From positions 46,728 through 110,727 of the forward strand of contig JBDLRP010000042.1 in NCBI GenBank assembly GCA_039799905.1: a stretch of DNA of 64,000 nucleotides. Direction: 5' to 3'. Of this stretch, positions 1-64,000 are shown one piece after another. The position numbers were made by a program, and so were the translations under genes. The number at the start of each line of letters is the position of its first letter. Positions within the stretch are counted from its first letter, which is position 1. The notes beneath the pieces are model-generated. The model saw nothing but the letters and a program-made list of their open reading frames with translations. It was not told where the DNA came from and ran no database searches. The DNA comes from Pseudomonadota bacterium (lineage in GTDB: Bacteria > Bdellovibrionota_B > Oligoflexia > Silvanigrellales > Silvanigrellaceae).

Positions 1-21
1 AATGTCTCCGGAGAACCCGCT

Positions 22-663
22 TTGAAAGTTGGTAAGGCCATAAGACGGTTGCTCACCGTGACTGCTCTTTCTGTTATTGGTTTAGTATTATTAACCAATC
101 TTATAATTATTGTTAAATTACCAATCTTCGCAAAGCCTGTGCTGCCTGAATTCTCCTCAAACACGGACCCAAACCAACGCCCCACCGTTATCGTGCTTGG
201 AGCAGGTGTCCGCCGCAGGGAGCTTTCGGGAATGTTGCGCTGCCGTATGCTCAAGGCCATTGAATTGTACAACAACCAACGCTCGACACGCGTGCTGCTC
301 TCGGGCGACGGCACCGATCCGCACTACAACGAGACCACGGCGATGCGAAAATTTGCTCTGCAAAATGGAATCAACGCCGATGCTCTGCTGACCGACCCTT
401 TGGGCTTTTCAACTTATGATTCCCTGCGCAGGGCAATCGAGGTGTTCGGCATTCGTTCGGCAATGATTGTCAGTCAGGACTTTCACCTGCAGCGTGCTAT
501 TTGGCTGGCAAACAGTTTTGGAATTCAGGCAAGCGGGGAATCGTGTGATTCTAAAAGTTCTTCCTACTTCTACGATTTCCGCGAAATTCTTGCCCGCTGC
601 AAAGACGTTTTTCTGCGCTGGTTCGACTTCGCTCCGCGCAGCAATCGGGAAGAAATATTCTAA
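22..663 (+). CDS. SanA/YdcF (DUF218, ElyC-like) membrane-anchored protein
   Basis: N-terminal TM helix; motifs VIVLGAG, LLSGDG..HYNE..AM, D.LGFSTYDS..RA, IVSQ.FH..RA and REILAR.K typical of SanA-like proteins; TTG start with GGAGA upstream. Confidence 0.85.
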   Translation: MKVGKAIRRLLTVTALSVIGLVLLTNLIIIVKLPIFAKPVLPEFSSNTDPNQRPTVIVLGAGVRRRELSGMLRCRMLKAIELYNNQRSTRVLLSGDGTDPHYNETTAMRKFALQNGINADALLTDPLGFSTYDSLRRAIEVFGIRSAMIVSQDFHLQRAIWLANSFGIQASGESCDSKSSSYFYDFREILARCKDVFLRWFDFAPRSNREEIF

Positions 664-668
664 CTGGA

Positions 669-2771
669 TTAAAGAGCTTTTCCGCGCGTCAATGCATTAC
701 GCAACGTGCCGGCTTTGACGATTCCCTTGCGCGATGTGTCCCTGAGATAGGCCTCGCGACTGATTTTGACCGCCCGAACCACGTCGGGCAGCACTTCGGT
801 CGAACGATTTTTTGAATTCCAATGTGTGATGCGCGCTTTCACATTTTTTCCGTCGGCGGCTTCGGTCACAACAGCAAGCGCAGCCAGTTCAGTGAGTCGG
901 GCACCATCGTCGAAAGCCTCTCCCTGCTGATAGAACGCAATCGGCATATCAGCTTTCAGACCAAACTGCCGCCCGCCGGTAAAGGAAAGCGTCACGACCT
1001 GTTCCTTCTGCTGAACAAGCGAGGCTTCAAAAGGAAGCGACTCAATCAGCGCATCAAAGGACTTGCGCGCCTGACTTTCAGGAGCCACCGAACGGGCCGC
1101 GTCGTGAAGTCCTTTTTGCTCAAAAAACTCTCTCCCCAGTGAATCAATCGCCGATAATTTAACAGTCCCATTCTGCTCGTCGTAATTCAGCGAAAGCAGC
1201 AGATCCCACTCACCATCGAGATGAGTTCCGCTCCAGCCCCGCGAAACGACTTCAGACAAACTTTCACCGGCCGCGGCAATGCGCGATTCCGACTCGGCAG
1301 AAACAACAGTCCTCACAGTCTGCAACTGCATCAGACGCGCGATGAAATCACGCCGCCAGCGGCGCACATCAGGATGCTTGACGACACCCTGAAAACTTCG
1401 GCCCGATGAACGCTCAACTATCGCCAAGGCAGGCAAATACGTTTGTTCCTGAGAAACAAAATAAGTGAGCGGTTCGGCATTTGCAGATTTTGCATCGTCC
1501 GGAGAGACGGCAAATTCATTGGGCCGCGCGCCGCGCACGCGGACGGCGGAGACGAACTGCGAGGGTGTTTTCGTATTGTTGTAAATTGCGAAACCGTCGG
1601 CAGCCGAAACTGCCAACTTACTCAAAGGAGAAAAGAGTTCAAAGTGCTCAACCTTACGCAACACTCCATAAGCTTCCTGCTGAACCAAAACCCCGTGGCC
1701 GCTGCCGCTTTGCAAATCGACACGCACCGTCCCCGCGCCCGTTTGTCCGTTTAAATTGACCGCGAAAGACTTTGGCGCGCAGCAGGGATGAAAAACGGTG
1801 AGACTCTCACCAATAAACTCGCGCGGAATACGCGTCTCGAATGTGCCATCAGCAGCCGTGTCACCGAGTTCCCGCACGCGGTTGTCGCGCAGACGGCTCA
1901 TGAATATCTTTGCTGCTGGCAAACTCTTCCCTTCATGATTCGCAACAACCTTCAAGACAAAGCGATTGAGCATCGTGTTCGGACTGACACTGTTTGACGG
2001 TTCAGCGCCAACACTCTGTGACGGAGCTGCTTTCAAGACACTTTCAGTGAGTGCAGGTGCAACTGGCGTTTGTTCAGTTTGCTCGCGCTGCTTCCATGGC
2101 CCGGCAGTCTGCATACGAACTCGCGGAGGAGCCGCATCAAGGCCATCGAGCGCACAGAAGCGATCAGTAAATCCGCTTATATTGCAACTCAAATACGCGC
2201 GCATTTGCTGAGGGCTTGTGGCAAAGAGTTCGCTTGGTGCACTTTCATCGCGCTGCGGTGCAGACGTCTCATCGCTGGCCGCGAGGGTTTCTTCACGCAG
2301 TGACGGCGCATCACCGCCCGCAATCTCGGCAGGCGCGCCTGCCTGCTGATCTCCAACCGGAACATCGATTGGTGAACGCAATTCAGAGCCGCCTGCTGTG
2401 TCCAGCGGTCCATCTTTGACAATCGGCAATAGAACATCGAGCTGGGTGGTTTTTTTGAACGGATTCCAGCTCACGTTTGCGCGCAAAGTCTGCGATAAAT
2501 GCAATCGTTCAAGCGAAGGGTCAGACACTGTTACCAACGAGTCGTCAAGCTCATAGCGGCGTCCGCCCAGCCGCACCACTCCGGCTGCGTCGGTCAACAA
2601 GACGTCCTGATCATCCAGAGCGACCCACACGCCCGCAATCGGACCTTCGCTGTCGACGACACGGACCTGCAGGGTGTGAGGCATGAGCGCAACCTTCGCG
2701 CCAACGCCAGCAACGACGGTAAAAATTCCAGCCGTTCCGCCCAGTAACCACATCAGCCTAGACTGATTCAT
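669..2771 (-). CDS. Hypothetical ~700-aa membrane-anchored exported protein; prealbumin/carboxypeptidase-regulatory-like modules and a FlgT-C-like tail
   Basis: Start re-assigned to ATG at 2771 (MNQSRLMWLLGG + hydrophobic helix), because the longer ORF-track extension is antisense to gltX; VRVVDSEGPIAGVWV..D....TDAAG motif; C-terminal LPFEA.LV....V.L...G...GLK pattern. Confidence 0.6.
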   Translation of the reverse strand: MNQSRLMWLLGGTAGIFTVVAGVGAKVALMPHTLQVRVVDSEGPIAGVWVALDDQDVLLTDAAGVVRLGGRRYELDDSLVTVSDPSLERLHLSQTLRANVSWNPFKKTTQLDVLLPIVKDGPLDTAGGSELRSPIDVPVGDQQAGAPAEIAGGDAPSLREETLAASDETSAPQRDESAPSELFATSPQQMRAYLSCNISGFTDRFCALDGLDAAPPRVRMQTAGPWKQREQTEQTPVAPALTESVLKAAPSQSVGAEPSNSVSPNTMLNRFVLKVVANHEGKSLPAAKIFMSRLRDNRVRELGDTAADGTFETRIPREFIGESLTVFHPCCAPKSFAVNLNGQTGAGTVRVDLQSGSGHGVLVQQEAYGVLRKVEHFELFSPLSKLAVSAADGFAIYNNTKTPSQFVSAVRVRGARPNEFAVSPDDAKSANAEPLTYFVSQEQTYLPALAIVERSSGRSFQGVVKHPDVRRWRRDFIARLMQLQTVRTVVSAESESRIAAAGESLSEVVSRGWSGTHLDGEWDLLLSLNYDEQNGTVKLSAIDSLGREFFEQKGLHDAARSVAPESQARKSFDALIESLPFEASLVQQKEQVVTLSFTGGRQFGLKADMPIAFYQQGEAFDDGARLTELAALAVVTEAADGKNVKARITHWNSKNRSTEVLPDVVRAVKISREAYLRDTSRKGIVKAGTLRNALTRGKAL

Positions 2772-2957
2772 CCGGACGCGCCCCCTCAGTTTGAACCGAA
2801 CCGCGGCAGCGGACCAGTCGATGCTCTGATTGTACGCGATCACGCATCGCAATGGGTTACAGGTGTGGCATTCATGACTCCTGCCCGCTCGCGTTGCCAA
2901 AGCGCTCTGAAGCGTGCAATAGTTCAGCTTTCTTATGATTTTATTGCCGAGGAAAGC

Positions 2958-4472
2958 ATGACCACGAGCAACACACGACCAGTCCGAGTCCGTATCGCCC
3001 CGAGTCCGACCGGTGATCCTCATATCGGCACCGCATACATTGCGCTCTTCAACTACGTATTCGCCAAAAAACATGGCGGAAAATTTATTGTCCGAATCGA
3101 AGACACCGATCAAACACGCTTCCGCAAAGACAGTGAAGGGATGATTCTCGACTGTCTGCGCTGGGTCGGTCTGCCTTGGGATGAAGGCCCCGACGTGGGC
3201 GGTCCGCATGCACCCTACCGGCAAAGTGAACGCACTCAGCTTTACCGCGAATATGCGCAGGTGCTGCTCAACAAGGGTCACGCGTACCGATGCTTCTGCT
3301 CGGGTGAACGGCTCGATCAGGTGCGTAAGGAACGCATGGCACAAAAGCAACAAGGTGGTTACGACCGTCATTGCCGCGAACTGGCTCAGGACGTTGTCGA
3401 GCAGAAATTGAAAAGCGGAGCCGCATTCACTATCCGGATGAAAATGCCGACGGGCGGAAGTACGAGCTTCAATGATGGTCTGCGCGGCATTGTGTCATTC
3501 GAGAACGACGGCATCGATGATCAGGTTTTGCTCAAAAGTGACGGCTTTCCCACCTACCATCTCGCCAACGTCGTCGACGACCACGAAATGCAAATTTCGC
3601 ACGTCATCCGCGGCGAGGAGTGGATCTCTTCAACGCCCAAGCACGTTGTCCTTTATGACATGTTCGGCTGGCAGCGTCCTGAATTCACGCATCTTCCGCT
3701 GCTGAGAAATGCAGACAAAAGCAAAATTTCGAAGCGCAAACAGCCAACCAGCATTAATTACTACCGACGCAAAGGTATTCTTCCAGACGCGCTGCGCAAC
3801 TACCTTGCCCTGATGGGCTGGAGCTACGGCGACGACAAGGAAATTTTTTCGACTCAGGACATGATTGAACACTTCTCCATCGAGCGCATGACCCTCGGCG
3901 GACCTGTTTTTGATCTCGAAAAACTCGCATGGCTCAACGGCCATTATATGCGTTCATTGCCGACCAATCAGTACGTCGGACATCTGCGCAAAGAAATTTT
4001 CTCGGAAGAAAATCTTGCACTGATCGTACCGCTCATCCGCGACCGCATCGAAAAATTTGAAGACTTTATTGGTGCAACACACTTTTTCTTTTCGGGCGAC
4101 TTGAAGTACGACGCACAGCTTCTGCTGCCCAAAGGCCGTTCGCCTGCCGACACGGCACAGGTTTTGAGCGACGCGCTTGACGCTCTCGAAGTTCTTGAAA
4201 CATGGAACGTCGCCGACATTACGGCTGCGATGGAGTCATTCCTCACCGCGAAAAATCTCAAGGCCAAGGATGTCTACATGCCGCTGCGGGTTGCAACGAC
4301 GGGCGCCAGAGAAACACCGCCGCTGTTCGATTCCATGGCCGTCATCGGCAAGGAAATGGTCCGGCGGCGCATCCGCTGCGCAGTAGCGAACCTAAACACA
4401 ATGCAGATTCCGGAGAGCACGCAGGCTCCGGCCGCAAACGACAAAAGCAAGCCAACAGCAGGGAAACACTGA
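2958..4472 (+). CDS. gltX: Glutamate--tRNA ligase
   Basis: [17 protein letters not shown] (HIGH-like), RIEDTD, CFC...YDRHC Zn motif, [28 protein letters not shown] at 2958 after GAGGA. Confidence 0.97.
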
Positions 4473-4475
4473 AAC

Positions 4476-7220
4476 ATGCAAAAAGCGATGCACACGGGCG
4501 GTAAAAAGCCGACAATACGCCATAAGTTCCTTAACAACGGATGCGAATGTTACCTTGAACAGGTCGACTTCGCGCCGCTCGTGACGCTGCAGATGTGGGT
4601 CAAAACCGGAAGTTTAGATGAACGCGAACATGAGTTTGGCATGGCGCACGTGCTCGAACACATGTTGTTCAAAGGCACCGAGCGCTTTCCCAAGACCGGC
4701 GAAATCGCCCAGCGCGTTGAATCCGCCGGCGGTGAAATCAACGCGTACACAACCTTCGACCACACAGTCTTCTACATTAATGCTCCACGTGAATTTGCTT
4801 TTCAGGGCGCCGAACTTTTGTTTGACGTCGTCGGTTCCAGCCTGCTCGACAGCGAGGAACTCTCGCGTGAGCTGGAAGTCGTCATAGAAGAGATCCGCCG
4901 CAGCCGCGACAATCCGTCCGCACGCGTCAGCCACAGTCTTTTTTCCAACATCTTCACAGGCCATCCGAAGGCCAGACCGGTGATTGGCTACGAGGAGGTT
5001 GTCCGCAACTTCACACGCGAGACTCTCTCGGCGTTCTACAAACGCTGGTACATTCCGAATAACATGTTCTTTGTCGGCGCCGGAGATTTTGACCCGGCCG
5101 AAATGGACGCTCACCTGGAAACTCTTGCGCTCCGCTTTCCGGCAGGCAGTGTGCCCAACCGAGTTTGGAGCCGTCAGCACAAAACAGCACGCAAAGAAGC
5201 ACCCACCTGCCATGTGATTCATGGACCGTATCAGGAAACGCGGCTGCAATTTACAGTTCCCGCACCGTGTCTGGAAGACGATCAAACACCTGCGTGGGAC
5301 ATGTTCGCGAGCATTCTCGGACACGGTGATTCCTCGCGGCTGGCCCATGCGGTGAAAGACGAATCACAACTCGTGACAGCCATCGACTCCACATTGTACA
5401 CGCCGCGTTTTCCCTACGGCTTTGCCGGATTCGGCTTTTATGCCCGCACTGCCACGGCACACGATGCACTGTGCGCCGCTGTCGGTGAAATTTCCCGGCT
5501 CGCAAAAGAGGGACCCACCCAGGCCGAGCTTCAGCGCGTGCTGACTGCAGCCAAGGCCGAGAAGATTTATTCCAGTGAAAGTATCGAAGGTCATGTGCGA
5601 AACATCGGTAATAATCTTCTGACCGCAGCGCGCCTTGAGTTCGACACTCGCTTTCTTGAAAAACTCAGCAGAGTCAGCATTGAGCAGGTTCAGGCGTGTG
5701 CACAGGCGGTCTGCGACAACATTGCACAAGGTCAGGTCATCTGCGTTGCCGCCTGCAATCAGGAACATGCAGAGCTTTTCAACGAGTCCTCGCTCGCCGC
5801 AACCCTCACAAGCGTCTCCGAACAATTGCGCGCACAGAGCTCAACCAACGACAAGGCTCTGTCCGCGCAAGAGCGAATGGGTGCCGTGTCCCGCACCTCA
5901 GAACGCAATCCGGCGATACGGCAAATTTCAGCGCAGCTTGGCGATGGTGTCCGGCTCAATTTCAACACCAGAAATTCAACCCGCCTTCCCGTCGCCAGTC
6001 ATGTGCTTGTCTGGCGCTGGGGTCAGCATGAAGAACCCGAAGACAAAATCGGCCTCAATGCGTTTCTTGCTCAAATGCTGACCCGTGGTACCACACGGCA
6101 AAGCTATCGCAGTTTTGTAACGGAGCTTGAGGACATGGGCGCATCACTCAGCGCGTTCTCAACCCGCGATCTGTTTGGACTGCGGCTCGACGCACTCAGC
6201 GAAGTGCAACCCCGTGCACTCAAGATGCTCACCGACTGCTTATTCCGACCAGCTTTTGCCGAGGACCAGTTTGAACGCGTGCTGCGCGAAACCGAAGAGG
6301 TCCTGACCGCACAAAAAGACAGTCCGGGTTCACGCATGAGCCGTCTGAGCGGTCCGCTTCTTTACGGAACACATGCTTACGCCCGCCCGGCGCTGGGCAC
6401 GCTTGAAACGTTGAACAACATCAGTCTCGATGATCTGCACACACAATGGAACAGATTGTTGCTCACACAGTCATTCGTCTTTTCGGGAGCGGGTGATTTC
6501 AACTCCGACCAAACATTCGAGACAGTGGCCACAGAATTGGCCGCGGCAGCATCCCAGCGCGGTGAACGCGGCAATCATGTTTCTCCGTTGCGTACACCCG
6601 AATCGGCGCCACAAATGCCACGCACAGCGCGTGTCGGCTTTGACGTTCTTGAACGCGAACAGGCGCACGTCAGTCTTGCATTGCGTTCTTATCAACTGTC
6701 GGATTCTCGGCGCACGGCATTGGAAGTTGCCTGCGGCGTGCTCGGCGGACAAGGTGGACGTTTGTTCATGGACCTCCGCGATGCACAGTCACTGGCCTAC
6801 AGTCTGGGCTGCTCGCAATCTCCATCGCTGTGGGGCGGCAGTTTCAATTGCTACATCGGAACTGCGGCCGGAAAGGTGAAGCAGGCAATTGCGGGCATCA
6901 AGCATCACCTCGAGAAAATAGCTGCAGAAGCTCCCGATGCGGATGAGCTCAGCCGCGCGAAAAACACTCTTCTCGGCGGGCAGAGCCTGGACAGCCAGCA
7001 CCATCATTATCAATCGTCACAACTTGCAATGAGTGATGTGTATGGATTGGGCTTCGACAATTTTCTGGGCTTTAAAGAGCGCATCGAGAAGGTGAGCGCT
7101 GAACAAGTTTCTGCAGCAGTGCGCGACCTGCTGACCAATGAAGCTCCCTGTTTGACCATCATCGGCCCGAAAGAAACGTGGGTGCCGGAAAGCAGCGACC
7201 CACTTCTGAAGTTGAACTGA
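4476..7220 (+). CDS. M16 family zinc protease (pitrilysin/PqqL-like, two fused halves)
   Basis: GSLDE...GMAHVLEHMLFKGT (HxxEH), GGEINAYTTFDHT, YIPNNM; C-terminal half lacks the metal motif (LAQMLTRGT) and carries RLF.DLR...LAY. Confidence 0.92.
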   Translation: MQKAMHTGGKKPTIRHKFLNNGCECYLEQVDFAPLVTLQMWVKTGSLDEREHEFGMAHVLEHMLFKGTERFPKTGEIAQRVESAGGEINAYTTFDHTVFYINAPREFAFQGAELLFDVVGSSLLDSEELSRELEVVIEEIRRSRDNPSARVSHSLFSNIFTGHPKARPVIGYEEVVRNFTRETLSAFYKRWYIPNNMFFVGAGDFDPAEMDAHLETLALRFPAGSVPNRVWSRQHKTARKEAPTCHVIHGPYQETRLQFTVPAPCLEDDQTPAWDMFASILGHGDSSRLAHAVKDESQLVTAIDSTLYTPRFPYGFAGFGFYARTATAHDALCAAVGEISRLAKEGPTQAELQRVLTAAKAEKIYSSESIEGHVRNIGNNLLTAARLEFDTRFLEKLSRVSIEQVQACAQAVCDNIAQGQVICVAACNQEHAELFNESSLAATLTSVSEQLRAQSSTNDKALSAQERMGAVSRTSERNPAIRQISAQLGDGVRLNFNTRNSTRLPVASHVLVWRWGQHEEPEDKIGLNAFLAQMLTRGTTRQSYRSFVTELEDMGASLSAFSTRDLFGLRLDALSEVQPRALKMLTDCLFRPAFAEDQFERVLRETEEVLTAQKDSPGSRMSRLSGPLLYGTHAYARPALGTLETLNNISLDDLHTQWNRLLLTQSFVFSGAGDFNSDQTFETVATELAAAASQRGERGNHVSPLRTPESAPQMPRTARVGFDVLEREQAHVSLALRSYQLSDSRRTALEVACGVLGGQGGRLFMDLRDAQSLAYSLGCSQSPSLWGGSFNCYIGTAAGKVKQAIAGIKHHLEKIAAEAPDADELSRAKNTLLGGQSLDSQHHHYQSSQLAMSDVYGLGFDNFLGFKERIEKVSAEQVSAAVRDLLTNEAPCLTIIGPKETWVPESSDPLLKLN

Positions 7221-7245
7221 GGCCGGCTTTACATGCCGGCGTTCA

Positions 7246-8019
7246 TTACTGCGGTCCAACGCGTGTCATGTGGGTGTTATTCATGACGTTGTGGCGCAGC
7301 TCGGGCGTAGTGCCGCCGGCGGGGTCGAACGAGTTCAGGTCGTTGATGTAGATTCCGGTTGTGAGACGGTCGTCCTGCACGGATGCAATTTCATAGTTGT
7401 GATGCGGCAGGTTCTTCAAAGTGCAGCCGTTTCGCTGAATGACAACTGTTGTTTTCTCCTTGCGAACTTCGAGCGCCTGACACTCTGCTTTCAATGCGGC
7501 AATGTCTGCGTCATCTTGCCCCGACAAGTCCGAGCTCATGGAAAACGTCCATGCCTCAATGGTGAAGTCGATGTTACGGAAGCCTTTTACCGAGGCGGGC
7601 TTCAGCGTGAAATTTCCATTTACATAGACCAATTCCTGCGTATTCAGGGCGGCGTCACCCAACACAAAGGTTCCGCTCGTGGTGAATGTATCTTTCTTTA
7701 CGCTGCAGTTGTTTTCGTAGGTCACAAATTCACGGATGAAAGTTCCATCATTCAAAATCAATTTCTCTTCGCTTTGGGCACCGTCTGGAACACATGAACG
7801 CTGCCATGTTCCATCAATCGCGTCGGCGGCGGCTTCAGTGTATTCATTTGCAACCGGAACACCGCGTTCATTGGCATTGTGACTCGCACCTAGCTCCGTC
7901 GATGGCTGTTGTTTGGATTCTAAGACTCCGCAGCCTTGAAGAAATGCGAATGCACAGAGTGACAGTGGAAGAACCGACTGAGTGAAGCCTTTGAGAAGGC
8001 GAAGTTTGGCAGCAGACAT
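7246..8019 (-). CDS. Hypothetical lipoprotein
   Basis: Signal peptide ending FLQGC; GTW..SC lipocalin-like start of mature domain; AGGAG RBS. Confidence 0.7.
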   Translation of the reverse strand: MSAAKLRLLKGFTQSVLPLSLCAFAFLQGCGVLESKQQPSTELGASHNANERGVPVANEYTEAAADAIDGTWQRSCVPDGAQSEEKLILNDGTFIREFVTYENNCSVKKDTFTTSGTFVLGDAALNTQELVYVNGNFTLKPASVKGFRNIDFTIEAWTFSMSSDLSGQDDADIAALKAECQALEVRKEKTTVVIQRNGCTLKNLPHHNYEIASVQDDRLTTGIYINDLNSFDPAGGTTPELRHNVMNNTHMTRVGPQ

Positions 8020-8083
8020 GAAAGACTCCTTTGAACGATTTCTGCGAGTCGGGCCACACCGGCGCGCTCACTGCAGCCTCTTG

Positions 8084-8099
8084 AGCAAAAACAAAGCCA
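8084..8099 (-). promoter_or_regulatory. Putative sigma54 (-24/-12) promoter for the 7246-8019 lipoprotein
   Basis: Minus strand TGGCTTTGTTTTTGCT = GG-N10-GC with TGGC...TTGCT, 65 bp upstream of the ATG. Confidence 0.55.
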
Positions 8100-8366
8100 A
8101 ACAGTCTGACGTAGTAGTTACAGAGAGTTAATCAAACAATAGCCGACAGAACTACGTCATTGAGATACATTTTTTGCAGTTTATCGACGGCATTTTTTGT
8201 CTATCATCTAAAAACATACGTCTCGCGCGCAAATGCGCCGGTCACGCGGCTGAGATTCACCCAAAAGTGGCTGAACGATTCAGCCAAAGGCCTGCTGCCA
8301 TGCCAGAATTCATGTCGATTCTCGAACAGAGAGTGAAGTTCTGAGTGCATTGACAACACTCAGCTC

Positions 8367-8385
8367 CTGACAAACAGCCATTCAG
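8367..8385 (+). repeat. 19-bp direct repeat, copy 1 (upstream of ppc)
   Basis: CTGACAAACAGCCATTCAG, identical to 11329-11347. Confidence 0.9.
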
Positions 8386-8552
8386 ATGTCTGCCAGCTGG
8401 ACCAGACAGAACGTCGAATGATGAGCCAAAAACAATGAAAACTCTGATTCTTACGACTCTGCGAGCGAGTTCTGTCGCGCGCAGATTGGCCCTGCTTTGC
8501 GCAGTTGATTAGAAATCTCCTCACAGATGCGAATCCACGGAGGCACCAGCTC

Positions 8553-11324
8553 ATGTCGGGAATACAGTCGGAAAAGTTCAACCGCGACCTCGCCTACGTC
8601 ATGCAGGCACTGAAAGACGTTTTGCGCGAGTTGGGTCATCTGGAGCTGCTACCGTTCATTCCCTTCGTTGAGCGAAGTGAGGAAGAGATCGCAACGGCAC
8701 ACAACACCGTTCCTGCGCACGCGACACAGCTTGTTCAGCTTCTGTCGTTGTCCTTTCAACTTTTGAACATGGTCGAAGAAAACGTCAACGTTCAACGGCG
8801 GCGTTCTGCCCAGAGCGAGTCAAGCCTCGAAAGCGAATCCGGACTCTGGCCACAAACTTTGCGTGATCTTCGCACTCAGGGTTTCTCAGAAGAGTCTGTC
8901 CGTCAGGCAATCAAAAAACTGCACGTTGAACCCGTGCTAACGGCACACCCCACGGAAGCGAAACGCTCGACCATCCTCCAGCACCACCGCGATTTTTATC
9001 TTCTGCTCGTCAGACGAGAGAATCAGATGTGGACTTCAATTGAGCAAACCTGGCATTACGATGAAATGAAGGAGTTGCTTGAAAGACTCTGGCGGACTGG
9101 GTCGATTTTTCTGGAACGTCCAGATGTCGGATCAGAAATCCGCAACGTGATGCACTACCTGAAAAACGTATTTCCGCAGCTTCTGCCGTGGCTCGACAAA
9201 CGCTTCAAGGCTGCATGGCAGGAAGTGGGTTTTACGAAGCAGCCGAATTTTCTTGCCGGCGAATATCCGAAGTTCCGACTGGGCAGCTGGGTGGGCGGCG
9301 ACCGCGATGGACACCCTCTGGTGACAGCATACATAACACGAAGCGCACTTGAAGAACTCAGGCTCAATGCTCTTATTGTTCTCAGACACAAGCTTATCGA
9401 GCTGGCAAAAAAACTCAGCATCTCGGATCTTGCGCAAGGCATGCCGCAGCAACTTGCCGAGCGACTCTCCGAATGCCAAAAAGACTATCCCGAATTGCAT
9501 GCACGCGCCGTCTCGCGCAATCCACATGAGTCGCTGCGCAATCTTGTGCACATCATGATCGACCGGCTGCCCATCGAGGTGGTGCGTGACCATGCCACAC
9601 ACCTGACCGAAAGGCCGCACAGTTACCGTCACCCGGATGAGGTTCTCAATGACCTCCGAATCCTTGCAGCTGCACTCAATGAGATCGGTGCGCAGCGACT
9701 GATGAATGCCGATCTGCATGAAGTCGTCCGCCTGCTGGAAACCTACGGTTTTCACAGCGCGCGTCTCGATATCCGGCAGAACAGCCGCTTTCACGAGGCT
9801 GCGATGCAGCAGCTGCTGGTTCTTGCAGGTGTTCCGAATGCTGAAAATTATCAAAATTGGACCAACAATGAGAAGAGCGAATTCCTCATGCAGGAGTTGC
9901 GCAACACGCGGCCATTCACAACGCGCACTCAGACATTTGAGAAGCAAACGCACGACGTGATGGAATGCCTGAAAGTGATCCTCGAACATAGGCAACGTTA
10001 CGGAGGCTCTGGCTTGGGTGCATATATCGTGAGCATGACCCATTCCGCGCTCGACCTGTTGACGATCTATCTTCTGGCCCGTGAGGTCGGACTCACTGAA
10101 GTTCGCAATCAACAGCTGATTTGCCCGATTGCGGTTGTTCCGCTTTTCGAAACTATTGAAGATCTTCAATCCAGTGTCGAAATTCTAGATACCTTTCTCG
10201 CTCATCCTGTCACCCGTGCAAGCCTCGAGTTTCAAAAACAGGAGGAGGGTTTGCAACGCCCGCGGCAGCAAATCATGCTCGGTTACAGCGACAGCTGCAA
10301 AGACGGAGGAATTCTCGCAAGCCAGTGGCAGCTGTATCTGGCACAGGCCGAGCTCACACGGATTGGAGAAAAACATGGAGTGGATCTGTTCTTTTTTCAT
10401 GGTCGTGGTGGAACAGTCAGCCGCGGTGCGGGGCCGATTCACCGCTTCATGCAATCACTACCACCCAAAGCGTTGCACTCAGCATTCCGCATGACTGAAC
10501 AGGGCGAAACAATCGCGCGTAAATACGCGAATCAGGCGACCGCCGTCTACAACCTTGAAGTGCTGCTCGCAAGCGCCAGCGCTGAGAGCCTGCAAAGTCA
10601 ACAAAAAAAGCCTCAGGAACGCTGGGCCGACGAGGTCATGAACAAACTCTCGACCGTCAGTCTTACAGCTTATCGCTCACTCATCACACGTGATGATTTC
10701 ATGACCTTTTTTCGTCAGGCCACTCCCATCGACGTGCTTGAACATTTGCGAATCGGAAGTCGTCCGTCCAAGCGGACAGGTCAGGCAACTCTAGAAGATT
10801 TACGCGCAATTCCCTGGGTCTTCAGCTGGAACCAATCAAGATTTTATTTACCGAGCTGGTATGGAGTCGGAACTGCGCTTTGCGAACTTGAGACCAGTGA
10901 TCCAAATCATTTTTCAATGTTGTGTAAACACCTCACAGAACTACCGTTACTCAATTACGTGCTCCACAACGTCGAGACAACCGTGGCCTCGGCCAGCGAA
11001 GACATAATGCTCGCTTATGCAGAGCTTATTGAACAGGCGGACATCAGGAATGCGTATATGGAAGTAATTCTCGCCGAATTCCGGCGCACACGACAGATGC
11101 TTGTCAGAGTCTTCGGATCATCTATCGAGCAACGCCGTCCGACAGTAGTCAAGACGATTTCACTGCGGGAACCAAGCCTGCGACTGCTGCACGGACTGCA
11201 AATCTTCCAACTGAAAGAATGGCGCAAGAGTGACCCAAAAAATGTTGAAAAACGCGAGCAATTGTTGGCAAAGATCTTCGCAACCATCAATGCAATCGCG
11301 GGCGGCCTGCGCAACACGGGATGA
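8553..11324 (+). CDS. ppc: Phosphoenolpyruvate carboxylase
   Basis: VLTAHPTE, GSWVGGDRDG, QIMLGYSDS.KDGG, FHGRGG, LRAIPWVFSWNQ, C-terminal RNTG; ATG at 8553 after GGAGG. Confidence 0.97.
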   Translation: MSGIQSEKFNRDLAYVMQALKDVLRELGHLELLPFIPFVERSEEEIATAHNTVPAHATQLVQLLSLSFQLLNMVEENVNVQRRRSAQSESSLESESGLWPQTLRDLRTQGFSEESVRQAIKKLHVEPVLTAHPTEAKRSTILQHHRDFYLLLVRRENQMWTSIEQTWHYDEMKELLERLWRTGSIFLERPDVGSEIRNVMHYLKNVFPQLLPWLDKRFKAAWQEVGFTKQPNFLAGEYPKFRLGSWVGGDRDGHPLVTAYITRSALEELRLNALIVLRHKLIELAKKLSISDLAQGMPQQLAERLSECQKDYPELHARAVSRNPHESLRNLVHIMIDRLPIEVVRDHATHLTERPHSYRHPDEVLNDLRILAAALNEIGAQRLMNADLHEVVRLLETYGFHSARLDIRQNSRFHEAAMQQLLVLAGVPNAENYQNWTNNEKSEFLMQELRNTRPFTTRTQTFEKQTHDVMECLKVILEHRQRYGGSGLGAYIVSMTHSALDLLTIYLLAREVGLTEVRNQQLICPIAVVPLFETIEDLQSSVEILDTFLAHPVTRASLEFQKQEEGLQRPRQQIMLGYSDSCKDGGILASQWQLYLAQAELTRIGEKHGVDLFFFHGRGGTVSRGAGPIHRFMQSLPPKALHSAFRMTEQGETIARKYANQATAVYNLEVLLASASAESLQSQQKKPQERWADEVMNKLSTVSLTAYRSLITRDDFMTFFRQATPIDVLEHLRIGSRPSKRTGQATLEDLRAIPWVFSWNQSRFYLPSWYGVGTALCELETSDPNHFSMLCKHLTELPLLNYVLHNVETTVASASEDIMLAYAELIEQADIRNAYMEVILAEFRRTRQMLVRVFGSSIEQRRPTVVKTISLREPSLRLLHGLQIFQLKEWRKSDPKNVEKREQLLAKIFATINAIAGGLRNTG

Positions 11325-11328
11325 TGGT

Positions 11329-11347
11329 CTGACAAACAGCCATTCAG
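11329..11347 (+). repeat. 19-bp direct repeat, copy 2 (4 bp after ppc stop)
   Basis: CTGACAAACAGCCATTCAG, identical to 8367-8385. Confidence 0.9.
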
Positions 11348-11359
11348 CAGATGCAACAC

Positions 11360-12202
11360 TCACTCAATATAGACACCAAACTCATAGGCACTTTCATTTC
11401 CTGCCTTGTCGCGAACCTTAAGCGAACCGGGTGCAAGGGTTGTCCGTAATTTGAAAGATTTTTTATTTGACTGCTGCCACGTTGCGCCGGAATCAAACGA
11501 GTAGGCGAGCTCATGCAAACCTACTCCACTGTCGCTTGCATTGATGATGACAACCTCCGTCTGCAAACTTTCATCTACCTTTGAAATTCCCTGTATCAAT
11601 GGAGGTGTTACATCAGTCTGCGCAACAGGGTCACTCTTGAGAATATTGTCGGCGAATGGCGATACCTGCTGATCGACGACCGAAATTCCCAACAAATTTC
11701 CAACTGCCGGAACTGCCAAGCGCACAACAAATCGGGCTTGAAGTATTTCGTTAGCCTTCACCACCGCCGGCTCCAGCATCCGCTGTTCATCGACCGTCAA
11801 AATGCGCTCTGCGACAAGTTCACCGCTCTGCCGCACGACAGAAAGACTCGAGACTTTGAAAACATCAACAACCGGCAGCTGATAAAAACTCCACACACCC
11901 AAGACAGTTGCAAAGACACTTCCCGATTCGGTGATCCTCAATTGCGCACCGTCGAGCGGAATGTTGGCAGGATTGTCGAGGCTTGCAACAAGATAGCTGC
12001 CGAGGACGGGGACGGGCTGGAGAGGAATTCCAGTCGGCTCAGCGGGCTTGCCGCCTACATCGGAAGTGCTAGTCGAACCGCTGTTTGGAGTTGTTTTCTT
12101 TTGCTCTGGCGCGCCTGTCGGCAAATTCACAAACTTATCGTCCCCGGAAGAACCGCAACCAGTCAGAATCACAGCTGATAACAACAGGGAATGAAGCAGC
12201 AT
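11360..12202 (-). CDS. Hypothetical lipoprotein with C-terminal Ig-like module
   Basis: Lipobox LTGC; GGAGG RBS; D.TPP...ASDSG.GL...YSFD.G.TWQ...VRDKAGN Ig-like signature. Confidence 0.75.
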   Translation of the reverse strand: MLLHSLLLSAVILTGCGSSGDDKFVNLPTGAPEQKKTTPNSGSTSTSDVGGKPAEPTGIPLQPVPVLGSYLVASLDNPANIPLDGAQLRITESGSVFATVLGVWSFYQLPVVDVFKVSSLSVVRQSGELVAERILTVDEQRMLEPAVVKANEILQARFVVRLAVPAVGNLLGISVVDQQVSPFADNILKSDPVAQTDVTPPLIQGISKVDESLQTEVVIINASDSGVGLHELAYSFDSGATWQQSNKKSFKLRTTLAPGSLKVRDKAGNESAYEFGVYIE

Positions 12203-12230
12203 AGAACCTCCGACACATTCGCCTGTTTAT

Positions 12231-12258
12231 TCTTCGGAGGAAAAAAGACATTTCTTAA
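12231..12258 (-). promoter_or_regulatory. Putative sigma28 (FliA)-type promoter
   Basis: TTAAG-N15-TCCGAAGA, 28 bp upstream of ATG 12202. Confidence 0.5.
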
Positions 12259-12402
12259 ACGTAATCAGAGCAAGTCATAAAAAATTAATAGTTTCAATGA
12301 ATTAAATTTTTAATAAATTGTTTTCAGAGTTTCAATCAGAACCCCGAGACTCTCACAAGAGCGGGTAAAACTGCGGGTGCACCTCAAAACACGGGAAAAC
12401 AC

Positions 12403-13992
12403 TCAGTTCTTCCGAGTACCTTCAGTAATGGCAAGACCAGACATTGCCGGCAGGGTGGTCTCAACGAAGCCGCCCCTAACCTCGACCAACTGGCCTTTAC
12501 AGCCAAACATGCTTGGCGAAGTACGCCGGCGAGCGGAGACCATGTCACAATATGTGCCATCAGCCATTGAAGTCGGCACACGAATCGACACCGGTTTGGG
12601 TTCAATGTTCAGAGCGAACCAGCCCTTCGTTTCGCGAGAGAATGCAATTTGTCCGCCCTGCTGTGAGTTCCACCAGTCAGAAACTCCGGCTGCTCCCACT
12701 TCATTTCTGAACTTCACGAGAGCCAAGACATCTGATTCACGGTGCTCGCACAACCAACCACTTTTACCGCAGCGCGTTGTTCCGTCTTCAGCCCACACTG
12801 GCAACGTGTCGCCGCTCGAAGTGACAGGCGGGCCTTCATAGTCATACTGAAACTGATAGCCGCTCATGAGAGCAACCGTTCCGTAGTTGAACGCGAGAAG
12901 GAACATATTCGCAAGCGTATGCAGCGAACCGTCGCGGTAGGTCAGCACCCATCCGCCGCCACCATGGCCACGCTGGTTGTCGTGGTTGTCTGTGAACACA
13001 ATAGCTTTCTCGGGCGGCAGAAAACCCCAGCCCTCGCCCATTGAAGAAAGCGGCGAGAGGTTGCCACGCCGAAAGAGATTTCCGAGAGTCAGGCCGACGC
13101 GGAATTCCGTAACCGAACCGTTGTCAATGTATTCACGTGACGAAATTGGCTCGCCACCCTGGTCGATCACTTCCTGAAAAATGAACGAGGACTTGCTTAA
13201 CTTCGAGACAATCGCGCCAATGTCGGAAGCGGCCATGTGCTTGGCAGCGTCAATTCGAAAACCACGCACACCAATGCGAATTTGCTCGTTGAGAAAATCA
13301 GCTATCGTGCGGCGCACAGGCTCGGCGCCCGTGTTGAGGTCAGCCAGTCCGAGAAGCTCGCAGTTCTGAACTTCCCAACGGTCTTGGTAGTTGCGGATGA
13401 CGTTGTCGGAGTGACGGCCACAATGATGGAAGTCAGCAAATGAGAAGAGACCGGGGTAGCTGTAACGCTGGTATTGAGAACCTGCGGAACCAGCTTCAGA
13501 TTGGTTGTAGGGAAGAGTCTGCGCCATGTGGTTGATGACAGCATCTGAAATGACAATAACACCAGCTGCGTTGCAGCGACGCACCATATTCTCGAATTCA
13601 GCGCGCGTGCCGCTGCGGCTTTCGAGTTTGTAGCTGACCGGCTGATACCTCTGAAACCAAGGGCCGTTCGGCATCAGTCGGTGCTCTTGCGGCGGAGATA
13701 TCTGCACAGCATCAATACCTGCCGGACCGAGCACGGATTCGCACTCGCGAGCCACGTCTTTCCACGTCCACTCAAACAGGTGAACGTAGGAGGAAACTTC
13801 AGGAATGGAGCGGATTCTTGTGAAGGAGGAGCGTTCGGTGGAGCGTTCGGTGGAGCGTTCGGTGGAGCGTTCGGTAGCGCGGGTTTGCGAGAGGCTGGAA
13901 TCTGAATTTGATGCGGGACCACAACTTAGAAGCCACCAAGAACAGGCAGCAGCAAAGGCAATCGCTCGAATTGACCAACATCTGCTCGTCAA
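12403..13992 (-). CDS. Alpha-amylase (GH13, animal/actinobacterial-like subgroup), probable lipoprotein
   Basis: HLFEW, VQISPPQE, RYQPVSY, DAVINH, GFRIDAAKH, FQEVID, DNHDNQRGHGGG, QIAFSR, GTYCD; lipobox LLSC; TTG start after GGGGAAG. Confidence 0.93.
   Translation of the reverse strand: MTSRCWSIRAIAFAAACSWWLLSCGPASNSDSSLSQTRATERSTERSTERSTERSSFTRIRSIPEVSSYVHLFEWTWKDVARECESVLGPAGIDAVQISPPQEHRLMPNGPWFQRYQPVSYKLESRSGTRAEFENMVRRCNAAGVIVISDAVINHMAQTLPYNQSEAGSAGSQYQRYSYPGLFSFADFHHCGRHSDNVIRNYQDRWEVQNCELLGLADLNTGAEPVRRTIADFLNEQIRIGVRGFRIDAAKHMAASDIGAIVSKLSKSSFIFQEVIDQGGEPISSREYIDNGSVTEFRVGLTLGNLFRRGNLSPLSSMGEGWGFLPPEKAIVFTDNHDNQRGHGGGGWVLTYRDGSLHTLANMFLLAFNYGTVALMSGYQFQYDYEGPPVTSSGDTLPVWAEDGTTRCGKSGWLCEHRESDVLALVKFRNEVGAAGVSDWWNSQQGGQIAFSRETKGWFALNIEPKPVSIRVPTSMADGTYCDMVSARRRTSPSMFGCKGQLVEVRGGFVETTLPAMSGLAITEGTRKN
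13828..13875. repeat. 12-bp tandem repeat x4 encoding the (TERS)4 linker of the amylase
   Basis: GGAGCGTTCGGT repeated four times perfectly. Confidence 0.95.
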
Positions 13993-14137
13993 AGTCTTCC
14001 CCTCGCTAAGTTTACTAACAATTCCCTATTGTTAGCGGTAATTCCACAAGTGTGAAGACGACACTAGATCAGTTTTGGACTGTCGGCCAGACTTAGATGA
14101 TCAGAATTCACATAAAATTTATAAATAGCTGAAATGA

Positions 14138-15142
14138 TTAAGCATGATAGTGATCTAAAAAGCTTAAAAATGAGGCGGGAAATTGTATTTTCGCAATACC
14201 GTCGGTTGAGTCGAATTCCCAGTCGAATCGTTCCTTTGCGTTCCAAGTCCGCTGCCGACGAACGTATTGCCATGTGAGAGTCGCAATTCTTGCTTTCAGC
14301 TCGCTGATCTGAGGCGCATCAGGCGCTTCGTTTTCAGCGAGAGCAGCAATGATTTCCCGATATCCGATGGCTTTTCCTGCCTGACTCAATGCGAATTCAG
14401 CACCAAATTGCTGCTGGAGATTTTTGACCTCGGACAGCCAGCCGGAGGCAAACATCGCGTCGATACGCGAAGCAATTCTGCGGCGAAGGACATCGTCGTC
14501 GCAGTCGACTCTGATAACGTAACTTGAACCGAGCAACTCCTGTTTGGCCAACGTTTGCGTTGACTGGAAGACAGACTCGGGAGCCACGCCCTCAGGCAGC
14601 TGAAAGACGATCTCCAAGGCGCGCTCGATGCGTGTTTTATCGTTAGGATGCAGCTGAGCTGCGCGCAGGGGTGCAAGAGTCTTCAACCAGCCATGGAGAG
14701 CCGGCCACCCCCAAGCCTGCGCCGAGGCTCGAAACATCTGTCGCAATGCATCATTGCGCTCCGGTAGCGGATCAAGACCGTGCAACACGGAACGCAAATA
14801 CAAACCACTGCCCCCCACGCAGACCGGCAAGCGTCCGTTGTCGCTTATCTCGCGGCAGGCACCCCACACAAACTCTGCGTACCGCGCCGCATCCATGCTA
14901 CCCAAGGGCTCAAGAATATCGATTCCGCGATACCCATAGCTGCTGATTTCTTGCGAGGTCGGCTTGGCAACCCCGATGCTGACGCTGCGATAGAACTGAA
15001 AGGCATCAATATTGACGAGCTGACACGGTTTTTTAAGTTCGCTCTGCAGTTGCTCAAAAAGCTGGTGAGCCAACGCTGTTTTTCCACTCGCGGTCGGTCC
15101 GATGACAAACACTGCCTGCGCGAACTTCTGTTCCACTCCCAT
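14138..15142 (-). CDS. miaA: tRNA dimethylallyltransferase
   Basis: GPTASGKT, D.FQ.Y...IG.AKP, VGGSGLY, HPND..RI.RALE, AIGYRE, T.QY.RRQ.TW; start re-assigned to ATG 15142, 13 bp after the mutL stop. Confidence 0.95.
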   Translation of the reverse strand: MGVEQKFAQAVFVIGPTASGKTALAHQLFEQLQSELKKPCQLVNIDAFQFYRSVSIGVAKPTSQEISSYGYRGIDILEPLGSMDAARYAEFVWGACREISDNGRLPVCVGGSGLYLRSVLHGLDPLPERNDALRQMFRASAQAWGWPALHGWLKTLAPLRAAQLHPNDKTRIERALEIVFQLPEGVAPESVFQSTQTLAKQELLGSSYVIRVDCDDDVLRRRIASRIDAMFASGWLSEVKNLQQQFGAEFALSQAGKAIGYREIIAALAENEAPDAPQISELKARIATLTWQYVRRQRTWNAKERFDWEFDSTDGIAKIQFPASFLSFLDHYHA

Positions 15143-15155
15143 GCTCCGCACCTTT

Positions 15156-17153
15156 TTAAATGCGTGAAAACCACTGTGCGACATCGTGCGCAGTCCACCG
15201 TCGCCAGACAGGACGCCCATGCGGACAATGCGCAAAAAAATCGACATCAACGCCACGCAGAAGTAGACGCCTGACCAGCTCGGCATTGAGCGGGTCACCA
15301 CTGCGCACCGCCGTATGGCATGCCACAGTTGCCAAGTGCAGGTGGAAAATTTCGCGACGGGTCAGATTCGCTGGTCGTAAGCCTGCGTCCAACCACTCCT
15401 GTCCTAGCCGATGTGCGCGGCGGATAAGAGGATGAGCGTCGACAGACTGAAAGCCGCGCACAGCCAGTAGCCGTGCCAAAATATCGTCAAACAGCTCTGT
15501 CGCCTTTGCGGCATCGACCTGAGTGGGCAACGAGTGGAGTGCAACACTGCGCCCCGAAGGCAACACCTCAATCTCGAAACCCAGCTGCTCGAGTGTCTTT
15601 TCCTCATCCTGCAGAATTTCAGAAAGAGCCTGAGGGATGGGAAGGGTCAGGGGCGCGAGCAAGGACTGCCGCGCAAGACCATGCTCGCCTTCGATTTGCA
15701 CGGCAAGCTCTTCAAACAAAATTCGCTCATGAAAGGCGTGCTGATCGACAACCAGTAAATCCTCGCCGGCCTGAAAAAGTAAAAAACAATTCTTGTACTG
15801 GCCAAGATACGACGCATCAAAGAGTGGGCTGTCATGCGGAGGGCGATTTTCAGACTCGCCGACCTGACGGGGAGCTGCTACCGATGACTGCGCAGATAGC
15901 ATTGGCTCATCGACAAAAATCGGCGTGGAGCGGACGTTATTTTCGGGGCGCGGCAGAGATGAAAAATGACTGCCACCGCGCTGCGAGACAGGTGCTCCGG
16001 CAGGATTGTGTGCAGATACGGATGGCTGAAATGTGCTTGTCATTTTGGCCGGCGAAAAAAGCTCAGGTGCCTTTTGCTCCGCACCAGACCATTCGCCGCG
16101 CCGCGCATCTGCCGAGACCCTGACAATTGTTTCCGCGGTCGGCAAGGTGCTCAACATCGCGTTTTGAGTGCTCTGACGAAGATCGGATTGCAGAGCAATG
16201 GTCACAAGATCCTGAACCAAAGCGGAGTCAGTAAAGCGAATTTCGGTTTTGTTGGGATGAGCATTGACGTCAAGAATCTGCGGATCAACGCTGACAAACA
16301 AAACACACGCAGGCACAAGGCCCTTCATAGAAAGGCCCGTGTATCCCGACAACACTCCGTTGCGCACAATGCGATCCTTGACCAACCGGCCGTTCACAAA
16401 AGTTATAAAGTAACGCGGTACGGGACGCGCCAAATCTGGCTTCTGGACGAATCCCTCCAGCGAGAAGGAGCCCTTCCGATAGGTGAGCGGGATAAATTCA
16501 TCGGCTTCGCCCGCAAGTAAAGAACGAAAGCGTTCGGCAAGCGATTGCGCAGGTGCAACTTTGAAAACTTCGCGGCCATTATGGGTCAGACGAAGACCAA
16601 CCTTGTGGTAGGCAAGTGCCATCGCCTGAACCAATTCCTGGATATGGGCAAACTCCGTGGCTGTTGAGCGTAGAAATTTGCGTCGCGCAGGTATCGTTCC
16701 AAACAGATCACGCACGATAATTTCAGTGCCGGCAGACATTCCGCATGGCTGTGCCCCACTCTGAATGCCATGCCGCACGTGAATTTCGGTTCCCACCGAA
16801 TCGTCGCGCCGCCGGCTTCGCAAACAGAATTCAGAAACGGCGGCAATGCTCGGCAAAGCCTCACCGCGAAAACCAAATGTAGAAAGATCAAGCAAGTCGT
16901 CTGCGCGAGAAATTTTCGAGGTCGCGTGCCGCTCCAGCGCCATGACTGCGTCTTCTGGGCTCATGCCGCAGCCATCGTCTGAGATTCGAATCAACTGACG
17001 ACCGCCGTCGATGAGCTCGATCTCGACCTCCTGCGCCTGAGCGTCCAGTGCATTTTCGAGCAATTCTTTCACGACACTGACAGGCCTTTCGACGACTTCG
17101 CCAGCTTTGATTTGATTGATCACATGTTCGGGCAGCTTGTGCACCACTCTCAT
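15156..17153 (-). CDS. mutL: DNA mismatch repair endonuclease MutL
   Basis: NQIKAGEVVERP.SVVKEL.ENALDA, DDGCGM, RHATSKI, GFRGEAL; C-terminal endonuclease motifs DQHAFHERILFE, ACH and CPHGRP. Confidence 0.97.
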   Translation of the reverse strand: MRVVHKLPEHVINQIKAGEVVERPVSVVKELLENALDAQAQEVEIELIDGGRQLIRISDDGCGMSPEDAVMALERHATSKISRADDLLDLSTFGFRGEALPSIAAVSEFCLRSRRRDDSVGTEIHVRHGIQSGAQPCGMSAGTEIIVRDLFGTIPARRKFLRSTATEFAHIQELVQAMALAYHKVGLRLTHNGREVFKVAPAQSLAERFRSLLAGEADEFIPLTYRKGSFSLEGFVQKPDLARPVPRYFITFVNGRLVKDRIVRNGVLSGYTGLSMKGLVPACVLFVSVDPQILDVNAHPNKTEIRFTDSALVQDLVTIALQSDLRQSTQNAMLSTLPTAETIVRVSADARRGEWSGAEQKAPELFSPAKMTSTFQPSVSAHNPAGAPVSQRGGSHFSSLPRPENNVRSTPIFVDEPMLSAQSSVAAPRQVGESENRPPHDSPLFDASYLGQYKNCFLLFQAGEDLLVVDQHAFHERILFEELAVQIEGEHGLARQSLLAPLTLPIPQALSEILQDEEKTLEQLGFEIEVLPSGRSVALHSLPTQVDAAKATELFDDILARLLAVRGFQSVDAHPLIRRAHRLGQEWLDAGLRPANLTRREIFHLHLATVACHTAVRSGDPLNAELVRRLLLRGVDVDFFAHCPHGRPVWRRWTAHDVAQWFSRI

Positions 17154-17239
17154 GACACTACCTCACCTTGCGGGACGCTCAGGCTTTGATAGCCTGTCGG
17201 AACAGGAAACTGAAGTACCCATGGAAGGAGTTCTCAGAT

Positions 17240-19009
17240 ATGTCGACGTCGAGCCTCAATTATTCAGACAAGCCTTGGGTTCCGTTCTACGCCAAGGGCG
17301 TTCGTGCTGACATCCCCAATATTCCATACGAAAATATCGGTGCGCTGGTGTCGAGCTCAGCCCGCCGCTTTGGCAATCGCGACGCGTTCATCACCTGCCT
17401 GGCCAACGGCATGGAAGGCAAAATCTCTTTCGCAGAGACAGAGCTCTACTCAAATCAGTTTGCTGCATTTCTACTCAAAGAGCTGCAATTGCAGAAAGGC
17501 GACCGCGTCGCGATTCAGATGCCCAACTGCATTGCCTACCCGCTCGCTCTTTTCGGAATCCTGAAAGCCGGTTGCGTTGTAGTAAACGTCAACCCGCTCT
17601 ACACCGATCGTGAAATGGAACACGCGTTCAACGACAGCGGCGCAACTGTGCTGGTCATCATCGATATGTTCGCCGACAAGCTGCCGCGCGTTCTGCCCAA
17701 GACAGGCATCAAGCATGTCATCACCGTCAGCGTCGCCGACTTCTTCCCGCTGCCGCTCAAGTTGCTCATCAAAACCCTTCTCAAGGTCAAAAAACAGGTT
17801 CCTAACTGCGACGTTCCGCACCTGCCCTTCCGCGAAGCCCTCGCAGCGGGACAGGCACGCATGGCGCAGAGTGAGAATGCATGGGCGCGCGCAGGAAACA
17901 GAGGCCAAGCAGCACTTGCTCTGCCAAGCGTAACACTCGATGACCTTGCTGCCCTGCAATACACAGGCGGAACAACCGGAGTCAGCAAAGGTGCAATGCT
18001 CACGCATCGCAACCTGCTTTCCAACGTTTATCAGATTCTGGAATTCGCGAAGGTCGCAATCACGACCGGCCAGGAAACAATCATCACGGCGTTGCCGCTC
18101 TACCATATCTTCGCATTCACCGTGAACTGCCTGTCGTTCTTTGAAGAAGGCGCGACAAACATTCTGATTCCAAGTCCGCGTCCAATCGGGAACCTGAAAA
18201 AGGCCTTTGGCAAACATCAAGTCACTTGGATGACAGGCGTGAACACGCTCTTCAATGCCCTGTGCAACGAGCAGTGGTTTGTGCAAAACCCGCCCAAGAA
18301 GATGAAGATGGCGATTGCGGGTGGAACGGCGCTGCTGTCGGCGACTGCCGAAAAATGGGCGAATGTGGTGGGAACTCCTGTCATCGAAGGCTACGGCCTA
18401 ACCGAGACGAGTCCGGTTCTGACCTTCAATCCGATTGGCAATAAAGTGAAGAAAGACTCCATCGGTGTGCCGATGCCCTCAACCGAAATTCGCCTTGTCG
18501 ATGACAACGGCAAAGATGTGAAAGCCGGTGAGCCCGGCGAGCTCATTGCCCGTGGTCCACAGGTGATGCCGGGCTATTGGAAGCGTCCGGATGAAACTGC
18601 CAAAACAATCAAAGACGGCTGGCTCTATACGGGCGACGTTGCAGTCATGGACAACGACGGTTACTTCAAGATTGTCGACCGCAAGAAGGATATGATTCTC
18701 GTCTCAGGATTCAACGTGTATCCGAACGAGGTTGAGGACTGTATCGCGAAGCATCCCGAAGTGGTTGAAGTTGCGGTCATTGGCATTCCCGACGGAGCAT
18801 CCGGCGAGGCCGTCAAGGCCTATGTCGTGCCGCGCTCACCATCACTGACTCAGGATGCACTGCGCGCGCACTGTAAGGACATGCTGACCGCCTACAAAGT
18901 TCCGCGCTTTGTTGAATTCCGAAAAGAGCTGCCGAAGACTCCGATTGGAAAAATCCTCCGCAAGGACCTGCGCGCCGAGTTTCTTGCCTCGCAGCAGAAA
19001 AACAGCTGA
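17240..19009 (+). CDS. fadD: Long-chain-fatty-acid--CoA ligase
   Basis: LQYTGGTTGVSKGAMLTH, ALPLYHIFA, EGYGLTETSP, GWLYTGD, IVDRKKDMILVSGFNVYPNE, LPKTPIGKILR; ATG 17240 after AAGGAG. Confidence 0.92.
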   Translation: MSTSSLNYSDKPWVPFYAKGVRADIPNIPYENIGALVSSSARRFGNRDAFITCLANGMEGKISFAETELYSNQFAAFLLKELQLQKGDRVAIQMPNCIAYPLALFGILKAGCVVVNVNPLYTDREMEHAFNDSGATVLVIIDMFADKLPRVLPKTGIKHVITVSVADFFPLPLKLLIKTLLKVKKQVPNCDVPHLPFREALAAGQARMAQSENAWARAGNRGQAALALPSVTLDDLAALQYTGGTTGVSKGAMLTHRNLLSNVYQILEFAKVAITTGQETIITALPLYHIFAFTVNCLSFFEEGATNILIPSPRPIGNLKKAFGKHQVTWMTGVNTLFNALCNEQWFVQNPPKKMKMAIAGGTALLSATAEKWANVVGTPVIEGYGLTETSPVLTFNPIGNKVKKDSIGVPMPSTEIRLVDDNGKDVKAGEPGELIARGPQVMPGYWKRPDETAKTIKDGWLYTGDVAVMDNDGYFKIVDRKKDMILVSGFNVYPNEVEDCIAKHPEVVEVAVIGIPDGASGEAVKAYVVPRSPSLTQDALRAHCKDMLTAYKVPRFVEFRKELPKTPIGKILRKDLRAEFLASQQKNS

Positions 19010-19027
19010 TTTGCCCGAACGGACGCA

Positions 19028-21922
19028 ATGATAAAGACTTTCCACGCGCAAGGATTTCTACTCGCTGAACATTCAGTGTACGAAAACCTTGCGCGTCTGC
19101 TTTTGGACGACAGCACTCCAGCGGCGCACAAACGCTGGAGTGTCGTATGTGAGCGCAAAGAGGATTTGCTTGCCGTCAGGGCGCAGATTTTTGCACTGCT
19201 CAACAAAATTCACAGAGAAAAAAAACCGGACGAAGAGCTCAGGGCGTGGGCAGGCATCAGTTTGTACACACCCGATACGTTGGTGAGGAATATTGCCCTC
19301 ACGCTCTCCAACAACTCAGCGTTGACGCTCGGACAGGAGATCTACGAGCAGCTTCGCAGGCCGTTCACCGACGTTGTTGAACAGGAAAAACTGGTGCGTT
19401 TGCTGCTACTCAGGCTCGGCTACAGCCTAAGTGACGTTGCGCCGCTCGCCAAACAGATTCTCACACTGGCCGACACTCCTCTGCCCGCAGACGAGAGTTT
19501 TCTCAACCTGCTTCTAGAAGTGCAAAACAGCCCTCAGGGGCAGAAGAGCATCGGCGACATTCCCGACTGTTCCTTGCGCACAATTTGCGTCGCTTTTCAG
19601 CTGGCGCAGAAAATTCTCGGTTCATTTGGAAGACTGCAGTCATTTGTCGGCAACTATTGGTCGCCGCATTTTCATCAGCATCTTGAAAAGTTTCTCGAGC
19701 AGGATCCTCTCTATCAGGACTTTCTTCTGCCGGTTCGATTCCTGTCGGAACCGCTGCTCTGGGTTGCTGCTCCTGAGTTCTGCAAAGACAAAAATTCAAG
19801 TTACCGTCCAGGGAATTTTCAGGCCGCATTTATTGATTCTCTTCGAGACGGTCTGTTTTCTGCACGGAGCAAATGGACAGAACATCGCACGGCGAGTGGC
19901 ATCACGTGGTGGGCACGCACACAGATTCCCACCGCTCAAATTCTCCCAGAAGTGCCGCATGCAAAAATCGAAATACTTGGCTCTTATGCGGCTCTTTCGC
20001 ACCGCTTTGAATCCGACATTCGTTCGTCGGGCGCAGAAACCCAGTTTCTTTTGGGTGACATCGACAAACGCTTGCTCAATACAGTGCGTGCCGACGGCTC
20101 AGGTGTGCACTCACTCACACCCGCCGATTTTTTACCGCAAAAAGAAATGACAGAAGCGTGCAACGGAGCTGACGCATGGCAGACACCGGCGCAAGAAAAG
20201 GTTGCACAACTACGCGAGGAATTTCAGAGTTACTGGGACAAGTTGCACAGGTTTGACAATCTCATCGGCGAAGCGCTCGCTATGTATGATTTGAGCCCGT
20301 CGCTGCGCGAACATGGTGTCTCGTTTGAACTCATGCTGCACCGATTTTTCGACAGCGAGTCGTTCAATTTTGCAAACACGGATCTTATCAGTCAGCTGCC
20401 CCCTGCCCTCTCGTTGCTTGCGGGTGTCATGCATGCGCAAAAATTTGTCGTGCTTGGGCCACCGCATTCGCAGACGGCGCCAAGTTTTCATCTTCGGCTC
20501 CTCAACTCCGTATTTCACCTTCTGCGCAGCCGTCAGGTGGCGATCGATCCGATTGCATCCGAGGAATCCTACCGCGGGTACTGGCAGTCGATCTTGAACA
20601 AGGATGCGGACGTTGTTTTTCTGATGCGCAGCCACAGGGAGCTGAAAGACTTCCCTGCTGACTTACGGCGGTGGTGCCTGCCGCCCGTTGAACAGAGGAT
20701 GTGGAGCGACTCACTGCTCCGCGAGTCGGCCTTTCTGCGCTGGCTTGGCAGCGCGCGCCCCTTTCAACTTCAGGATGAAAATTGGCCACGACTGCTCAAG
20801 GAATCTGCTCGCAAAGGCAAAATAAACAGCCTGAGTGTCACTGCATTTGAAGATTACGTCGAGTGTCCGCTGCAGTTTTATTGGGTGGGTTTGCACGGGC
20901 TCGGACAGGATGCACAGCCGGTTCTGCAACCCGACGCTCTTATCACTGGGCAAAAGGCCCACGCCATGGCCGAAAAACTCATTCGCGGGCTCAGACAAAT
21001 CTGTTTGCTCGAGCAGACAGAGTCTCAGCGCACGGAAAACAGTTGGCTTCATTTTTTTGTTTCTCTGCATGATAATTTTCTTGATACGGAATTGTTTCTT
21101 TCCACATCCGCGGATGAATGGCTCGACGCACTGACAAAGAGTCTGAACAGTGAAAATCTTTCGCAAACGCACAAGGTTCATGTCAGGGCTCTGCTCGTTG
21201 AACTGACAGAGGTTATTTTTTCGGGCACTGAGCTACAGGGTGACAGTGCACTGAGCCCACTCAGACAGCGGCTCGTCCGCGAGACTGTGCGGCGCGCAAT
21301 GCGCAAGCTCATCCAAAGCGAACTTCACGATGCGGGCGCCTCATTGCAACAGTCGGATCGTGCCGCTGTTCGTAAAGGTTTGATCAGAGCAGCATTTGTT
21401 GAACAGCCTGTCGACTTTTTGCTGCACGGCGAGTTACGCCTGACAGGTCGCATCGACCGTGTCGACACTCATCCCGAAGGCGACAGAATCATCGACTACA
21501 AAACCAGCAAGGTTGCTAAAAAAGACCCTGCGCTGGTGATCGATCCGCGGATGGTCAAGACAACCAATAAACTGAGCGTCCAAGGCGGGATTTATAGTTT
21601 GGCATGGGCCAGGAAAATTGCCGAAGAACGCGGGCAAGGAGAAGCATCGGACGGACGCCGCAACGCTGTTGCCGCGTTTTCACTGTTACGACTCAAAACA
21701 ATGGACATGTCGCGTGAGCCTTATGCAACCTTCGCCTTTGAAGAACCGATGAGCTGGCAGGATGAAAGCTGCCAGACTCTGCACACAGAGTACGCCCGCT
21801 ATGGGCAGTCGCTCTCAGACGGTGATTTCTCGCCCAGGCCGATCACTGCAAGTCTTTGCACTTGGTGCACACTCAACAGCATTTGTCCGGCAAAGGGACA
21901 GTCGGGCGGAGAGCCGGCATGA
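19028..21922 (+). CDS. AddB/RexB-like PD-(D/E)XK nuclease subunit with Fe-S staple
   Basis: LSVTAFEDYVECP..FY, G..AH...E, LTGRIDRVD...IIDYKT, and terminal CTWC.....C; directly upstream of an AddA-like gene with ATGA overlap. Confidence 0.8.
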   Translation: MIKTFHAQGFLLAEHSVYENLARLLLDDSTPAAHKRWSVVCERKEDLLAVRAQIFALLNKIHREKKPDEELRAWAGISLYTPDTLVRNIALTLSNNSALTLGQEIYEQLRRPFTDVVEQEKLVRLLLLRLGYSLSDVAPLAKQILTLADTPLPADESFLNLLLEVQNSPQGQKSIGDIPDCSLRTICVAFQLAQKILGSFGRLQSFVGNYWSPHFHQHLEKFLEQDPLYQDFLLPVRFLSEPLLWVAAPEFCKDKNSSYRPGNFQAAFIDSLRDGLFSARSKWTEHRTASGITWWARTQIPTAQILPEVPHAKIEILGSYAALSHRFESDIRSSGAETQFLLGDIDKRLLNTVRADGSGVHSLTPADFLPQKEMTEACNGADAWQTPAQEKVAQLREEFQSYWDKLHRFDNLIGEALAMYDLSPSLREHGVSFELMLHRFFDSESFNFANTDLISQLPPALSLLAGVMHAQKFVVLGPPHSQTAPSFHLRLLNSVFHLLRSRQVAIDPIASEESYRGYWQSILNKDADVVFLMRSHRELKDFPADLRRWCLPPVEQRMWSDSLLRESAFLRWLGSARPFQLQDENWPRLLKESARKGKINSLSVTAFEDYVECPLQFYWVGLHGLGQDAQPVLQPDALITGQKAHAMAEKLIRGLRQICLLEQTESQRTENSWLHFFVSLHDNFLDTELFLSTSADEWLDALTKSLNSENLSQTHKVHVRALLVELTEVIFSGTELQGDSALSPLRQRLVRETVRRAMRKLIQSELHDAGASLQQSDRAAVRKGLIRAAFVEQPVDFLLHGELRLTGRIDRVDTHPEGDRIIDYKTSKVAKKDPALVIDPRMVKTTNKLSVQGGIYSLAWARKIAEERGQGEASDGRRNAVAAFSLLRLKTMDMSREPYATFAFEEPMSWQDESCQTLHTEYARYGQSLSDGDFSPRPITASLCTWCTLNSICPAKGQSGGEPA

Positions 21923-24900
21923 GCAAAATCGAACTCAGCAGTGAACAAAAACTCGCCGCATTTTTCCCAACAGGACTGGCCGAAGAGAATATTTCGCGTA
22001 AACGGCATCTGGTGATTGAGGCTGGTGCGGGAGCAGGAAAGACACGGGTTCTGACCGATCGTGTTCACTGGCTGCTTTGTACCTCAACAAAAAATTTCCG
22101 ATTGAGCCCCGCTGAACTTGTGCTTGTGACCTTTTCAAAGGCAGCCGACGAGGAGCTCCGGCATCGTGTGGAAAAGGAAATCAACGGCGCACAGCTCGGC
22201 GACGAAGAAAAACAGCGAATTCTCAGCCGTCTTCATATTTCCACAATCGACAGTCTGTTTATGCAGATTGTCAACAATCTTTTTCCACCTTGGTGGGAAC
22301 AGACCAAAAAAATGCTTCCTGCAGAGACACTCCATGAATGGCGGCTTAAAGAACAGCGATTTCCGCCGCCGGTGACACTCGTGTCAGACAGCGAGCTGCT
22401 GCCCGAGATCAGCGATGAACTGCTGCGTGTATTGCAGGAGCACTCGCAGGATCCAGTGAGTGAATGTGCTACTCTGGATTTTATTCTTGCCGGGGCATTT
22501 CAGTCACAAGGAGCGTTTTCTGCGAATAAACAGGTTCGCCCTGAACTGCGTGGTCTTGAGCGAATTGCCGCCGCCATGCTGCATGAAAGCTTTCTGCGTG
22601 AGAACGCGCCGCCGCTGCGGTTCGCACTCGAGCGTATTCATCCGTCTTCTCAGCCTTTGCTGACGCTCATTCGCAGCAAGGCACGCGAGCTATTTTACCG
22701 CAGGCTGATGCACGGACGACTCACGCACAATGATCGTATGCTCTTTTTGTATCATCTGCTGTGCATTGATGACGAAAAATTGCAAACGGGTGGCTTTTTT
22801 GCGCTTGCAGGCAGGCAGCCCCTGCCGTTGCGCTGCAAAGAACTGATCGTCGATGAATATCAGGACACCAACGAATTGCAGCACGAAATTCTCTACCGGC
22901 TGCTCGAGCCCAACAAGGGACGGATGGTGGTGGTCGGCGACCCGAAACAGAGTATTTATGGTTTTCGCAGCGCTCACGTCGGTGTTTTTCAGCGGCTCAA
23001 GTCAGACCCCATCTGGCAGCTCGTTGAACTGACCCGCAACTATCGCAGCCATCAGGACCTGCTGCCCTTCATCAACCTGCTTTCAGACATGACGTTTTCC
23101 TACAAAAACAATCGCATTCCGCTTGAGTTTCACAACACGACCTTTGCTCTTTCGGCCCAACAGACTTTCGTCGGCTCAAAGTCGCTCGATGCCGGCCGTA
23201 ATCATGTGGAAATGCCACTGGAGAAATTGCCGCCCCAACCGCGTGTGCTTTTGCTCGGAGCCTCACTCAGCAAACAGCGCAGTGACGTTGATGATTTTAA
23301 AGCAACAACTGAACCCAACACATTTGCGGTGTGGGCGCTGGCGCGCGAATTGGCGCGCTTCGCCGCTCAACCGGTCGATGGACTGCTCAGCGAAAGCGAA
23401 AAGCAGGCGCAAACAGCCCCCGATGAAAAGCGATATCAATGGTCGGAGATGGTCGTTTTGTGCGAGACCAACGATCTGGTTGCTCAAACCCAACTGCATC
23501 TCAATTCATTCGGCATTCCTGCTGTTGCCAAGCTGAGCCGGCCGGCAAACTCAGACTCCCTGCGCAGCCAGCACAGCGAAGAACTCGGACTTTTGTTTGC
23601 CAAATGGCTCTGTCGTCCGCTCAACATCCGCGAGCTTGCACAATTTCTCTGGAGCGGATGGCTGGGTCTGACGCGCGAACAGACATCGATGATTCTTAAG
23701 GCTGCCAACAATGGTCTGCTGGACCCACAGGTGCTCACCCTCTCCAACTCTTCCGGAGAAGATTCAACTCACCCAAAGGCAAGACCGGAATTTCCTGAGG
23801 CTTGGAACGGTTGGATTGCACACCTTCTGCACTGCCGCACGCTGGCATCACGACATTTCTTTGCGGCATGGCAGCTGCTGCGCTGGGGGTTTGTTTGCTC
23901 TGAACACAATCTGGCAATGGAGAACACGGCGATTGCTCTTCACAATGCGCTGGAAGTTTGGTCTTTGCGCCAACAGCTCGAACAGGCCACCGACTGGCCC
24001 GAGGAGTTTCTCAACCAACAGTTGCAGCAGCTGCGCCTTGCTCAAACTCAAACACAAACCAATCAGAATGCCGTGACAGTCTGCACAGTTCATGGCGCCA
24101 AAGGTCTAGAATGGCCGGTGGTGGTTTTTTGGCCGAATGCAGCCCGCGAGCGCTCGCCCGAAAATTTTGTTTTCAAGAGTCACGAAAACGCAACGTTCGT
24201 CAAATGGCTTGCCGAGGACAAAGAATCAGCATCGCTGGTGCGCTGGATCGAGAATCCGCATACTCCCACAGATCGTGTGTCCATTCAGTCTGAATCGGGA
24301 CGTGGAGAGCAGGTCGTGCGTTGGAGCACAGACCTGCAGGACAGGCTCGAGCAGGATTTTGAACGTCAGCGGGTATTTTACACAGCCTTCACTCGAGCGC
24401 GCGAATTTCTTGTCCTCATGTCGCCGGCCGTACAGGCCCGAACACGCTCAAACCTGCGCGACAAACTCGCTCCGCTTAAACAGGGCGATTCCTTCGACGC
24501 GGAAGTCCTGAAATTGAATGGACTTGAATACAATGTACTGGCGATGTTTGCAGACCTGGCTTTTGATTTGCGCAAAGAGGCCAAGCGCGGTGCGCGTCCG
24601 CCGGCTCCTTGGCATGGACTTGAATACGAAGCCCAATGCAAAGTCGCCGACTGGCAGGGGCTTGTCGCCATGCGTGATTATTCACCTGCATGGCTGCCTT
24701 ATGTGAAAGCCGTTGAAGCTGAAACGGAGCACGGCGACACCGCATCGGGTGTGCAAAGCGCGTGGATTTCAGAATGGTTGAATGCTCAACACACGGCGGC
24801 AATCAGCAGCCCTTGGAAAAAACCAGTTGATGAAACTCCCGCACCAAGCGATTCGACCGCAAAAGAAAACGCCAATCCCTTGATCGTCTCGCGACCTCTG

Positions 24901-25551
24901 ACAGAAGGAGTGTCAGCGGCTGAAGAAGGTCTGCGCTTTCATGCCTACATGGAACACGCCGAACCAAGACAACTCAACAAACGTGGCTTTCTGCAAAAAC
25001 TACTTTCGGCCGCGACCGTCCGCGAGCATGAATTGGAAATTTGGAGCAGCGCAGACGTCACACAATCCGAATTCAATCGCAAACGTGGCCTTGCACAAAC
25101 CCAACGCCGGATCATCGACTTGTTTTGCGTCATCCACCAGAAAAACATCACAAAAGAGTTTTGGATGAGCCCATGCCTGTGTGGAAATTTCGAGACAGAG
25201 CGGGCGATTGAAGAGTCATCCTTAAAAACGGTCAAAGAGCGTTTGCAATCTCAGTTGCAGATCGATCCGCATTTAAACTTGGTCATCGACTTCAAAACCG
25301 GTGTTCCCGCGCAGGAACACATCAGGCAGATGAGCACGTATCTTCAATGGATTAGAGAAATTCTGACAACACATCCGCAACAGCTCGTCAATGACATAAG
25401 CCCGACAACACTGTTTGCCGAGAATGTCAGACCATTGATGGGCATAATTTACTACACCTCCTTGCCCGACGGGGGTGAGATGCACAAGTTTGCATCGGGT
25501 CTTGTATCCGTCGACAAAAACGCGTCGGTTCTTTTTATCAGTCCTGATTAA
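21919..25551 (+). CDS. AddA/RexA-like UvrD-family (SF1) helicase-nuclease
   Basis: EAGAGAGKT, VTFS.AA..EL..R, ISTIDS, LIVDEYQDTN, VVGDPKQSIYGFR, L..NYRS, TVHGAKGLEW, YTAFTRA; C-terminal G..FH..ME and IDFKTG...Q..TY. Confidence 0.88.
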   Translation: MSKIELSSEQKLAAFFPTGLAEENISRKRHLVIEAGAGAGKTRVLTDRVHWLLCTSTKNFRLSPAELVLVTFSKAADEELRHRVEKEINGAQLGDEEKQRILSRLHISTIDSLFMQIVNNLFPPWWEQTKKMLPAETLHEWRLKEQRFPPPVTLVSDSELLPEISDELLRVLQEHSQDPVSECATLDFILAGAFQSQGAFSANKQVRPELRGLERIAAAMLHESFLRENAPPLRFALERIHPSSQPLLTLIRSKARELFYRRLMHGRLTHNDRMLFLYHLLCIDDEKLQTGGFFALAGRQPLPLRCKELIVDEYQDTNELQHEILYRLLEPNKGRMVVVGDPKQSIYGFRSAHVGVFQRLKSDPIWQLVELTRNYRSHQDLLPFINLLSDMTFSYKNNRIPLEFHNTTFALSAQQTFVGSKSLDAGRNHVEMPLEKLPPQPRVLLLGASLSKQRSDVDDFKATTEPNTFAVWALARELARFAAQPVDGLLSESEKQAQTAPDEKRYQWSEMVVLCETNDLVAQTQLHLNSFGIPAVAKLSRPANSDSLRSQHSEELGLLFAKWLCRPLNIRELAQFLWSGWLGLTREQTSMILKAANNGLLDPQVLTLSNSSGEDSTHPKARPEFPEAWNGWIAHLLHCRTLASRHFFAAWQLLRWGFVCSEHNLAMENTAIALHNALEVWSLRQQLEQATDWPEEFLNQQLQQLRLAQTQTQTNQNAVTVCTVHGAKGLEWPVVVFWPNAARERSPENFVFKSHENATFVKWLAEDKESASLVRWIENPHTPTDRVSIQSESGRGEQVVRWSTDLQDRLEQDFERQRVFYTAFTRAREFLVLMSPAVQARTRSNLRDKLAPLKQGDSFDAEVLKLNGLEYNVLAMFADLAFDLRKEAKRGARPPAPWHGLEYEAQCKVADWQGLVAMRDYSPAWLPYVKAVEAETEHGDTASGVQSAWISEWLNAQHTAAISSPWKKPVDETPAPSDSTAKENANPLIVSRPLTEGVSAAEEGLRFHAYMEHAEPRQLNKRGFLQKLLSAATVREHELEIWSSADVTQSEFNRKRGLAQTQRRIIDLFCVIHQKNITKEFWMSPCLCGNFETERAIEESSLKTVKERLQSQLQIDPHLNLVIDFKTGVPAQEHIRQMSTYLQWIREILTTHPQQLVNDISPTTLFAENVRPLMGIIYYTSLPDGGEMHKFASGLVSVDKNASVLFISPD

Positions 25552-25625
25552 GTCCTTCTTTTTCCGACATGACTGTCAGACAATAAAGGTGGGTCGGGAA
25601 ACCGCCCGCGGATTGGGGACCAGTG

Positions 25626-27323
25626 ATGTCGGCAATTCACAAATTTGGAATTGGCTTCGGACTCTTTCTCACATCGATGCTCGCGACAACGGCGGTCAGA
25701 GCATCCGAAGGTGGTGTCACACGCTATGTGAAAGACGCCTCGCAATACTGCTTTCCTAAACTGAGCGCAGAAGACCAAATTAAATACTATTCTAAAATTG
25801 CCAACATCGGTGCCAGCTACACACATGGGTGCATCGGCTGCGATCAAAACCAGAACCTGCGATCGCTGACAGACCTCACAAACGACCAACTCTGGTTTCG
25901 CAGAAATTATCTGATTCACTTTCTCGCAGATGTACAATGGAAGGATCCGTCATACGGAATCGCAGACAAAATTGCAGTTCTTGAAAATGACCCAAAAAAT
26001 CGTCCTGCAGCGCTCATCCCGCAGTGGTCTTTGCGCCGCGAAGGGTACACTGGTGAGTGGATTTATGACGTACGCCGTGACATTGCACACCTGACAGATC
26101 CGAACTTTTCGACTTGGCTGCGTGAAAACACAGCTTACGGCGAAACCGCAGCACTGGTGGGTGATGCCCAGAAGGTTCACGATTTGTCGAGAGCTCGCAG
26201 CGGGCTGCGGCGCGGTAGCATTTATCAGACCTTCCGCACAAGCGGAACTCAGGATCGTAACTCACCGCGGGTGATTGACCTCGCACTCGACGGCGGGCGC
26301 ATGCACGATTTCTTCGAGGCTTACGTCCCGCAGGAAATCATGGTGCCTTTGCAGAAATCAAAATGGACCGATGTGGCATTGCGGAGAAAGGCGGTCGATG
26401 CGGCCATCCGTCATGTCAAATCGCTCAATCCTTCGATGATCATGGCCATCGACGCGCTGTTCTGGGATTCGGTTTCCCATGCTCTCGCCTACATGCGCGA
26501 GTCCAAGCCCGACAGCCTTATTGTCAGGTTGCTGCTCAACGTCATGGCTCTGCAAGATAAAAACGGAATGAACTTCAACGAGACCCGCCGTTTTAACGTC
26601 TCACAGGATTTTTATCAGGTGCTGGCCGGCATTTCGCAAGACAACCAATATGGTCCGTCAATTCCAATCCTTCTTGCGCGGCTCATCAACGATCCGCTGA
26701 CCGTCTTTGCACAAAAGAAGTACGAGCCGATTCTCGGTGCAGTTTTCGGACAGTACATTGCAAGTATGACCGGACAAAACATGGCCGATCAGCTCGCCCA
26801 GTGGCTGCGCCGGATGTCGACAGTCGGCATAAATTCACTCAGTGCCGATGAAGAAACCTATTTTGATGAAGAAACAAATACTCACTACACGGCTGCAGAA
26901 CTCGAGACACTGCGCAGCGCCCATGACGACTTCCAAAAAATTCTCAGCGCGGCACTGGAAGAAAATGGTCTTCCTCCGTCGGTATACTTCAACTCATTGG
27001 CCGAACCCAGAAAAGCACCAGTCATCGGCAAGTCTGCATCGGGGCTGATTTCAGCGCTGGCAAACTGGGCCATACTGAAGGCGGTGAAAGACCTTCCGCT
27101 TTTCATGCAGTCGCTTGAAAGAGCGATGCAATACGAAAACCGCGCAGCGCGGGCCGCGACCTCGCAGTCCGACAACAACATCCACCTTGTGAACGTCGAC
27201 AAGTTTTTCGAAAACTTTCCCTATTTCCTCAAACCCGAAACAATGCATCCGTCTGTCTTTGGTGCGCGCCAAATGGCAGGAATGATCAACAAAGCAGTAT
27301 GTCAAAGTGTGGGGCAACAATGA
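25626..27323 (+). CDS. Secreted hypothetical protein, divergent SGNH/GDSL-like hydrolase
   Basis: Signal peptide (AVRA-S); IANIGASYTHG resembles GDSL block I; DLALDGG resembles block II; ETMHPSVFGARQMA..I resembles block V. Confidence 0.5.
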   Translation: MSAIHKFGIGFGLFLTSMLATTAVRASEGGVTRYVKDASQYCFPKLSAEDQIKYYSKIANIGASYTHGCIGCDQNQNLRSLTDLTNDQLWFRRNYLIHFLADVQWKDPSYGIADKIAVLENDPKNRPAALIPQWSLRREGYTGEWIYDVRRDIAHLTDPNFSTWLRENTAYGETAALVGDAQKVHDLSRARSGLRRGSIYQTFRTSGTQDRNSPRVIDLALDGGRMHDFFEAYVPQEIMVPLQKSKWTDVALRRKAVDAAIRHVKSLNPSMIMAIDALFWDSVSHALAYMRESKPDSLIVRLLLNVMALQDKNGMNFNETRRFNVSQDFYQVLAGISQDNQYGPSIPILLARLINDPLTVFAQKKYEPILGAVFGQYIASMTGQNMADQLAQWLRRMSTVGINSLSADEETYFDEETNTHYTAAELETLRSAHDDFQKILSAALEENGLPPSVYFNSLAEPRKAPVIGKSASGLISALANWAILKAVKDLPLFMQSLERAMQYENRAARAATSQSDNNIHLVNVDKFFENFPYFLKPETMHPSVFGARQMAGMINKAVCQSVGQQ

Positions 27324-28426
27324 AGTCAGCAGCTCATCTGGCGTTGTGGCTTGCAACAGGGATTTTCGCTTCTGCGGATGCAGATGCTGAAGCGGCTCAA
27401 AAGAAAAAGAGACGTCCGTCTCAGTCACTCACACGCAGCGGCGGGCCCCAACGAGCCGTGGGAATTGTTGAAGTCTTTCTTTTCAAGAATAAAAACGTTG
27501 CCCAACGCTGCGCTGCATCACACGTCGGAAACGGCATCGTCGTCACCGCGGGCCACTGTTTCCTGGGTGCCTATGATTGCAACGAAGCTGTTGTTCACTG
27601 GGATGACGATTCGGTTGTCTCACGCTGTCAGCACATCATCTACAGCAATGCCAGCGAGGCCCACGCCAAAGGACGGGAGATTTCAAACGATCTGACTGTA
27701 TTCAAGGTCGACCGCTACCCTGAGGCCAGTGTCAACCTCGCGCCTGCAGCAATCGTTCAGGAACTGCAAAATGCGGGTGCTGATGCAATAGCAATTTCCA
27801 AAACGACACTCAACGGAAATCCCGCCACGATGACCTCGGCTACCTGCAGGATTGTCTTTGGTCCGATCCTGAATATCTTCTCACAACCCAAGCCGTCGGA
27901 CACCGCACGGCATAACTGCGACCTTTCCGAGATCTCCAGCGGCTCTCCGCTCATCAATTCGGCAACGAATCAACTGATAGCACTGCATCAGGGCACAAGC
28001 CTCCTGCCGGATCTGGAATCGTCACCCAACGGTGCGTCGTCGCAAAAAATTCATTATGCCAAGGTCATCTCCGATTTTGATGTGCGAAAGGCCATCAGTC
28101 TGCCTGATGCCCTGCCCAATGAAATTCGGGTGGGCGGTTTTGCAGGTGAGGTTTTCAATACCGGAATTGCAGAGCCCATCCAGATGACCGTTGCCCGCAT
28201 TCAGGCGCGCGCTGGCGAGTCGACCGTCTCGTTCGGGGTACACAATGGTCTGGATTCGGTCATTGAGGCCATCGACGGCAACGGCAAGAAAATGATTTTT
28301 GCAGGCCCGCGTCGCGCTGGTTACGACCAGCGATTCCGCATGAAGGCTCCCGTGCAAATCAAGCTCACCAATGCACAGGGTGGCATCGCACCCGTCGCTT
28401 GGATTGAGGACATTCAAAGCCCATGA
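27320..28426 (+). CDS. Secreted trypsin-like (S1) serine protease with C-terminal beta domain
   Basis: Signal peptide; C.A..VG..IVVTAGHC, NDLTVF, HNCD...SSGSPL...ALH; ATGA overlap with the upstream gene. Confidence 0.8.
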   Translation: MKSAAHLALWLATGIFASADADAEAAQKKKRRPSQSLTRSGGPQRAVGIVEVFLFKNKNVAQRCAASHVGNGIVVTAGHCFLGAYDCNEAVVHWDDDSVVSRCQHIIYSNASEAHAKGREISNDLTVFKVDRYPEASVNLAPAAIVQELQNAGADAIAISKTTLNGNPATMTSATCRIVFGPILNIFSQPKPSDTARHNCDLSEISSGSPLINSATNQLIALHQGTSLLPDLESSPNGASSQKIHYAKVISDFDVRKAISLPDALPNEIRVGGFAGEVFNTGIAEPIQMTVARIQARAGESTVSFGVHNGLDSVIEAIDGNGKKMIFAGPRRAGYDQRFRMKAPVQIKLTNAQGGIAPVAWIEDIQSP

Positions 28427-28441
28427 AGCGCTGACGTTTGC

Positions 28442-30751
28442 TCAAGGAGGAGGAGGGTCGTCGTCCCAGCAGACACCGCTCCCCCCTGAACACTTGGGAA
28501 TTGAGTAACGAATAGGCTTCGAGAGCAACCCAGAGACGTCCATATACCTCATGTAAAACTCAGCTGTATCGTCTTCTTTGAATGTAAAATCACTCAACTT
28601 CAATGTTCGCCGCACAGAAACCGGCGCCGCGGGTGTTCCACCATCAGACTCACGACAGCGGGTGTAGTCGCTGAGAGGCGCGGTGCTCACGGCATCCGCC
28701 GTGCCACCAATGACCCACTTGTAAATCAGCATTCCTATTTCCTCGTACTTGCCACCGGCATCCTGAGGCAAAGTTCTCACACTCAGGCGGTTGAGATCGT
28801 CACGGTACACATACGAGCCGATACTTTGCTGCAAGAAAGTGGCGTTTCCGCCCTTCTTTCCATTGAGATTCATTTCTTCTTCGGACGGAGTTCCCGAGGG
28901 CAAACAAATAGCAGCTGGTACCGAGTCGTCAAAATGCATTGTGACCTTACCAGCGCTCAAATCCTGCATCGTTAATGGATTGAGGGTACTCGGGGCGTTT
29001 GTATCGTTGATTTTCATATCAATATCACCCAGCAAAACCGACTGATCATCGTCTGTGATAACCGGTCGACCGGTATCGATAATGACCGTTACCACATTCA
29101 AACGCTTGGGTGAGATTGCGTTCGGATCGTCAAGCGACTCACTGACGTTGCCGAACTTGTCTTTCATGAACACATTCCAACGCTGACGACCACCGGCCTG
29201 TGCGATCTTGGCGGCCCGCTGGATGAATCCTGCTTCCTCGGCAGTGAATGTGGCAACACCCTTTACACATTCCTTGAAGACAGGTTCGATCATGGAATAG
29301 GCAGGTATGCTGAATCCCAAAGAGTCGCCGTCGTTGCATATCGGTGATTGCATTGTGAACGTGCTGCCGGCAAGACCCGGCACAACATTGGTGTGTCCGG
29401 AAACGCTCACAATCTTCACGTTCGTCCAGTCGTCAACTTCGTCAATCGTTCCACCGACCTCTTCAACCTCGACGGGAACCGCCAAATTCACCTTCATCAA
29501 TAAATCACGCGAGGGCGGACCAACCTTTTTATGCCCGAAAATCACCAACGGCGGAAAAGCATCGGCATTGTCTGACGACGCAGTTGAGCGCGACACTTTG
29601 ATTATAAACTTTCCTTCAGTCGAGTCCGTTTTCTTAAAAATCTTGGGCAACGGGATGCTAAATTCGGACTGAAAAATACTGACTTCCCTGGCTCCCTCAA
29701 TGGCTTCAAGAGAGGGCTCGAATTTATTGTCGGTTTCAAAGACTTCAACTTTCGCACCGCGCAAATTCGGGGTCAGCGAATCAATCCGCAAAAACAGAGA
29801 GTCGTCTTTTGTATGAACGACGTCACGTCCATCAATTTTGAGGTACTTCAGTTTCTCGGGAAAGCTTGGCACCAGAGCGTTGCTTCCTCCCGACTGGTCG
29901 GCGCAGGTGCGCAGTATAACAACAGGAGGCGTTTTTTCGATTAGCGAAAAATTATTCGATGGCGCAGATAAGTACGTACAATAGCCATCTGCCAGAGCAA
30001 GAATGTGATATCGGGTCAATTCAACGCTCGCATCGAGCGGACCGATAAATGCTGTGCCATCCTCTCCTGTTTTGACAAAAACAGGCCGCAAAAGTGAGTC
30101 ATGCCAAAGCGGTACACCGGATTCAAGCTTGCCGTCAGAAATTCCCGAGACCTTAATTCCGGCCAGAGGCTGACCCGATTCGTTGACCACTTTGACGCGC
30201 ACAAATCCAGCTTTGTTGAACAGTAGTCCGTCAATGCCAATGGTATCTTTGCCGGCAAACAAATTTCGCCGTGAAAGTGGCAACGGCGCCTGAAAATATG
30301 GAATAGCCTGATAATCCAAAGTTGAGTTGACTGCAGGCATGATCTCGATGCGCGAATACTTGTCGACTTTCTCTACCAAGTCTGGCCGGCCTGTGCCAAC
30401 GAATGGCAAAGCACCACCCATCGAGAGCAACTGATCGAGTTGTGTCGCCTTTTTCGCTTCATAGAGATCGCTGTCGCGCAGCTGGAACGAGAATTGTCCT
30501 TGCTCGCTGTTGTATTTCAAGTCGAAAGGCACCTGCCGTTGCCCCTCGGTGTCGATGAGTGAGAGCTGCAAGTTCTTGAGGTCGATTCCCTTTTGAACTC
30601 CGACAATTCCCGAAACGACGCGAGATTCACCCACCAAATAGACACGTCCGCCAGACGGCCTTGCACATGAATGCAGCCAGCCACAGGCAGCAATCAAGGC
30701 GATTGCACCTGTGGCCCGTTGCAGACTTTCTTGGAGAGCTCTCATAACCAT
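28442..30751 (-). CDS. Hypothetical multidomain lipoprotein (prealbumin-like and Ig-like modules)
   Basis: Lipobox LHSC; VRVKVVNESGQPLAGIKV...KTGEDG motif; MKDKFGNVS; begins 28 bp after the stop of giant paralog 1 on the same strand. Confidence 0.7.
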   Translation of the reverse strand: MVMRALQESLQRATGAIALIAACGWLHSCARPSGGRVYLVGESRVVSGIVGVQKGIDLKNLQLSLIDTEGQRQVPFDLKYNSEQGQFSFQLRDSDLYEAKKATQLDQLLSMGGALPFVGTGRPDLVEKVDKYSRIEIMPAVNSTLDYQAIPYFQAPLPLSRRNLFAGKDTIGIDGLLFNKAGFVRVKVVNESGQPLAGIKVSGISDGKLESGVPLWHDSLLRPVFVKTGEDGTAFIGPLDASVELTRYHILALADGYCTYLSAPSNNFSLIEKTPPVVILRTCADQSGGSNALVPSFPEKLKYLKIDGRDVVHTKDDSLFLRIDSLTPNLRGAKVEVFETDNKFEPSLEAIEGAREVSIFQSEFSIPLPKIFKKTDSTEGKFIIKVSRSTASSDNADAFPPLVIFGHKKVGPPSRDLLMKVNLAVPVEVEEVGGTIDEVDDWTNVKIVSVSGHTNVVPGLAGSTFTMQSPICNDGDSLGFSIPAYSMIEPVFKECVKGVATFTAEEAGFIQRAAKIAQAGGRQRWNVFMKDKFGNVSESLDDPNAISPKRLNVVTVIIDTGRPVITDDDQSVLLGDIDMKINDTNAPSTLNPLTMQDLSAGKVTMHFDDSVPAAICLPSGTPSEEEMNLNGKKGGNATFLQQSIGSYVYRDDLNRLSVRTLPQDAGGKYEEIGMLIYKWVIGGTADAVSTAPLSDYTRCRESDGGTPAAPVSVRRTLKLSDFTFKEDDTAEFYMRYMDVSGLLSKPIRYSIPKCSGGSGVCWDDDPPPP

Positions 30752-30779
30752 CCTTGGCTACCGTCCTCCGTCAAGGCGC

Positions 30780-33700
30780 TCACTTGGATTTGAGCGCGGT
30801 TGTGAAAGCAGTGCTGAAGTACACGTCATAGCTGCTGCATCCCGATGATCCGCACTGCGCTGGGCCCCAGAACTTGGCAGTCGTGCGCAGTTCGTTGCCA
30901 TTGACAAACCGGCCGGCATCCTTGAGTGCCTTGTGTTTGAGTGCAACCTTCGTCACGCCCGTGCTCGCCAGTGAAACCAATTCGCCAGCGCTCGACTGAC
31001 CATCTTTGTTCCTGTCGAACCAAACAAGCAACTTGCTATATGCGGCATCCTTGCTGTCGATCATGCCGTCGCGGTTTGAGTCGTACTGAGCAAGTGCGGC
31101 ATAACCGTCGCGCGCCTTCTTGCCGCTGTGAGCCAGTCTGGTTCCCTCACCAAACAGCTCCCGACCACCGTCAATCGCACCATTGCCGTCGAGGTCCATC
31201 GCGAGCAGGCCCACTCCGTCAAACCCACCAATCCAGCCAGTGCGTTCCTTCACGCCATCTCCGTCGAGGTCGAAACGAACCTTGCTCTCTTCGAGCGAGC
31301 TGAGCAGTGGTCGACCTACATTTGTGAAGTCGAGGATGATAGGCGAGAACAGCTGAACCGTGTAGGAACGTGTTGAACCGGCTGTTGGTCCGCCGAACGG
31401 TGTGAACTGAATCGATTCACCGTACCAGCTTTTTGAGCGGCGGATGAACGGTTCCAGAATACCGGGCATTTTGATATCAAACACACCTTCAGCAGGCTGT
31501 CCGGTTAGCTTGGCGCTGGTACCGGCGACGCTTGCTGTGGCAGCGCTGACGTTCATCTGGAAGTTGAATTCTGCATCGCATGCAGAGTTCACACCCTTAT
31601 CACACAAGTTTGCACGGACTCGCATTTTGTCTGCCGCACCAAAGACGCGGAACCAAATCGTGCTCGTTGCACTTGCCCATTGAGAGCCGGGGATTCCTCG
31701 GAAATTGACCCAGCACTGTGTTGTTCCGTGAGAGTGCCAGAACTTCACGCCGGCGCCGCGGCGGATACTAGTGCCGGTACAGGTGTCACTCCAGTTTGCC
31801 AGCGCAGGCGCAGTGAAGAAGTGCTGAACTTCCGAAATTTGCGGTGTGAGTTTCGGAATCTCACGTGGAGAATAGCCAATATCGGCACCCGCAGCCTTTG
31901 TCGCAGCGACAAGTGTCGGCTCTCCTGAGCGAATGGCAAGCGTCATCATCACGTCGAGCGCTTTGCTCAGAGCTGACTCCATATTACCAGTTCTGTCCTG
32001 CAGCGATTTAACGTCTTTGGCTGTTTTGCCGAACTGTGCCAGCTGATCTTTCATAGCAGCGACATCTTTGTCGATTTGACTGATACGTGCAGTTTGAGCG
32101 GCGTCTGTCGCCTCATTCGCAGCAAAGCGCTTTTGCACGTTTATCATCGTGTCGAACTCTTCTTGACGTTCAATAGCTTCAAATGTCGAGTCGACCCCCT
32201 CGGTGATAGTGAAGGCCATTTTTCCAAGCAACGTATTTGCGGCATCTGCCGGCGAAACCTTGCCAATCTTCTCGGACGGACTGGTCATATTCGCCATCGC
32301 TGCGCTGATGGTTGTGTGCTTGCTGCTGATCATTTTCGCAAAACGCACTTCCACGTTGGCCAGCGACGGTTTCAATGCTGTAACGGAGTTAGCGAAGTCA
32401 GTGACGGCGCGTTTGAAGCCATCGTCGGCAACCAATCGGGCGCGAACATCTTTCGACGTCGCTGAAGTGCCATTGAGAACGCCCATTGCCCACGCTTTGA
32501 TCTGGCTCATACACTTCGGATCATCGGCCCCGCCCTCCACCTTGCGAATGGATTCAAGCATCACATAATGATGCAAGCTGCTGCCGTCTGTCAGCTTGGG
32601 CTGCCAGAAGTAGAGTGCGTCCATGTTCGAACCGCGATTTGAGTTCACCAGCGCAGAAATATATTCATCCGCAAGGAAGTCGAACGAATCACGGCCAAAG
32701 GCATTGGCGAAGTCGGCATCGGCTTTGCCGCCACACGATGCCATAATCGGAACAAAGGAAGCGTCGAATGCCTCAACACGGGTGATTTTATTTCCATTGC
32801 GCGTTGGCTGCTTTGGCTGCAGAGCCGCAAGGAACGCCCGTCGCAATTGGCCGAACATTGTCAGCGTGTTGACAAGCGGACCCTTCGTGGGTTTACCGTT
32901 GACCATCACTTTGGTGACCGCACCATAGTCGGCAGATACACCATCGGAGAAAGCTGTCATGGAAGCATCGTCAAGTTTGAGGTCGACGACCTCAACCAGG
33001 TGGCTCGAAAGAGCACCTTCCATCGCCTTGTCCTGCGCTTTCATCTGAGCAAGATCGGTAGCAACCTTCTTGAAGTTTGCCTGAACTTCTGCACCGAGGT
33101 TAGCGACCATTTTTTCAGCGTTCGCGGCAACCTCTGCGAGGCGTTTGTTGAAGTCGGCCTTCATTTCTTCAAGGTTCTTGTTCAGGCCGTCGATTTGCCC
33201 CTGAGTCAACTTGAACTGATTTTGGACGTGTTCTTTTTGTGCAGCGACGTCGGCCTTGATCAAATTGATTTGGTCAGCATGTTGCTGCGCCATGGCCAAC
33301 GACTGGTTGGCGATTTGTGCAACGGCCTTAATCTCGTCCTTCAAAGAGGTCATCTCTTTGGTCATCTGATCTTTCAATGCCTGCTCTGCAGCCACAACTT
33401 CTGCAAACTGCTTCTGCACTTTTTCCTGCTCTTCCTTCAACTCGGTGTTGGTTTTGTCAACCTGACTCTCCAACGCAACGATCTTGTCGCTCAACTCTCT
33501 CTTGATATTCTGACTCACCCACTCGAAGTTGGCTGCTTCCGTCTTGACCTGCAACATGAGGTCCGCGTTTACGGCCTCCTGTTTGGCACTGTTGTCCGCG
33601 ATAGCGGCAAACAAAGCGTCATCCTGATTCTTCATATCGCTGCGCACAGCGGAAAGCTCTTTGGTCATGTTTTCTTTGATGGCGTCAATCTGCTTTTGGT

Positions 33701-36700
33701 AATCAGCAATTGCACCGCCGAGTCCGTCGCGCACGCCCGCAACACTGACTTCTACGTTCTGAATTCGCTGAGCAAGTGATGAACTTGCAGCGTCGACTTC
33801 ACTCGAAATCAATGCCTTCATTTTTTCACTTTCGCGTATCGCATCAGCCTTCATGATCGTGGTCACTTCCTCAAGGCCATCGATACGTACCCTGAGCGCC
33901 TGCAGCTCTCCCTTTGTTGCGTAGTTTTGCGCAACGTAAGCCTTGAACTCTTCCTGCGCCTGAGCAACGGCTTCGACGCGTGCCGCCACCTTTTGGGTTT
34001 CCAATGCAGCATCTGCGAGTTTCTTCTCGATTGCCTGAGCCGACGCTATAATGGCGGCTTCGGTCACTTTGCGCTCAGCAGCAAGGCCGGTCTTCAGGTC
34101 ATCAATCGTCGCCAAGGTTTTCTGGTCGATGGCTTTTAAAGTTCCTTGCAGTTTGGCAATCTCTTCTGCACTCGAGTTGGCCTGTCCGGCCATCGCGGCT
34201 TTCAAGTCATCTTCAAGTTTCTGCCGAGCATCCGCCTGAGCAGTGTTGAGAGAAGATAAATCGGCGCTGAGCTGCTTGAGTTGCTCGGCACGTTCCGATT
34301 TCTCGAGCTCGAGTGCAATGCGTTGATCCGCAGTCGCCGCAGCAAGCTTGGCATCGAGTGCCGCAGTTGCCTGTTCCTGCTTCGAGATAGCTTCCATGAG
34401 CTCTGAAACTCTTCTTGCGGCATCGGCCTCAGCCTTTTTCTGGGCTTCAATCAGGAAGTCGATCTGTGCTTTCAGATTTGCGTTACCTGCGTCAATTTTG
34501 CTGATGAGGGAACTGTTCAATGCCGTCAGGGCATCGCCCGACTCCTTCCTCAGTGTCGCAACGGATTCATTCAACGTGGATGTGAGGCGTGATTCCGCAT
34601 CTTTCAGCTTGCCTTCCAAGCTTGCGATGCTGCCATTGATTGCGTTCACCTCATTTTTCAGCTTTTCAGAAATCTTGCCATCGAGTGCGGCAAGCTTGTT
34701 GTCCATTGCGGAACTGAGGTTTGCGAGGCCATCGGCGATCTTGGCATCCAAGACACTGCGCGCTTCTTTGACGGTTGTGTCCAATGCGGTAATTTTCGCA
34801 TTGAATTCACCCCGCAGATTCTCGACGTCCTCGCCCATCTTCTTTTCAATATTGTCCGCACGGGCTTTGCCCTCTGTATCGACTCTGACAATTTGCTCGG
34901 TCAAGGCGGCCATCTTCAGCTGGGTGGCAACTGATTCGGCCTTCAATTTTTCCGTGATGTCCTGAGTTGTCTTTTTTAGTTCTTCTGCGGATTGAGCAGA
35001 CGCATCATTGATCTTCTTGTCAAGTTCGGCTCGGACTTTAGCATCACCTTCAGCCATTGTTACAAGCAAGCTGTCTGCTGCAGCCTTCAAGTCTGCTGCA
35101 GATTTAGAGGACGCCTCCTCGATCTTGGCCAACATTTGATTCTTTACTTTGACAATTTCAGAATTTGTCATTGAAAGGTTAGCATTGGTCGACGCAATCT
35201 CATTGATAATCTGCAGCGACTGAGCCTTGAGTGCCTCGATTGCTGCAGAATTTTTTCCGGCATCAGCTTTCGCCTCAGCAGCAAGTGCATCAAGCTTCTT
35301 TTGCATGTCAGCTCGGTTCGCATCATCCGTGCTCTTTATGAGAGCCTTCATTTCAGCAGCAAGCGAGTTCTTGCTGTCAACAATGGCCTGCTCGAGGGCA
35401 GCCTTTTCACGAGCCACCTGGCTCTGAAAATCTGCAAGCGCCGCGGTCGTAGAAATGATCTTCTTCTCATTGTCAGCAATTTTGGAATTGAGAACGTTTG
35501 CCTTTGTTTCGAAGGCGCTCTTGGTGGAGGCAATCTCGTTGGTATTGGTATCAATTTTCTTCTGCAGATCGGCCTTTTGTGCGGACAGGGAACTCTCAAG
35601 CGAAGCAACTTGTGAGCGGAGCTCGTCTGCAGATGCTGCGCTGGCAGCAGCGATTGCCGCATTGAGATTTGCAGTTGCCGACGTCAGGTTGCTGTTTGTT
35701 GCCGACAAATCGCTGTTCAGTTGGGTCAACTCTGAACGCAACGCAGTTTCCTGAGCAGCAAGACTCGCAACAAACTGTTCTTTTGTCTGGCTCACTGACT
35801 CGCGTAGAGCAGCCTCGGTGAACGCCAATTGAGCTCTTGTCTCGTCAATTTTCGCAGCGTTGCTCGCGATCGCTGCGGACAATTTAGCGGCCTCCTCTGA
35901 CAGTTTCGCAGCGTTTTCAGCATTGCCGTCGGCAATGGCTTTCGCAATTTCCTCGTTTTTCTTAATTTGTTCGGCTCTATTTGCATCAATGGCTTTTGAG
36001 TTTGTATCGATAGCTGACTGTAGCTCAGTCTTGGTTGCACTGATGGAGGCAACCAGCTCAGCCTTGGTTTTGTTGGCAGCATCCTCAAGAACTGCTTTGG
36101 TATCCGCAATAAATTTATTGGTGGAGTCGATTCGCGCATTTGCACGAGCAACTTCATCTTGCAGCTCAGCCTTCTGCTGCTGAAGCTTGTTCTCAAGAGC
36201 GTTGAGTCCGTCCTTCAAGGAAGCAACATTGGTGTCCAGATCCTGCTTGAGCAGATCCTGAGCAGCCTTGAGAGCCTCCTCTTTCTGCAGCATCAGTTCC
36301 TTGTTTGCTGCAATCTCGGCAGTGTTCGCTGCAATCTTCTCGTTCAATTCATCAGTGGCTGAAGCCAGCTCTTCAAGGGTAGCAGCATTGGCCACAGCAA
36401 TGGCCTCGCGCAACTCCTCATCTTGCACTGCCATCTCACCACGCAATTTGCCTGCCTCAGCCAAGATCAAGTCAGTCAAGGAGTCGTTCTGAATTTTAAG
36501 CGAATTCTTAAGGCCGAGCTCGGCTTCGGCAAGGCGGATAGCATATTTTTTGTCAACTTCACTGATGCTCTCACCCAGCTGTGCATCAGCTGCGGCGAGT
36601 TTTTCGAACTGGCCTTCCATGTACAATCGCAAAACCTGATCACGACTGTCCACATCCTTGAAACGATTTTCGACCTGCACTTTGAAGTCGCGCAACTCGA

Positions 36701-37001
36701 GTTCAAGGGCGTCAATGCGAGCTCCCAAACGCTTGTCTTCTGCCTCGCGTTCCAATTTCTCTTTATCGATGAGGCCCCGCAACAGACGCTCGGTCGCTTC
36801 CGCGTTGCGCTTTGTCAGTGAGTCAGCTGTACCAGCGCTATTGGCCTTCAGTTTGGTCGAAGAGCGGGCAGCTAAGTCAAGCAGCTGTTGGTCGCTGCTG
36901 CCTGAAGTGCGTCCGCAACCACCAACGGTGGACAGTAGAGTCAGACTGGAAAATGACAAAAGCGCCATACGGATTGAATGATTGCGTCTGTTTGATCTCA
37001 T
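30780..37001 (-). CDS. Giant coiled-coil lipoprotein with C-terminal FrpC-SPM-like Ca2+-binding module (paralog 1, 2073 aa)
   Basis: Signal peptide ending VGGC; ~1,270 aa Ala/Lys/Glu/Leu heptad-rich region; Cys-containing head; SPIILD..FDLDGDG..ERTGW..LLAMDLDGNGAIDGGRELFG..GYAALAQYDSNRDGMID..D..YSKLLVWFDRNKDG.S..GEL.SL...GV. Confidence 0.88.
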   Translation of the reverse strand: MRSNRRNHSIRMALLSFSSLTLLSTVGGCGRTSGSSDQQLLDLAARSSTKLKANSAGTADSLTKRNAEATERLLRGLIDKEKLEREAEDKRLGARIDALELELRDFKVQVENRFKDVDSRDQVLRLYMEGQFEKLAAADAQLGESISEVDKKYAIRLAEAELGLKNSLKIQNDSLTDLILAEAGKLRGEMAVQDEELREAIAVANAATLEELASATDELNEKIAANTAEIAANKELMLQKEEALKAAQDLLKQDLDTNVASLKDGLNALENKLQQQKAELQDEVARANARIDSTNKFIADTKAVLEDAANKTKAELVASISATKTELQSAIDTNSKAIDANRAEQIKKNEEIAKAIADGNAENAAKLSEEAAKLSAAIASNAAKIDETRAQLAFTEAALRESVSQTKEQFVASLAAQETALRSELTQLNSDLSATNSNLTSATANLNAAIAAASAASADELRSQVASLESSLSAQKADLQKKIDTNTNEIASTKSAFETKANVLNSKIADNEKKIISTTAALADFQSQVAREKAALEQAIVDSKNSLAAEMKALIKSTDDANRADMQKKLDALAAEAKADAGKNSAAIEALKAQSLQIINEIASTNANLSMTNSEIVKVKNQMLAKIEEASSKSAADLKAAADSLLVTMAEGDAKVRAELDKKINDASAQSAEELKKTTQDITEKLKAESVATQLKMAALTEQIVRVDTEGKARADNIEKKMGEDVENLRGEFNAKITALDTTVKEARSVLDAKIADGLANLSSAMDNKLAALDGKISEKLKNEVNAINGSIASLEGKLKDAESRLTSTLNESVATLRKESGDALTALNSSLISKIDAGNANLKAQIDFLIEAQKKAEADAARRVSELMEAISKQEQATAALDAKLAAATADQRIALELEKSERAEQLKQLSADLSSLNTAQADARQKLEDDLKAAMAGQANSSAEEIAKLQGTLKAIDQKTLATIDDLKTGLAAERKVTEAAIIASAQAIEKKLADAALETQKVAARVEAVAQAQEEFKAYVAQNYATKGELQALRVRIDGLEEVTTIMKADAIRESEKMKALISSEVDAASSSLAQRIQNVEVSVAGVRDGLGGAIADYQKQIDAIKENMTKELSAVRSDMKNQDDALFAAIADNSAKQEAVNADLMLQVKTEAANFEWVSQNIKRELSDKIVALESQVDKTNTELKEEQEKVQKQFAEVVAAEQALKDQMTKEMTSLKDEIKAVAQIANQSLAMAQQHADQINLIKADVAAQKEHVQNQFKLTQGQIDGLNKNLEEMKADFNKRLAEVAANAEKMVANLGAEVQANFKKVATDLAQMKAQDKAMEGALSSHLVEVVDLKLDDASMTAFSDGVSADYGAVTKVMVNGKPTKGPLVNTLTMFGQLRRAFLAALQPKQPTRNGNKITRVEAFDASFVPIMASCGGKADADFANAFGRDSFDFLADEYISALVNSNRGSNMDALYFWQPKLTDGSSLHHYVMLESIRKVEGGADDPKCMSQIKAWAMGVLNGTSATSKDVRARLVADDGFKRAVTDFANSVTALKPSLANVEVRFAKMISSKHTTISAAMANMTSPSEKIGKVSPADAANTLLGKMAFTITEGVDSTFEAIERQEEFDTMINVQKRFAANEATDAAQTARISQIDKDVAAMKDQLAQFGKTAKDVKSLQDRTGNMESALSKALDVMMTLAIRSGEPTLVAATKAAGADIGYSPREIPKLTPQISEVQHFFTAPALANWSDTCTGTSIRRGAGVKFWHSHGTTQCWVNFRGIPGSQWASATSTIWFRVFGAADKMRVRANLCDKGVNSACDAEFNFQMNVSAATASVAGTSAKLTGQPAEGVFDIKMPGILEPFIRRSKSWYGESIQFTPFGGPTAGSTRSYTVQLFSPIILDFTNVGRPLLSSLEESKVRFDLDGDGVKERTGWIGGFDGVGLLAMDLDGNGAIDGGRELFGEGTRLAHSGKKARDGYAALAQYDSNRDGMIDSKDAAYSKLLVWFDRNKDGQSSAGELVSLASTGVTKVALKHKALKDAGRFVNGNELRTTAKFWGPAQCGSSGCSSYDVYFSTAFTTALKSK

Positions 37002-37050
37002 GCCACGCCCCCATGGGATGAAAAATTTGCCCGGGAAGTTCCAAGAGGTA

Positions 37051-37077
37051 TGCTCGGCGGGTTTTCAAAAAGCTTGA
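37051..37077 (-). promoter_or_regulatory. Putative sigma28-type promoter of giant paralog 1
   Basis: TCAA-N15-GCCGAGCA, ~50 bp upstream of ATG 37001. Confidence 0.55.
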
Positions 37078-37192
37078 TAACTTTTGTTAAATCACTCGAA
37101 TCATTGCTTTAATTTGCCGAGTCTGGGGTTCTGTTCGACTCCGGAGGTGGTGCCAGATTTGCCCGATTTCCGGTGCCGTTTACACAAAATGT

Positions 37193-37227
37193 AAAAAAGC
37201 GGCGAATCCACCAAAGGATTCGCCGCT
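37193..37227 (-). terminator. Rho-independent terminator after giant paralog 2
   Basis: AGCGGCGAATCC-tttggt-GGATTCGCCGCT stem followed by a T-run on the minus strand. Confidence 0.85.
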
Positions 37228-37262
37228 CGCATTACTGACTGACGCGCAAAGAACCGTTCCGT

Positions 37263-40200
37263 TTATTTGCCCTTCATGACGGTTGTGAATGCGGTACTGA
37301 AGTAAACATCATAGCTGTTGCAACCCTGACTGCCGCACTCCTGTGGTCCCCAGAACTTCGCCGTAGTGCGCAGCTCGTTGCCATTGATGAAGCGGCCCGC
37401 GTCTTTCAACGACTTATGCTTGAGGGATACCTTGGTGACACCGGTTTCAGCAAGCGGCACAATTTCGCCTTCTCCTGTCTTGCCATCCTTGTTCTTATCG
37501 AACCACACCAAAAGGTTGCTGTAGACAGCGTCCTTGGCATCAATCATGCCATCGCCGTTGTCGTCATACTGGGCAAGTGCGGCATAACCGTCGCGTGCGC
37601 GTTTTCCGTTACGCACCAGTTTCGTTCCTTCGCCAAACAGCTCTAGCCCGTTGTCAATGCTGCCATTTCGGTTGAGGTCCATGGCCAAAATGCCCACGCC
37701 TCCGTATCCGCCGATCCAGCCAGTCCGCTCCGTCACTCCGTCTCCGTTCAGGTCAAAGCGGACTTTGCTTTGGTCAATGGATGTAAACTGTGGCCGCCCA
37801 ATGTTTGTATAGTCGAGGACGATCGGTGAATAGAGCTGAACCCGATACGCAGAGGTTGCTCCAGCTTTGCCATCTCCAAATGGCGTGAAACTGATCACCT
37901 CACCCCACCAGGCAGAATCGAGGTATCCATAGCCAAAGTTGCTTGACCTGCGGATGTAGGGGTCAAGAATCAACGGCATCCTAAAGTCGAACACACCCTC
38001 AACAGGTTGACCGGTGAGCTTGGAACTGATGCCAGCGACACTCGTCGTAGCAGCTGTGGAGCTGAACTGATAACTAAACTCGGCATCACAGGTCGAGTTA
38101 GCGCCTTTGTCGCACAAATTCGAACGCACGCGCATTTTGTCGGCGGCACCGAACACACGGAACCAAATCGTACTCGCTGCACTTGACCATTGCCTGCTCG
38201 AAATACCGCGGAAGTTCACCCAACACTGTCCGCCCGCAGTCCAGAATTTAACGCCTGCTCCGCGGCGGATGCTGTTGCCGGTACAGGCGTCGCTTCCGTT
38301 TGCCAGTGCGGGTGCCGCAAAGAAGTGCTGAACTTCCGAAATCGCGGGTTTAACCGGACGCACTTCCTTAGGCGCATAACCCATTGCAGCGCCCGCTGCT
38401 TTCGTAGCAGCAACCAATGAAGGCTCACCCGAACGAATGGCCAAACTGAGCATCACATCGAGCGCCTTGCTTAAAGCGGCTTCCATTTTTCCAGTTTTAT
38501 CCTGCAGCGATTTGACATCGTTTGCAGTCTTTCCAAACTGGGCAAGCTGAGTTTTCATAGCTGCGACATCTTTGTCCAGACTATTGATGCGCGCTGTCTG
38601 CTTTGCATCGGTGGCTTCGTTCTGAGCAAAGCGTTTTTGTACCTCGACGATCGCGTCGAACTCTTCCTGACGCTGGATTGCGTCAAAGGTCGCGTCGACA
38701 CCGTCGGCAATCGTGAAAGCCATTTTGCCCAACAAATTATTAGCAGCATCTGCCGGCGACACCTTGCCCAGCTTCTCCGCCGGATTGCTGATATTCACCA
38801 TAGCCTGTGAAATCGTCGTGTGTTTGTTGTTGATCATCTTTGCGAACCGAAGCTCAACGGCTGCCAGTGATGGTTTCAAATCGTTGACCGACTTGGCAAA
38901 ATCCGCAACAACCCGCTTGAAGTTGTCGTTGCCGGCAAGACGCGCGCGCACGTCCTTCGACGTTGCCGATTTGCCATTCAAAATACCTGTTGCCCATGCT
39001 TTCACTCGGCTCATGCAATTCGGGTCGTCCGCGCCACCTTCAAGTTTGCGCACTGCCTCAAGCAACACGTAGTGATGAAGGTTTGAGCCGTCACTCAGCT
39101 TGGGCTGCTTGAAGAAGACTGCATCCATGTTGGAGCCGCGATTTGAGTTAATCAGTGCCGAAACATACTCGTCAGCAAGAAAGTCGAATGAATCCCGGCC
39201 AAATGCGTTGGCAAAATCGGCATCTGCACGGCCGCCGCATGCCGCCATGATAGGAACAAATTCCGCATCAAAACCCTCATTGCGTGTCAATTTGGCTCCG
39301 TCGCGGGTCGGCATCTTCGGTTGCAGGGCCTGAAGGAATGCCTTTCTTACCTCACCGAAAAGCTCGAGTGTGGTGACCAGTGGGCCGCGAGTTGGTTTTC
39401 CATTCACGATGGTCTTTGTAACCTTACTGAAATCAGACGTCACTCCGTCTGAGAATGCAGTCATCGAACCTTCATCCAGCTTGAGGTCAACGACCTCGAC
39501 GAGATGGCTCGAAAGTGCACTTTCCATCGCTTTGTCCTGTGCCTTCATTTGAGCGATGTCGGTCGCGACCTTCTTGAAGTTTTCCTGAACTTCGCTGCCC
39601 AAATTTGCAACCAGTTTTTCCGCATTCGCCGCGACTTCAGCAAGACGCTTGTTGAAGTCGGCTTTCATCTCATCCATTTTCGTGTTGAGCCCGTCAATCT
39701 GGCCCTGAGTAAGCTTGAACTGCTTAGCCACGTGCTCTTTCTGGGCTTCAACATCGGCTTTGATAAGATTGATCTGCTCTGCATTTTGTTGTGCCATCGC
39801 CAAAGACTGATTGGCGATTTGTGCAACCGCCTTGATCTCATCCTTGAGGGCAGAGATCTCTTTGGTCATCTGATCCTTCAAGGCCTGTTCCGCAGCTACC
39901 ACTTCGGCAAACTTCTTTTGAACAGCTTCCTGCTCGGCCTTCAAGTCGGTGTTGGTTTTGTCGATCTGGCTCTCGAGTGCGACAATCTTCTCACTCAGTT
40001 CCTTCTTGACGTTTTGACTCATCGTTTCAAAGTTTGCCGCCTGAGTTTTAATTTGCAACATCAGGTCTGCATTAACTGCCTCTTGTTTCGCTTTATTGTC
40101 CGCAATCGAAGCAAACAGAGCGTCATCCTGAGTCTTCATGTCCGAACGCACCGAGGCCAGCTCTTTCGACATGTTGTCCTTGATCGACGATATCTGCTTT

Positions 40201-43200
40201 TGATAATCATCAATCGCGCCACCAAGCTTGTCGCGAACGTCTGCAACGTTGGCCTCGACGCTCTGTATCCGCTCCGTCAGTGCGCTTTTGGCAGCTTCCA
40301 CCTCTTTCGAAATAAGTGTCTTCATCTCCTCGTTCGAGCGGACCATGTCTGCGTTCATGATCTTCGTGACATCTTCCAGGCCAGAAACGCGTGTTTGAAG
40401 CGCAAGCAACTCACCCTTGGTTGCGTAGTTTTGTGCGACGTAGGCTTTGAATTCTTCCTGCGCCTGCGCAACTGCCTCAACCCGCGCAGCGACTTTCTGT
40501 GTTTCAATGGCGGCGTCTGCCAACTTTTTCTCGATTGCCTGTGCCGAAGCAATGATTGCTGCCTCGGTCACCTTGCGCTCTTCAGCCAAACCAGTTTTTA
40601 GGTCGTCGATGGTCGCGAGTGTTTTCTTGTCGATTTCCTTCAGAGCACCCTGAAGATTGGCGAGTTCGTCGGCACTCGCAGCTGCCTGTCCGGCAAGAGC
40701 AGTCTTCAGGTCAGCCTCGAGTTTTGCACGTGCATCAGACTGTGCAGTGTTGAGTGAGGTAAGGTCGGCGCTTAACTGCTTCAACTCAGCGGCCCGCGCC
40801 TGCTTTTCAAGCTCAAGCGCAATTGCTTGTTCTGCACTGGCAGCAGCCAGTTTGGCATCCAGAGCAGCGTTGGCGAGTTCCTGTTGACCAATCTTCTCCA
40901 GCAGGTCGGCGACCTGTTTTGCGGCATCCGACTCGGCCTTTTTCTGAGCCTCGACAAGGAAGTCAATTTGCGCCTTGAGGTTTGCGTTGCCTGCATCAAT
41001 CTTACTTGTCAGACTCGTATTCAACGCTGTCAACGCATCGGATGACTCTTTGCGCAGAGTGTTCATGGAATCATTTAATTGGGTTGTCAGTTTTTGTTCA
41101 GTTTCAACCAGCTTGCCTTCGAGGTTGGCAATACTGCCGTTGATCGCAGAAACCTCCGCTTTCAATTTGTCTGAAATCTTACCTTCCAGAGAAACAAGTT
41201 TGGAGTCCATTGCCGCACTGACGTTTGCCAGACCTTCGTTGATCTTGGCGCTGAGCACGTCGCGGGCATCCTTAACCGACGCATCGAGGGCGGTGATTTT
41301 TGCAGTAAATTCTCCACGGATATTGTCTATGTCTTCCGCCATTTTCTTCTCAAGATTCGCGGAGCGTTCTTTTCCTTCTGTATCGACCTTGACGATTTGT
41401 TCAGTCAATGCCGCCATCTTCAGCTGCGTGGAAACCGACTCTGCTTTCATTTTATCGGTAATGTCGGCTGTCGCCGCTTTCAACGCGTCTGCCGACTCAG
41501 TCGAAGCATCATCAATGCGCTTCTCAAGGTCTGCACGCACTTTGGCGTCAGCTTCGGCCATCTGTGTGAGCAGCCCATCAGCCGCCGCTTTCAGGTCTGC
41601 CGCAGATTTGTTTGAAGCCTCTTCGATCTTTGCAAGCATCTGGTTCTTAACGCGGGCAATTTCGGAGTTCGTCATCTCCAGATTTGAGTTCGTTTTGGCG
41701 ATCTCCTCGATAATTTCCAAAGATTGCGCCTTCAGTGCATCAATCGCGGCGGCGTTCTTGTTGGAGTCTGCTTTTGCATCCGCTGCAACCGCATCGAGCT
41801 TCTTCTGCATTTCTAGCCGATTAGCCTCATCAGTGCTCTTGATGAGCGCCTTCATCTCTGCAGCAAGAGAGTTTTTACTGTCGACAATCGCCTGTTCAAG
41901 TGCAGCCCTCTCCTGCGCCACTTGTGTTTTGAAATCGTCGAGTGCAGCTGTTGTTGAAATGATTTTCTGCTCATTTGCATCAATTTTTGCTTCGAGATCT
42001 GCAGCCTTGGTTTCAAATGCACTCTTGTTGTCTGCAATCGCTTTTGTGTTGTCGTCGATTTGCTTTTGCAGCTCGGCCTTTTGCTCAGTCATGCTGGATT
42101 CCAGAGCAGCAACTTTCGACCTGATCAGCTCAGAAGTACTTGCACTCGCAGCCTCAATCGCTGTCTGCAAATTGGACTTCGCAATCTCGAGGTTGCTGTT
42201 GGTGTCGTTAAGGTCAGATTTTATTTGGGCAAGGCCTGCCTCGAAGGCGACCTGTTGATCGGTCAAACTTGCAACCATCTGGTCTTTTGTCTGACTGATT
42301 GAATTGATCAGGGCGACTTCAGTCGACTTCAGCTGACTTTTTGTTTCCTCAATGGCTGCCGAGTTGCTTGCAATTTTTGCAGCGAGCTCTGCAGCTTTTA
42401 AATTCAGTGACTCCGTCAACTCGGCATTGCCAGCGGCTATTGCCTTGCTCAACGAGTCGTTGACCTTGAGCTGCTCAGCTTTGTTGTCCGCTATAGCCTT
42501 TGCGTTCGCATCTATTGACGACTGAAGTGATGTTTTTGTTTCGTTGAGGCTTGCAACAAGTTCCGCCTTCGTCTTGTTGGCGGCGTCTTCCAGCAGCGAT
42601 TTGGTGTCGGCGATAAACTTGTTGGAGGAATCGATACGTGCATTTGCCTTGGCCACTTCATCAAGCAGCTCCGCCTTCTGCTGTTGCAGGCTGTTTTCCA
42701 AAACATTCAAGCTATCCTTCAATGCTGCAACGTTTGTCGAGATGTCCTTTTTGAGCAGTTCCTGCGCTGCCTTCAGAGCTTCTTCTTTCTGCAGCATCAG
42801 TTCCTTGTTGGCGATAATATCGGCTGTGTTCTGAGCTATTTTCTTATCGAGCTCGTCCTTCGCTTCAGCAAGCTGATCGAGCGTCGCAGCGTTTGTAACT
42901 GCAATTTCTGCGCGCAGTGCCGCATCCTGGTCGGCAAGTTCACCACGCAATTTTCCAGCTTCCGCAAGCACAAGGTCTGTCAGGGAGTCGTTTTGGGCCT
43001 TCAGAGATTCCTTCAGTGCCAGTTCTGCTGCGCCAATCCGCATTGCAAATTTTTTGTCGATGTCGCTGATACTGGATGCCAACTGTGAATCCGCTTCTCT
43101 CAGTTTGTCGAATTGACCTTCCATATACAATCGCAGAACTTGATCTCGGCTGTCGACGTCGGTGAAGCGTTTCTCGACTTGTTCCTTGAATGTTCTGAGC

Positions 43201-43505
43201 TCAAGCTCGAGGGCATCTATGCGGTCACTCAGACGTTTGTCCTCAGCAATACGTTCGTCTCTCTCTTTGTCGATGAGTCCACGCAAGAGGCGCTCAGTCG
43301 CTTCGGCGTTTCGTTTGGTGAGAGAATCCGCAACACCAGAGCTGTTCGCTTTCAGGCGGGTGGAAGAACGCGCAGCCAAATCGAGTAGCTGCTGATCGCT
43401 GCCCCCGGAATTGCGTCCGCATCCCCCAACAGTTGCTAGCAAGGTGAGACTCGAGAATGACAAAAGAGTCATACGAATTGCTTGCTTGCGCCTGTTTGTT
43501 CTCAT
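37263..43505 (-). CDS. Giant coiled-coil lipoprotein with C-terminal FrpC-SPM-like module (paralog 2, 2080 aa)
   Basis: Start re-assigned to ATG 43505 (MRTNRRKQAIRM, collinear with paralog 1, same GGGGGCGTG upstream); same architecture and motifs as 30780-37001. Confidence 0.88.
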   Translation of the reverse strand: MRTNRRKQAIRMTLLSFSSLTLLATVGGCGRNSGGSDQQLLDLAARSSTRLKANSSGVADSLTKRNAEATERLLRGLIDKERDERIAEDKRLSDRIDALELELRTFKEQVEKRFTDVDSRDQVLRLYMEGQFDKLREADSQLASSISDIDKKFAMRIGAAELALKESLKAQNDSLTDLVLAEAGKLRGELADQDAALRAEIAVTNAATLDQLAEAKDELDKKIAQNTADIIANKELMLQKEEALKAAQELLKKDISTNVAALKDSLNVLENSLQQQKAELLDEVAKANARIDSSNKFIADTKSLLEDAANKTKAELVASLNETKTSLQSSIDANAKAIADNKAEQLKVNDSLSKAIAAGNAELTESLNLKAAELAAKIASNSAAIEETKSQLKSTEVALINSISQTKDQMVASLTDQQVAFEAGLAQIKSDLNDTNSNLEIAKSNLQTAIEAASASTSELIRSKVAALESSMTEQKAELQKQIDDNTKAIADNKSAFETKAADLEAKIDANEQKIISTTAALDDFKTQVAQERAALEQAIVDSKNSLAAEMKALIKSTDEANRLEMQKKLDAVAADAKADSNKNAAAIDALKAQSLEIIEEIAKTNSNLEMTNSEIARVKNQMLAKIEEASNKSAADLKAAADGLLTQMAEADAKVRADLEKRIDDASTESADALKAATADITDKMKAESVSTQLKMAALTEQIVKVDTEGKERSANLEKKMAEDIDNIRGEFTAKITALDASVKDARDVLSAKINEGLANVSAAMDSKLVSLEGKISDKLKAEVSAINGSIANLEGKLVETEQKLTTQLNDSMNTLRKESSDALTALNTSLTSKIDAGNANLKAQIDFLVEAQKKAESDAAKQVADLLEKIGQQELANAALDAKLAAASAEQAIALELEKQARAAELKQLSADLTSLNTAQSDARAKLEADLKTALAGQAAASADELANLQGALKEIDKKTLATIDDLKTGLAEERKVTEAAIIASAQAIEKKLADAAIETQKVAARVEAVAQAQEEFKAYVAQNYATKGELLALQTRVSGLEDVTKIMNADMVRSNEEMKTLISKEVEAAKSALTERIQSVEANVADVRDKLGGAIDDYQKQISSIKDNMSKELASVRSDMKTQDDALFASIADNKAKQEAVNADLMLQIKTQAANFETMSQNVKKELSEKIVALESQIDKTNTDLKAEQEAVQKKFAEVVAAEQALKDQMTKEISALKDEIKAVAQIANQSLAMAQQNAEQINLIKADVEAQKEHVAKQFKLTQGQIDGLNTKMDEMKADFNKRLAEVAANAEKLVANLGSEVQENFKKVATDIAQMKAQDKAMESALSSHLVEVVDLKLDEGSMTAFSDGVTSDFSKVTKTIVNGKPTRGPLVTTLELFGEVRKAFLQALQPKMPTRDGAKLTRNEGFDAEFVPIMAACGGRADADFANAFGRDSFDFLADEYVSALINSNRGSNMDAVFFKQPKLSDGSNLHHYVLLEAVRKLEGGADDPNCMSRVKAWATGILNGKSATSKDVRARLAGNDNFKRVVADFAKSVNDLKPSLAAVELRFAKMINNKHTTISQAMVNISNPAEKLGKVSPADAANNLLGKMAFTIADGVDATFDAIQRQEEFDAIVEVQKRFAQNEATDAKQTARINSLDKDVAAMKTQLAQFGKTANDVKSLQDKTGKMEAALSKALDVMLSLAIRSGEPSLVAATKAAGAAMGYAPKEVRPVKPAISEVQHFFAAPALANGSDACTGNSIRRGAGVKFWTAGGQCWVNFRGISSRQWSSAASTIWFRVFGAADKMRVRSNLCDKGANSTCDAEFSYQFSSTAATTSVAGISSKLTGQPVEGVFDFRMPLILDPYIRRSSNFGYGYLDSAWWGEVISFTPFGDGKAGATSAYRVQLYSPIVLDYTNIGRPQFTSIDQSKVRFDLNGDGVTERTGWIGGYGGVGILAMDLNRNGSIDNGLELFGEGTKLVRNGKRARDGYAALAQYDDNGDGMIDAKDAVYSNLLVWFDKNKDGKTGEGEIVPLAETGVTKVSLKHKSLKDAGRFINGNELRTTAKFWGPQECGSQGCNSYDVYFSTAFTTVMKGK

Positions 43506-43552
43506 CACACGCCCCCTTGCGATTAAATAAAATCGAGTCTTGACATCAGAGA

Positions 43553-43579
43553 GGCTCGGAAGAGTTGAGGGAATATTTA
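43553..43579 (-). promoter_or_regulatory. Putative sigma28-type promoter of giant paralog 2
   Basis: TAAA-N15-TCCGAGCC, ~48 bp upstream of ATG 43505. Confidence 0.55.
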
Positions 43580-43710
43580 TAGAAAATCTCAAGGAGCTAA
43601 TAAAACTCAGTAATTTTAGATACAAAATTTGCGCTGCTCACGTCCCCTGCAGTGCAATTCCTGAGGAATAGAAAATGGCCCATTCATTTCGGCATGTAAA
43701 AGGTACCGTC

Positions 43711-43738
43711 TAAACATCCCAAGCTTATCTTCCGATAC
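43711..43738 (+). promoter_or_regulatory. Putative sigma28-type promoter of the divergent lipoprotein
   Basis: TAAAC-N15-TCCGATAC, 27 bp upstream of GTG 43766. Confidence 0.5.
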
Positions 43739-43765
43739 GTCTGAGTGTTTGCATTCGGGGGTGCC

Positions 43766-44599
43766 GTGAATCACATTTTGCCATACGTGTCCGTGGCTGT
43801 TTTGTTGTTTCAAGGGTGCGAGAGCGCACCAACCTACAAAGCGACTTCAAAGCCACCCGTGACTAAATCTAAGGCTGGCGCCAACGCTGAGGCTATCGGG
43901 AGCGAAGGCGCCAGCGCGGCGCAGGAAGAAAACGTAGGACAAGCCCAGCCGCCGGGCGAAAATGCGACGCCTGAAGAACCCAAACCAGTTGCTCGTCCGT
44001 CATGTGACGACAAAACAACGGTGAAGAGCGACGTCATCAAGGTCTTGATTCCCAAAAATGATCCGCAAAATGGCGGAAAACAATGTCCTTTCGGAAAAGA
44101 CGACAACAACGCGACGACCAACGGCGGCGGGAAATATACAGCTCGTATTGAACGACGTTTCGACATCGCGATCCCTGCCGACAGACAGGTCTGCACTCTT
44201 GAGGCCAGCAGCGCACAACAACAGATTGAGTACGACGACCATCTTTTCCTGAATCTCAACAACCATGTGTTGATAGCAAGCCGCAGAATTCCGACCGACA
44301 AATTCAACAAGGCTGCAAACGGTTTTTACCTGTACGACTGGGCAAAAATCCGAGGAACACAGGCGGAAGGGCAATCCAAATGCGCAGACGGCGTCACGTG
44401 TTCGATTCCAAACACGCAGACAACGGGCACCTTTTCCTTCAAGTTGAGTGAAGAAGCCAACAAGCGGATATTCGAGTCGCTTGCCGGACAACCACTGTAT
44501 TTCAGCATGGTTCTGACCGGCGACGACAACCCGCCTGTCGATTGCTCCCAAATATACGATATTACTCTGGATGTTTCGTACACCTACATCCCCAAATAG
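43766..44599 (+). CDS. Hypothetical Cys-containing lipoprotein
   Basis: GTG start after GGGGG; lipobox FQGC; low-complexity linker followed by a beta-rich domain with six Cys. Confidence 0.7.
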   Translation: MNHILPYVSVAVLLFQGCESAPTYKATSKPPVTKSKAGANAEAIGSEGASAAQEENVGQAQPPGENATPEEPKPVARPSCDDKTTVKSDVIKVLIPKNDPQNGGKQCPFGKDDNNATTNGGGKYTARIERRFDIAIPADRQVCTLEASSAQQQIEYDDHLFLNLNNHVLIASRRIPTDKFNKAANGFYLYDWAKIRGTQAEGQSKCADGVTCSIPNTQTTGTFSFKLSEEANKRIFESLAGQPLYFSMVLTGDDNPPVDCSQIYDITLDVSYTYIPK

Positions 44600-44678
44600 C
44601 GCTTGCTGAGGGTTGCAATTTCGATAAAACCCTCGGCTCAGGCAGCAATCCAGCTGCCCAAAGCCGACGGGATTATTC

Positions 44679-47345
44679 ATGTCAGAGCAAAATCCAGATA
44701 TTTCTGTTGAACGACGTGTTCCCGAGATCCTCGCCCCTGTCGGCGGACGAGAGCAATTCTTTGCTGCACTGAACTCCGGTGCCGATGCAGTCTTCCTTGG
44801 CCTCAAGAACTTCAATGCGCGTGCACGCGCAGAAAACTTCACCTGCAACGATTTGCGCGAACTGGTTCCTCTGGCGCACAGACATGCGATGAAGGTTCTG
44901 GTGACAATGAACATCCTCATCAAAAACTGTGAATTGACTGATTTGGTCAATACGCTCGCTGAACTTGAGGATATTGGTGTTGACGCAATCATCGTTCAGG
45001 ATGTTGGTTTGGCGCGTCTCTGTCGGCAGTTCTTTCCGAATCTGCGTCTGCACGCGTCGACACAGCTGGCTGTTCACAACACAGATGGTGTTAGGGCAGC
45101 CATGGCGATGGGTTTCAAACGAGTTGTTCTTGCGCGCGAACTGACAGCTCTTGAAATCAAAAAGATCCGTGCTGCAATTCCGCTCGAAGATGTCGAGCTC
45201 GAAGCTTTTTGTCATGGAAGTCTTTGCTACTCATACAGCGGTTTATGCTTTTTCAGCGGTGCTGAAGACGCCCGCAGCGGAAATCGCGGTGAATGCGCGT
45301 ATACGTGCCGCAAACCGTACAAGATTCTCAACGAGCCTGGACACGGTTTCCTCTTCAGCATGAAGGACCTCAACACGGTCGAAAACCTCGGCCTGTTGCT
45401 GGACGCCGGAGTCGACACTCTTAAAATCGAAGGACGAAAAAAAGACGCCCAGTATGTGACAGGAGTCGTTGAAGCCTATCGCAACCAACTCAATAAACTC
45501 TTTGGCCGGCAAACTCTCAGGCCCGAGGCTCCTGCAATTGCACACGCCATGAGTTCTGAGGGAAGCAACAAAGACGAAGCACTCCGCGAGCAGCTCAGCC
45601 TGACCTTTCACCGCAACGACACTTCCTTCTTTCTCAAGGGCCGCTATCACGAAAACGTCATCGACCTTGATAATCCGACTCACAAAGGCCAGTTCGTCGG
45701 AACCGTCGAAAAGGTTGTCGGACGCAAGGTAACGGTGACCAGTGAATGCGCGCTCGAGCGTTTCGATGGTCTTCGCATCGACCCCAGCAACAAACTCTAT
45801 CACTCGACGCCGCAGCATGGCTTACAAAGCAATTCGCAGTTGACGGATGTAAAATCGAGATACGATAACAAGGTCTGCCATTTTTCATTGCGGACTATGT
45901 GGCAGGACGGCCGTCTTACACCCACGAGCGAAGCAAGACGCACTGTGGAAATCGAAATCCCCGACGATCTGCAAATGCCAAGCGCAGGCGACCTCATATA
46001 TCGGACGCGTTCTGATGCGTTGCGGCGTAAGGTCGAGAAACTGAGCGCACCACAAGGACAAGAGCGACTCAAGCCCAACACGAATGTCGAATTTAAAGTG
46101 GACTTTGAGACCAATGGCGAGCTTTTAAAAATTGGTGTTTCGGCAGTCAAACTCGAGAAGGTCATTTTCAAAACATCTGCAGAATTCGCAGCCATCCGTC
46201 CGCAGGCGGGTTCTTCAAGCCTGTGTCACGACCTTGGAGACCTGCTCAAAACATTGGGCAATATCAACTTCGCTGCAGATAAAATTGATTTCATGGGCGA
46301 CTCTGAGTGGTTTGTGCCGCGCAGCCGTCTTAAAGAGCTCAAACGTACTCTTGAAAGTCATCTGCCAACCGCTCACGCAAAATTCCTCAGTGAACGCCTT
46401 TCCGTTGCGGTTGAGCACATCGCCTCATTCAGCAGTTCGGGTCAGAGAGCACCTGCGCGATTGGGTTCAACCCTTTCACTGAAGATTGATCGCTGTGAAT
46501 ATTTACCATGGATCGAAGAACTGCTCGGTGGCAGCAGTCCGTCGCTGGGCAGCGAAAAAATAACCGTCGATGAACTTGTGTTTGAACCAAAAAGAGCGTT
46601 TCTCAACGAGCTATCGCCCGCCAAGCTTGCGGAGACACTAAAGACATTTGCACAATTAAACGAAATCTCCATCCGGCTCGCCTTCCCAACCGTCTTGCGT
46701 GCATGGGACGAACCGCTGATGAAGCGCTGGACCGAGGAATTCTTCGCTGCCGGGCTCACTGCAGTTGAGATTGGCAACGTCGGCCATTTTTCGATGCTCG
46801 AACGTTGGAATCTTAAAGAAAAAGTAACCTCATTCTCTTCCGATTTCACTCTCTATTCGCTCAATCAGGCGGCTGCCGCAGAGTGGGCCGAGCGGGGGGT
46901 CGAGAGAATCACCCTGTCTGTTGAGGATGATTTCAAAAACATCTCTTCGCTGCTCTCTGGGTTTCCTTCAAGCGCGAGTGCGCAGGTCATTCTGTACAAA
47001 GATACACCCCTGTTCATCGCAGAAAGCTGCAGTCTGACTGCTCTACACAATGGCTGCCCGACGAACAAAGTCTGCGGATACCGGACACTTGAAATTCAGA
47101 ACGATGAAGGTGAGATTTTCTACGTCGCACATGAATCCTGCAAATCCATTGTCTATGCAAAGAAGCCTTTTGCCCTGAGCCAGAAGCTTAATCTACTGAG
47201 AAACACAGGCGCGCAGCACTTCCGTGCTGATTTCCTCACCCGGCTCTATGACAAAGAATCGCTGCAGAAAATTGTCAAAGCACTTCTCACAGATGAAGCC
47301 ATCGGAGAAACTCACAGCGCCAACTTCAACAGGACACTTTTGTGA
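44679..47345 (+). CDS. Peptidase U32 family Fe-S protein, long RlhA-type (probable rRNA/tRNA hydroxylase)
   Basis: PEILAPVG, GADAVFLG..FNAR.RA.NF, HASTQ, RVVLAREL, EAF.HGSLCYSYSG.C, RSGNRG.C...CR, LKIEGR; long C-terminal extension with a second degenerate U32-like half. Confidence 0.88.
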   Translation: MSEQNPDISVERRVPEILAPVGGREQFFAALNSGADAVFLGLKNFNARARAENFTCNDLRELVPLAHRHAMKVLVTMNILIKNCELTDLVNTLAELEDIGVDAIIVQDVGLARLCRQFFPNLRLHASTQLAVHNTDGVRAAMAMGFKRVVLARELTALEIKKIRAAIPLEDVELEAFCHGSLCYSYSGLCFFSGAEDARSGNRGECAYTCRKPYKILNEPGHGFLFSMKDLNTVENLGLLLDAGVDTLKIEGRKKDAQYVTGVVEAYRNQLNKLFGRQTLRPEAPAIAHAMSSEGSNKDEALREQLSLTFHRNDTSFFLKGRYHENVIDLDNPTHKGQFVGTVEKVVGRKVTVTSECALERFDGLRIDPSNKLYHSTPQHGLQSNSQLTDVKSRYDNKVCHFSLRTMWQDGRLTPTSEARRTVEIEIPDDLQMPSAGDLIYRTRSDALRRKVEKLSAPQGQERLKPNTNVEFKVDFETNGELLKIGVSAVKLEKVIFKTSAEFAAIRPQAGSSSLCHDLGDLLKTLGNINFAADKIDFMGDSEWFVPRSRLKELKRTLESHLPTAHAKFLSERLSVAVEHIASFSSSGQRAPARLGSTLSLKIDRCEYLPWIEELLGGSSPSLGSEKITVDELVFEPKRAFLNELSPAKLAETLKTFAQLNEISIRLAFPTVLRAWDEPLMKRWTEEFFAAGLTAVEIGNVGHFSMLERWNLKEKVTSFSSDFTLYSLNQAAAAEWAERGVERITLSVEDDFKNISSLLSGFPSSASAQVILYKDTPLFIAESCSLTALHNGCPTNKVCGYRTLEIQNDEGEIFYVAHESCKSIVYAKKPFALSQKLNLLRNTGAQHFRADFLTRLYDKESLQKIVKALLTDEAIGETHSANFNRTLL

Positions 47346-47650
47346 AACCGGTGAGCGAGCGACTGCAATCACTTCGTCAGCGGGTTGATGAAACCGACGA
47401 GAAAATAGTTGAGCTCCTGCGCACAAGACTAGAACTTGTGCTGCAAATGGCCGACTGCAAAAATGCGGAGAAGCTTTCGCTGCGTGACACCCAACGTGAA
47501 CAGGAGGTGTTGCGCCGCGTGGAGCTTCTCAACCAACGGCACCAGCCGACACTTCCGTCGGACCGGCTTGCTGAAATTTTTAAGACCGTGATGGGGCTGA
47601 GCCTCAGGGCACAGGAAGAGAGGAGTCAGTCCTCGGAGCGCAACCAGTAA
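47342..47650 (+). CDS. Monofunctional chorismate mutase (AroQ, type II)
   Basis: L..LR..VD..D..IV.LL..R..L....A..K......RD..RE.EVL.R...IFK..M; GTGA overlap with the U32 stop. Confidence 0.85.
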   Translation: MKPVSERLQSLRQRVDETDEKIVELLRTRLELVLQMADCKNAEKLSLRDTQREQEVLRRVELLNQRHQPTLPSDRLAEIFKTVMGLSLRAQEERSQSSERNQ

Positions 47651-47955
47651 TCCGCTGAAGTTGCAAACACACGCGCAAGCTTTTCGGCCAATTCGCGAGT
47701 CACACGCTGCCCGCCGCGGGCAATGGCCTGCGCCTCGCCGGCGGGTATTCCGACAGTCATTGCCAGGTCACGGTAAGTCCAACCTCTGCTCTCAAGTTCT
47801 CTCTGCAGCTTTGTCTGAACTGCGCTCGTATTGGGCTGCATTGAGTTTTGCTGGCGTAACGAAGGCGGACGCTTGCCCTTCAATTCGCGCTTGGCGAGTT
47901 CAATCAGCAGCTCCTCACTCAGGAACAAATCTTTCAAATCTTGCTGATCGCTCAT
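47626..47955 (-). CDS. XRE-family HTH protein (HigA-like C-terminal domain)
   Basis: L...LE.RGWT..DLA...G.......I..G...VT.ELA.KLA.VF.TSADYWL; AAGGA/GGAG upstream. Confidence 0.75.
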   Translation of the reverse strand: MSDQQDLKDLFLSEELLIELAKRELKGKRPPSLRQQNSMQPNTSAVQTKLQRELESRGWTYRDLAMTVGIPAGEAQAIARGGQRVTRELAEKLARVFATSADYWLRSED

Positions 47956-47997
47956 CCTTCACTCCGCTCGAACAGGTCGTCTGCCTTTTCAGAATTC

Positions 47998-48025
47998 ACT
48001 TCGGGTTCTATCATTGAAAGATTGA
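47998..48025 (-). promoter_or_regulatory. Possible sigma28-type promoter of the XRE gene
   Basis: TCAAT-N15-CCCGAAGT, ~42 bp upstream of ATG 47955. Confidence 0.35.
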
Positions 48026-48052
48026 GAGCCCAAACAACGGAGACCCCACGCC

Positions 48053-48661
48053 TTGCAGGTAGCCCGCACCGACCGACAACTCGTCGTCCAAATTCTTTCA
48101 AAACTCCCGTGGTTTTCATTGGTTATTATACTCGGACAAATTTGCTTCTTCATGCTCGCTGCCTTTGCCGACGACCGGTCGACGCTTTTCTCGCTGCAAA
48201 CCGGAGATTCCTCTGGGGCGCTGGGCGGAGCCTTTGACCTGCGCGCTCCAATGCAAAATCTCGCCCTCAACGCAATAAGCAGCTTTTTTGTCCATGCGGA
48301 TGCGACGCATTTGTACACAAATCTTGTGTTTGCGTTGTTAGTCCTGATTCCGCTCGAATTACGCTTTGGTAAGCTTATGACAGGTCTTGCGCTCTTGTCG
48401 GGGCATCTTTCCGGACTTCTGGGCGCTGCATTTGCCTTTTATTTTCTCTCACAGCCTCCCTTGGTTGCCGGAATGAGCGGAGGACTGCTGGCGGCGGCCG
48501 TGCCAGTGCTCGCCACAAGAGGGAAGACGTTCGCGCTGATGTTTTTGGGTTTGCTCTGCATTGGTTGGATTGTTTTTTCTTGGCATTCATTTGCCAGCCA
48601 TGCCCTCCCAATTGCGGCAGGCTGGCTGTTGAACAACACAAAACTCAACGGCAAGAATTGA
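48053..48661 (+). CDS. Rhomboid-family intramembrane serine protease
   Basis: Multiple TM helices; S.F.H....HL..N, LE.RFG, AGMSGG (GxSG), S...H...AG. Confidence 0.8.
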   Translation: MQVARTDRQLVVQILSKLPWFSLVIILGQICFFMLAAFADDRSTLFSLQTGDSSGALGGAFDLRAPMQNLALNAISSFFVHADATHLYTNLVFALLVLIPLELRFGKLMTGLALLSGHLSGLLGAAFAFYFLSQPPLVAGMSGGLLAAAVPVLATRGKTFALMFLGLLCIGWIVFSWHSFASHALPIAAGWLLNNTKLNGKN

Positions 48662-50153
48662 CGGGTTGCGCCGGCGCATCCTCATTGGGCTCCGGCAATG
48701 GTGTTATGCTCGCTCCGCCGGAGGTCGGTTCACCATCGACGGTCGACAAAACCGCGACGGGATATCCCGAAAAAACATTCAAAACCGTGCCGCTGTCACC
48801 CTTTTCAAACGCAAACTTGTGAACCGCTGGATCGTAGTCAAAAATAAACCCACCACTGAATGAAGCCGAAGACAAATTGTTTCTTGAATTGTTCCCGTCG
48901 AGTTTTTGGACAACCACCTGCCCAAGCGAACGGTTGTCTTTGTCGGCGGAAACAATCTTGAAGTAATCAGGAAACACCATTCCGCGTTTTTCAGTTTCAC
49001 TCAGTGCTGAAAAGCTCTGTTCACCATCGCGAATCCATTTGTCGAAAAACGAACGCGCAAGCGCTCCGCTCTGACAGGCCGTAAATTCATTCGGAATGCT
49101 GTTGGCAGTCCGTCGGCATCCCAAATAGCGTTCACGCAGTATGCTCAGCGATGTTGTGGCATCAAGGCGAATGGATTTGAGCTGTTCATACTCGACGGGA
49201 CCAGTCGCAAAGTCAAAGAATTTTTCACGGACTTCCGAGCTCAACTGACACAAAGCCCTGGTGTCTGGTTCACTCGTCTCCGGATCTACCGTAACAACGT
49301 TTTCGGCGCAGTATTGGATATTTGAGAGAAAGGCGAGAGCACGCAAATTTCTTCTGCGCATTTCATCCAAGTTATGGGCGCGCCACAATGATTCCAAACC
49401 CGACTTGAGCAAATCGGGGGCTTCGGAAGCCGCCTTTCCCAAAACACGGTTCAAGTCAGTCACTGCCGAATTGTATTGCGCAACTCGCTTTGCGTCGCCT
49501 TCAACAATGAGAGAATCGATGATTCGAAAGTCCTGACGTGAGAAACAGGCTGTCTTATATCCGGCAGGAGTGTCCTTTTTAAAGACGTTCGTCCATTTTT
49601 CACAATTGCTCGATGCGTATTCGGGTAGCCACAAACCCAGTTGCGACGTTGAACCAACAAGCGGGATCAGGTGTCTTTGAATCAAATCGCCCGACAAAAG
49701 AATCTTTTGCAGACCGGGAATTTCAACAGCCAGGGGAATAAATCCGCCGTTGTGGAGTACCTGCAATCTGACAGAAAACAGCTTGTCCTCGCTGCGCGCG
49801 AACGTCGGAAGACAATGCCCAGCGGTCATAATCCGAACTCGCAAGCCGTCGCCGACTGCGGGCAGAAGACTCATCACGCAGCGCTTTTGTTGTCGCCCAT
49901 TCGCGTCTTCCCATTCTGTATCGAAATAACCGCGGAGCAGTTGCAGACCTTCGACGGAGTCAGAGGAGGCTACATTCAGAGACGCAGACTTGTAAGATTC
50001 TCGGGGCTGTTCGGAAAATCGGTGAAGCAGATTACTTTTACAATTGTCTTTGCCTGCATTCACCGGGGCGGAAGTAGATGACGAACAGCCCGCAGTGACA
50101 AGCACTGTCACCAGAGCAGAAGCCGCTATTTTGTGAATTAGGCAATTATTCAT
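48645..50153 (-). CDS. Trypsin-fold lipoprotein with large insertion (paralog A)
   Basis: Lipobox TAGC; RC....MTAGHC; KGDSGT; C-terminal LSTVDGEPTSGGASITPLPE; start re-assigned to ATG 50153. Confidence 0.7.
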   Translation of the reverse strand: MNNCLIHKIAASALVTVLVTAGCSSSTSAPVNAGKDNCKSNLLHRFSEQPRESYKSASLNVASSDSVEGLQLLRGYFDTEWEDANGRQQKRCVMSLLPAVGDGLRVRIMTAGHCLPTFARSEDKLFSVRLQVLHNGGFIPLAVEIPGLQKILLSGDLIQRHLIPLVGSTSQLGLWLPEYASSNCEKWTNVFKKDTPAGYKTACFSRQDFRIIDSLIVEGDAKRVAQYNSAVTDLNRVLGKAASEAPDLLKSGLESLWRAHNLDEMRRRNLRALAFLSNIQYCAENVVTVDPETSEPDTRALCQLSSEVREKFFDFATGPVEYEQLKSIRLDATTSLSILRERYLGCRRTANSIPNEFTACQSGALARSFFDKWIRDGEQSFSALSETEKRGMVFPDYFKIVSADKDNRSLGQVVVQKLDGNNSRNNLSSASFSGGFIFDYDPAVHKFAFEKGDSGTVLNVFSGYPVAVLSTVDGEPTSGGASITPLPEPNEDAPAQPVNSCR

Positions 50154-50173
50154 CCGCAGCCTGTTTTTTACGA

Positions 50174-50201
50174 GGTTCGGCAAACTAGGACTGCGACTGT
50201 A
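50174..50201 (-). promoter_or_regulatory. Possible sigma28-type promoter
   Basis: TACAG-N15-GCCGAACC, 20 bp upstream of ATG 50153. Confidence 0.4.
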
Positions 50202-50247
50202 GAAAAACCTTGGGACGAACGGGAAGAATTTCAAAATACCAATATTT

Positions 50248-51708
50248 TCAACGGAAAAACTGAACCTGTCCGACGATGTCCGTCACCGCAAATTGGAGGC
50301 CGGATACGGAAACCGGCGCATAAATAGTCTTCATATCTTTAAGCTGTGTGTTGAAAAGCACCGAACCGGTGCGACGGTCCAAAAAATACAAACCGTCACT
50401 CATAGATGCATAAACCAGTGCATCACGATCTTGGGAATAGACAGGTGATGCAAAATTCATTCCCTTTTTGAAGGCGACCTTGTGGCACCACTGCGTCTGC
50501 TGTGATGCCAAATCGATCGAGCAGACCGTTCCCTTGCTGTCGGTCGTGATCATCGAGTCTTCGATGACCAAGGGCAAGGTCGTCTGAGGGGACGCCAGAT
50601 TGAAAGACTTGCCTGGCATGCCGTTGTCCTGCCTAAAGCACTGCACGCCGCCCAAACCAGATTCAAAATAGACTTCACCGTAAACAAAACAAACGAATTC
50701 ACGCCATACAACGGGGTTCATCCAGCTCGACGCAGGCAGTTCCATTTTCCAGAGCTTCTCGCCACTCACAAAGTCGTAGGCGACGGCATAGGAACGATTT
50801 TTTTCAGTATCGCCCTTTTCTCTTCCGGTGCCAGCAAAGACACGGCCGTTGTGCACACGCACCGAGGCATCGATGTGACCGTCATTAGCCGTCCACTTCG
50901 CCTGCATGGTTTTTGGATCGATGGCGTGGACTCCATCTGAACCTGCCACCGCAAAAATTAATTTCTCACTGCCGTGGACGCCCACAACCGGCTGACCTTC
51001 GGTGTGTCCCTTGGTTTGATAAGCACCCTTGAATTGTCCGCTGCGCAGGTCGAATGCATAAATACGAGCCGAATGGGTGTCATGCACACCTTCGCCAACA
51101 TAAAGTACGCCTTCGTCGATCGTCAGTTCCGGAGTGATGGGTGTTCCAATGTAGAACTTTCTCAATGTCTCGCCGGACTGAACATCCAGTTCGTACACAT
51201 GCCCGTCCATAGAACCAACAAAAACGCTTTCTCCTGCAATCAGCGGCGAACGGAAGGCGCCTTTGGGCAACTTCTGTTGCCAATCAGGCTGCAGCTCGGA
51301 AACAGTACCTTTTACAGCCGAACTGGCTGACGGCGAATACTCGCCACGAACTGAATGATGATTTCCGTAATCGCGCTGCGAGGGCTTCGCCTCTGCGGCC
51401 TGACGCCGTTCAATGGTAAACAAAAAACGTGGATAATTTTTAACGTAGTTGTAGCCATGAATAGAGCCAAGCACCGCAAGATTGAGCGCAAGAGCTCCGA
51501 GCAGAACGCGCGGCTTGAGCAGCACTTCAAGCAACCGGCGCGGACCCTCGGTTTTGAGTTTGATTCCGAACAATCCCGCAATCAGCGACGCAAGCATCGA
51601 CAACGCGACAGTCACGGCAGTCAGTGGAATCATCACCGTGGGGATAATCAATTTCTGCACTTCGGGGAGAACTTCAGGATTCAAGAGAGAGACGTCCATT
51701 GTTTCCAT
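50248..51708 (-). CDS. Membrane-anchored PQQ-binding-like (BamB-type) beta-propeller protein
   Basis: Two N-terminal hydrophobic helices; repeated VFVGS.DG.VY.LD..SG / A.D..SG...W blades. Confidence 0.8.
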   Translation of the reverse strand: METMDVSLLNPEVLPEVQKLIIPTVMIPLTAVTVALSMLASLIAGLFGIKLKTEGPRRLLEVLLKPRVLLGALALNLAVLGSIHGYNYVKNYPRFLFTIERRQAAEAKPSQRDYGNHHSVRGEYSPSASSAVKGTVSELQPDWQQKLPKGAFRSPLIAGESVFVGSMDGHVYELDVQSGETLRKFYIGTPITPELTIDEGVLYVGEGVHDTHSARIYAFDLRSGQFKGAYQTKGHTEGQPVVGVHGSEKLIFAVAGSDGVHAIDPKTMQAKWTANDGHIDASVRVHNGRVFAGTGREKGDTEKNRSYAVAYDFVSGEKLWKMELPASSWMNPVVWREFVCFVYGEVYFESGLGGVQCFRQDNGMPGKSFNLASPQTTLPLVIEDSMITTDSKGTVCSIDLASQQTQWCHKVAFKKGMNFASPVYSQDRDALVYASMSDGLYFLDRRTGSVLFNTQLKDMKTIYAPVSVSGLQFAVTDIVGQVQFFR

Positions 51709-54073
51709 CCAACCAAATTTTGCTGCCGGCCTTGAGCACCCGATGGCACTGACGAATGCCGCTCACCGCGGGAATATTCATCTCGCGGGCGACAATAGCG
51801 CAATGCGACAAAACACCGCCTTTGTCTACGATAACTCCACGGGCATGTGCGAAAAGCGGGGTCCAGCCAGGGTCTGTGGCCTCGGCTACAAGTATGGCGT
51901 TTTCAGGCCAGCGGGAGGGCTCAGCATCACTGGGATTTTCAACAATAACCACCTCGCCGAAAACCACCCCCGGACTGAGTGGCTGACCGTCCAGCTGCTG
52001 CCTCGCGGAGTCGGCTCCGCCTGAAATAATCGACTCGATTTCGCTGATCGTGACAAACTCAGGAAAAGAAAACTGCTTGAATGCCTCGAAACGCACTTTG
52101 CGTTCCTCAATCTTTTGCCGCAGTGACTGCAACAGGTCAGGCTGCGACTTGAGCGAAACATCTTCGAGTTCGCTCAGCCGCAGCCAGTGGACGTCTTTGC
52201 CAAGCTGCAATCGGCGGCCCAGCTCTTCTGCCATGAAGCGGACCTGCGCATAGGGCTTGAGCAGTTCCATTTTCCAGCGTTCACGAAGTTCAAGCATCTG
52301 TTTCAAAAGTTTCCACTCATGCAGAAGGACATCGCGTTTGAATGAACTCAAGGCGGCAATCTCTTGCTCCACCTCCTGCGACTGACCCGCTGTGGATGCA
52401 GGTTTGGACGGAAGGTCGCGCACTGCGCGGGACGATTCGATGAACGCTGTCTCACCCATTTCCATCCACCGCGGGTTCGACAAATCGAGCTCGCCCGGTC
52501 CGCGATGACCAAACTGCGCAAGAAAAAACGGACGGCGCAGCGGATCCGCACATGCCTCGGAATAGAGGCGTGTCATTTCCGCAGTCACGGTTTGCAATCC
52601 GCGCCCCATCCACCGGCGCAGAGTTTTTTCAGATTCGTTTTTTCCAAGAATTGTTGTCAAAATGGACGTCATGGTCTGCATCGATGATTCAGTGAGAATG
52701 ATCAGCACAAGCGGCCAGTGCAACGTCGAACGATAAAAATTCTGCGACTCGTCCATCATCCTCTTGACGAGAATATCGCTGCTCCATTCGCGGTAGGTGT
52801 CGGCCGAGACTCCCGCGGATTGCGACTGTGAAGCACTTCTAAATTCATTCAGTTCCAGTCCGCAGCGTGTCAGCCACGCGGCGCGGCGTGTGCTCAGGTT
52901 CCAACCCACCCTGAGCATCATCAAAAACGCAAAAGGGGCGTTCAAGAGTGCTGCGAGTGTAATCTTCTTTAACGAAAAACGCAGGTGAGGACGCGGCTTG
53001 GCAACCATCGTGAAGGGAATCGGACCAAAGTAGAGAGTCGACAACTTTTCGAGGTTTACGTAGGCGCGTCCGAAAACGCGTTCAAGAAGCGAATCTTTGC
53101 GAGTTTCTGCCTGTGTGAGAGGCTGATTTGCAAAACTGCGGTAGCCGAGAGTTTGCAGCGCATTACCGAAAGCATTGCGCGGAGAAAAAGCCTTTCTCCA
53201 CAAACTGAAAGTCAGGTAACTGGGAAACCCGGTCCATTCTGCAAACGTTTGTCCGTCCCAGACAGGGTTGTCCGGATACATGGTCCGCAGCCGCTTGATT
53301 TCATCTTCCACAGTGCGCGCCTGAGTCGACAAACTCCGCAGTGCCGTTACCGGACGTGCTTGCAGAAGCTGTACTTCAAGATTCTGGTCCAATGCCCATT
53401 CCATATCGACTTCGTAGCCGAGTATCTCGCGCACCCGTGCGCCCAGTGCGAGCACCTTTTCAAAATTGAATGTATCGAGCCCCTGAACAGTGATACCGGC
53501 CCTGTTTTCTGCCGTGATGAACACTGGTGTCTTGCGGCCCGACACCAAGTCCTCACCCAAACCTTCAATCAATTCGATAATCCACGACGCGACCTTGCCG
53601 CGCGGATCTTTTGAAAAATAAACTCCAGAGAAACGCGGATTCACCATTGTCTGAATGACAACATTCATTTCACCATCGCGCGCGCGCTGCTGGGCAAAAA
53701 AATGTCTGTACGTCTGGCTGGATTCCCCATGAATAGACTCAAAACAGCGGCGCACACTCTCGCGCAGGGCGTTTTCGTCTTTGATGTTGAGAAACGACTG
53801 ATTCTGGCCCGCATAGCTCAACTCGTGGGAGTCTTCTCCCAGCGCAGAACTGCGCACTGCAACAACAGGCCGCCCTCGTTCGTGCCACCAACGGAGGACT
53901 GTTCCCCATTCCGATTCATCAGCAGGAAAGCTCGTGAGGATGCCACCCGCCGGAACGGGAAAACCCTGTGAAGCCAGCAAGCCCAGAACAGCACCTTTGC
54001 CGCCCAGCCGACCGTCGTGTGCGGAAACTCGTTCAAACGGAATAAACAATGCATCCTCCCTTGCTGACTGCAT
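51674..54073 (-). CDS. PEP-synthase/rifampicin-phosphotransferase-like dikinase (ATP-grasp, substrate domain, His swivel)
   Basis: GGKG..L..L...GFPVP.G, AVRSSA.GED....S.AGQ, EGLGE.LVSG, DMEWA, LLQARP.T; FGHRG.GELDL..PRW; TDPGWTPLF...G...D.GG.LSH.AIVARE..IPAV. Confidence 0.85.
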   Translation of the reverse strand: MQSAREDALFIPFERVSAHDGRLGGKGAVLGLLASQGFPVPAGGILTSFPADESEWGTVLRWWHERGRPVVAVRSSALGEDSHELSYAGQNQSFLNIKDENALRESVRRCFESIHGESSQTYRHFFAQQRARDGEMNVVIQTMVNPRFSGVYFSKDPRGKVASWIIELIEGLGEDLVSGRKTPVFITAENRAGITVQGLDTFNFEKVLALGARVREILGYEVDMEWALDQNLEVQLLQARPVTALRSLSTQARTVEDEIKRLRTMYPDNPVWDGQTFAEWTGFPSYLTFSLWRKAFSPRNAFGNALQTLGYRSFANQPLTQAETRKDSLLERVFGRAYVNLEKLSTLYFGPIPFTMVAKPRPHLRFSLKKITLAALLNAPFAFLMMLRVGWNLSTRRAAWLTRCGLELNEFRSASQSQSAGVSADTYREWSSDILVKRMMDESQNFYRSTLHWPLVLIILTESSMQTMTSILTTILGKNESEKTLRRWMGRGLQTVTAEMTRLYSEACADPLRRPFFLAQFGHRGPGELDLSNPRWMEMGETAFIESSRAVRDLPSKPASTAGQSQEVEQEIAALSSFKRDVLLHEWKLLKQMLELRERWKMELLKPYAQVRFMAEELGRRLQLGKDVHWLRLSELEDVSLKSQPDLLQSLRQKIEERKVRFEAFKQFSFPEFVTISEIESIISGGADSARQQLDGQPLSPGVVFGEVVIVENPSDAEPSRWPENAILVAEATDPGWTPLFAHARGVIVDKGGVLSHCAIVAREMNIPAVSGIRQCHRVLKAGSKIWLDGNNGRLSLES

Positions 54074-54121
54074 CCGCCGGCAGGAGCCTGCAATAAAAAC
54101 CCGGCGGACAATTCAACACAT

Positions 54122-55792
54122 TTAACTCATATACGACCACATGCGTCCGACAATCGCATGTGCGGCTTCAATTTCTTCGACAACAACATCCGTCGCGCCA
54201 GCTTTGATAAGTTTGTCGCGGTCCATGACATAATGAGTGCGAACCAATATGGGAAGATGAGGCGCCACGCTGCGCGCTGAATCCAAAATCCTGTAAACGG
54301 CCTGCGGATCATTGATCATAATCAGCATCAATTTGGCGGACTGCAGATGCGCGTGCTTGAGTGCCTCGGGGCTGGACGCATCACCGTAAAAAACCGGAGT
54401 GTGCTTCGTTTTTCCGTGACGCACATTTTTTGAATTCAGCTCAATGGCGATGAACGGAACCGAGCGTCCCTGCAGCTCTTCGGCGCAGCGTTGTCCGGCA
54501 ACACCGTATCCAACAAGAACCACGTGCTCATTCAAAGAAATATTGGCATGTGAGCGATCCAGCGAATCGACCCCGCGCACACCGAGCAAACGCTCAAGCG
54601 GCGCAAGAATGCGCTCGCCGGCTAAAAAATGCGGAGCAAGCTTGAGCAGCACCGGAGTCACACAGATGCTCATGACCCCAGCTGTGAGCACGGGCTGCAC
54701 TTCGGCTTGCGAAACGAGCTTGCTTTCAACGGCGACCTGCGTGAGCACGAAACCAAACTCTCCGAACTGTGCCAGCCCGACACCGGCAAGCCAAGCCACT
54801 CGCGCCGGAAAACGCATAAACATTGCAGAAAGAGTCGCAAGCAAACCTTTGAGCAAAAGAAAGCCCGCGAGCAAAAGTGCCACAACAAGCGGCTGCTCAA
54901 TGAGCAGACGATAATCAAAAAGCATGCCCAGTGAGACAAAGAACAAACTCAAGAATGCATCACGGAGCGGAAGCACATCGCCCATAGCACGATGGCCATA
55001 CTCGGTGTCAGCAACAATCATTCCCGAAAGGAAGGCACCCAAGGCAATCGACAATCCGGCCTGTTCGGAGAGCCACGCAGTTCCGAGACACAAACAAATC
55101 ACCGTCAGCAAAAATATCTCGCGGCTCTGGCTGGCATCAACCCAAGCAAAAATACGCGGAACGATAAAACGTGAGATCACAAATGTGGACGTGATCATCG
55201 CAGCGGCTTTCAGCAATGCAATCGAAATCGCAATTGTCCCGTCTGCAAATGTTTGCCCCCCGACCAGCAATGGCACGATCAAAACCATGGGCACGACGCA
55301 GATGTCTTGAAAGATGAGAGTCCCAATGATGAAGCGGCCATGCGGAGCATCGCTTTCGCCGCGGTCAGCCAAAACCCGCAGCACCACAGCCGTGCTCGAA
55401 AGGGCAAACAAAAAACCGTAAAAGACGCTTTGCCCCTGCGAAACTCCAAAGCTTCGGGCAATCAGATAAGCAACCAACAGGGTCAGAATGACCTGAGCCA
55501 GACCACCAAGCGCTGCCTGACGGAAAATATCGCGGATTTTCTGCAGTGAAAATTCAAGACCGATGGTGAAAAGAAGAAGAACGACTCCCACACCGGAAAG
55601 TTTCTCAATAAACTCCTGCGAACGGACCCACGCAAACCCCTGCGGCCCGAGCAGCGCTCCTGCAACAAGAAAACCAGCGATGGTGGGGACGCGCAACCGG
55701 TTCAACAGCAACGCAACTGTCGCAGACACTGTTGCCACAACAACAAGATCGCCCAAAAAGGGAAACGCTTCCACTGTTGCCTCCGGTTGCAC
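54122..55792 (-). CDS. CPA2 family cation:proton antiporter (KefB/KefC/YbaL-like) with TrkA-N domain
   Basis: GVVLLLFTIGLEFS, ALSSTAVV, LIFQD, LGAFL.G, FFVSLGM, LAQ.GEF.FVL; C-terminal GYG..G and FYGDA. Confidence 0.92.
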   Translation of the reverse strand: MQPEATVEAFPFLGDLVVVATVSATVALLLNRLRVPTIAGFLVAGALLGPQGFAWVRSQEFIEKLSGVGVVLLLFTIGLEFSLQKIRDIFRQAALGGLAQVILTLLVAYLIARSFGVSQGQSVFYGFLFALSSTAVVLRVLADRGESDAPHGRFIIGTLIFQDICVVPMVLIVPLLVGGQTFADGTIAISIALLKAAAMITSTFVISRFIVPRIFAWVDASQSREIFLLTVICLCLGTAWLSEQAGLSIALGAFLSGMIVADTEYGHRAMGDVLPLRDAFLSLFFVSLGMLFDYRLLIEQPLVVALLLAGFLLLKGLLATLSAMFMRFPARVAWLAGVGLAQFGEFGFVLTQVAVESKLVSQAEVQPVLTAGVMSICVTPVLLKLAPHFLAGERILAPLERLLGVRGVDSLDRSHANISLNEHVVLVGYGVAGQRCAEELQGRSVPFIAIELNSKNVRHGKTKHTPVFYGDASSPEALKHAHLQSAKLMLIMINDPQAVYRILDSARSVAPHLPILVRTHYVMDRDKLIKAGATDVVVEEIEAAHAIVGRMWSYMS

Positions 55793-55871
55793 CTACACAA
55801 GCGCATTTATAGTACCCCTGCAACCGTGCGAAGTCACGGGCAGACTTGGAATTTTCACTTCTTTAATGTGC

Positions 55872-56600
55872 TTATCTAAGGGCAGTAGAGGTGTCTGTCA
55901 TAAGCCAATCCACGGGTGTCTGCCCGCAGGCCGACAAAAACTCATTGGCTTTGGAAAAGTGTCCGCAGCCAAAGAATCCGCGGTGTGCCGAAAGCGGCGA
56001 CGGATGAGCAGCTTTCAAAACGCAGTGGCTGGTGTTTGTAATCAGAGCTTCCTTTTTGTGAGCAGGTGCTCCCCAGAGCATAAAAACGACAGGTTCACTG
56101 CGTCGGTTGAGCGCACTGACAACGGATTCCGTAAAATCCTCCCAGCCCTGTCCGCGGTGCGAAAATGCCTCGCCTGCACGCACAGTCAGAACCGTATTGA
56201 GGAGCAAAACTCCCTGTTCAGCCCACCCCTCAAGAGTGCTTCCGCGCGGAGCCTGCGTTCGCAGGTCCGAGGCAACTTCCTTAAAGATGTTCTTCAACGA
56301 TGGTGGTAACTTGATGCCCTGATGAACAGCAAATGCAAGCCCATTGGCCTGCGACTCACCGTGGTAGGGATCCTGCCCGAGAATAACAACCCTGACTTTT
56401 GAATAATCAACGAGACGGAGTGCACGGAAGGTATCCTCTCGGGGCGGATAAATGACTGCCGAGGAATTCCATTCTTGGGCGAGGAAATTTTTCAATTTTT
56501 GCAATTCGGGCGTGAGAAAAACCCCGCCAAGGACGTCTTGCCATCCTTGAGCGAGGCTTTTAGGGGAAATGATATCGTCCGCGTTCAATTTCAGCCGCAT
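55872..56600 (-). CDS. ung: Uracil-DNA glycosylase (family 1)
   Basis: VVILGQDPYHG..QA.GLAF, PPSL.NI, WA.QGVLLLN..LTV, SH...GW, FMLWG, HPSPLSA.RGF. Confidence 0.97.
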   Translation of the reverse strand: MRLKLNADDIISPKSLAQGWQDVLGGVFLTPELQKLKNFLAQEWNSSAVIYPPREDTFRALRLVDYSKVRVVILGQDPYHGESQANGLAFAVHQGIKLPPSLKNIFKEVASDLRTQAPRGSTLEGWAEQGVLLLNTVLTVRAGEAFSHRGQGWEDFTESVVSALNRRSEPVVFMLWGAPAHKKEALITNTSHCVLKAAHPSPLSAHRGFFGCGHFSKANEFLSACGQTPVDWLMTDTSTALR

Positions 56601-56603
56601 ATA

Positions 56604-57764
56604 TTAGGGGTTTTCGCGCTTCCAACGATAGAGCGTATCGAAAACGAAAGCGTCGATCAGATTAGCACCGTTGCGCTCGCTGTCGGTGGTGTAATAACCG
56701 CCGGAAGCACCGTAAGTGTGAACTGCGCGAATGCTGCGGTAGCTGGGTGCAATGTATTTCCACATCATGGAGCCGCTGTGGCCGGGGTATGTGTCGCATG
56801 TGTGGGAAATCATGTCGCGCGAGTAGTCGAACGGTACGTTGGTGCAGTAGGAGCGCCACTCGGTTCCGTATGGCTTGTCTGCAGGGTAGCCCGACAAGTT
56901 CAGGTTGATGGATCTGTCAGCCGTATTGTAGCCGTATCCCATCCAACCAATTTTGTTGCCGACTGGCTCAGCCAAAACGATCATCGCCCAGTCGTAATCG
57001 CTGTTGTGATACTTGGTCCAGCCTTTTTTGGTCAGCGCAATTGCCCATGGGATGCGTCCATACGGGCGGGTTGAACCGTTTTGAGCCGGTGAGAAATCGA
57101 TGTTGCTATTCCATGTGTCGGTGTCTGTGTCGTAAACGCAATGTGCGGCTGTCAACACATGACGCGGACCGATGAGTGTTCCTGAGCAACCGAGCTCGAG
57201 GCGGCCAATCGTCCGGAATGGATACACGGTAGTGCCAGTCACCTGAGTGCGGGAGTCGGCTCCCAACACACTTTCCAGAGCGTCATCGCTGTTCTCGTCG
57301 TTTGGAACAGGTCCCGGAATCGGACGCGGCAGACGTCCACCCGGAGGCAGCGGCTGAGGGTTGTCGATCTTGATGCCATCTTGCGTTGGGATACCAGATG
57401 GCTCTTTGCCTGGAATACGGCCGATGCTCGGATCAAATGCATCTTCGTATCCAAGGAGAATTTTTGAAATAGCGCGCAGCTCTTCAGCAGACATCGTCTT
57501 GCTCAACTCGTAGCCAGTTGAGGTCACCGCAACAAGTTCGTTCATGTCGACGAATTCTTTTTCGTCACGGGGCTTGGCACTCGTAATGCGGGTTGGCTCG
57601 GTGACGTTGTCCCGCTGGATAAACTTTGCTGGCTGATTGTAACGGTAACCGAACTTCATCAGCTGACGGGCAAGTTTGTCTTCGGTCGGATTCGCAGTCG
57701 TCACAGCCGAAACAGAGAAAGCACCAATTCCCAAAAACACAGCAACAGACCTTAACGCACGCAT
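56604..57764 (-). CDS. Secreted V8/glutamyl-endopeptidase-like trypsin serine protease with propeptide
   Basis: Signal peptide; SVLGADSR, CSGTLIG..HVLTAAHC, DYDWA, GYP.DK, CDT.PGHSGS. Confidence 0.9.
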   Translation of the reverse strand: MRALRSVAVFLGIGAFSVSAVTTANPTEDKLARQLMKFGYRYNQPAKFIQRDNVTEPTRITSAKPRDEKEFVDMNELVAVTSTGYELSKTMSAEELRAISKILLGYEDAFDPSIGRIPGKEPSGIPTQDGIKIDNPQPLPPGGRLPRPIPGPVPNDENSDDALESVLGADSRTQVTGTTVYPFRTIGRLELGCSGTLIGPRHVLTAAHCVYDTDTDTWNSNIDFSPAQNGSTRPYGRIPWAIALTKKGWTKYHNSDYDWAMIVLAEPVGNKIGWMGYGYNTADRSINLNLSGYPADKPYGTEWRSYCTNVPFDYSRDMISHTCDTYPGHSGSMMWKYIAPSYRSIRAVHTYGASGGYYTTDSERNGANLIDAFVFDTLYRWKRENP

Positions 57765-57959
57765 AGAGGCTCCTCGGCAGGTTAATCAGTTGACGGGTAC
57801 AGATTTGAGGTGTGCCTACCGTCTGGTCATCATCTTGTCAAACGGACGTGTACAAACCTGAGTTGCAAATAGACAGAATTACAAGTCAACCTTAAGCTCA
57901 AAAGAGCGAAGCAAAGTTACGCAAAACAAATCGAAGACGCACTTTCGCCGAGGCGCCGC

Positions 57960-58562
57960 ATGCTCAAACTCATCTCGCCTGATTTTGTTTACCACAACAA
58001 ATTAGGCATTCATGAAAAAATCAAAAGTAAACTATTCGCAGATGCACTTAGAACATGTGTCAACAAGGCGGACGACTGGAATTGTGAGGTGCTCACCTCG
58101 CGCGGAGCAAGGGATGTAGATTACGGAGAGTTTCTATCGGCCTTCAAGCCGATTGTCGCGGACATGTGCTCGGCTATCGAGACACGCGGCAACGTCGAAT
58201 TGCGCATCGAATCCATTTGGATGAATCTCTACAACAAGGGCTCATGGCAGGAGCTGCACCATCATGCAACTCCGTTCAACAATCTGTCGTTCGTCTACTT
58301 CCTAAACTACAATCCACAAACAGACGGGCATTTCTTTTTCCTCAATGAACGCTCCAGCCACTATTCCGCAGCGGGTTTGCACAATGTGTTCAAACTCAGC
58401 GAGAACCTCAACATTGGCGAACTCAACCCATTCCCAGTTCAAGAGGGTGACGTCATAGTCTTCCCTAGCCATCTGCGACATGGGGTGACCATGCAGCGTG
58501 AAAACACCAACCGCTGCACACTGTCCGGAAATCTATTTATACTTCCGCAAGCGATGTCCTGA
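57960..58562 (+). CDS. Putative 2OG-Fe(II) oxygenase
   Basis: WMN.Y..G..QE.H.H, LS.VYF, EGD.I.FPS.L.H.V, R...S.N. Confidence 0.8.
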   Translation: MLKLISPDFVYHNKLGIHEKIKSKLFADALRTCVNKADDWNCEVLTSRGARDVDYGEFLSAFKPIVADMCSAIETRGNVELRIESIWMNLYNKGSWQELHHHATPFNNLSFVYFLNYNPQTDGHFFFLNERSSHYSAAGLHNVFKLSENLNIGELNPFPVQEGDVIVFPSHLRHGVTMQRENTNRCTLSGNLFILPQAMS

Positions 58563-58563
58563 C

Positions 58564-59376
58564 GTGCACCGGTTTGGTCAGTTCATCGGCATAGACTATT
58601 CAGGCGCAAAAGGCCCGAATCATTCTCTGACGGGCCTTAGAGTCTTCAGTGCACGAGGCTCAGGCGCACCTCAGCAAATCTTTTCTGATACGGCAAACGC
58701 AGGTGCACTTTGGAGTCGGGCACAGCTTGCTGAATGGCTCAGCGAGACTCTTATAAAAGCTCAAGAGCCTTGTCTTGTTGGCATAGATCATGCGTTCTCA
58801 TTCCCGGAAATCTATTTCAGCCATTACCGACTCGAAAACAACTGGGACTCTTTTTTGGATGACTTTTGCTTGCACTGGCCCTCCGACGAAAAGGGATCAA
58901 CGGTCCGCGAACTGCTTTTGTACAACCGCACACACGCTGAGGGCCGCATAGGTCAATCGCGGTGGCGGCGCTTGACAGAGCAGCATTCAAAGGGGGCGAA
59001 GTCAGTCTTTCATTTTTCTGTGCCCGGGTCAGTCGCTTCTTCAACGCACGCAGGAATTCCATGGCTCCGCTGGCTGCGACGGCACCCAGCGTTGCAAAAC
59101 AGGCTCCACTTCTGGCCTTTTGACGGCTGGATACCTGAGTTGCACACTCACGTCATTTCGGAGGTTTATCCATCAATCTGGAATAAGCAGTTCGAAAATA
59201 AGCAAAAAAGTCAAGATGAGCACGATGCATGGACTGTTTGCCGCGCCCTTCAGCTCGAATTTTCTGGAACTCAAGAAAGCCACTGGTTCACACCGCATCA
59301 TTGGAAAAACCACAGACTCAACGAGAGCCAACTGAGTATTGCGCGCTTCGAAGGCTGGATTCTCGGACTAGAATAA
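58564..59376 (+). CDS. Conserved hypothetical protein, DUF429-like RNase H-fold predicted nuclease
   Basis: FIGIDYSGA, LVGIDHAFSFP, R.TE, HFWPFDG, EVYP, DEHDA, EGWILG; GTG start 1 bp after the upstream stop. Confidence 0.65.
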   Translation: MHRFGQFIGIDYSGAKGPNHSLTGLRVFSARGSGAPQQIFSDTANAGALWSRAQLAEWLSETLIKAQEPCLVGIDHAFSFPEIYFSHYRLENNWDSFLDDFCLHWPSDEKGSTVRELLLYNRTHAEGRIGQSRWRRLTEQHSKGAKSVFHFSVPGSVASSTHAGIPWLRWLRRHPALQNRLHFWPFDGWIPELHTHVISEVYPSIWNKQFENKQKSQDEHDAWTVCRALQLEFSGTQESHWFTPHHWKNHRLNESQLSIARFEGWILGLE

Positions 59377-59427
59377 CCTTTACCCCAAATACAAACCGCA
59401 GCAATTCTCGACATCTGTCTCGATCAT

Positions 59428-59455
59428 TCAAGCTCGAGATAATCTTCTCCGACAA
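59428..59455 (+). promoter_or_regulatory. Putative sigma28-type promoter
   Basis: TCAAG-N15-TCCGACAA, 44 bp upstream of ATG 59500. Confidence 0.55.
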
Positions 59456-59499
59456 GTATTTTGAAAGTTGTGTGTCAACAACTTCATAAAGGAGAAAGA

Positions 59500-60111
59500 A
59501 TGATTCTTAGCAAGCAAGTCAAGTCTGTCCTCTTGTCTGTCGCATTTGTTTTTCTTGCAGCGTGCGGAAATAGCAAAAACAGCAACTTGAGCGCACAAAG
59601 CGCAGATGAAGTTTCTGTAGGCGAGGATTTGCTGTCAGAACTGGCCAGCGATGAAGAATTGGCATCACTTGGTCTCAAAAAGAAGCCTGTTGGACAAGTT
59701 GCCAAAGATAAAATTGCAGCAGGGAAAAAACAATCTGCCAGTGCTGCGAAGCGAGCAGCAAACGTTCAGAAGGCATTAGCTGATTTGCGTGCAGCACGAG
59801 CGCTACCGAGCAAAGGCCTTCTGCAGGCAAAAGCAAAATGCGACTCGCTTTCATCAGCAGTGGTTTTTCTCAAGTCAACAAACAGCCCTGGCATTCGCCC
59901 GTTTGATGGCTTGCGCACCCGCTTCCGACAAGCACTGGCTGCCGAACGTGCAGCGTTGCTCCAGGTGAACGGCATTACAAGCTGCGGTAAAGTGCGCAAT
60001 CTGGCAGCCTCCCTGCCTCCGACTGCACCCGTCATTCCTGCACCTTGCGACGAGGCTATTCCGGCGGTCGATCCAGCAGAACTCGCACCAATTCCTGCCA
60101 ACGAGATCTGA
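59500..60111 (+). CDS. Hypothetical basic lipoprotein
   Basis: AAGGAG RBS; lipobox LAAC; helical Lys/Ala-rich body and Pro-rich tail. Confidence 0.75.
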   Translation: MILSKQVKSVLLSVAFVFLAACGNSKNSNLSAQSADEVSVGEDLLSELASDEELASLGLKKKPVGQVAKDKIAAGKKQSASAAKRAANVQKALADLRAARALPSKGLLQAKAKCDSLSSAVVFLKSTNSPGIRPFDGLRTRFRQALAAERAALLQVNGITSCGKVRNLAASLPPTAPVIPAPCDEAIPAVDPAELAPIPANEI

Positions 60112-60166
60112 GACTGTAGAACTGAGCACCGACGGGCCTCCGTCGGATTCGCTCGTTCCTCAAAAC

Positions 60167-60208
60167 AACGCTCGGCCTGCCGAACATCGGCGGGCCGAGT
60201 TCGTTTTT
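60167..60208. terminator. Probable (bidirectional) terminator between convergent genes
   Basis: CTCGGCCTGCCGA-aca-TCGGCGGGCCGAG stem followed by TTCGTTTTT and preceded by an A-rich run. Confidence 0.7.
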
Positions 60209-60287
60209 GATTTACGAGCTCCAGCCGAGCTGCGATGACACGAAATATCAGAGGGGGTATGGCTCGTCACAAGCGGGATAAGTCGAC

Positions 60288-61811
60288 CTATTTACAAGCC
60301 TGAACTGCGGCTCCGGAAGCATTGCCACTCGCGATATCAGACTCTGAACTCACCTCAGGAAGTGGAGTGATGCTGGACCCACCTGATGTCGGCTCACCAT
60401 CCAGCGTCGAGAGAGTGGCTACTGGCAGAATTCCAAAGACCGTCAATAGCGAACCACTGTCCGATTTAATCAACTTCAGACGGTCTTTTCCATTTTCAAA
60501 ATTCAACATAATCGCCTGTGAATTGTACTTTTCGCTACTCAATTGTCCGAGCGAAGGATTGATGGCGGAAACAGCTCCCCAAGAGAGCCCAGTCTGATCA
60601 GATTTATCGTTGTACGACAAAGAGAAATAAGACTCTGGCCCGACTCCAAACAAACCTTTTGCAGAGGAGCCGGGAATCGTCTGCGGCACGCCGCCCTTCA
60701 CCCAACGGTTCCAAATCAGCCGCGACAGTTTCTCGATGTCGCAAACACTTTTGGCGTCGGTCATGTTGAGATCGATTTCTCCGATCGTCGAAAACGAACA
60801 AGCGATCACCGATTGATGGAGTTGTGCAAGCTCCGTGGGCGTTGCTATCGCTGCATCTGCGACAGCAGAGACAGCAGCGTATTCGCTTGGAAACGACTCT
60901 CTCAAACTCTTCAATATATCATCCCTGTAATCGCACAATGTTCTTGGTTCGATATCGCCACTTGCATCCCTCGGTTGTTGATCATCCGGAAGCGAACAGT
61001 GCTTTGGGTTCAGCCAGTAACCTATCCGTCGCAGGTGAGCGGGAACCTTTCCGGTAAACTGTCCAGTTTTCTCGCGCAGCCTCAGGACAGTCTTTTCACG
61101 TTCGTTCAATCCATTAAAAATAGCAGTTGAATGGGAGAGATTGGAATCGAATATTGTTTTCCACAGACTCTGGTACTTGGGTTGCACAGCAATTTTGCCC
61201 ACCAGCATGCGCAGTTCGTTCTTAGAGAAACATGCAATATTCTTTGTTCCTTGACCCATTTCCTGCGCAAATAATGCCGTCTGGTTTTTGCAGGGCTCAA
61301 CGCTATTCTCCGTTGCAGCAAAACTCCACCGACTCTTCTCAGAGGGAATCAGGTCCAACATCGGATCGTAACGCTGTGCCAACCTGTTGAGATTCAACAA
61401 ACCGTCGAATTCGATGGCGACTGGAAAGTATCCACCTTTGTGGTAAATCTGAAGAGTGTAACTTGAGTTTTTGAAATCATCGGATGCAACCGGAAACAGA
61501 CAGTGGGTTGCCGTATACACCTGAAGTCTGCTTGAATCTTCGCTTTCGGGTTTGAATTTCATAGTGCAGCGGCGGGTTTTCTCCTCGCCCTGTGGATTGT
61601 CCACTCGAACGTCGAGATATCCCACACCAAGAACTTCATCCTGAGCTGTCAAATCCAGAGTAGCAGGTTTGCTTGTTGGCGAAGTCTCACTTGTTTTCTT
61701 GCACGGAACAACTGCAACTGGCGCCTGACTACTGCAGCCACACAGCAGCGCGTAGCTCAGAACAGAAAATGTTCCCAAATTTTGTATGCTTGCCTTACTT
61801 CGCTTCATCAT
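60288..61811 (-). CDS. Trypsin-fold lipoprotein with large insertion (paralog B)
   Basis: Lipobox LCGC; RRC...YTATHC; KSDSGS; LSTLDGEPTSGGSSITPLPE; collinear with 48645-50153. Confidence 0.7.
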   Translation of the reverse strand: MMKRSKASIQNLGTFSVLSYALLCGCSSQAPVAVVPCKKTSETSPTSKPATLDLTAQDEVLGVGYLDVRVDNPQGEEKTRRCTMKFKPESEDSSRLQVYTATHCLFPVASDDFKNSSYTLQIYHKGGYFPVAIEFDGLLNLNRLAQRYDPMLDLIPSEKSRWSFAATENSVEPCKNQTALFAQEMGQGTKNIACFSKNELRMLVGKIAVQPKYQSLWKTIFDSNLSHSTAIFNGLNEREKTVLRLREKTGQFTGKVPAHLRRIGYWLNPKHCSLPDDQQPRDASGDIEPRTLCDYRDDILKSLRESFPSEYAAVSAVADAAIATPTELAQLHQSVIACSFSTIGEIDLNMTDAKSVCDIEKLSRLIWNRWVKGGVPQTIPGSSAKGLFGVGPESYFSLSYNDKSDQTGLSWGAVSAINPSLGQLSSEKYNSQAIMLNFENGKDRLKLIKSDSGSLLTVFGILPVATLSTLDGEPTSGGSSITPLPEVSSESDIASGNASGAAVQACK

Positions 61812-61981
61812 ATGTGAACTTATCGGAAACACGACTCTAAAAAATCAACTCAATCTCATCCAAAGCAAGCACAGCGACGCGTGCGTTCAAATGCTGGTCG
61901 ACCGGATTCAAGCTCAACCGCTCTGAAACAGTTAAATTAAGCAAATGTAAAGTCAGATGATGACAGTGTTTTTCGGTTTAA

Positions 61982-62010
61982 TTAACAAATTTTATCAATT
62001 ACTCCGATAA
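61982..62010 (+). promoter_or_regulatory. Possible sigma28-type promoter
   Basis: TTAAC-N16-TCCGATAA, 38 bp upstream of ATG 62049. Confidence 0.4.
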
Positions 62011-62048
62011 TATTTTGATGGTTTTTTGCAAATTCAAAGGAAAATAAA

Positions 62049-63146
62049 ATGAAGTTTGTAAAATATTTCTTGCTGTCATCGGCTTTCGCAATGACCTCCT
62101 GCGGCAAAACAAACGACAGCGAAACGGCAGGCTGGGGCGTCAAAGCTGCGGCGTTTACCTCGAACGTCGTGAACGTCTGCTGGGAAAATAGAAGCCAATC
62201 CGACTTGGACCTCAAACCACTGAGAGCCATTTACTCGCGGTTTGCTCAATCGCAATTTGCAAGAACCCGCCTTTCGCTGGTGGGATGGAGCGACTGCGGA
62301 AACCCTGGCAAGACAAACGAAATTAGGATTACTTGGTGGGATGTAGGCGAGGAAACTCCGGAAACTAACGGTCAGAGCGATATTGGACGACTCAAAATTC
62401 CTGGTTACAAGTCAGAGTTATTCAAGCTCCCGCAGATTGTGCCTTCCAAGTTTAAGGCAGCACCAACCTTGGCACTTAACAGCCACAGTCTCGTTACATT
62501 TGCAAAGTCTCTCGGTGAAAATGCCGCCATTGACACAATGGCTTCAACCCTACTGCATGAACTCGGCCACGCCGTGGGGCTCTTGCACGAACACGCGCAC
62601 CCAAACAAACCGCAAAACGGATGCGAAATTCCAACTGAAGATTTTCAGACGCACATGAGACTTTGGGCGAACGTCGACGCCCTGCAGGCCCTTTATGACA
62701 ACGCGGTAGGAACACAGGAATATGATCCGCGCTCAGTGATGAATTATTGTCATTTAAGAAACAATCGTGGCCGTCTTGTTACGCTGAGCAACGCTGACGT
62801 TGAAACAATCAACGCGCTCTATTCGAGGGGTGGGTTGCCGCCTCCCCCGAAACCATCACAGCCATCACAGCCTTCGCAGCCTTCGCAGCCTTCGCAGCCT
62901 TCGCAGCCCGCTCCGGTCTTTTCGGCCATTGCACCGGCAGGTGCATGTCAGGCAGCGGCAGCTGTTGACGACTGGCTGCCTCAGCTGGTCTTTGCAAACG
63001 GTCAGCCAGTCTTCGTTTGCGAAGACATCATGAAACTCGGATATGCCCCAGTGATTGCTTGTCGCAATTCATTCGACACCAAATCCTGCACAGTCACAAT
63101 GTATGAGTACATCCGGGGTCAATTTGTGAAAAACAGATATCTGTAA
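62049..63146 (+). CDS. Metzincin zinc metalloprotease lipoprotein (astacin/matrixin-like)
   Basis: Lipobox MTSC; HELGHAVGLLHEH (HExxHxxGxxH); YDP.SVMNY Met-turn; LS..D...IN.LY; PSQ linker and a Cys-rich C-terminal domain. Confidence 0.88.
   Translation: MKFVKYFLLSSAFAMTSCGKTNDSETAGWGVKAAAFTSNVVNVCWENRSQSDLDLKPLRAIYSRFAQSQFARTRLSLVGWSDCGNPGKTNEIRITWWDVGEETPETNGQSDIGRLKIPGYKSELFKLPQIVPSKFKAAPTLALNSHSLVTFAKSLGENAAIDTMASTLLHELGHAVGLLHEHAHPNKPQNGCEIPTEDFQTHMRLWANVDALQALYDNAVGTQEYDPRSVMNYCHLRNNRGRLVTLSNADVETINALYSRGGLPPPPKPSQPSQPSQPSQPSQPSQPAPVFSAIAPAGACQAAAAVDDWLPQLVFANGQPVFVCEDIMKLGYAPVIACRNSFDTKSCTVTMYEYIRGQFVKNRYL
62853..62906 (+). repeat. 9-bp tandem repeat x6 encoding a (PSQ)6 linker
   Basis: CCATCACAG x2 followed by CCTTCGCAG x4. 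Confidence 0.95.
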
Positions 63147-63150
63147 CGCG

Positions 63151-63771
63151 TTACTGAGCTAGCTCAAGCCAGATCTCATTGCGCCTGAGAAACCACAGCT
63201 GCCAAGGCGAATTGAATCTGGCGAACGAAGGCTCGCCTTTTTCTTTGAGATTTTCGCGAGCCAATGCCGCTTTAAATAAAGCCAATTTCTCGTTGAAGCG
63301 CTTCTCCGACCACGACCCCGAATATGTATAAACGGCCAGCCGACGCGCTGGAATTTCTTTGATGACGACGCGCGGATCGTTGGGAACGGGAAGGGTCTGC
63401 ATGGTGTATTTGGCCGGCATGGTAAATTGCACCGTGTAGCCGTTCTCGCCACCCGACTGAATTACGGGTGCGGTCATTGCGATTTTTTCAGACTGCGCGG
63501 GCTTTTGTATAACCGGCGATGTCATGCTGATTTCGCTCTTTGCCGAATTGTTGCCAAAAATAAAATCTGCCAGAACGCGGAATGCCTTATTACCAGCGTC
63601 AGCAAACTCTTCTTTAACCTCTGTTTGTGCGACCAGAATGGGTCCATAAGAACGGACCTCAAATTCTTTGTAAACCGTTTTCTCGATCACGACAGGTTCC
63701 TCAATGGCTGAAGCCTGTGTCACATACAAGAGTACGGCCGCGACGCTCGAAACTATGACCGAGAATTTCAT
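63151..63771 (-). CDS. SOUL family heme-binding protein, secreted
   Basis: Signal peptide then AIEEP; FEVR.Y; AF..LA.FIFG.N, I.MTAPV, F.MP..Y....LP.P.D..V, RRNE. Confidence 0.9.
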   Translation of the reverse strand: MKFSVIVSSVAAVLLYVTQASAIEEPVVIEKTVYKEFEVRSYGPILVAQTEVKEEFADAGNKAFRVLADFIFGNNSAKSEISMTSPVIQKPAQSEKIAMTAPVIQSGGENGYTVQFTMPAKYTMQTLPVPNDPRVVIKEIPARRLAVYTYSGSWSEKRFNEKLALFKAALARENLKEKGEPSFARFNSPWQLWFLRRNEIWLELAQ

Positions 63772-63879
63772 GTTGAATCCCTTGTTTTAAAACATTCATC
63801 AGGCACAAATGAACGACCAATGGCTGAAATAGTAAAATTGACGGAAAAAAAACTCTGCAATTATCGTAACAGAGCGATC

Positions 63880-63914
63880 AAAAAAATCCCCGAGGGATTT
63901 CTCCCTCGGGGATT
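63880..63914 (-). terminator. Rho-independent terminator of the rRNA operon
   Basis: AATCCCCGAGGGA-gaaa-TCCCTCGGGGATT followed by a T-run on the minus strand, just downstream of 5S. Confidence 0.85.
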
Positions 63915-63925
63915 CAGAATAAAAA

Positions 63926-64000
63926 GGCTGCACCGAGCTACTCTCCCACAGTTAAAACTGCAGTACCATTGCCGCAGGCGGGCTTGACTTCGGAGTTCGG
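63926..64000 (-). rRNA. rrf: 5S rRNA, 3' portion (truncated by the window edge)
   Basis: Minus strand CCGAACTCCGAAGTCAAGC...GGCAATGGTACTGCAG...CTGTGGGAGAGTAG...GCAGCC matches the conserved 5S loop C and loop E motifs. Confidence 0.93.

What the first reader, a model, noticed from the sequence alone, without database searches (positions are those of the whole stretch)
28442..44599. Candidate new surface-fibre system: twin ~2,080-aa lipid-anchored coiled-coil rods tipped with an FrpC-type self-processing-like module
Seen: two tandem paralogs, each with a Sec lipoprotein signal (VGGC), ~1,270 residues of continuous heptad-rich helix, a helical Cys-containing domain, a short second coil, a beta-rich Cys head, and a 188-aa C-terminal module. 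They are flanked by a closely following 769-aa lipoprotein and a divergent Cys-rich lipoprotein. Known: the C-terminal motif series (PI.LD, FDLDGDG..TGW, DLDGNG.ID.G.ELFG, GYAALA..DSN.DG.ID..D, L.VW.D.N.DG.S...EL..L...G) matches the Ca2+-dependent self-processing module of Neisseria FrpC/ApxIVA. That module normally sits inside T1SS-secreted RTX proteins, yet no RTX nonapeptide tract or T1SS gene is present here. Inference: at ~0.15 nm per residue the stalk could reach ~190 nm, giving a cell-anchored tether with a Ca2+-responsive tip, possibly for prey or surface capture, with flanking lipoproteins as assembly or export partners.
Basis: partly seen in the sequence, partly recalled or inferred. 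Interest (0 to 1): 0.85.

Follow-up and report, generated by a model that had tools for sequence, protein, structure and literature searches.

The report
Lipid-anchored coiled-coil fibres, calcium cap
Two neighbouring genes of an uncultured freshwater relative of Bdellovibrio encode 2,000-residue proteins that are predicted to be lipid-anchored rods about 200 nm long, ending in a relative of a calcium-triggered self-cutting module that lacks its cutting residue, and they belong to an undescribed family, usually paired with a partner lipoprotein, that likely builds surface fibres for attachment.

Summary
Two 75%-identical paralogues (2,073 and 2,080 aa) have a lipobox, a proline-free helical stalk of about 1,300 residues, a helical domain, a second coil, an Ig-like head and a true homologue of the FrpC self-processing module (SPM; E 1e-27, Z 21.9). 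Three corrections. (1) The scissile Asp-Pro is Ser-Pro in 71 of 72 family members, so FrpC clip-and-link chemistry is not expected. (2) The stalk period is about 3.63, not pure heptads; it carries motifs of trimeric fibres. (3) Only the 769-aa lipoprotein belongs (next to 17 of 21 rods, 0 of 16 other SPM proteins); the divergent gene does not. A third gene, a beta-barrel-like protein, follows at 7 of those 17 loci, including a third rod elsewhere in this genome. SPM-like domains outside RTX proteins, and without Asp, are common, so that alone is not rare. Rods occur in 18 of 104 genomes of the phylum (Oligoflexia), with stalks of 390-1,370 residues and exchangeable heads. Best reading: a lipid-anchored trimeric surface fibre with a Ca2+-folded, uncleaved cap. 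Surface location, trimer state and target were not shown.

The parts
37263..43505 (-). Rod paralogue 1 (P0002, 2,080 aa): lipoprotein signal, stalk, helical domain, second coil, Ig-like head, SPM-like cap starting Tyr-Ser1893-Pro
37197..37228 (-). Terminator-like hairpin (13 pairs, then T run) between the two rod genes; suggests separate transcription units
   Evidence: consensus scan; by far the longest G+C stem on the coding strand among 32 sites; 23 sites expected by chance
30780..37001 (-). Rod paralogue 2 (P0001, 2,073 aa), same architecture
36915..37001 (-). Lipoprotein signal peptide and lipobox VGG|C (Cys29, +2 Gly)
   Evidence: sequence; (C29 nearly invariant); SignalP not available
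32982..36881 (-). Stalk, about aa 41-1340: proline-free, period about 3.63 (heptad/hendecad mix), five tandem N@d-type motifs
33906..33923 (-). Beta-layer-type motif YATKGE (aa 1027-1032)
   Evidence: consensus in PMC4786415
32247..32969 (-). Family-defining helical domain (about aa 1345-1585) with invariant Cys1423/Cys1497; no known relative found
31881..32252 (-). Second coil, about aa 1584-1707
31350..31853 (-). Head, about aa 1717-1884: Ig/FnIII-like beta-sandwich with four Cys; differs between family branches
   Evidence: (Z about 7, unspecific)
30780..31346 (-). SPM-like cap, aa 1886-2073; Ser1886-Pro1887 (31341-31346) in place of FrpC Asp414-Pro415; Glu1952, Asp2059, Trp1923 invariant
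28442..30751 (-). Partner lipoprotein (P0003, 769 aa), chain of Ig/transthyretin/FnIII-like domains, 28 bp behind the rod

Best explanation
The two large genes encode proteins with a lipoprotein signal, a 1,300-residue proline-free helical stalk, an Ig-like head and an FrpC-type module with Ser in place of the cutting Asp, which likely form lipid-anchored trimeric fibres that would project about 200 nm from the outer membrane and likely serve to attach the cell to other cells or particles. Steps: (1) Sec export and lipidation at Cys29, with outer-membrane sorting (inferred from the lipobox and +2 Gly by the E. coli rule, recalled). (2) The C-terminal module folds on binding Ca2+ as the FrpC module does (homology shown; Ca2+ binding inferred) but is predicted not to cleave or cross-link; it would act as a stable cap or folding nucleus below which head and stalk assemble. 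(3) Three chains wind into a nearly straight coiled coil (period shown; trimer inferred from beta-layer and N@d motifs). (4) The neighbouring multi-Ig lipoprotein, and the beta-barrel-like protein found at other loci, likely anchor, assemble or export the fibre (linkage shown; role inferred). (5) The exchangeable head, perhaps with the cap, would set what is bound (variation shown; binding inferred).
For: SPM fold. Ser-Pro in 71 of 72 rods: (69 read by pattern, 2 more read by eye from the printed rows); D414 needed for cleavage: PMC7846742, mechanism in PMC7078468. Ca2+ loops and the Trp pair kept. Stalk length free (position of the helical domain 293-1,373 in 57 rods, 392-1,373 without one probably truncated record; remainder 650-794 aa). 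Period 3.61-3.65 in six of six rods. Beta-layer motif in 31 of 37 rods, at an aligned position; all beta-layer constructs in PMC4786415 were trimers. Tandem I-x-x-N motifs: 5 and 6 in the two rods against 0.3 expected, 0 of 2,000 shuffles. Heads fall into several unrelated clusters while helical domain and cap persist (third rod of this genome). Partner follows 17 of 21 rods with room and 0 of 16 non-rod SPM proteins, in four families. RNA contigs from 4 runs of 3 studies lie on both rod genes (weak).
Against: No test of surface exposure; no export route was found (no YadA anchor; no T2SS GspL; no RTX or type I HlyD over cut-off), and most lipoproteins of Gram-negative bacteria face the periplasm (recalled). 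The stalk was not modelled. The I-x-x-N pattern was chosen after reading the sequence and is absent from three shorter relatives; a beta-layer-like motif arises by chance in 5-16% of shuffled stalks. The head matches no adhesin specifically (Z about 7). Four of 21 rods lack the partner and six partner homologues stand without a rod. The window locus has no beta-barrel gene. Cultured Silvanigrellaceae are listed as non-predatory (PMC11656739, passages), so nothing points to prey.
Confidence: 0.55

Rival explanations
1. The cap is an active self-removing chaperone with new chemistry: Ca2+-driven strain at aromatic-Ser-Pro lets the Ser attack the preceding bond (N-to-O acyl shift), releasing the cap and unmasking the head, as the S74 domain does for Bdellovibrio MAT fibres and phage spikes.
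For: The four residues around the FrpC reaction site are invariant in 37 of 37 rods (Ser, Pro, Glu at D478, Asp at D579) although the neighbouring fourth Ca2+ site has decayed. An aromatic residue precedes Ser in 68 of 69 rods but in 5 of 112 RTX Ser-Pro copies; His, Tyr and Trp are the best residues before Asp-Pro in FrpC. One rod has the full Trp-Asp-Pro site (P0342). Terminal position as in S74 fibres (PMC10769870, passages).
Against: Ser-Pro is the commonest reading in RTX copies too (112 of 268 readable), alongside Ala, Pro, Thr and Leu, which fits a structural turn. The aromatic residue ends the last head strand in the model. The rods are kin, so invariance is not independent evidence. 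No such reaction was met in the papers read.
Confidence: 0.15
2. The rods stay in the periplasm, lying along the inner face of the outer membrane as an envelope scaffold, with head and cap binding wall or membrane partners.
For: No export system identified. Trimeric coiled coils with beta-layers occur in envelope connectors such as Deinococcus SlpA (PMC9388160, search listing and abstract start only). The periplasm is open to outside Ca2+ (recalled).
Against: A stalk of 60-200 nm is far longer than a periplasm is wide. Variable heads, repeated duplication (2-4 rods per genome; near-identical twin pairs in the tree) and patchy presence (0 of 12 genomes of sister genus g5) fit a surface protein better than a core scaffold. 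No wall-binding domain was detected.
Confidence: 0.15
3. The rods are on the surface but act as a protective brush or spacer (against grazers, phages or predatory bacteria), not as adhesins; the cap only stiffens the tip.
For: Same anatomy as the best explanation; no ligand-binding fold or motif identified in the head.
Against: Head exchange between branches suggests selective binding; no evidence of abundance.
Confidence: 0.12

Closest known systems
Self-processing module of Neisseria FrpC/FrpA and Actinobacillus ApxIVA (PDB 6SJW, 6SJX; PMC7078468)
   Same: Same fold (Z 21.9, 36% identity), three EF-hand-like loops, Trp pair, acidic residues at D478 and D579 positions. FrpC also has a neighbouring lipoprotein gene, frpD (PMC3034196, passage).
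   Different: Ser-Pro, not Asp-Pro; fourth Ca2+ site degenerate; C-terminal, not internal; Sec lipoprotein, not RTX/type I substrate.
Trimeric autotransporter adhesins (OMP100, SadA with its helper lipoprotein SadB)
   Same: Long coiled-coil stalk with N@d-type and beta-layer motifs (PMC4786415); neighbouring lipoprotein helper (PMC3953254, abstract and outline).
   Different: Opposite polarity: anchor is an N-terminal lipid, tip is C-terminal; no YadA barrel in the protein or the genome.
Bdellovibrio MAT fibres (PMC10769870)
   Same: Related lineage; several paralogues per genome; constant frame with exchangeable C-terminal tips; a terminal self-processing-type domain.
   Different: MATs are beta-rich trimers of about 55 nm with an S74 protease/chaperone; here the stalk is helical, lipid-anchored and there is no S74 in the genome.
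Aureispira grappling hook GhpA with GhpB/C (bioRxiv 10.1101/2024.01.29.577165)
   Same: Surface appendage of similar length (240 nm) whose gene is followed by a beta-barrel and a second anchoring gene.
   Different: Heptamer of Ig repeats exported by the type IX system; no homology found.

Membership tests
FrpC-type clip-and-link SPM | SPM fold | tested here: met
FrpC-type clip-and-link SPM | Scissile Asp-Pro at the start of the module | tested here: not met
   Ser-Pro in both rods and 71 of 72 relatives
FrpC-type clip-and-link SPM | Three sequential EF-hand-like Ca2+ loops and W451/W519 pair | tested here: met
   Motifs; Trp in 37 of 37 and 35 of 37; binding itself not measured
FrpC-type clip-and-link SPM | Fourth Ca2+ site D419/D421/D423/G424 | tested here: not met
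   Only the first Asp is kept (D-F-T-N-V)
FrpC-type clip-and-link SPM | D478 and D579 of the transient fifth site | tested here: met
   Glu1952 and Asp2059, 37 of 37
FrpC-type clip-and-link SPM | Ca2+-dependent cleavage and isopeptide linkage | not testable with these tools
   Needs protein
RTX proteins | Nonapeptide repeats and type I secretion | tested here: not met
   0 repeats in the rods; no PF00353 in the genome; no HlyD over cut-off
Trimeric autotransporter adhesins | C-terminal YadA-type barrel anchor | tested here: not met
   C-terminus is the SPM fold; no PF03895 in the genome
Trimeric autotransporter adhesins | Trimeric coiled-coil stalk | tested here: inconclusive
   Motifs present; no complex prediction was available
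Bdellovibrio MAT fibres | S74 domain or conserved N-terminal beta-rich domain | tested here: not met
   No PF13884 in the genome; the N-terminus runs from the lipobox into helical heptad-like sequence
Bacterial lipoproteins | Signal peptide with lipobox Cys | tested here: met
   lipidation not shown

The most novel reading that the evidence does not exclude
This is a new class of bacterial surface appendage with its own biogenesis route: a lipid-anchored trimeric rod of tunable length, placed on the surface by a dedicated multi-Ig lipoprotein and beta-barrel, whose Ser-Pro SPM cap is not dead but is a Ca2+-triggered, self-removing folding chaperone using serine chemistry. That would also give a function to the thousands of Asp-less SPM domains in bacteria.
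Probability: 0.15. Interest if true: 0.88.

Novelty: new variant of a known kind. Interest (0 to 1): 0.62.

Why it matters
It defines an undescribed fibre family across at least five families of Oligoflexia, a little-studied freshwater group related to predatory bacteria, with reversed polarity relative to autotransporter adhesins and no recognised export route. It also shows that the published statement that the SPM is exclusive to RTX proteins (PMC7078468, introduction) does not hold, and that most SPM-like copies sampled here lack the cutting Asp. What Asp-less SPMs do becomes testable with a natural pair from one family: Ser-Pro rods and one Trp-Asp-Pro rod.

Tried and rejected
Pfam and NCBIfam scans of the four genes gave only sub-threshold coiled-coil hits; the SPM family PF26745 seen in precomputed hits is not in the local Pfam. 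Structure prediction of the trimer was not available, so oligomer state rests on motifs. Foldseek of the tip model against viral proteins: 0 matches at E 0.001. Profiles of the helical domain and of the barrel-like gene against solved structures: nothing below E 0.1. Atlas search of helical domain plus head: best 0.78, no lead; of the partner: 0.90 to a cluster auto-named PrcA and 0.87 to carboxypeptidase-regulatory-like proteins, leads only. The helical domain was barely tested by the fold searches of the 744-aa model, so no claim of a new fold is made. The divergent lipoprotein 43766-44599 was rejected as a part. Promoter scan: 12 sites against 8.1 expected, not used. RNA contigs cannot rank genes; gaps over the partner gene in three runs are no finding. 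The tree is a quick tree with long branches; only well-supported twin pairs were used. Literature: searches for self-processing module + FrpC + Asp-Pro (7 papers), SPM + non-RTX + lipoprotein + Ser-Pro (15 of 119 listed), FrpC + Bdellovibrionota/Oligoflexia + coiled-coil (12 of 100 listed, none of them containing FrpC), Silvanigrellaceae and hendecad stalks showed no description of this family; subscription papers and supplements were not seen.
Full report
Observation. The rods P0001 (30780-37001, minus, 2,073 aa) and P0002 (37263-43505, minus, 2,080 aa) align without large gaps at 58-87% identity per 100 residues. A strong terminator-like hairpin lies between them, while the 769-aa gene starts 28 bases after P0001. 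Record titles of close relatives name Silvanigrellaceae and Oligoflexia (2 of 5 titles; the other three carry other submitter labels). The genome is 3.38 Mb and 94% complete.

The cap. The last 188 residues match the FrpC self-processing module by sequence (E 1e-27) and by predicted structure (model of aa 1330-2073, mean pLDDT 75; Foldseek E 3e-11; Z 21.9, rmsd 2.5 A, 163 residues, next best 7.7). The three sequential Ca2+ loops and the tryptophan pair described in PMC7078468 (abstract, introduction, results parts 1-3 and discussion passages read) are kept. But the residue before the proline is Ser. In FrpC the Asp414 side chain itself attacks the bond, and D414A abolishes cleavage and linking (PMC7846742, passages). 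In 37 full-tip relatives Ser, Pro, Glu at the D478 position and Asp at the D579 position are invariant. In the wider set of 72 rod tips, 69 read Ser by pattern, two more read Ser in the printed rows, and one (P0342) reads Trp-Asp-Pro. So these are SPM homologues but fail the defining test for clip-and-link.

How unusual is that? The domain matches 23,533 clusters at 50% identity. Among 326 copies in RTX-repeat proteins in my sample, 268 could be read: 49 Asp, 112 Ser, 107 other. The sample is biased towards my Ser-Pro query. In Oligoflexia the Ser-Pro module also ends lipoproteins of 410-610 aa and pilin-like proteins. What is special is the rod family, not the loose module.

The stalk. There is no proline before residue 1371. 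The hydrophobic period is 3.56-3.68, mean 3.625, with little power at 3.5, and 3.61-3.65 in six of six rods tested: a heptad/hendecad mix, which implies a nearly straight coil (established coiled-coil geometry, recalled). YATKGE at 1027 fits the beta-layer consensus [aliphatic]-A-T-K-[polar]-[DE] of trimeric coiled coils except for Tyr at the first place (PMC4786415, passages); a loose form occurs in 31 of 37 rods, is nearly invariant in the alignment, and arises in 5-16% of shuffled stalks. Tandem I-x-x-N motifs like the N@d layers of autotransporter stalks occur 5 and 6 times against 0.3 expected (0 of 2,000 shuffles), but the pattern was chosen after seeing the sequence and three shorter relatives have none. 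In 57 rods the helical domain starts at residue 293-1,373 (392-1,373 without the probably truncated P0342), while the part behind it stays 650-794 aa. A part that can triple in length is best read as an extended spacer. At 0.15 nm per residue the window's stalks would be about 195 nm, relatives from about 60 nm.

Middle and head. The helical domain (about 1345-1585, invariant Cys pair) defines the family: its profile finds 18 of 104 genomes of the phylum in five families, 8 of 9 other genomes of the genus, and 0 of 12 of sister genus g5. That g5 holds the cultured Silvanigrella-type strains is my guess from genome sizes only. No relative of the domain was found. The head models as an Ig/FnIII-like sandwich (Z about 7, unspecific), with a conserved stretch, aa 1730-1771, that is poorly predicted as a monomer. 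Heads of rods fall into at least four clusters without mutual BLAST hits, and a third rod in this genome (contig C48, 1,561 aa) shares helical domain and cap but not the head.

Partners. P0003 folds (pLDDT 84) as a chain of transthyretin-like and FnIII-like sandwiches (best Z 9.8 over 81 residues). Among 40 SPM-bearing proteins in the loci fetched, 23 are rods: 17 have a P0003 homologue behind them (16 directly, 1 behind a twin), 4 do not, 2 are at a contig end. Of 17 non-rods, one is a cut-off rod fragment and 16 have none. Nine of the 16 direct partners were in the profile; seven were not, among them loci from three other families. From the other side, 27 of 39 P0003-family genes lie just behind an SPM-tip match (my count); of the other 12, ten were inspected: six stand without a rod, four are at contig ends. 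At 7 of the 17 loci a third gene follows, with alternating strands and a terminal aromatic residue like an outer-membrane barrel (Pfam only E 0.02); the genome search finds it behind further partner genes. The C48 locus has all three genes; the window locus has no barrel gene. The divergent gene 43766-44599 has homologues in 19 of 41 genomes but shares a contig with an SPM-tip match in 0 of the 18 other genomes (assemblies are fragmented) and is in none of 21 loci scanned. It is not part of the system.

Expression and export. Contigs of 4 RNA runs from 3 studies lie on both rod genes, one run almost throughout; this is weak, since contigs cannot show level and DNA may be present. No RTX, type I HlyD over cut-off, S74, GspL or YadA anchor was found in the genome.

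Mechanism. Most likely (0.55): a lipid-anchored trimeric surface fibre whose Ca2+-folded cap is not cut, whose head sets specificity, and whose multi-Ig and barrel partners anchor or export it. Shown: architecture, SPM homology, loss of Asp, period, length and head variation, linkage. Inferred: lipidation, trimer, surface location, Ca2+ binding, adhesion. Rivals: serine-based self-removal of the cap (0.15; for it, an invariant site, an aromatic residue before Ser in 68 of 69 rods against 5 of 112 RTX copies, and one natural Asp-Pro rod; against it, Ser-Pro is common everywhere and the rods are kin), a periplasmic scaffold (0.15), a protective brush (0.12). Prey capture has no support of its own; cultured members of the family are listed as non-predatory (PMC11656739, passages).

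Comparison and novelty. It works like an adhesin fibre (autotransporter stalks, Bdellovibrio MAT fibres in PMC10769870, passages; the Aureispira grappling hook, passages) but is a member of none: no barrel anchor, no S74, no RTX, no Asp-Pro. Five literature searches named under Tried and rejected showed no description. Earlier notes of this scan describe other Asp-less or non-RTX SPM proteins; they are unchecked leads and agree that the module is widely reused. Verdict: real, undescribed family and gene cassette; new variant of a known kind; interest 0.62.

Noticed in passing
L001 7235-15497 (own genome, contig C48): Third rod (1,561 aa, different Thr-rich head, Thr-Ser-Pro site) followed by a P0003 paralogue and a barrel-like gene: the complete three-gene cassette.
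   Followed up: yes
protein P0342 (960 aa, probably partial): A rod with Trp-Asp-Pro and Asp at both the D478 and D579 positions, the full FrpC-type site; a candidate clip-and-link fibre tip.
   Followed up: partly
L036 8229-9881; protein P0186: Proteins with a type IV pilin-like N-terminus and a C-terminal SPM-like module (Ser-Pro in P0186), among other pilin-like genes.
   Followed up: partly
L029, L033, L037-L040, L066-L068: Short proteins (410-610 aa), mostly with lipoprotein-like N-termini, ending in a Ser-Pro SPM, with no stalk and no Ig partner; tandem pair in L066.
   Followed up: partly
L053 4383-6437, L054 6314-8419, L055 4084-6150, L056, L057, L058: P0003-family lipoproteins without a rod, several still next to a barrel-like gene; the pair may serve other cargo.
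   Followed up: partly
window 43766-44599 (+): Divergent Cys-containing lipoprotein of an unnamed family, up to 10 copies per genome in the class; not linked to the rods.
   Followed up: partly
window 25623-28426 (+): A 566-aa protein with no Pfam match and a trypsin-like protein converge on the partner gene; not seen beside rods elsewhere.
   Followed up: partly
window 44679-47345 (+): U32-family gene; lies directly upstream of the rod also in L026, so the local order is partly conserved.
   Followed up: no
window 669-3371, 48645-50234, 60288-61832 (all -): Large ORFs (900, 529, 514 aa) without Pfam match.
   Followed up: no
L092 5123-6460 (own genome, contig C21): A second barrel-like homologue, upstream of a lipoprotein-like gene of 405 aa on the other strand.
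   Followed up: no
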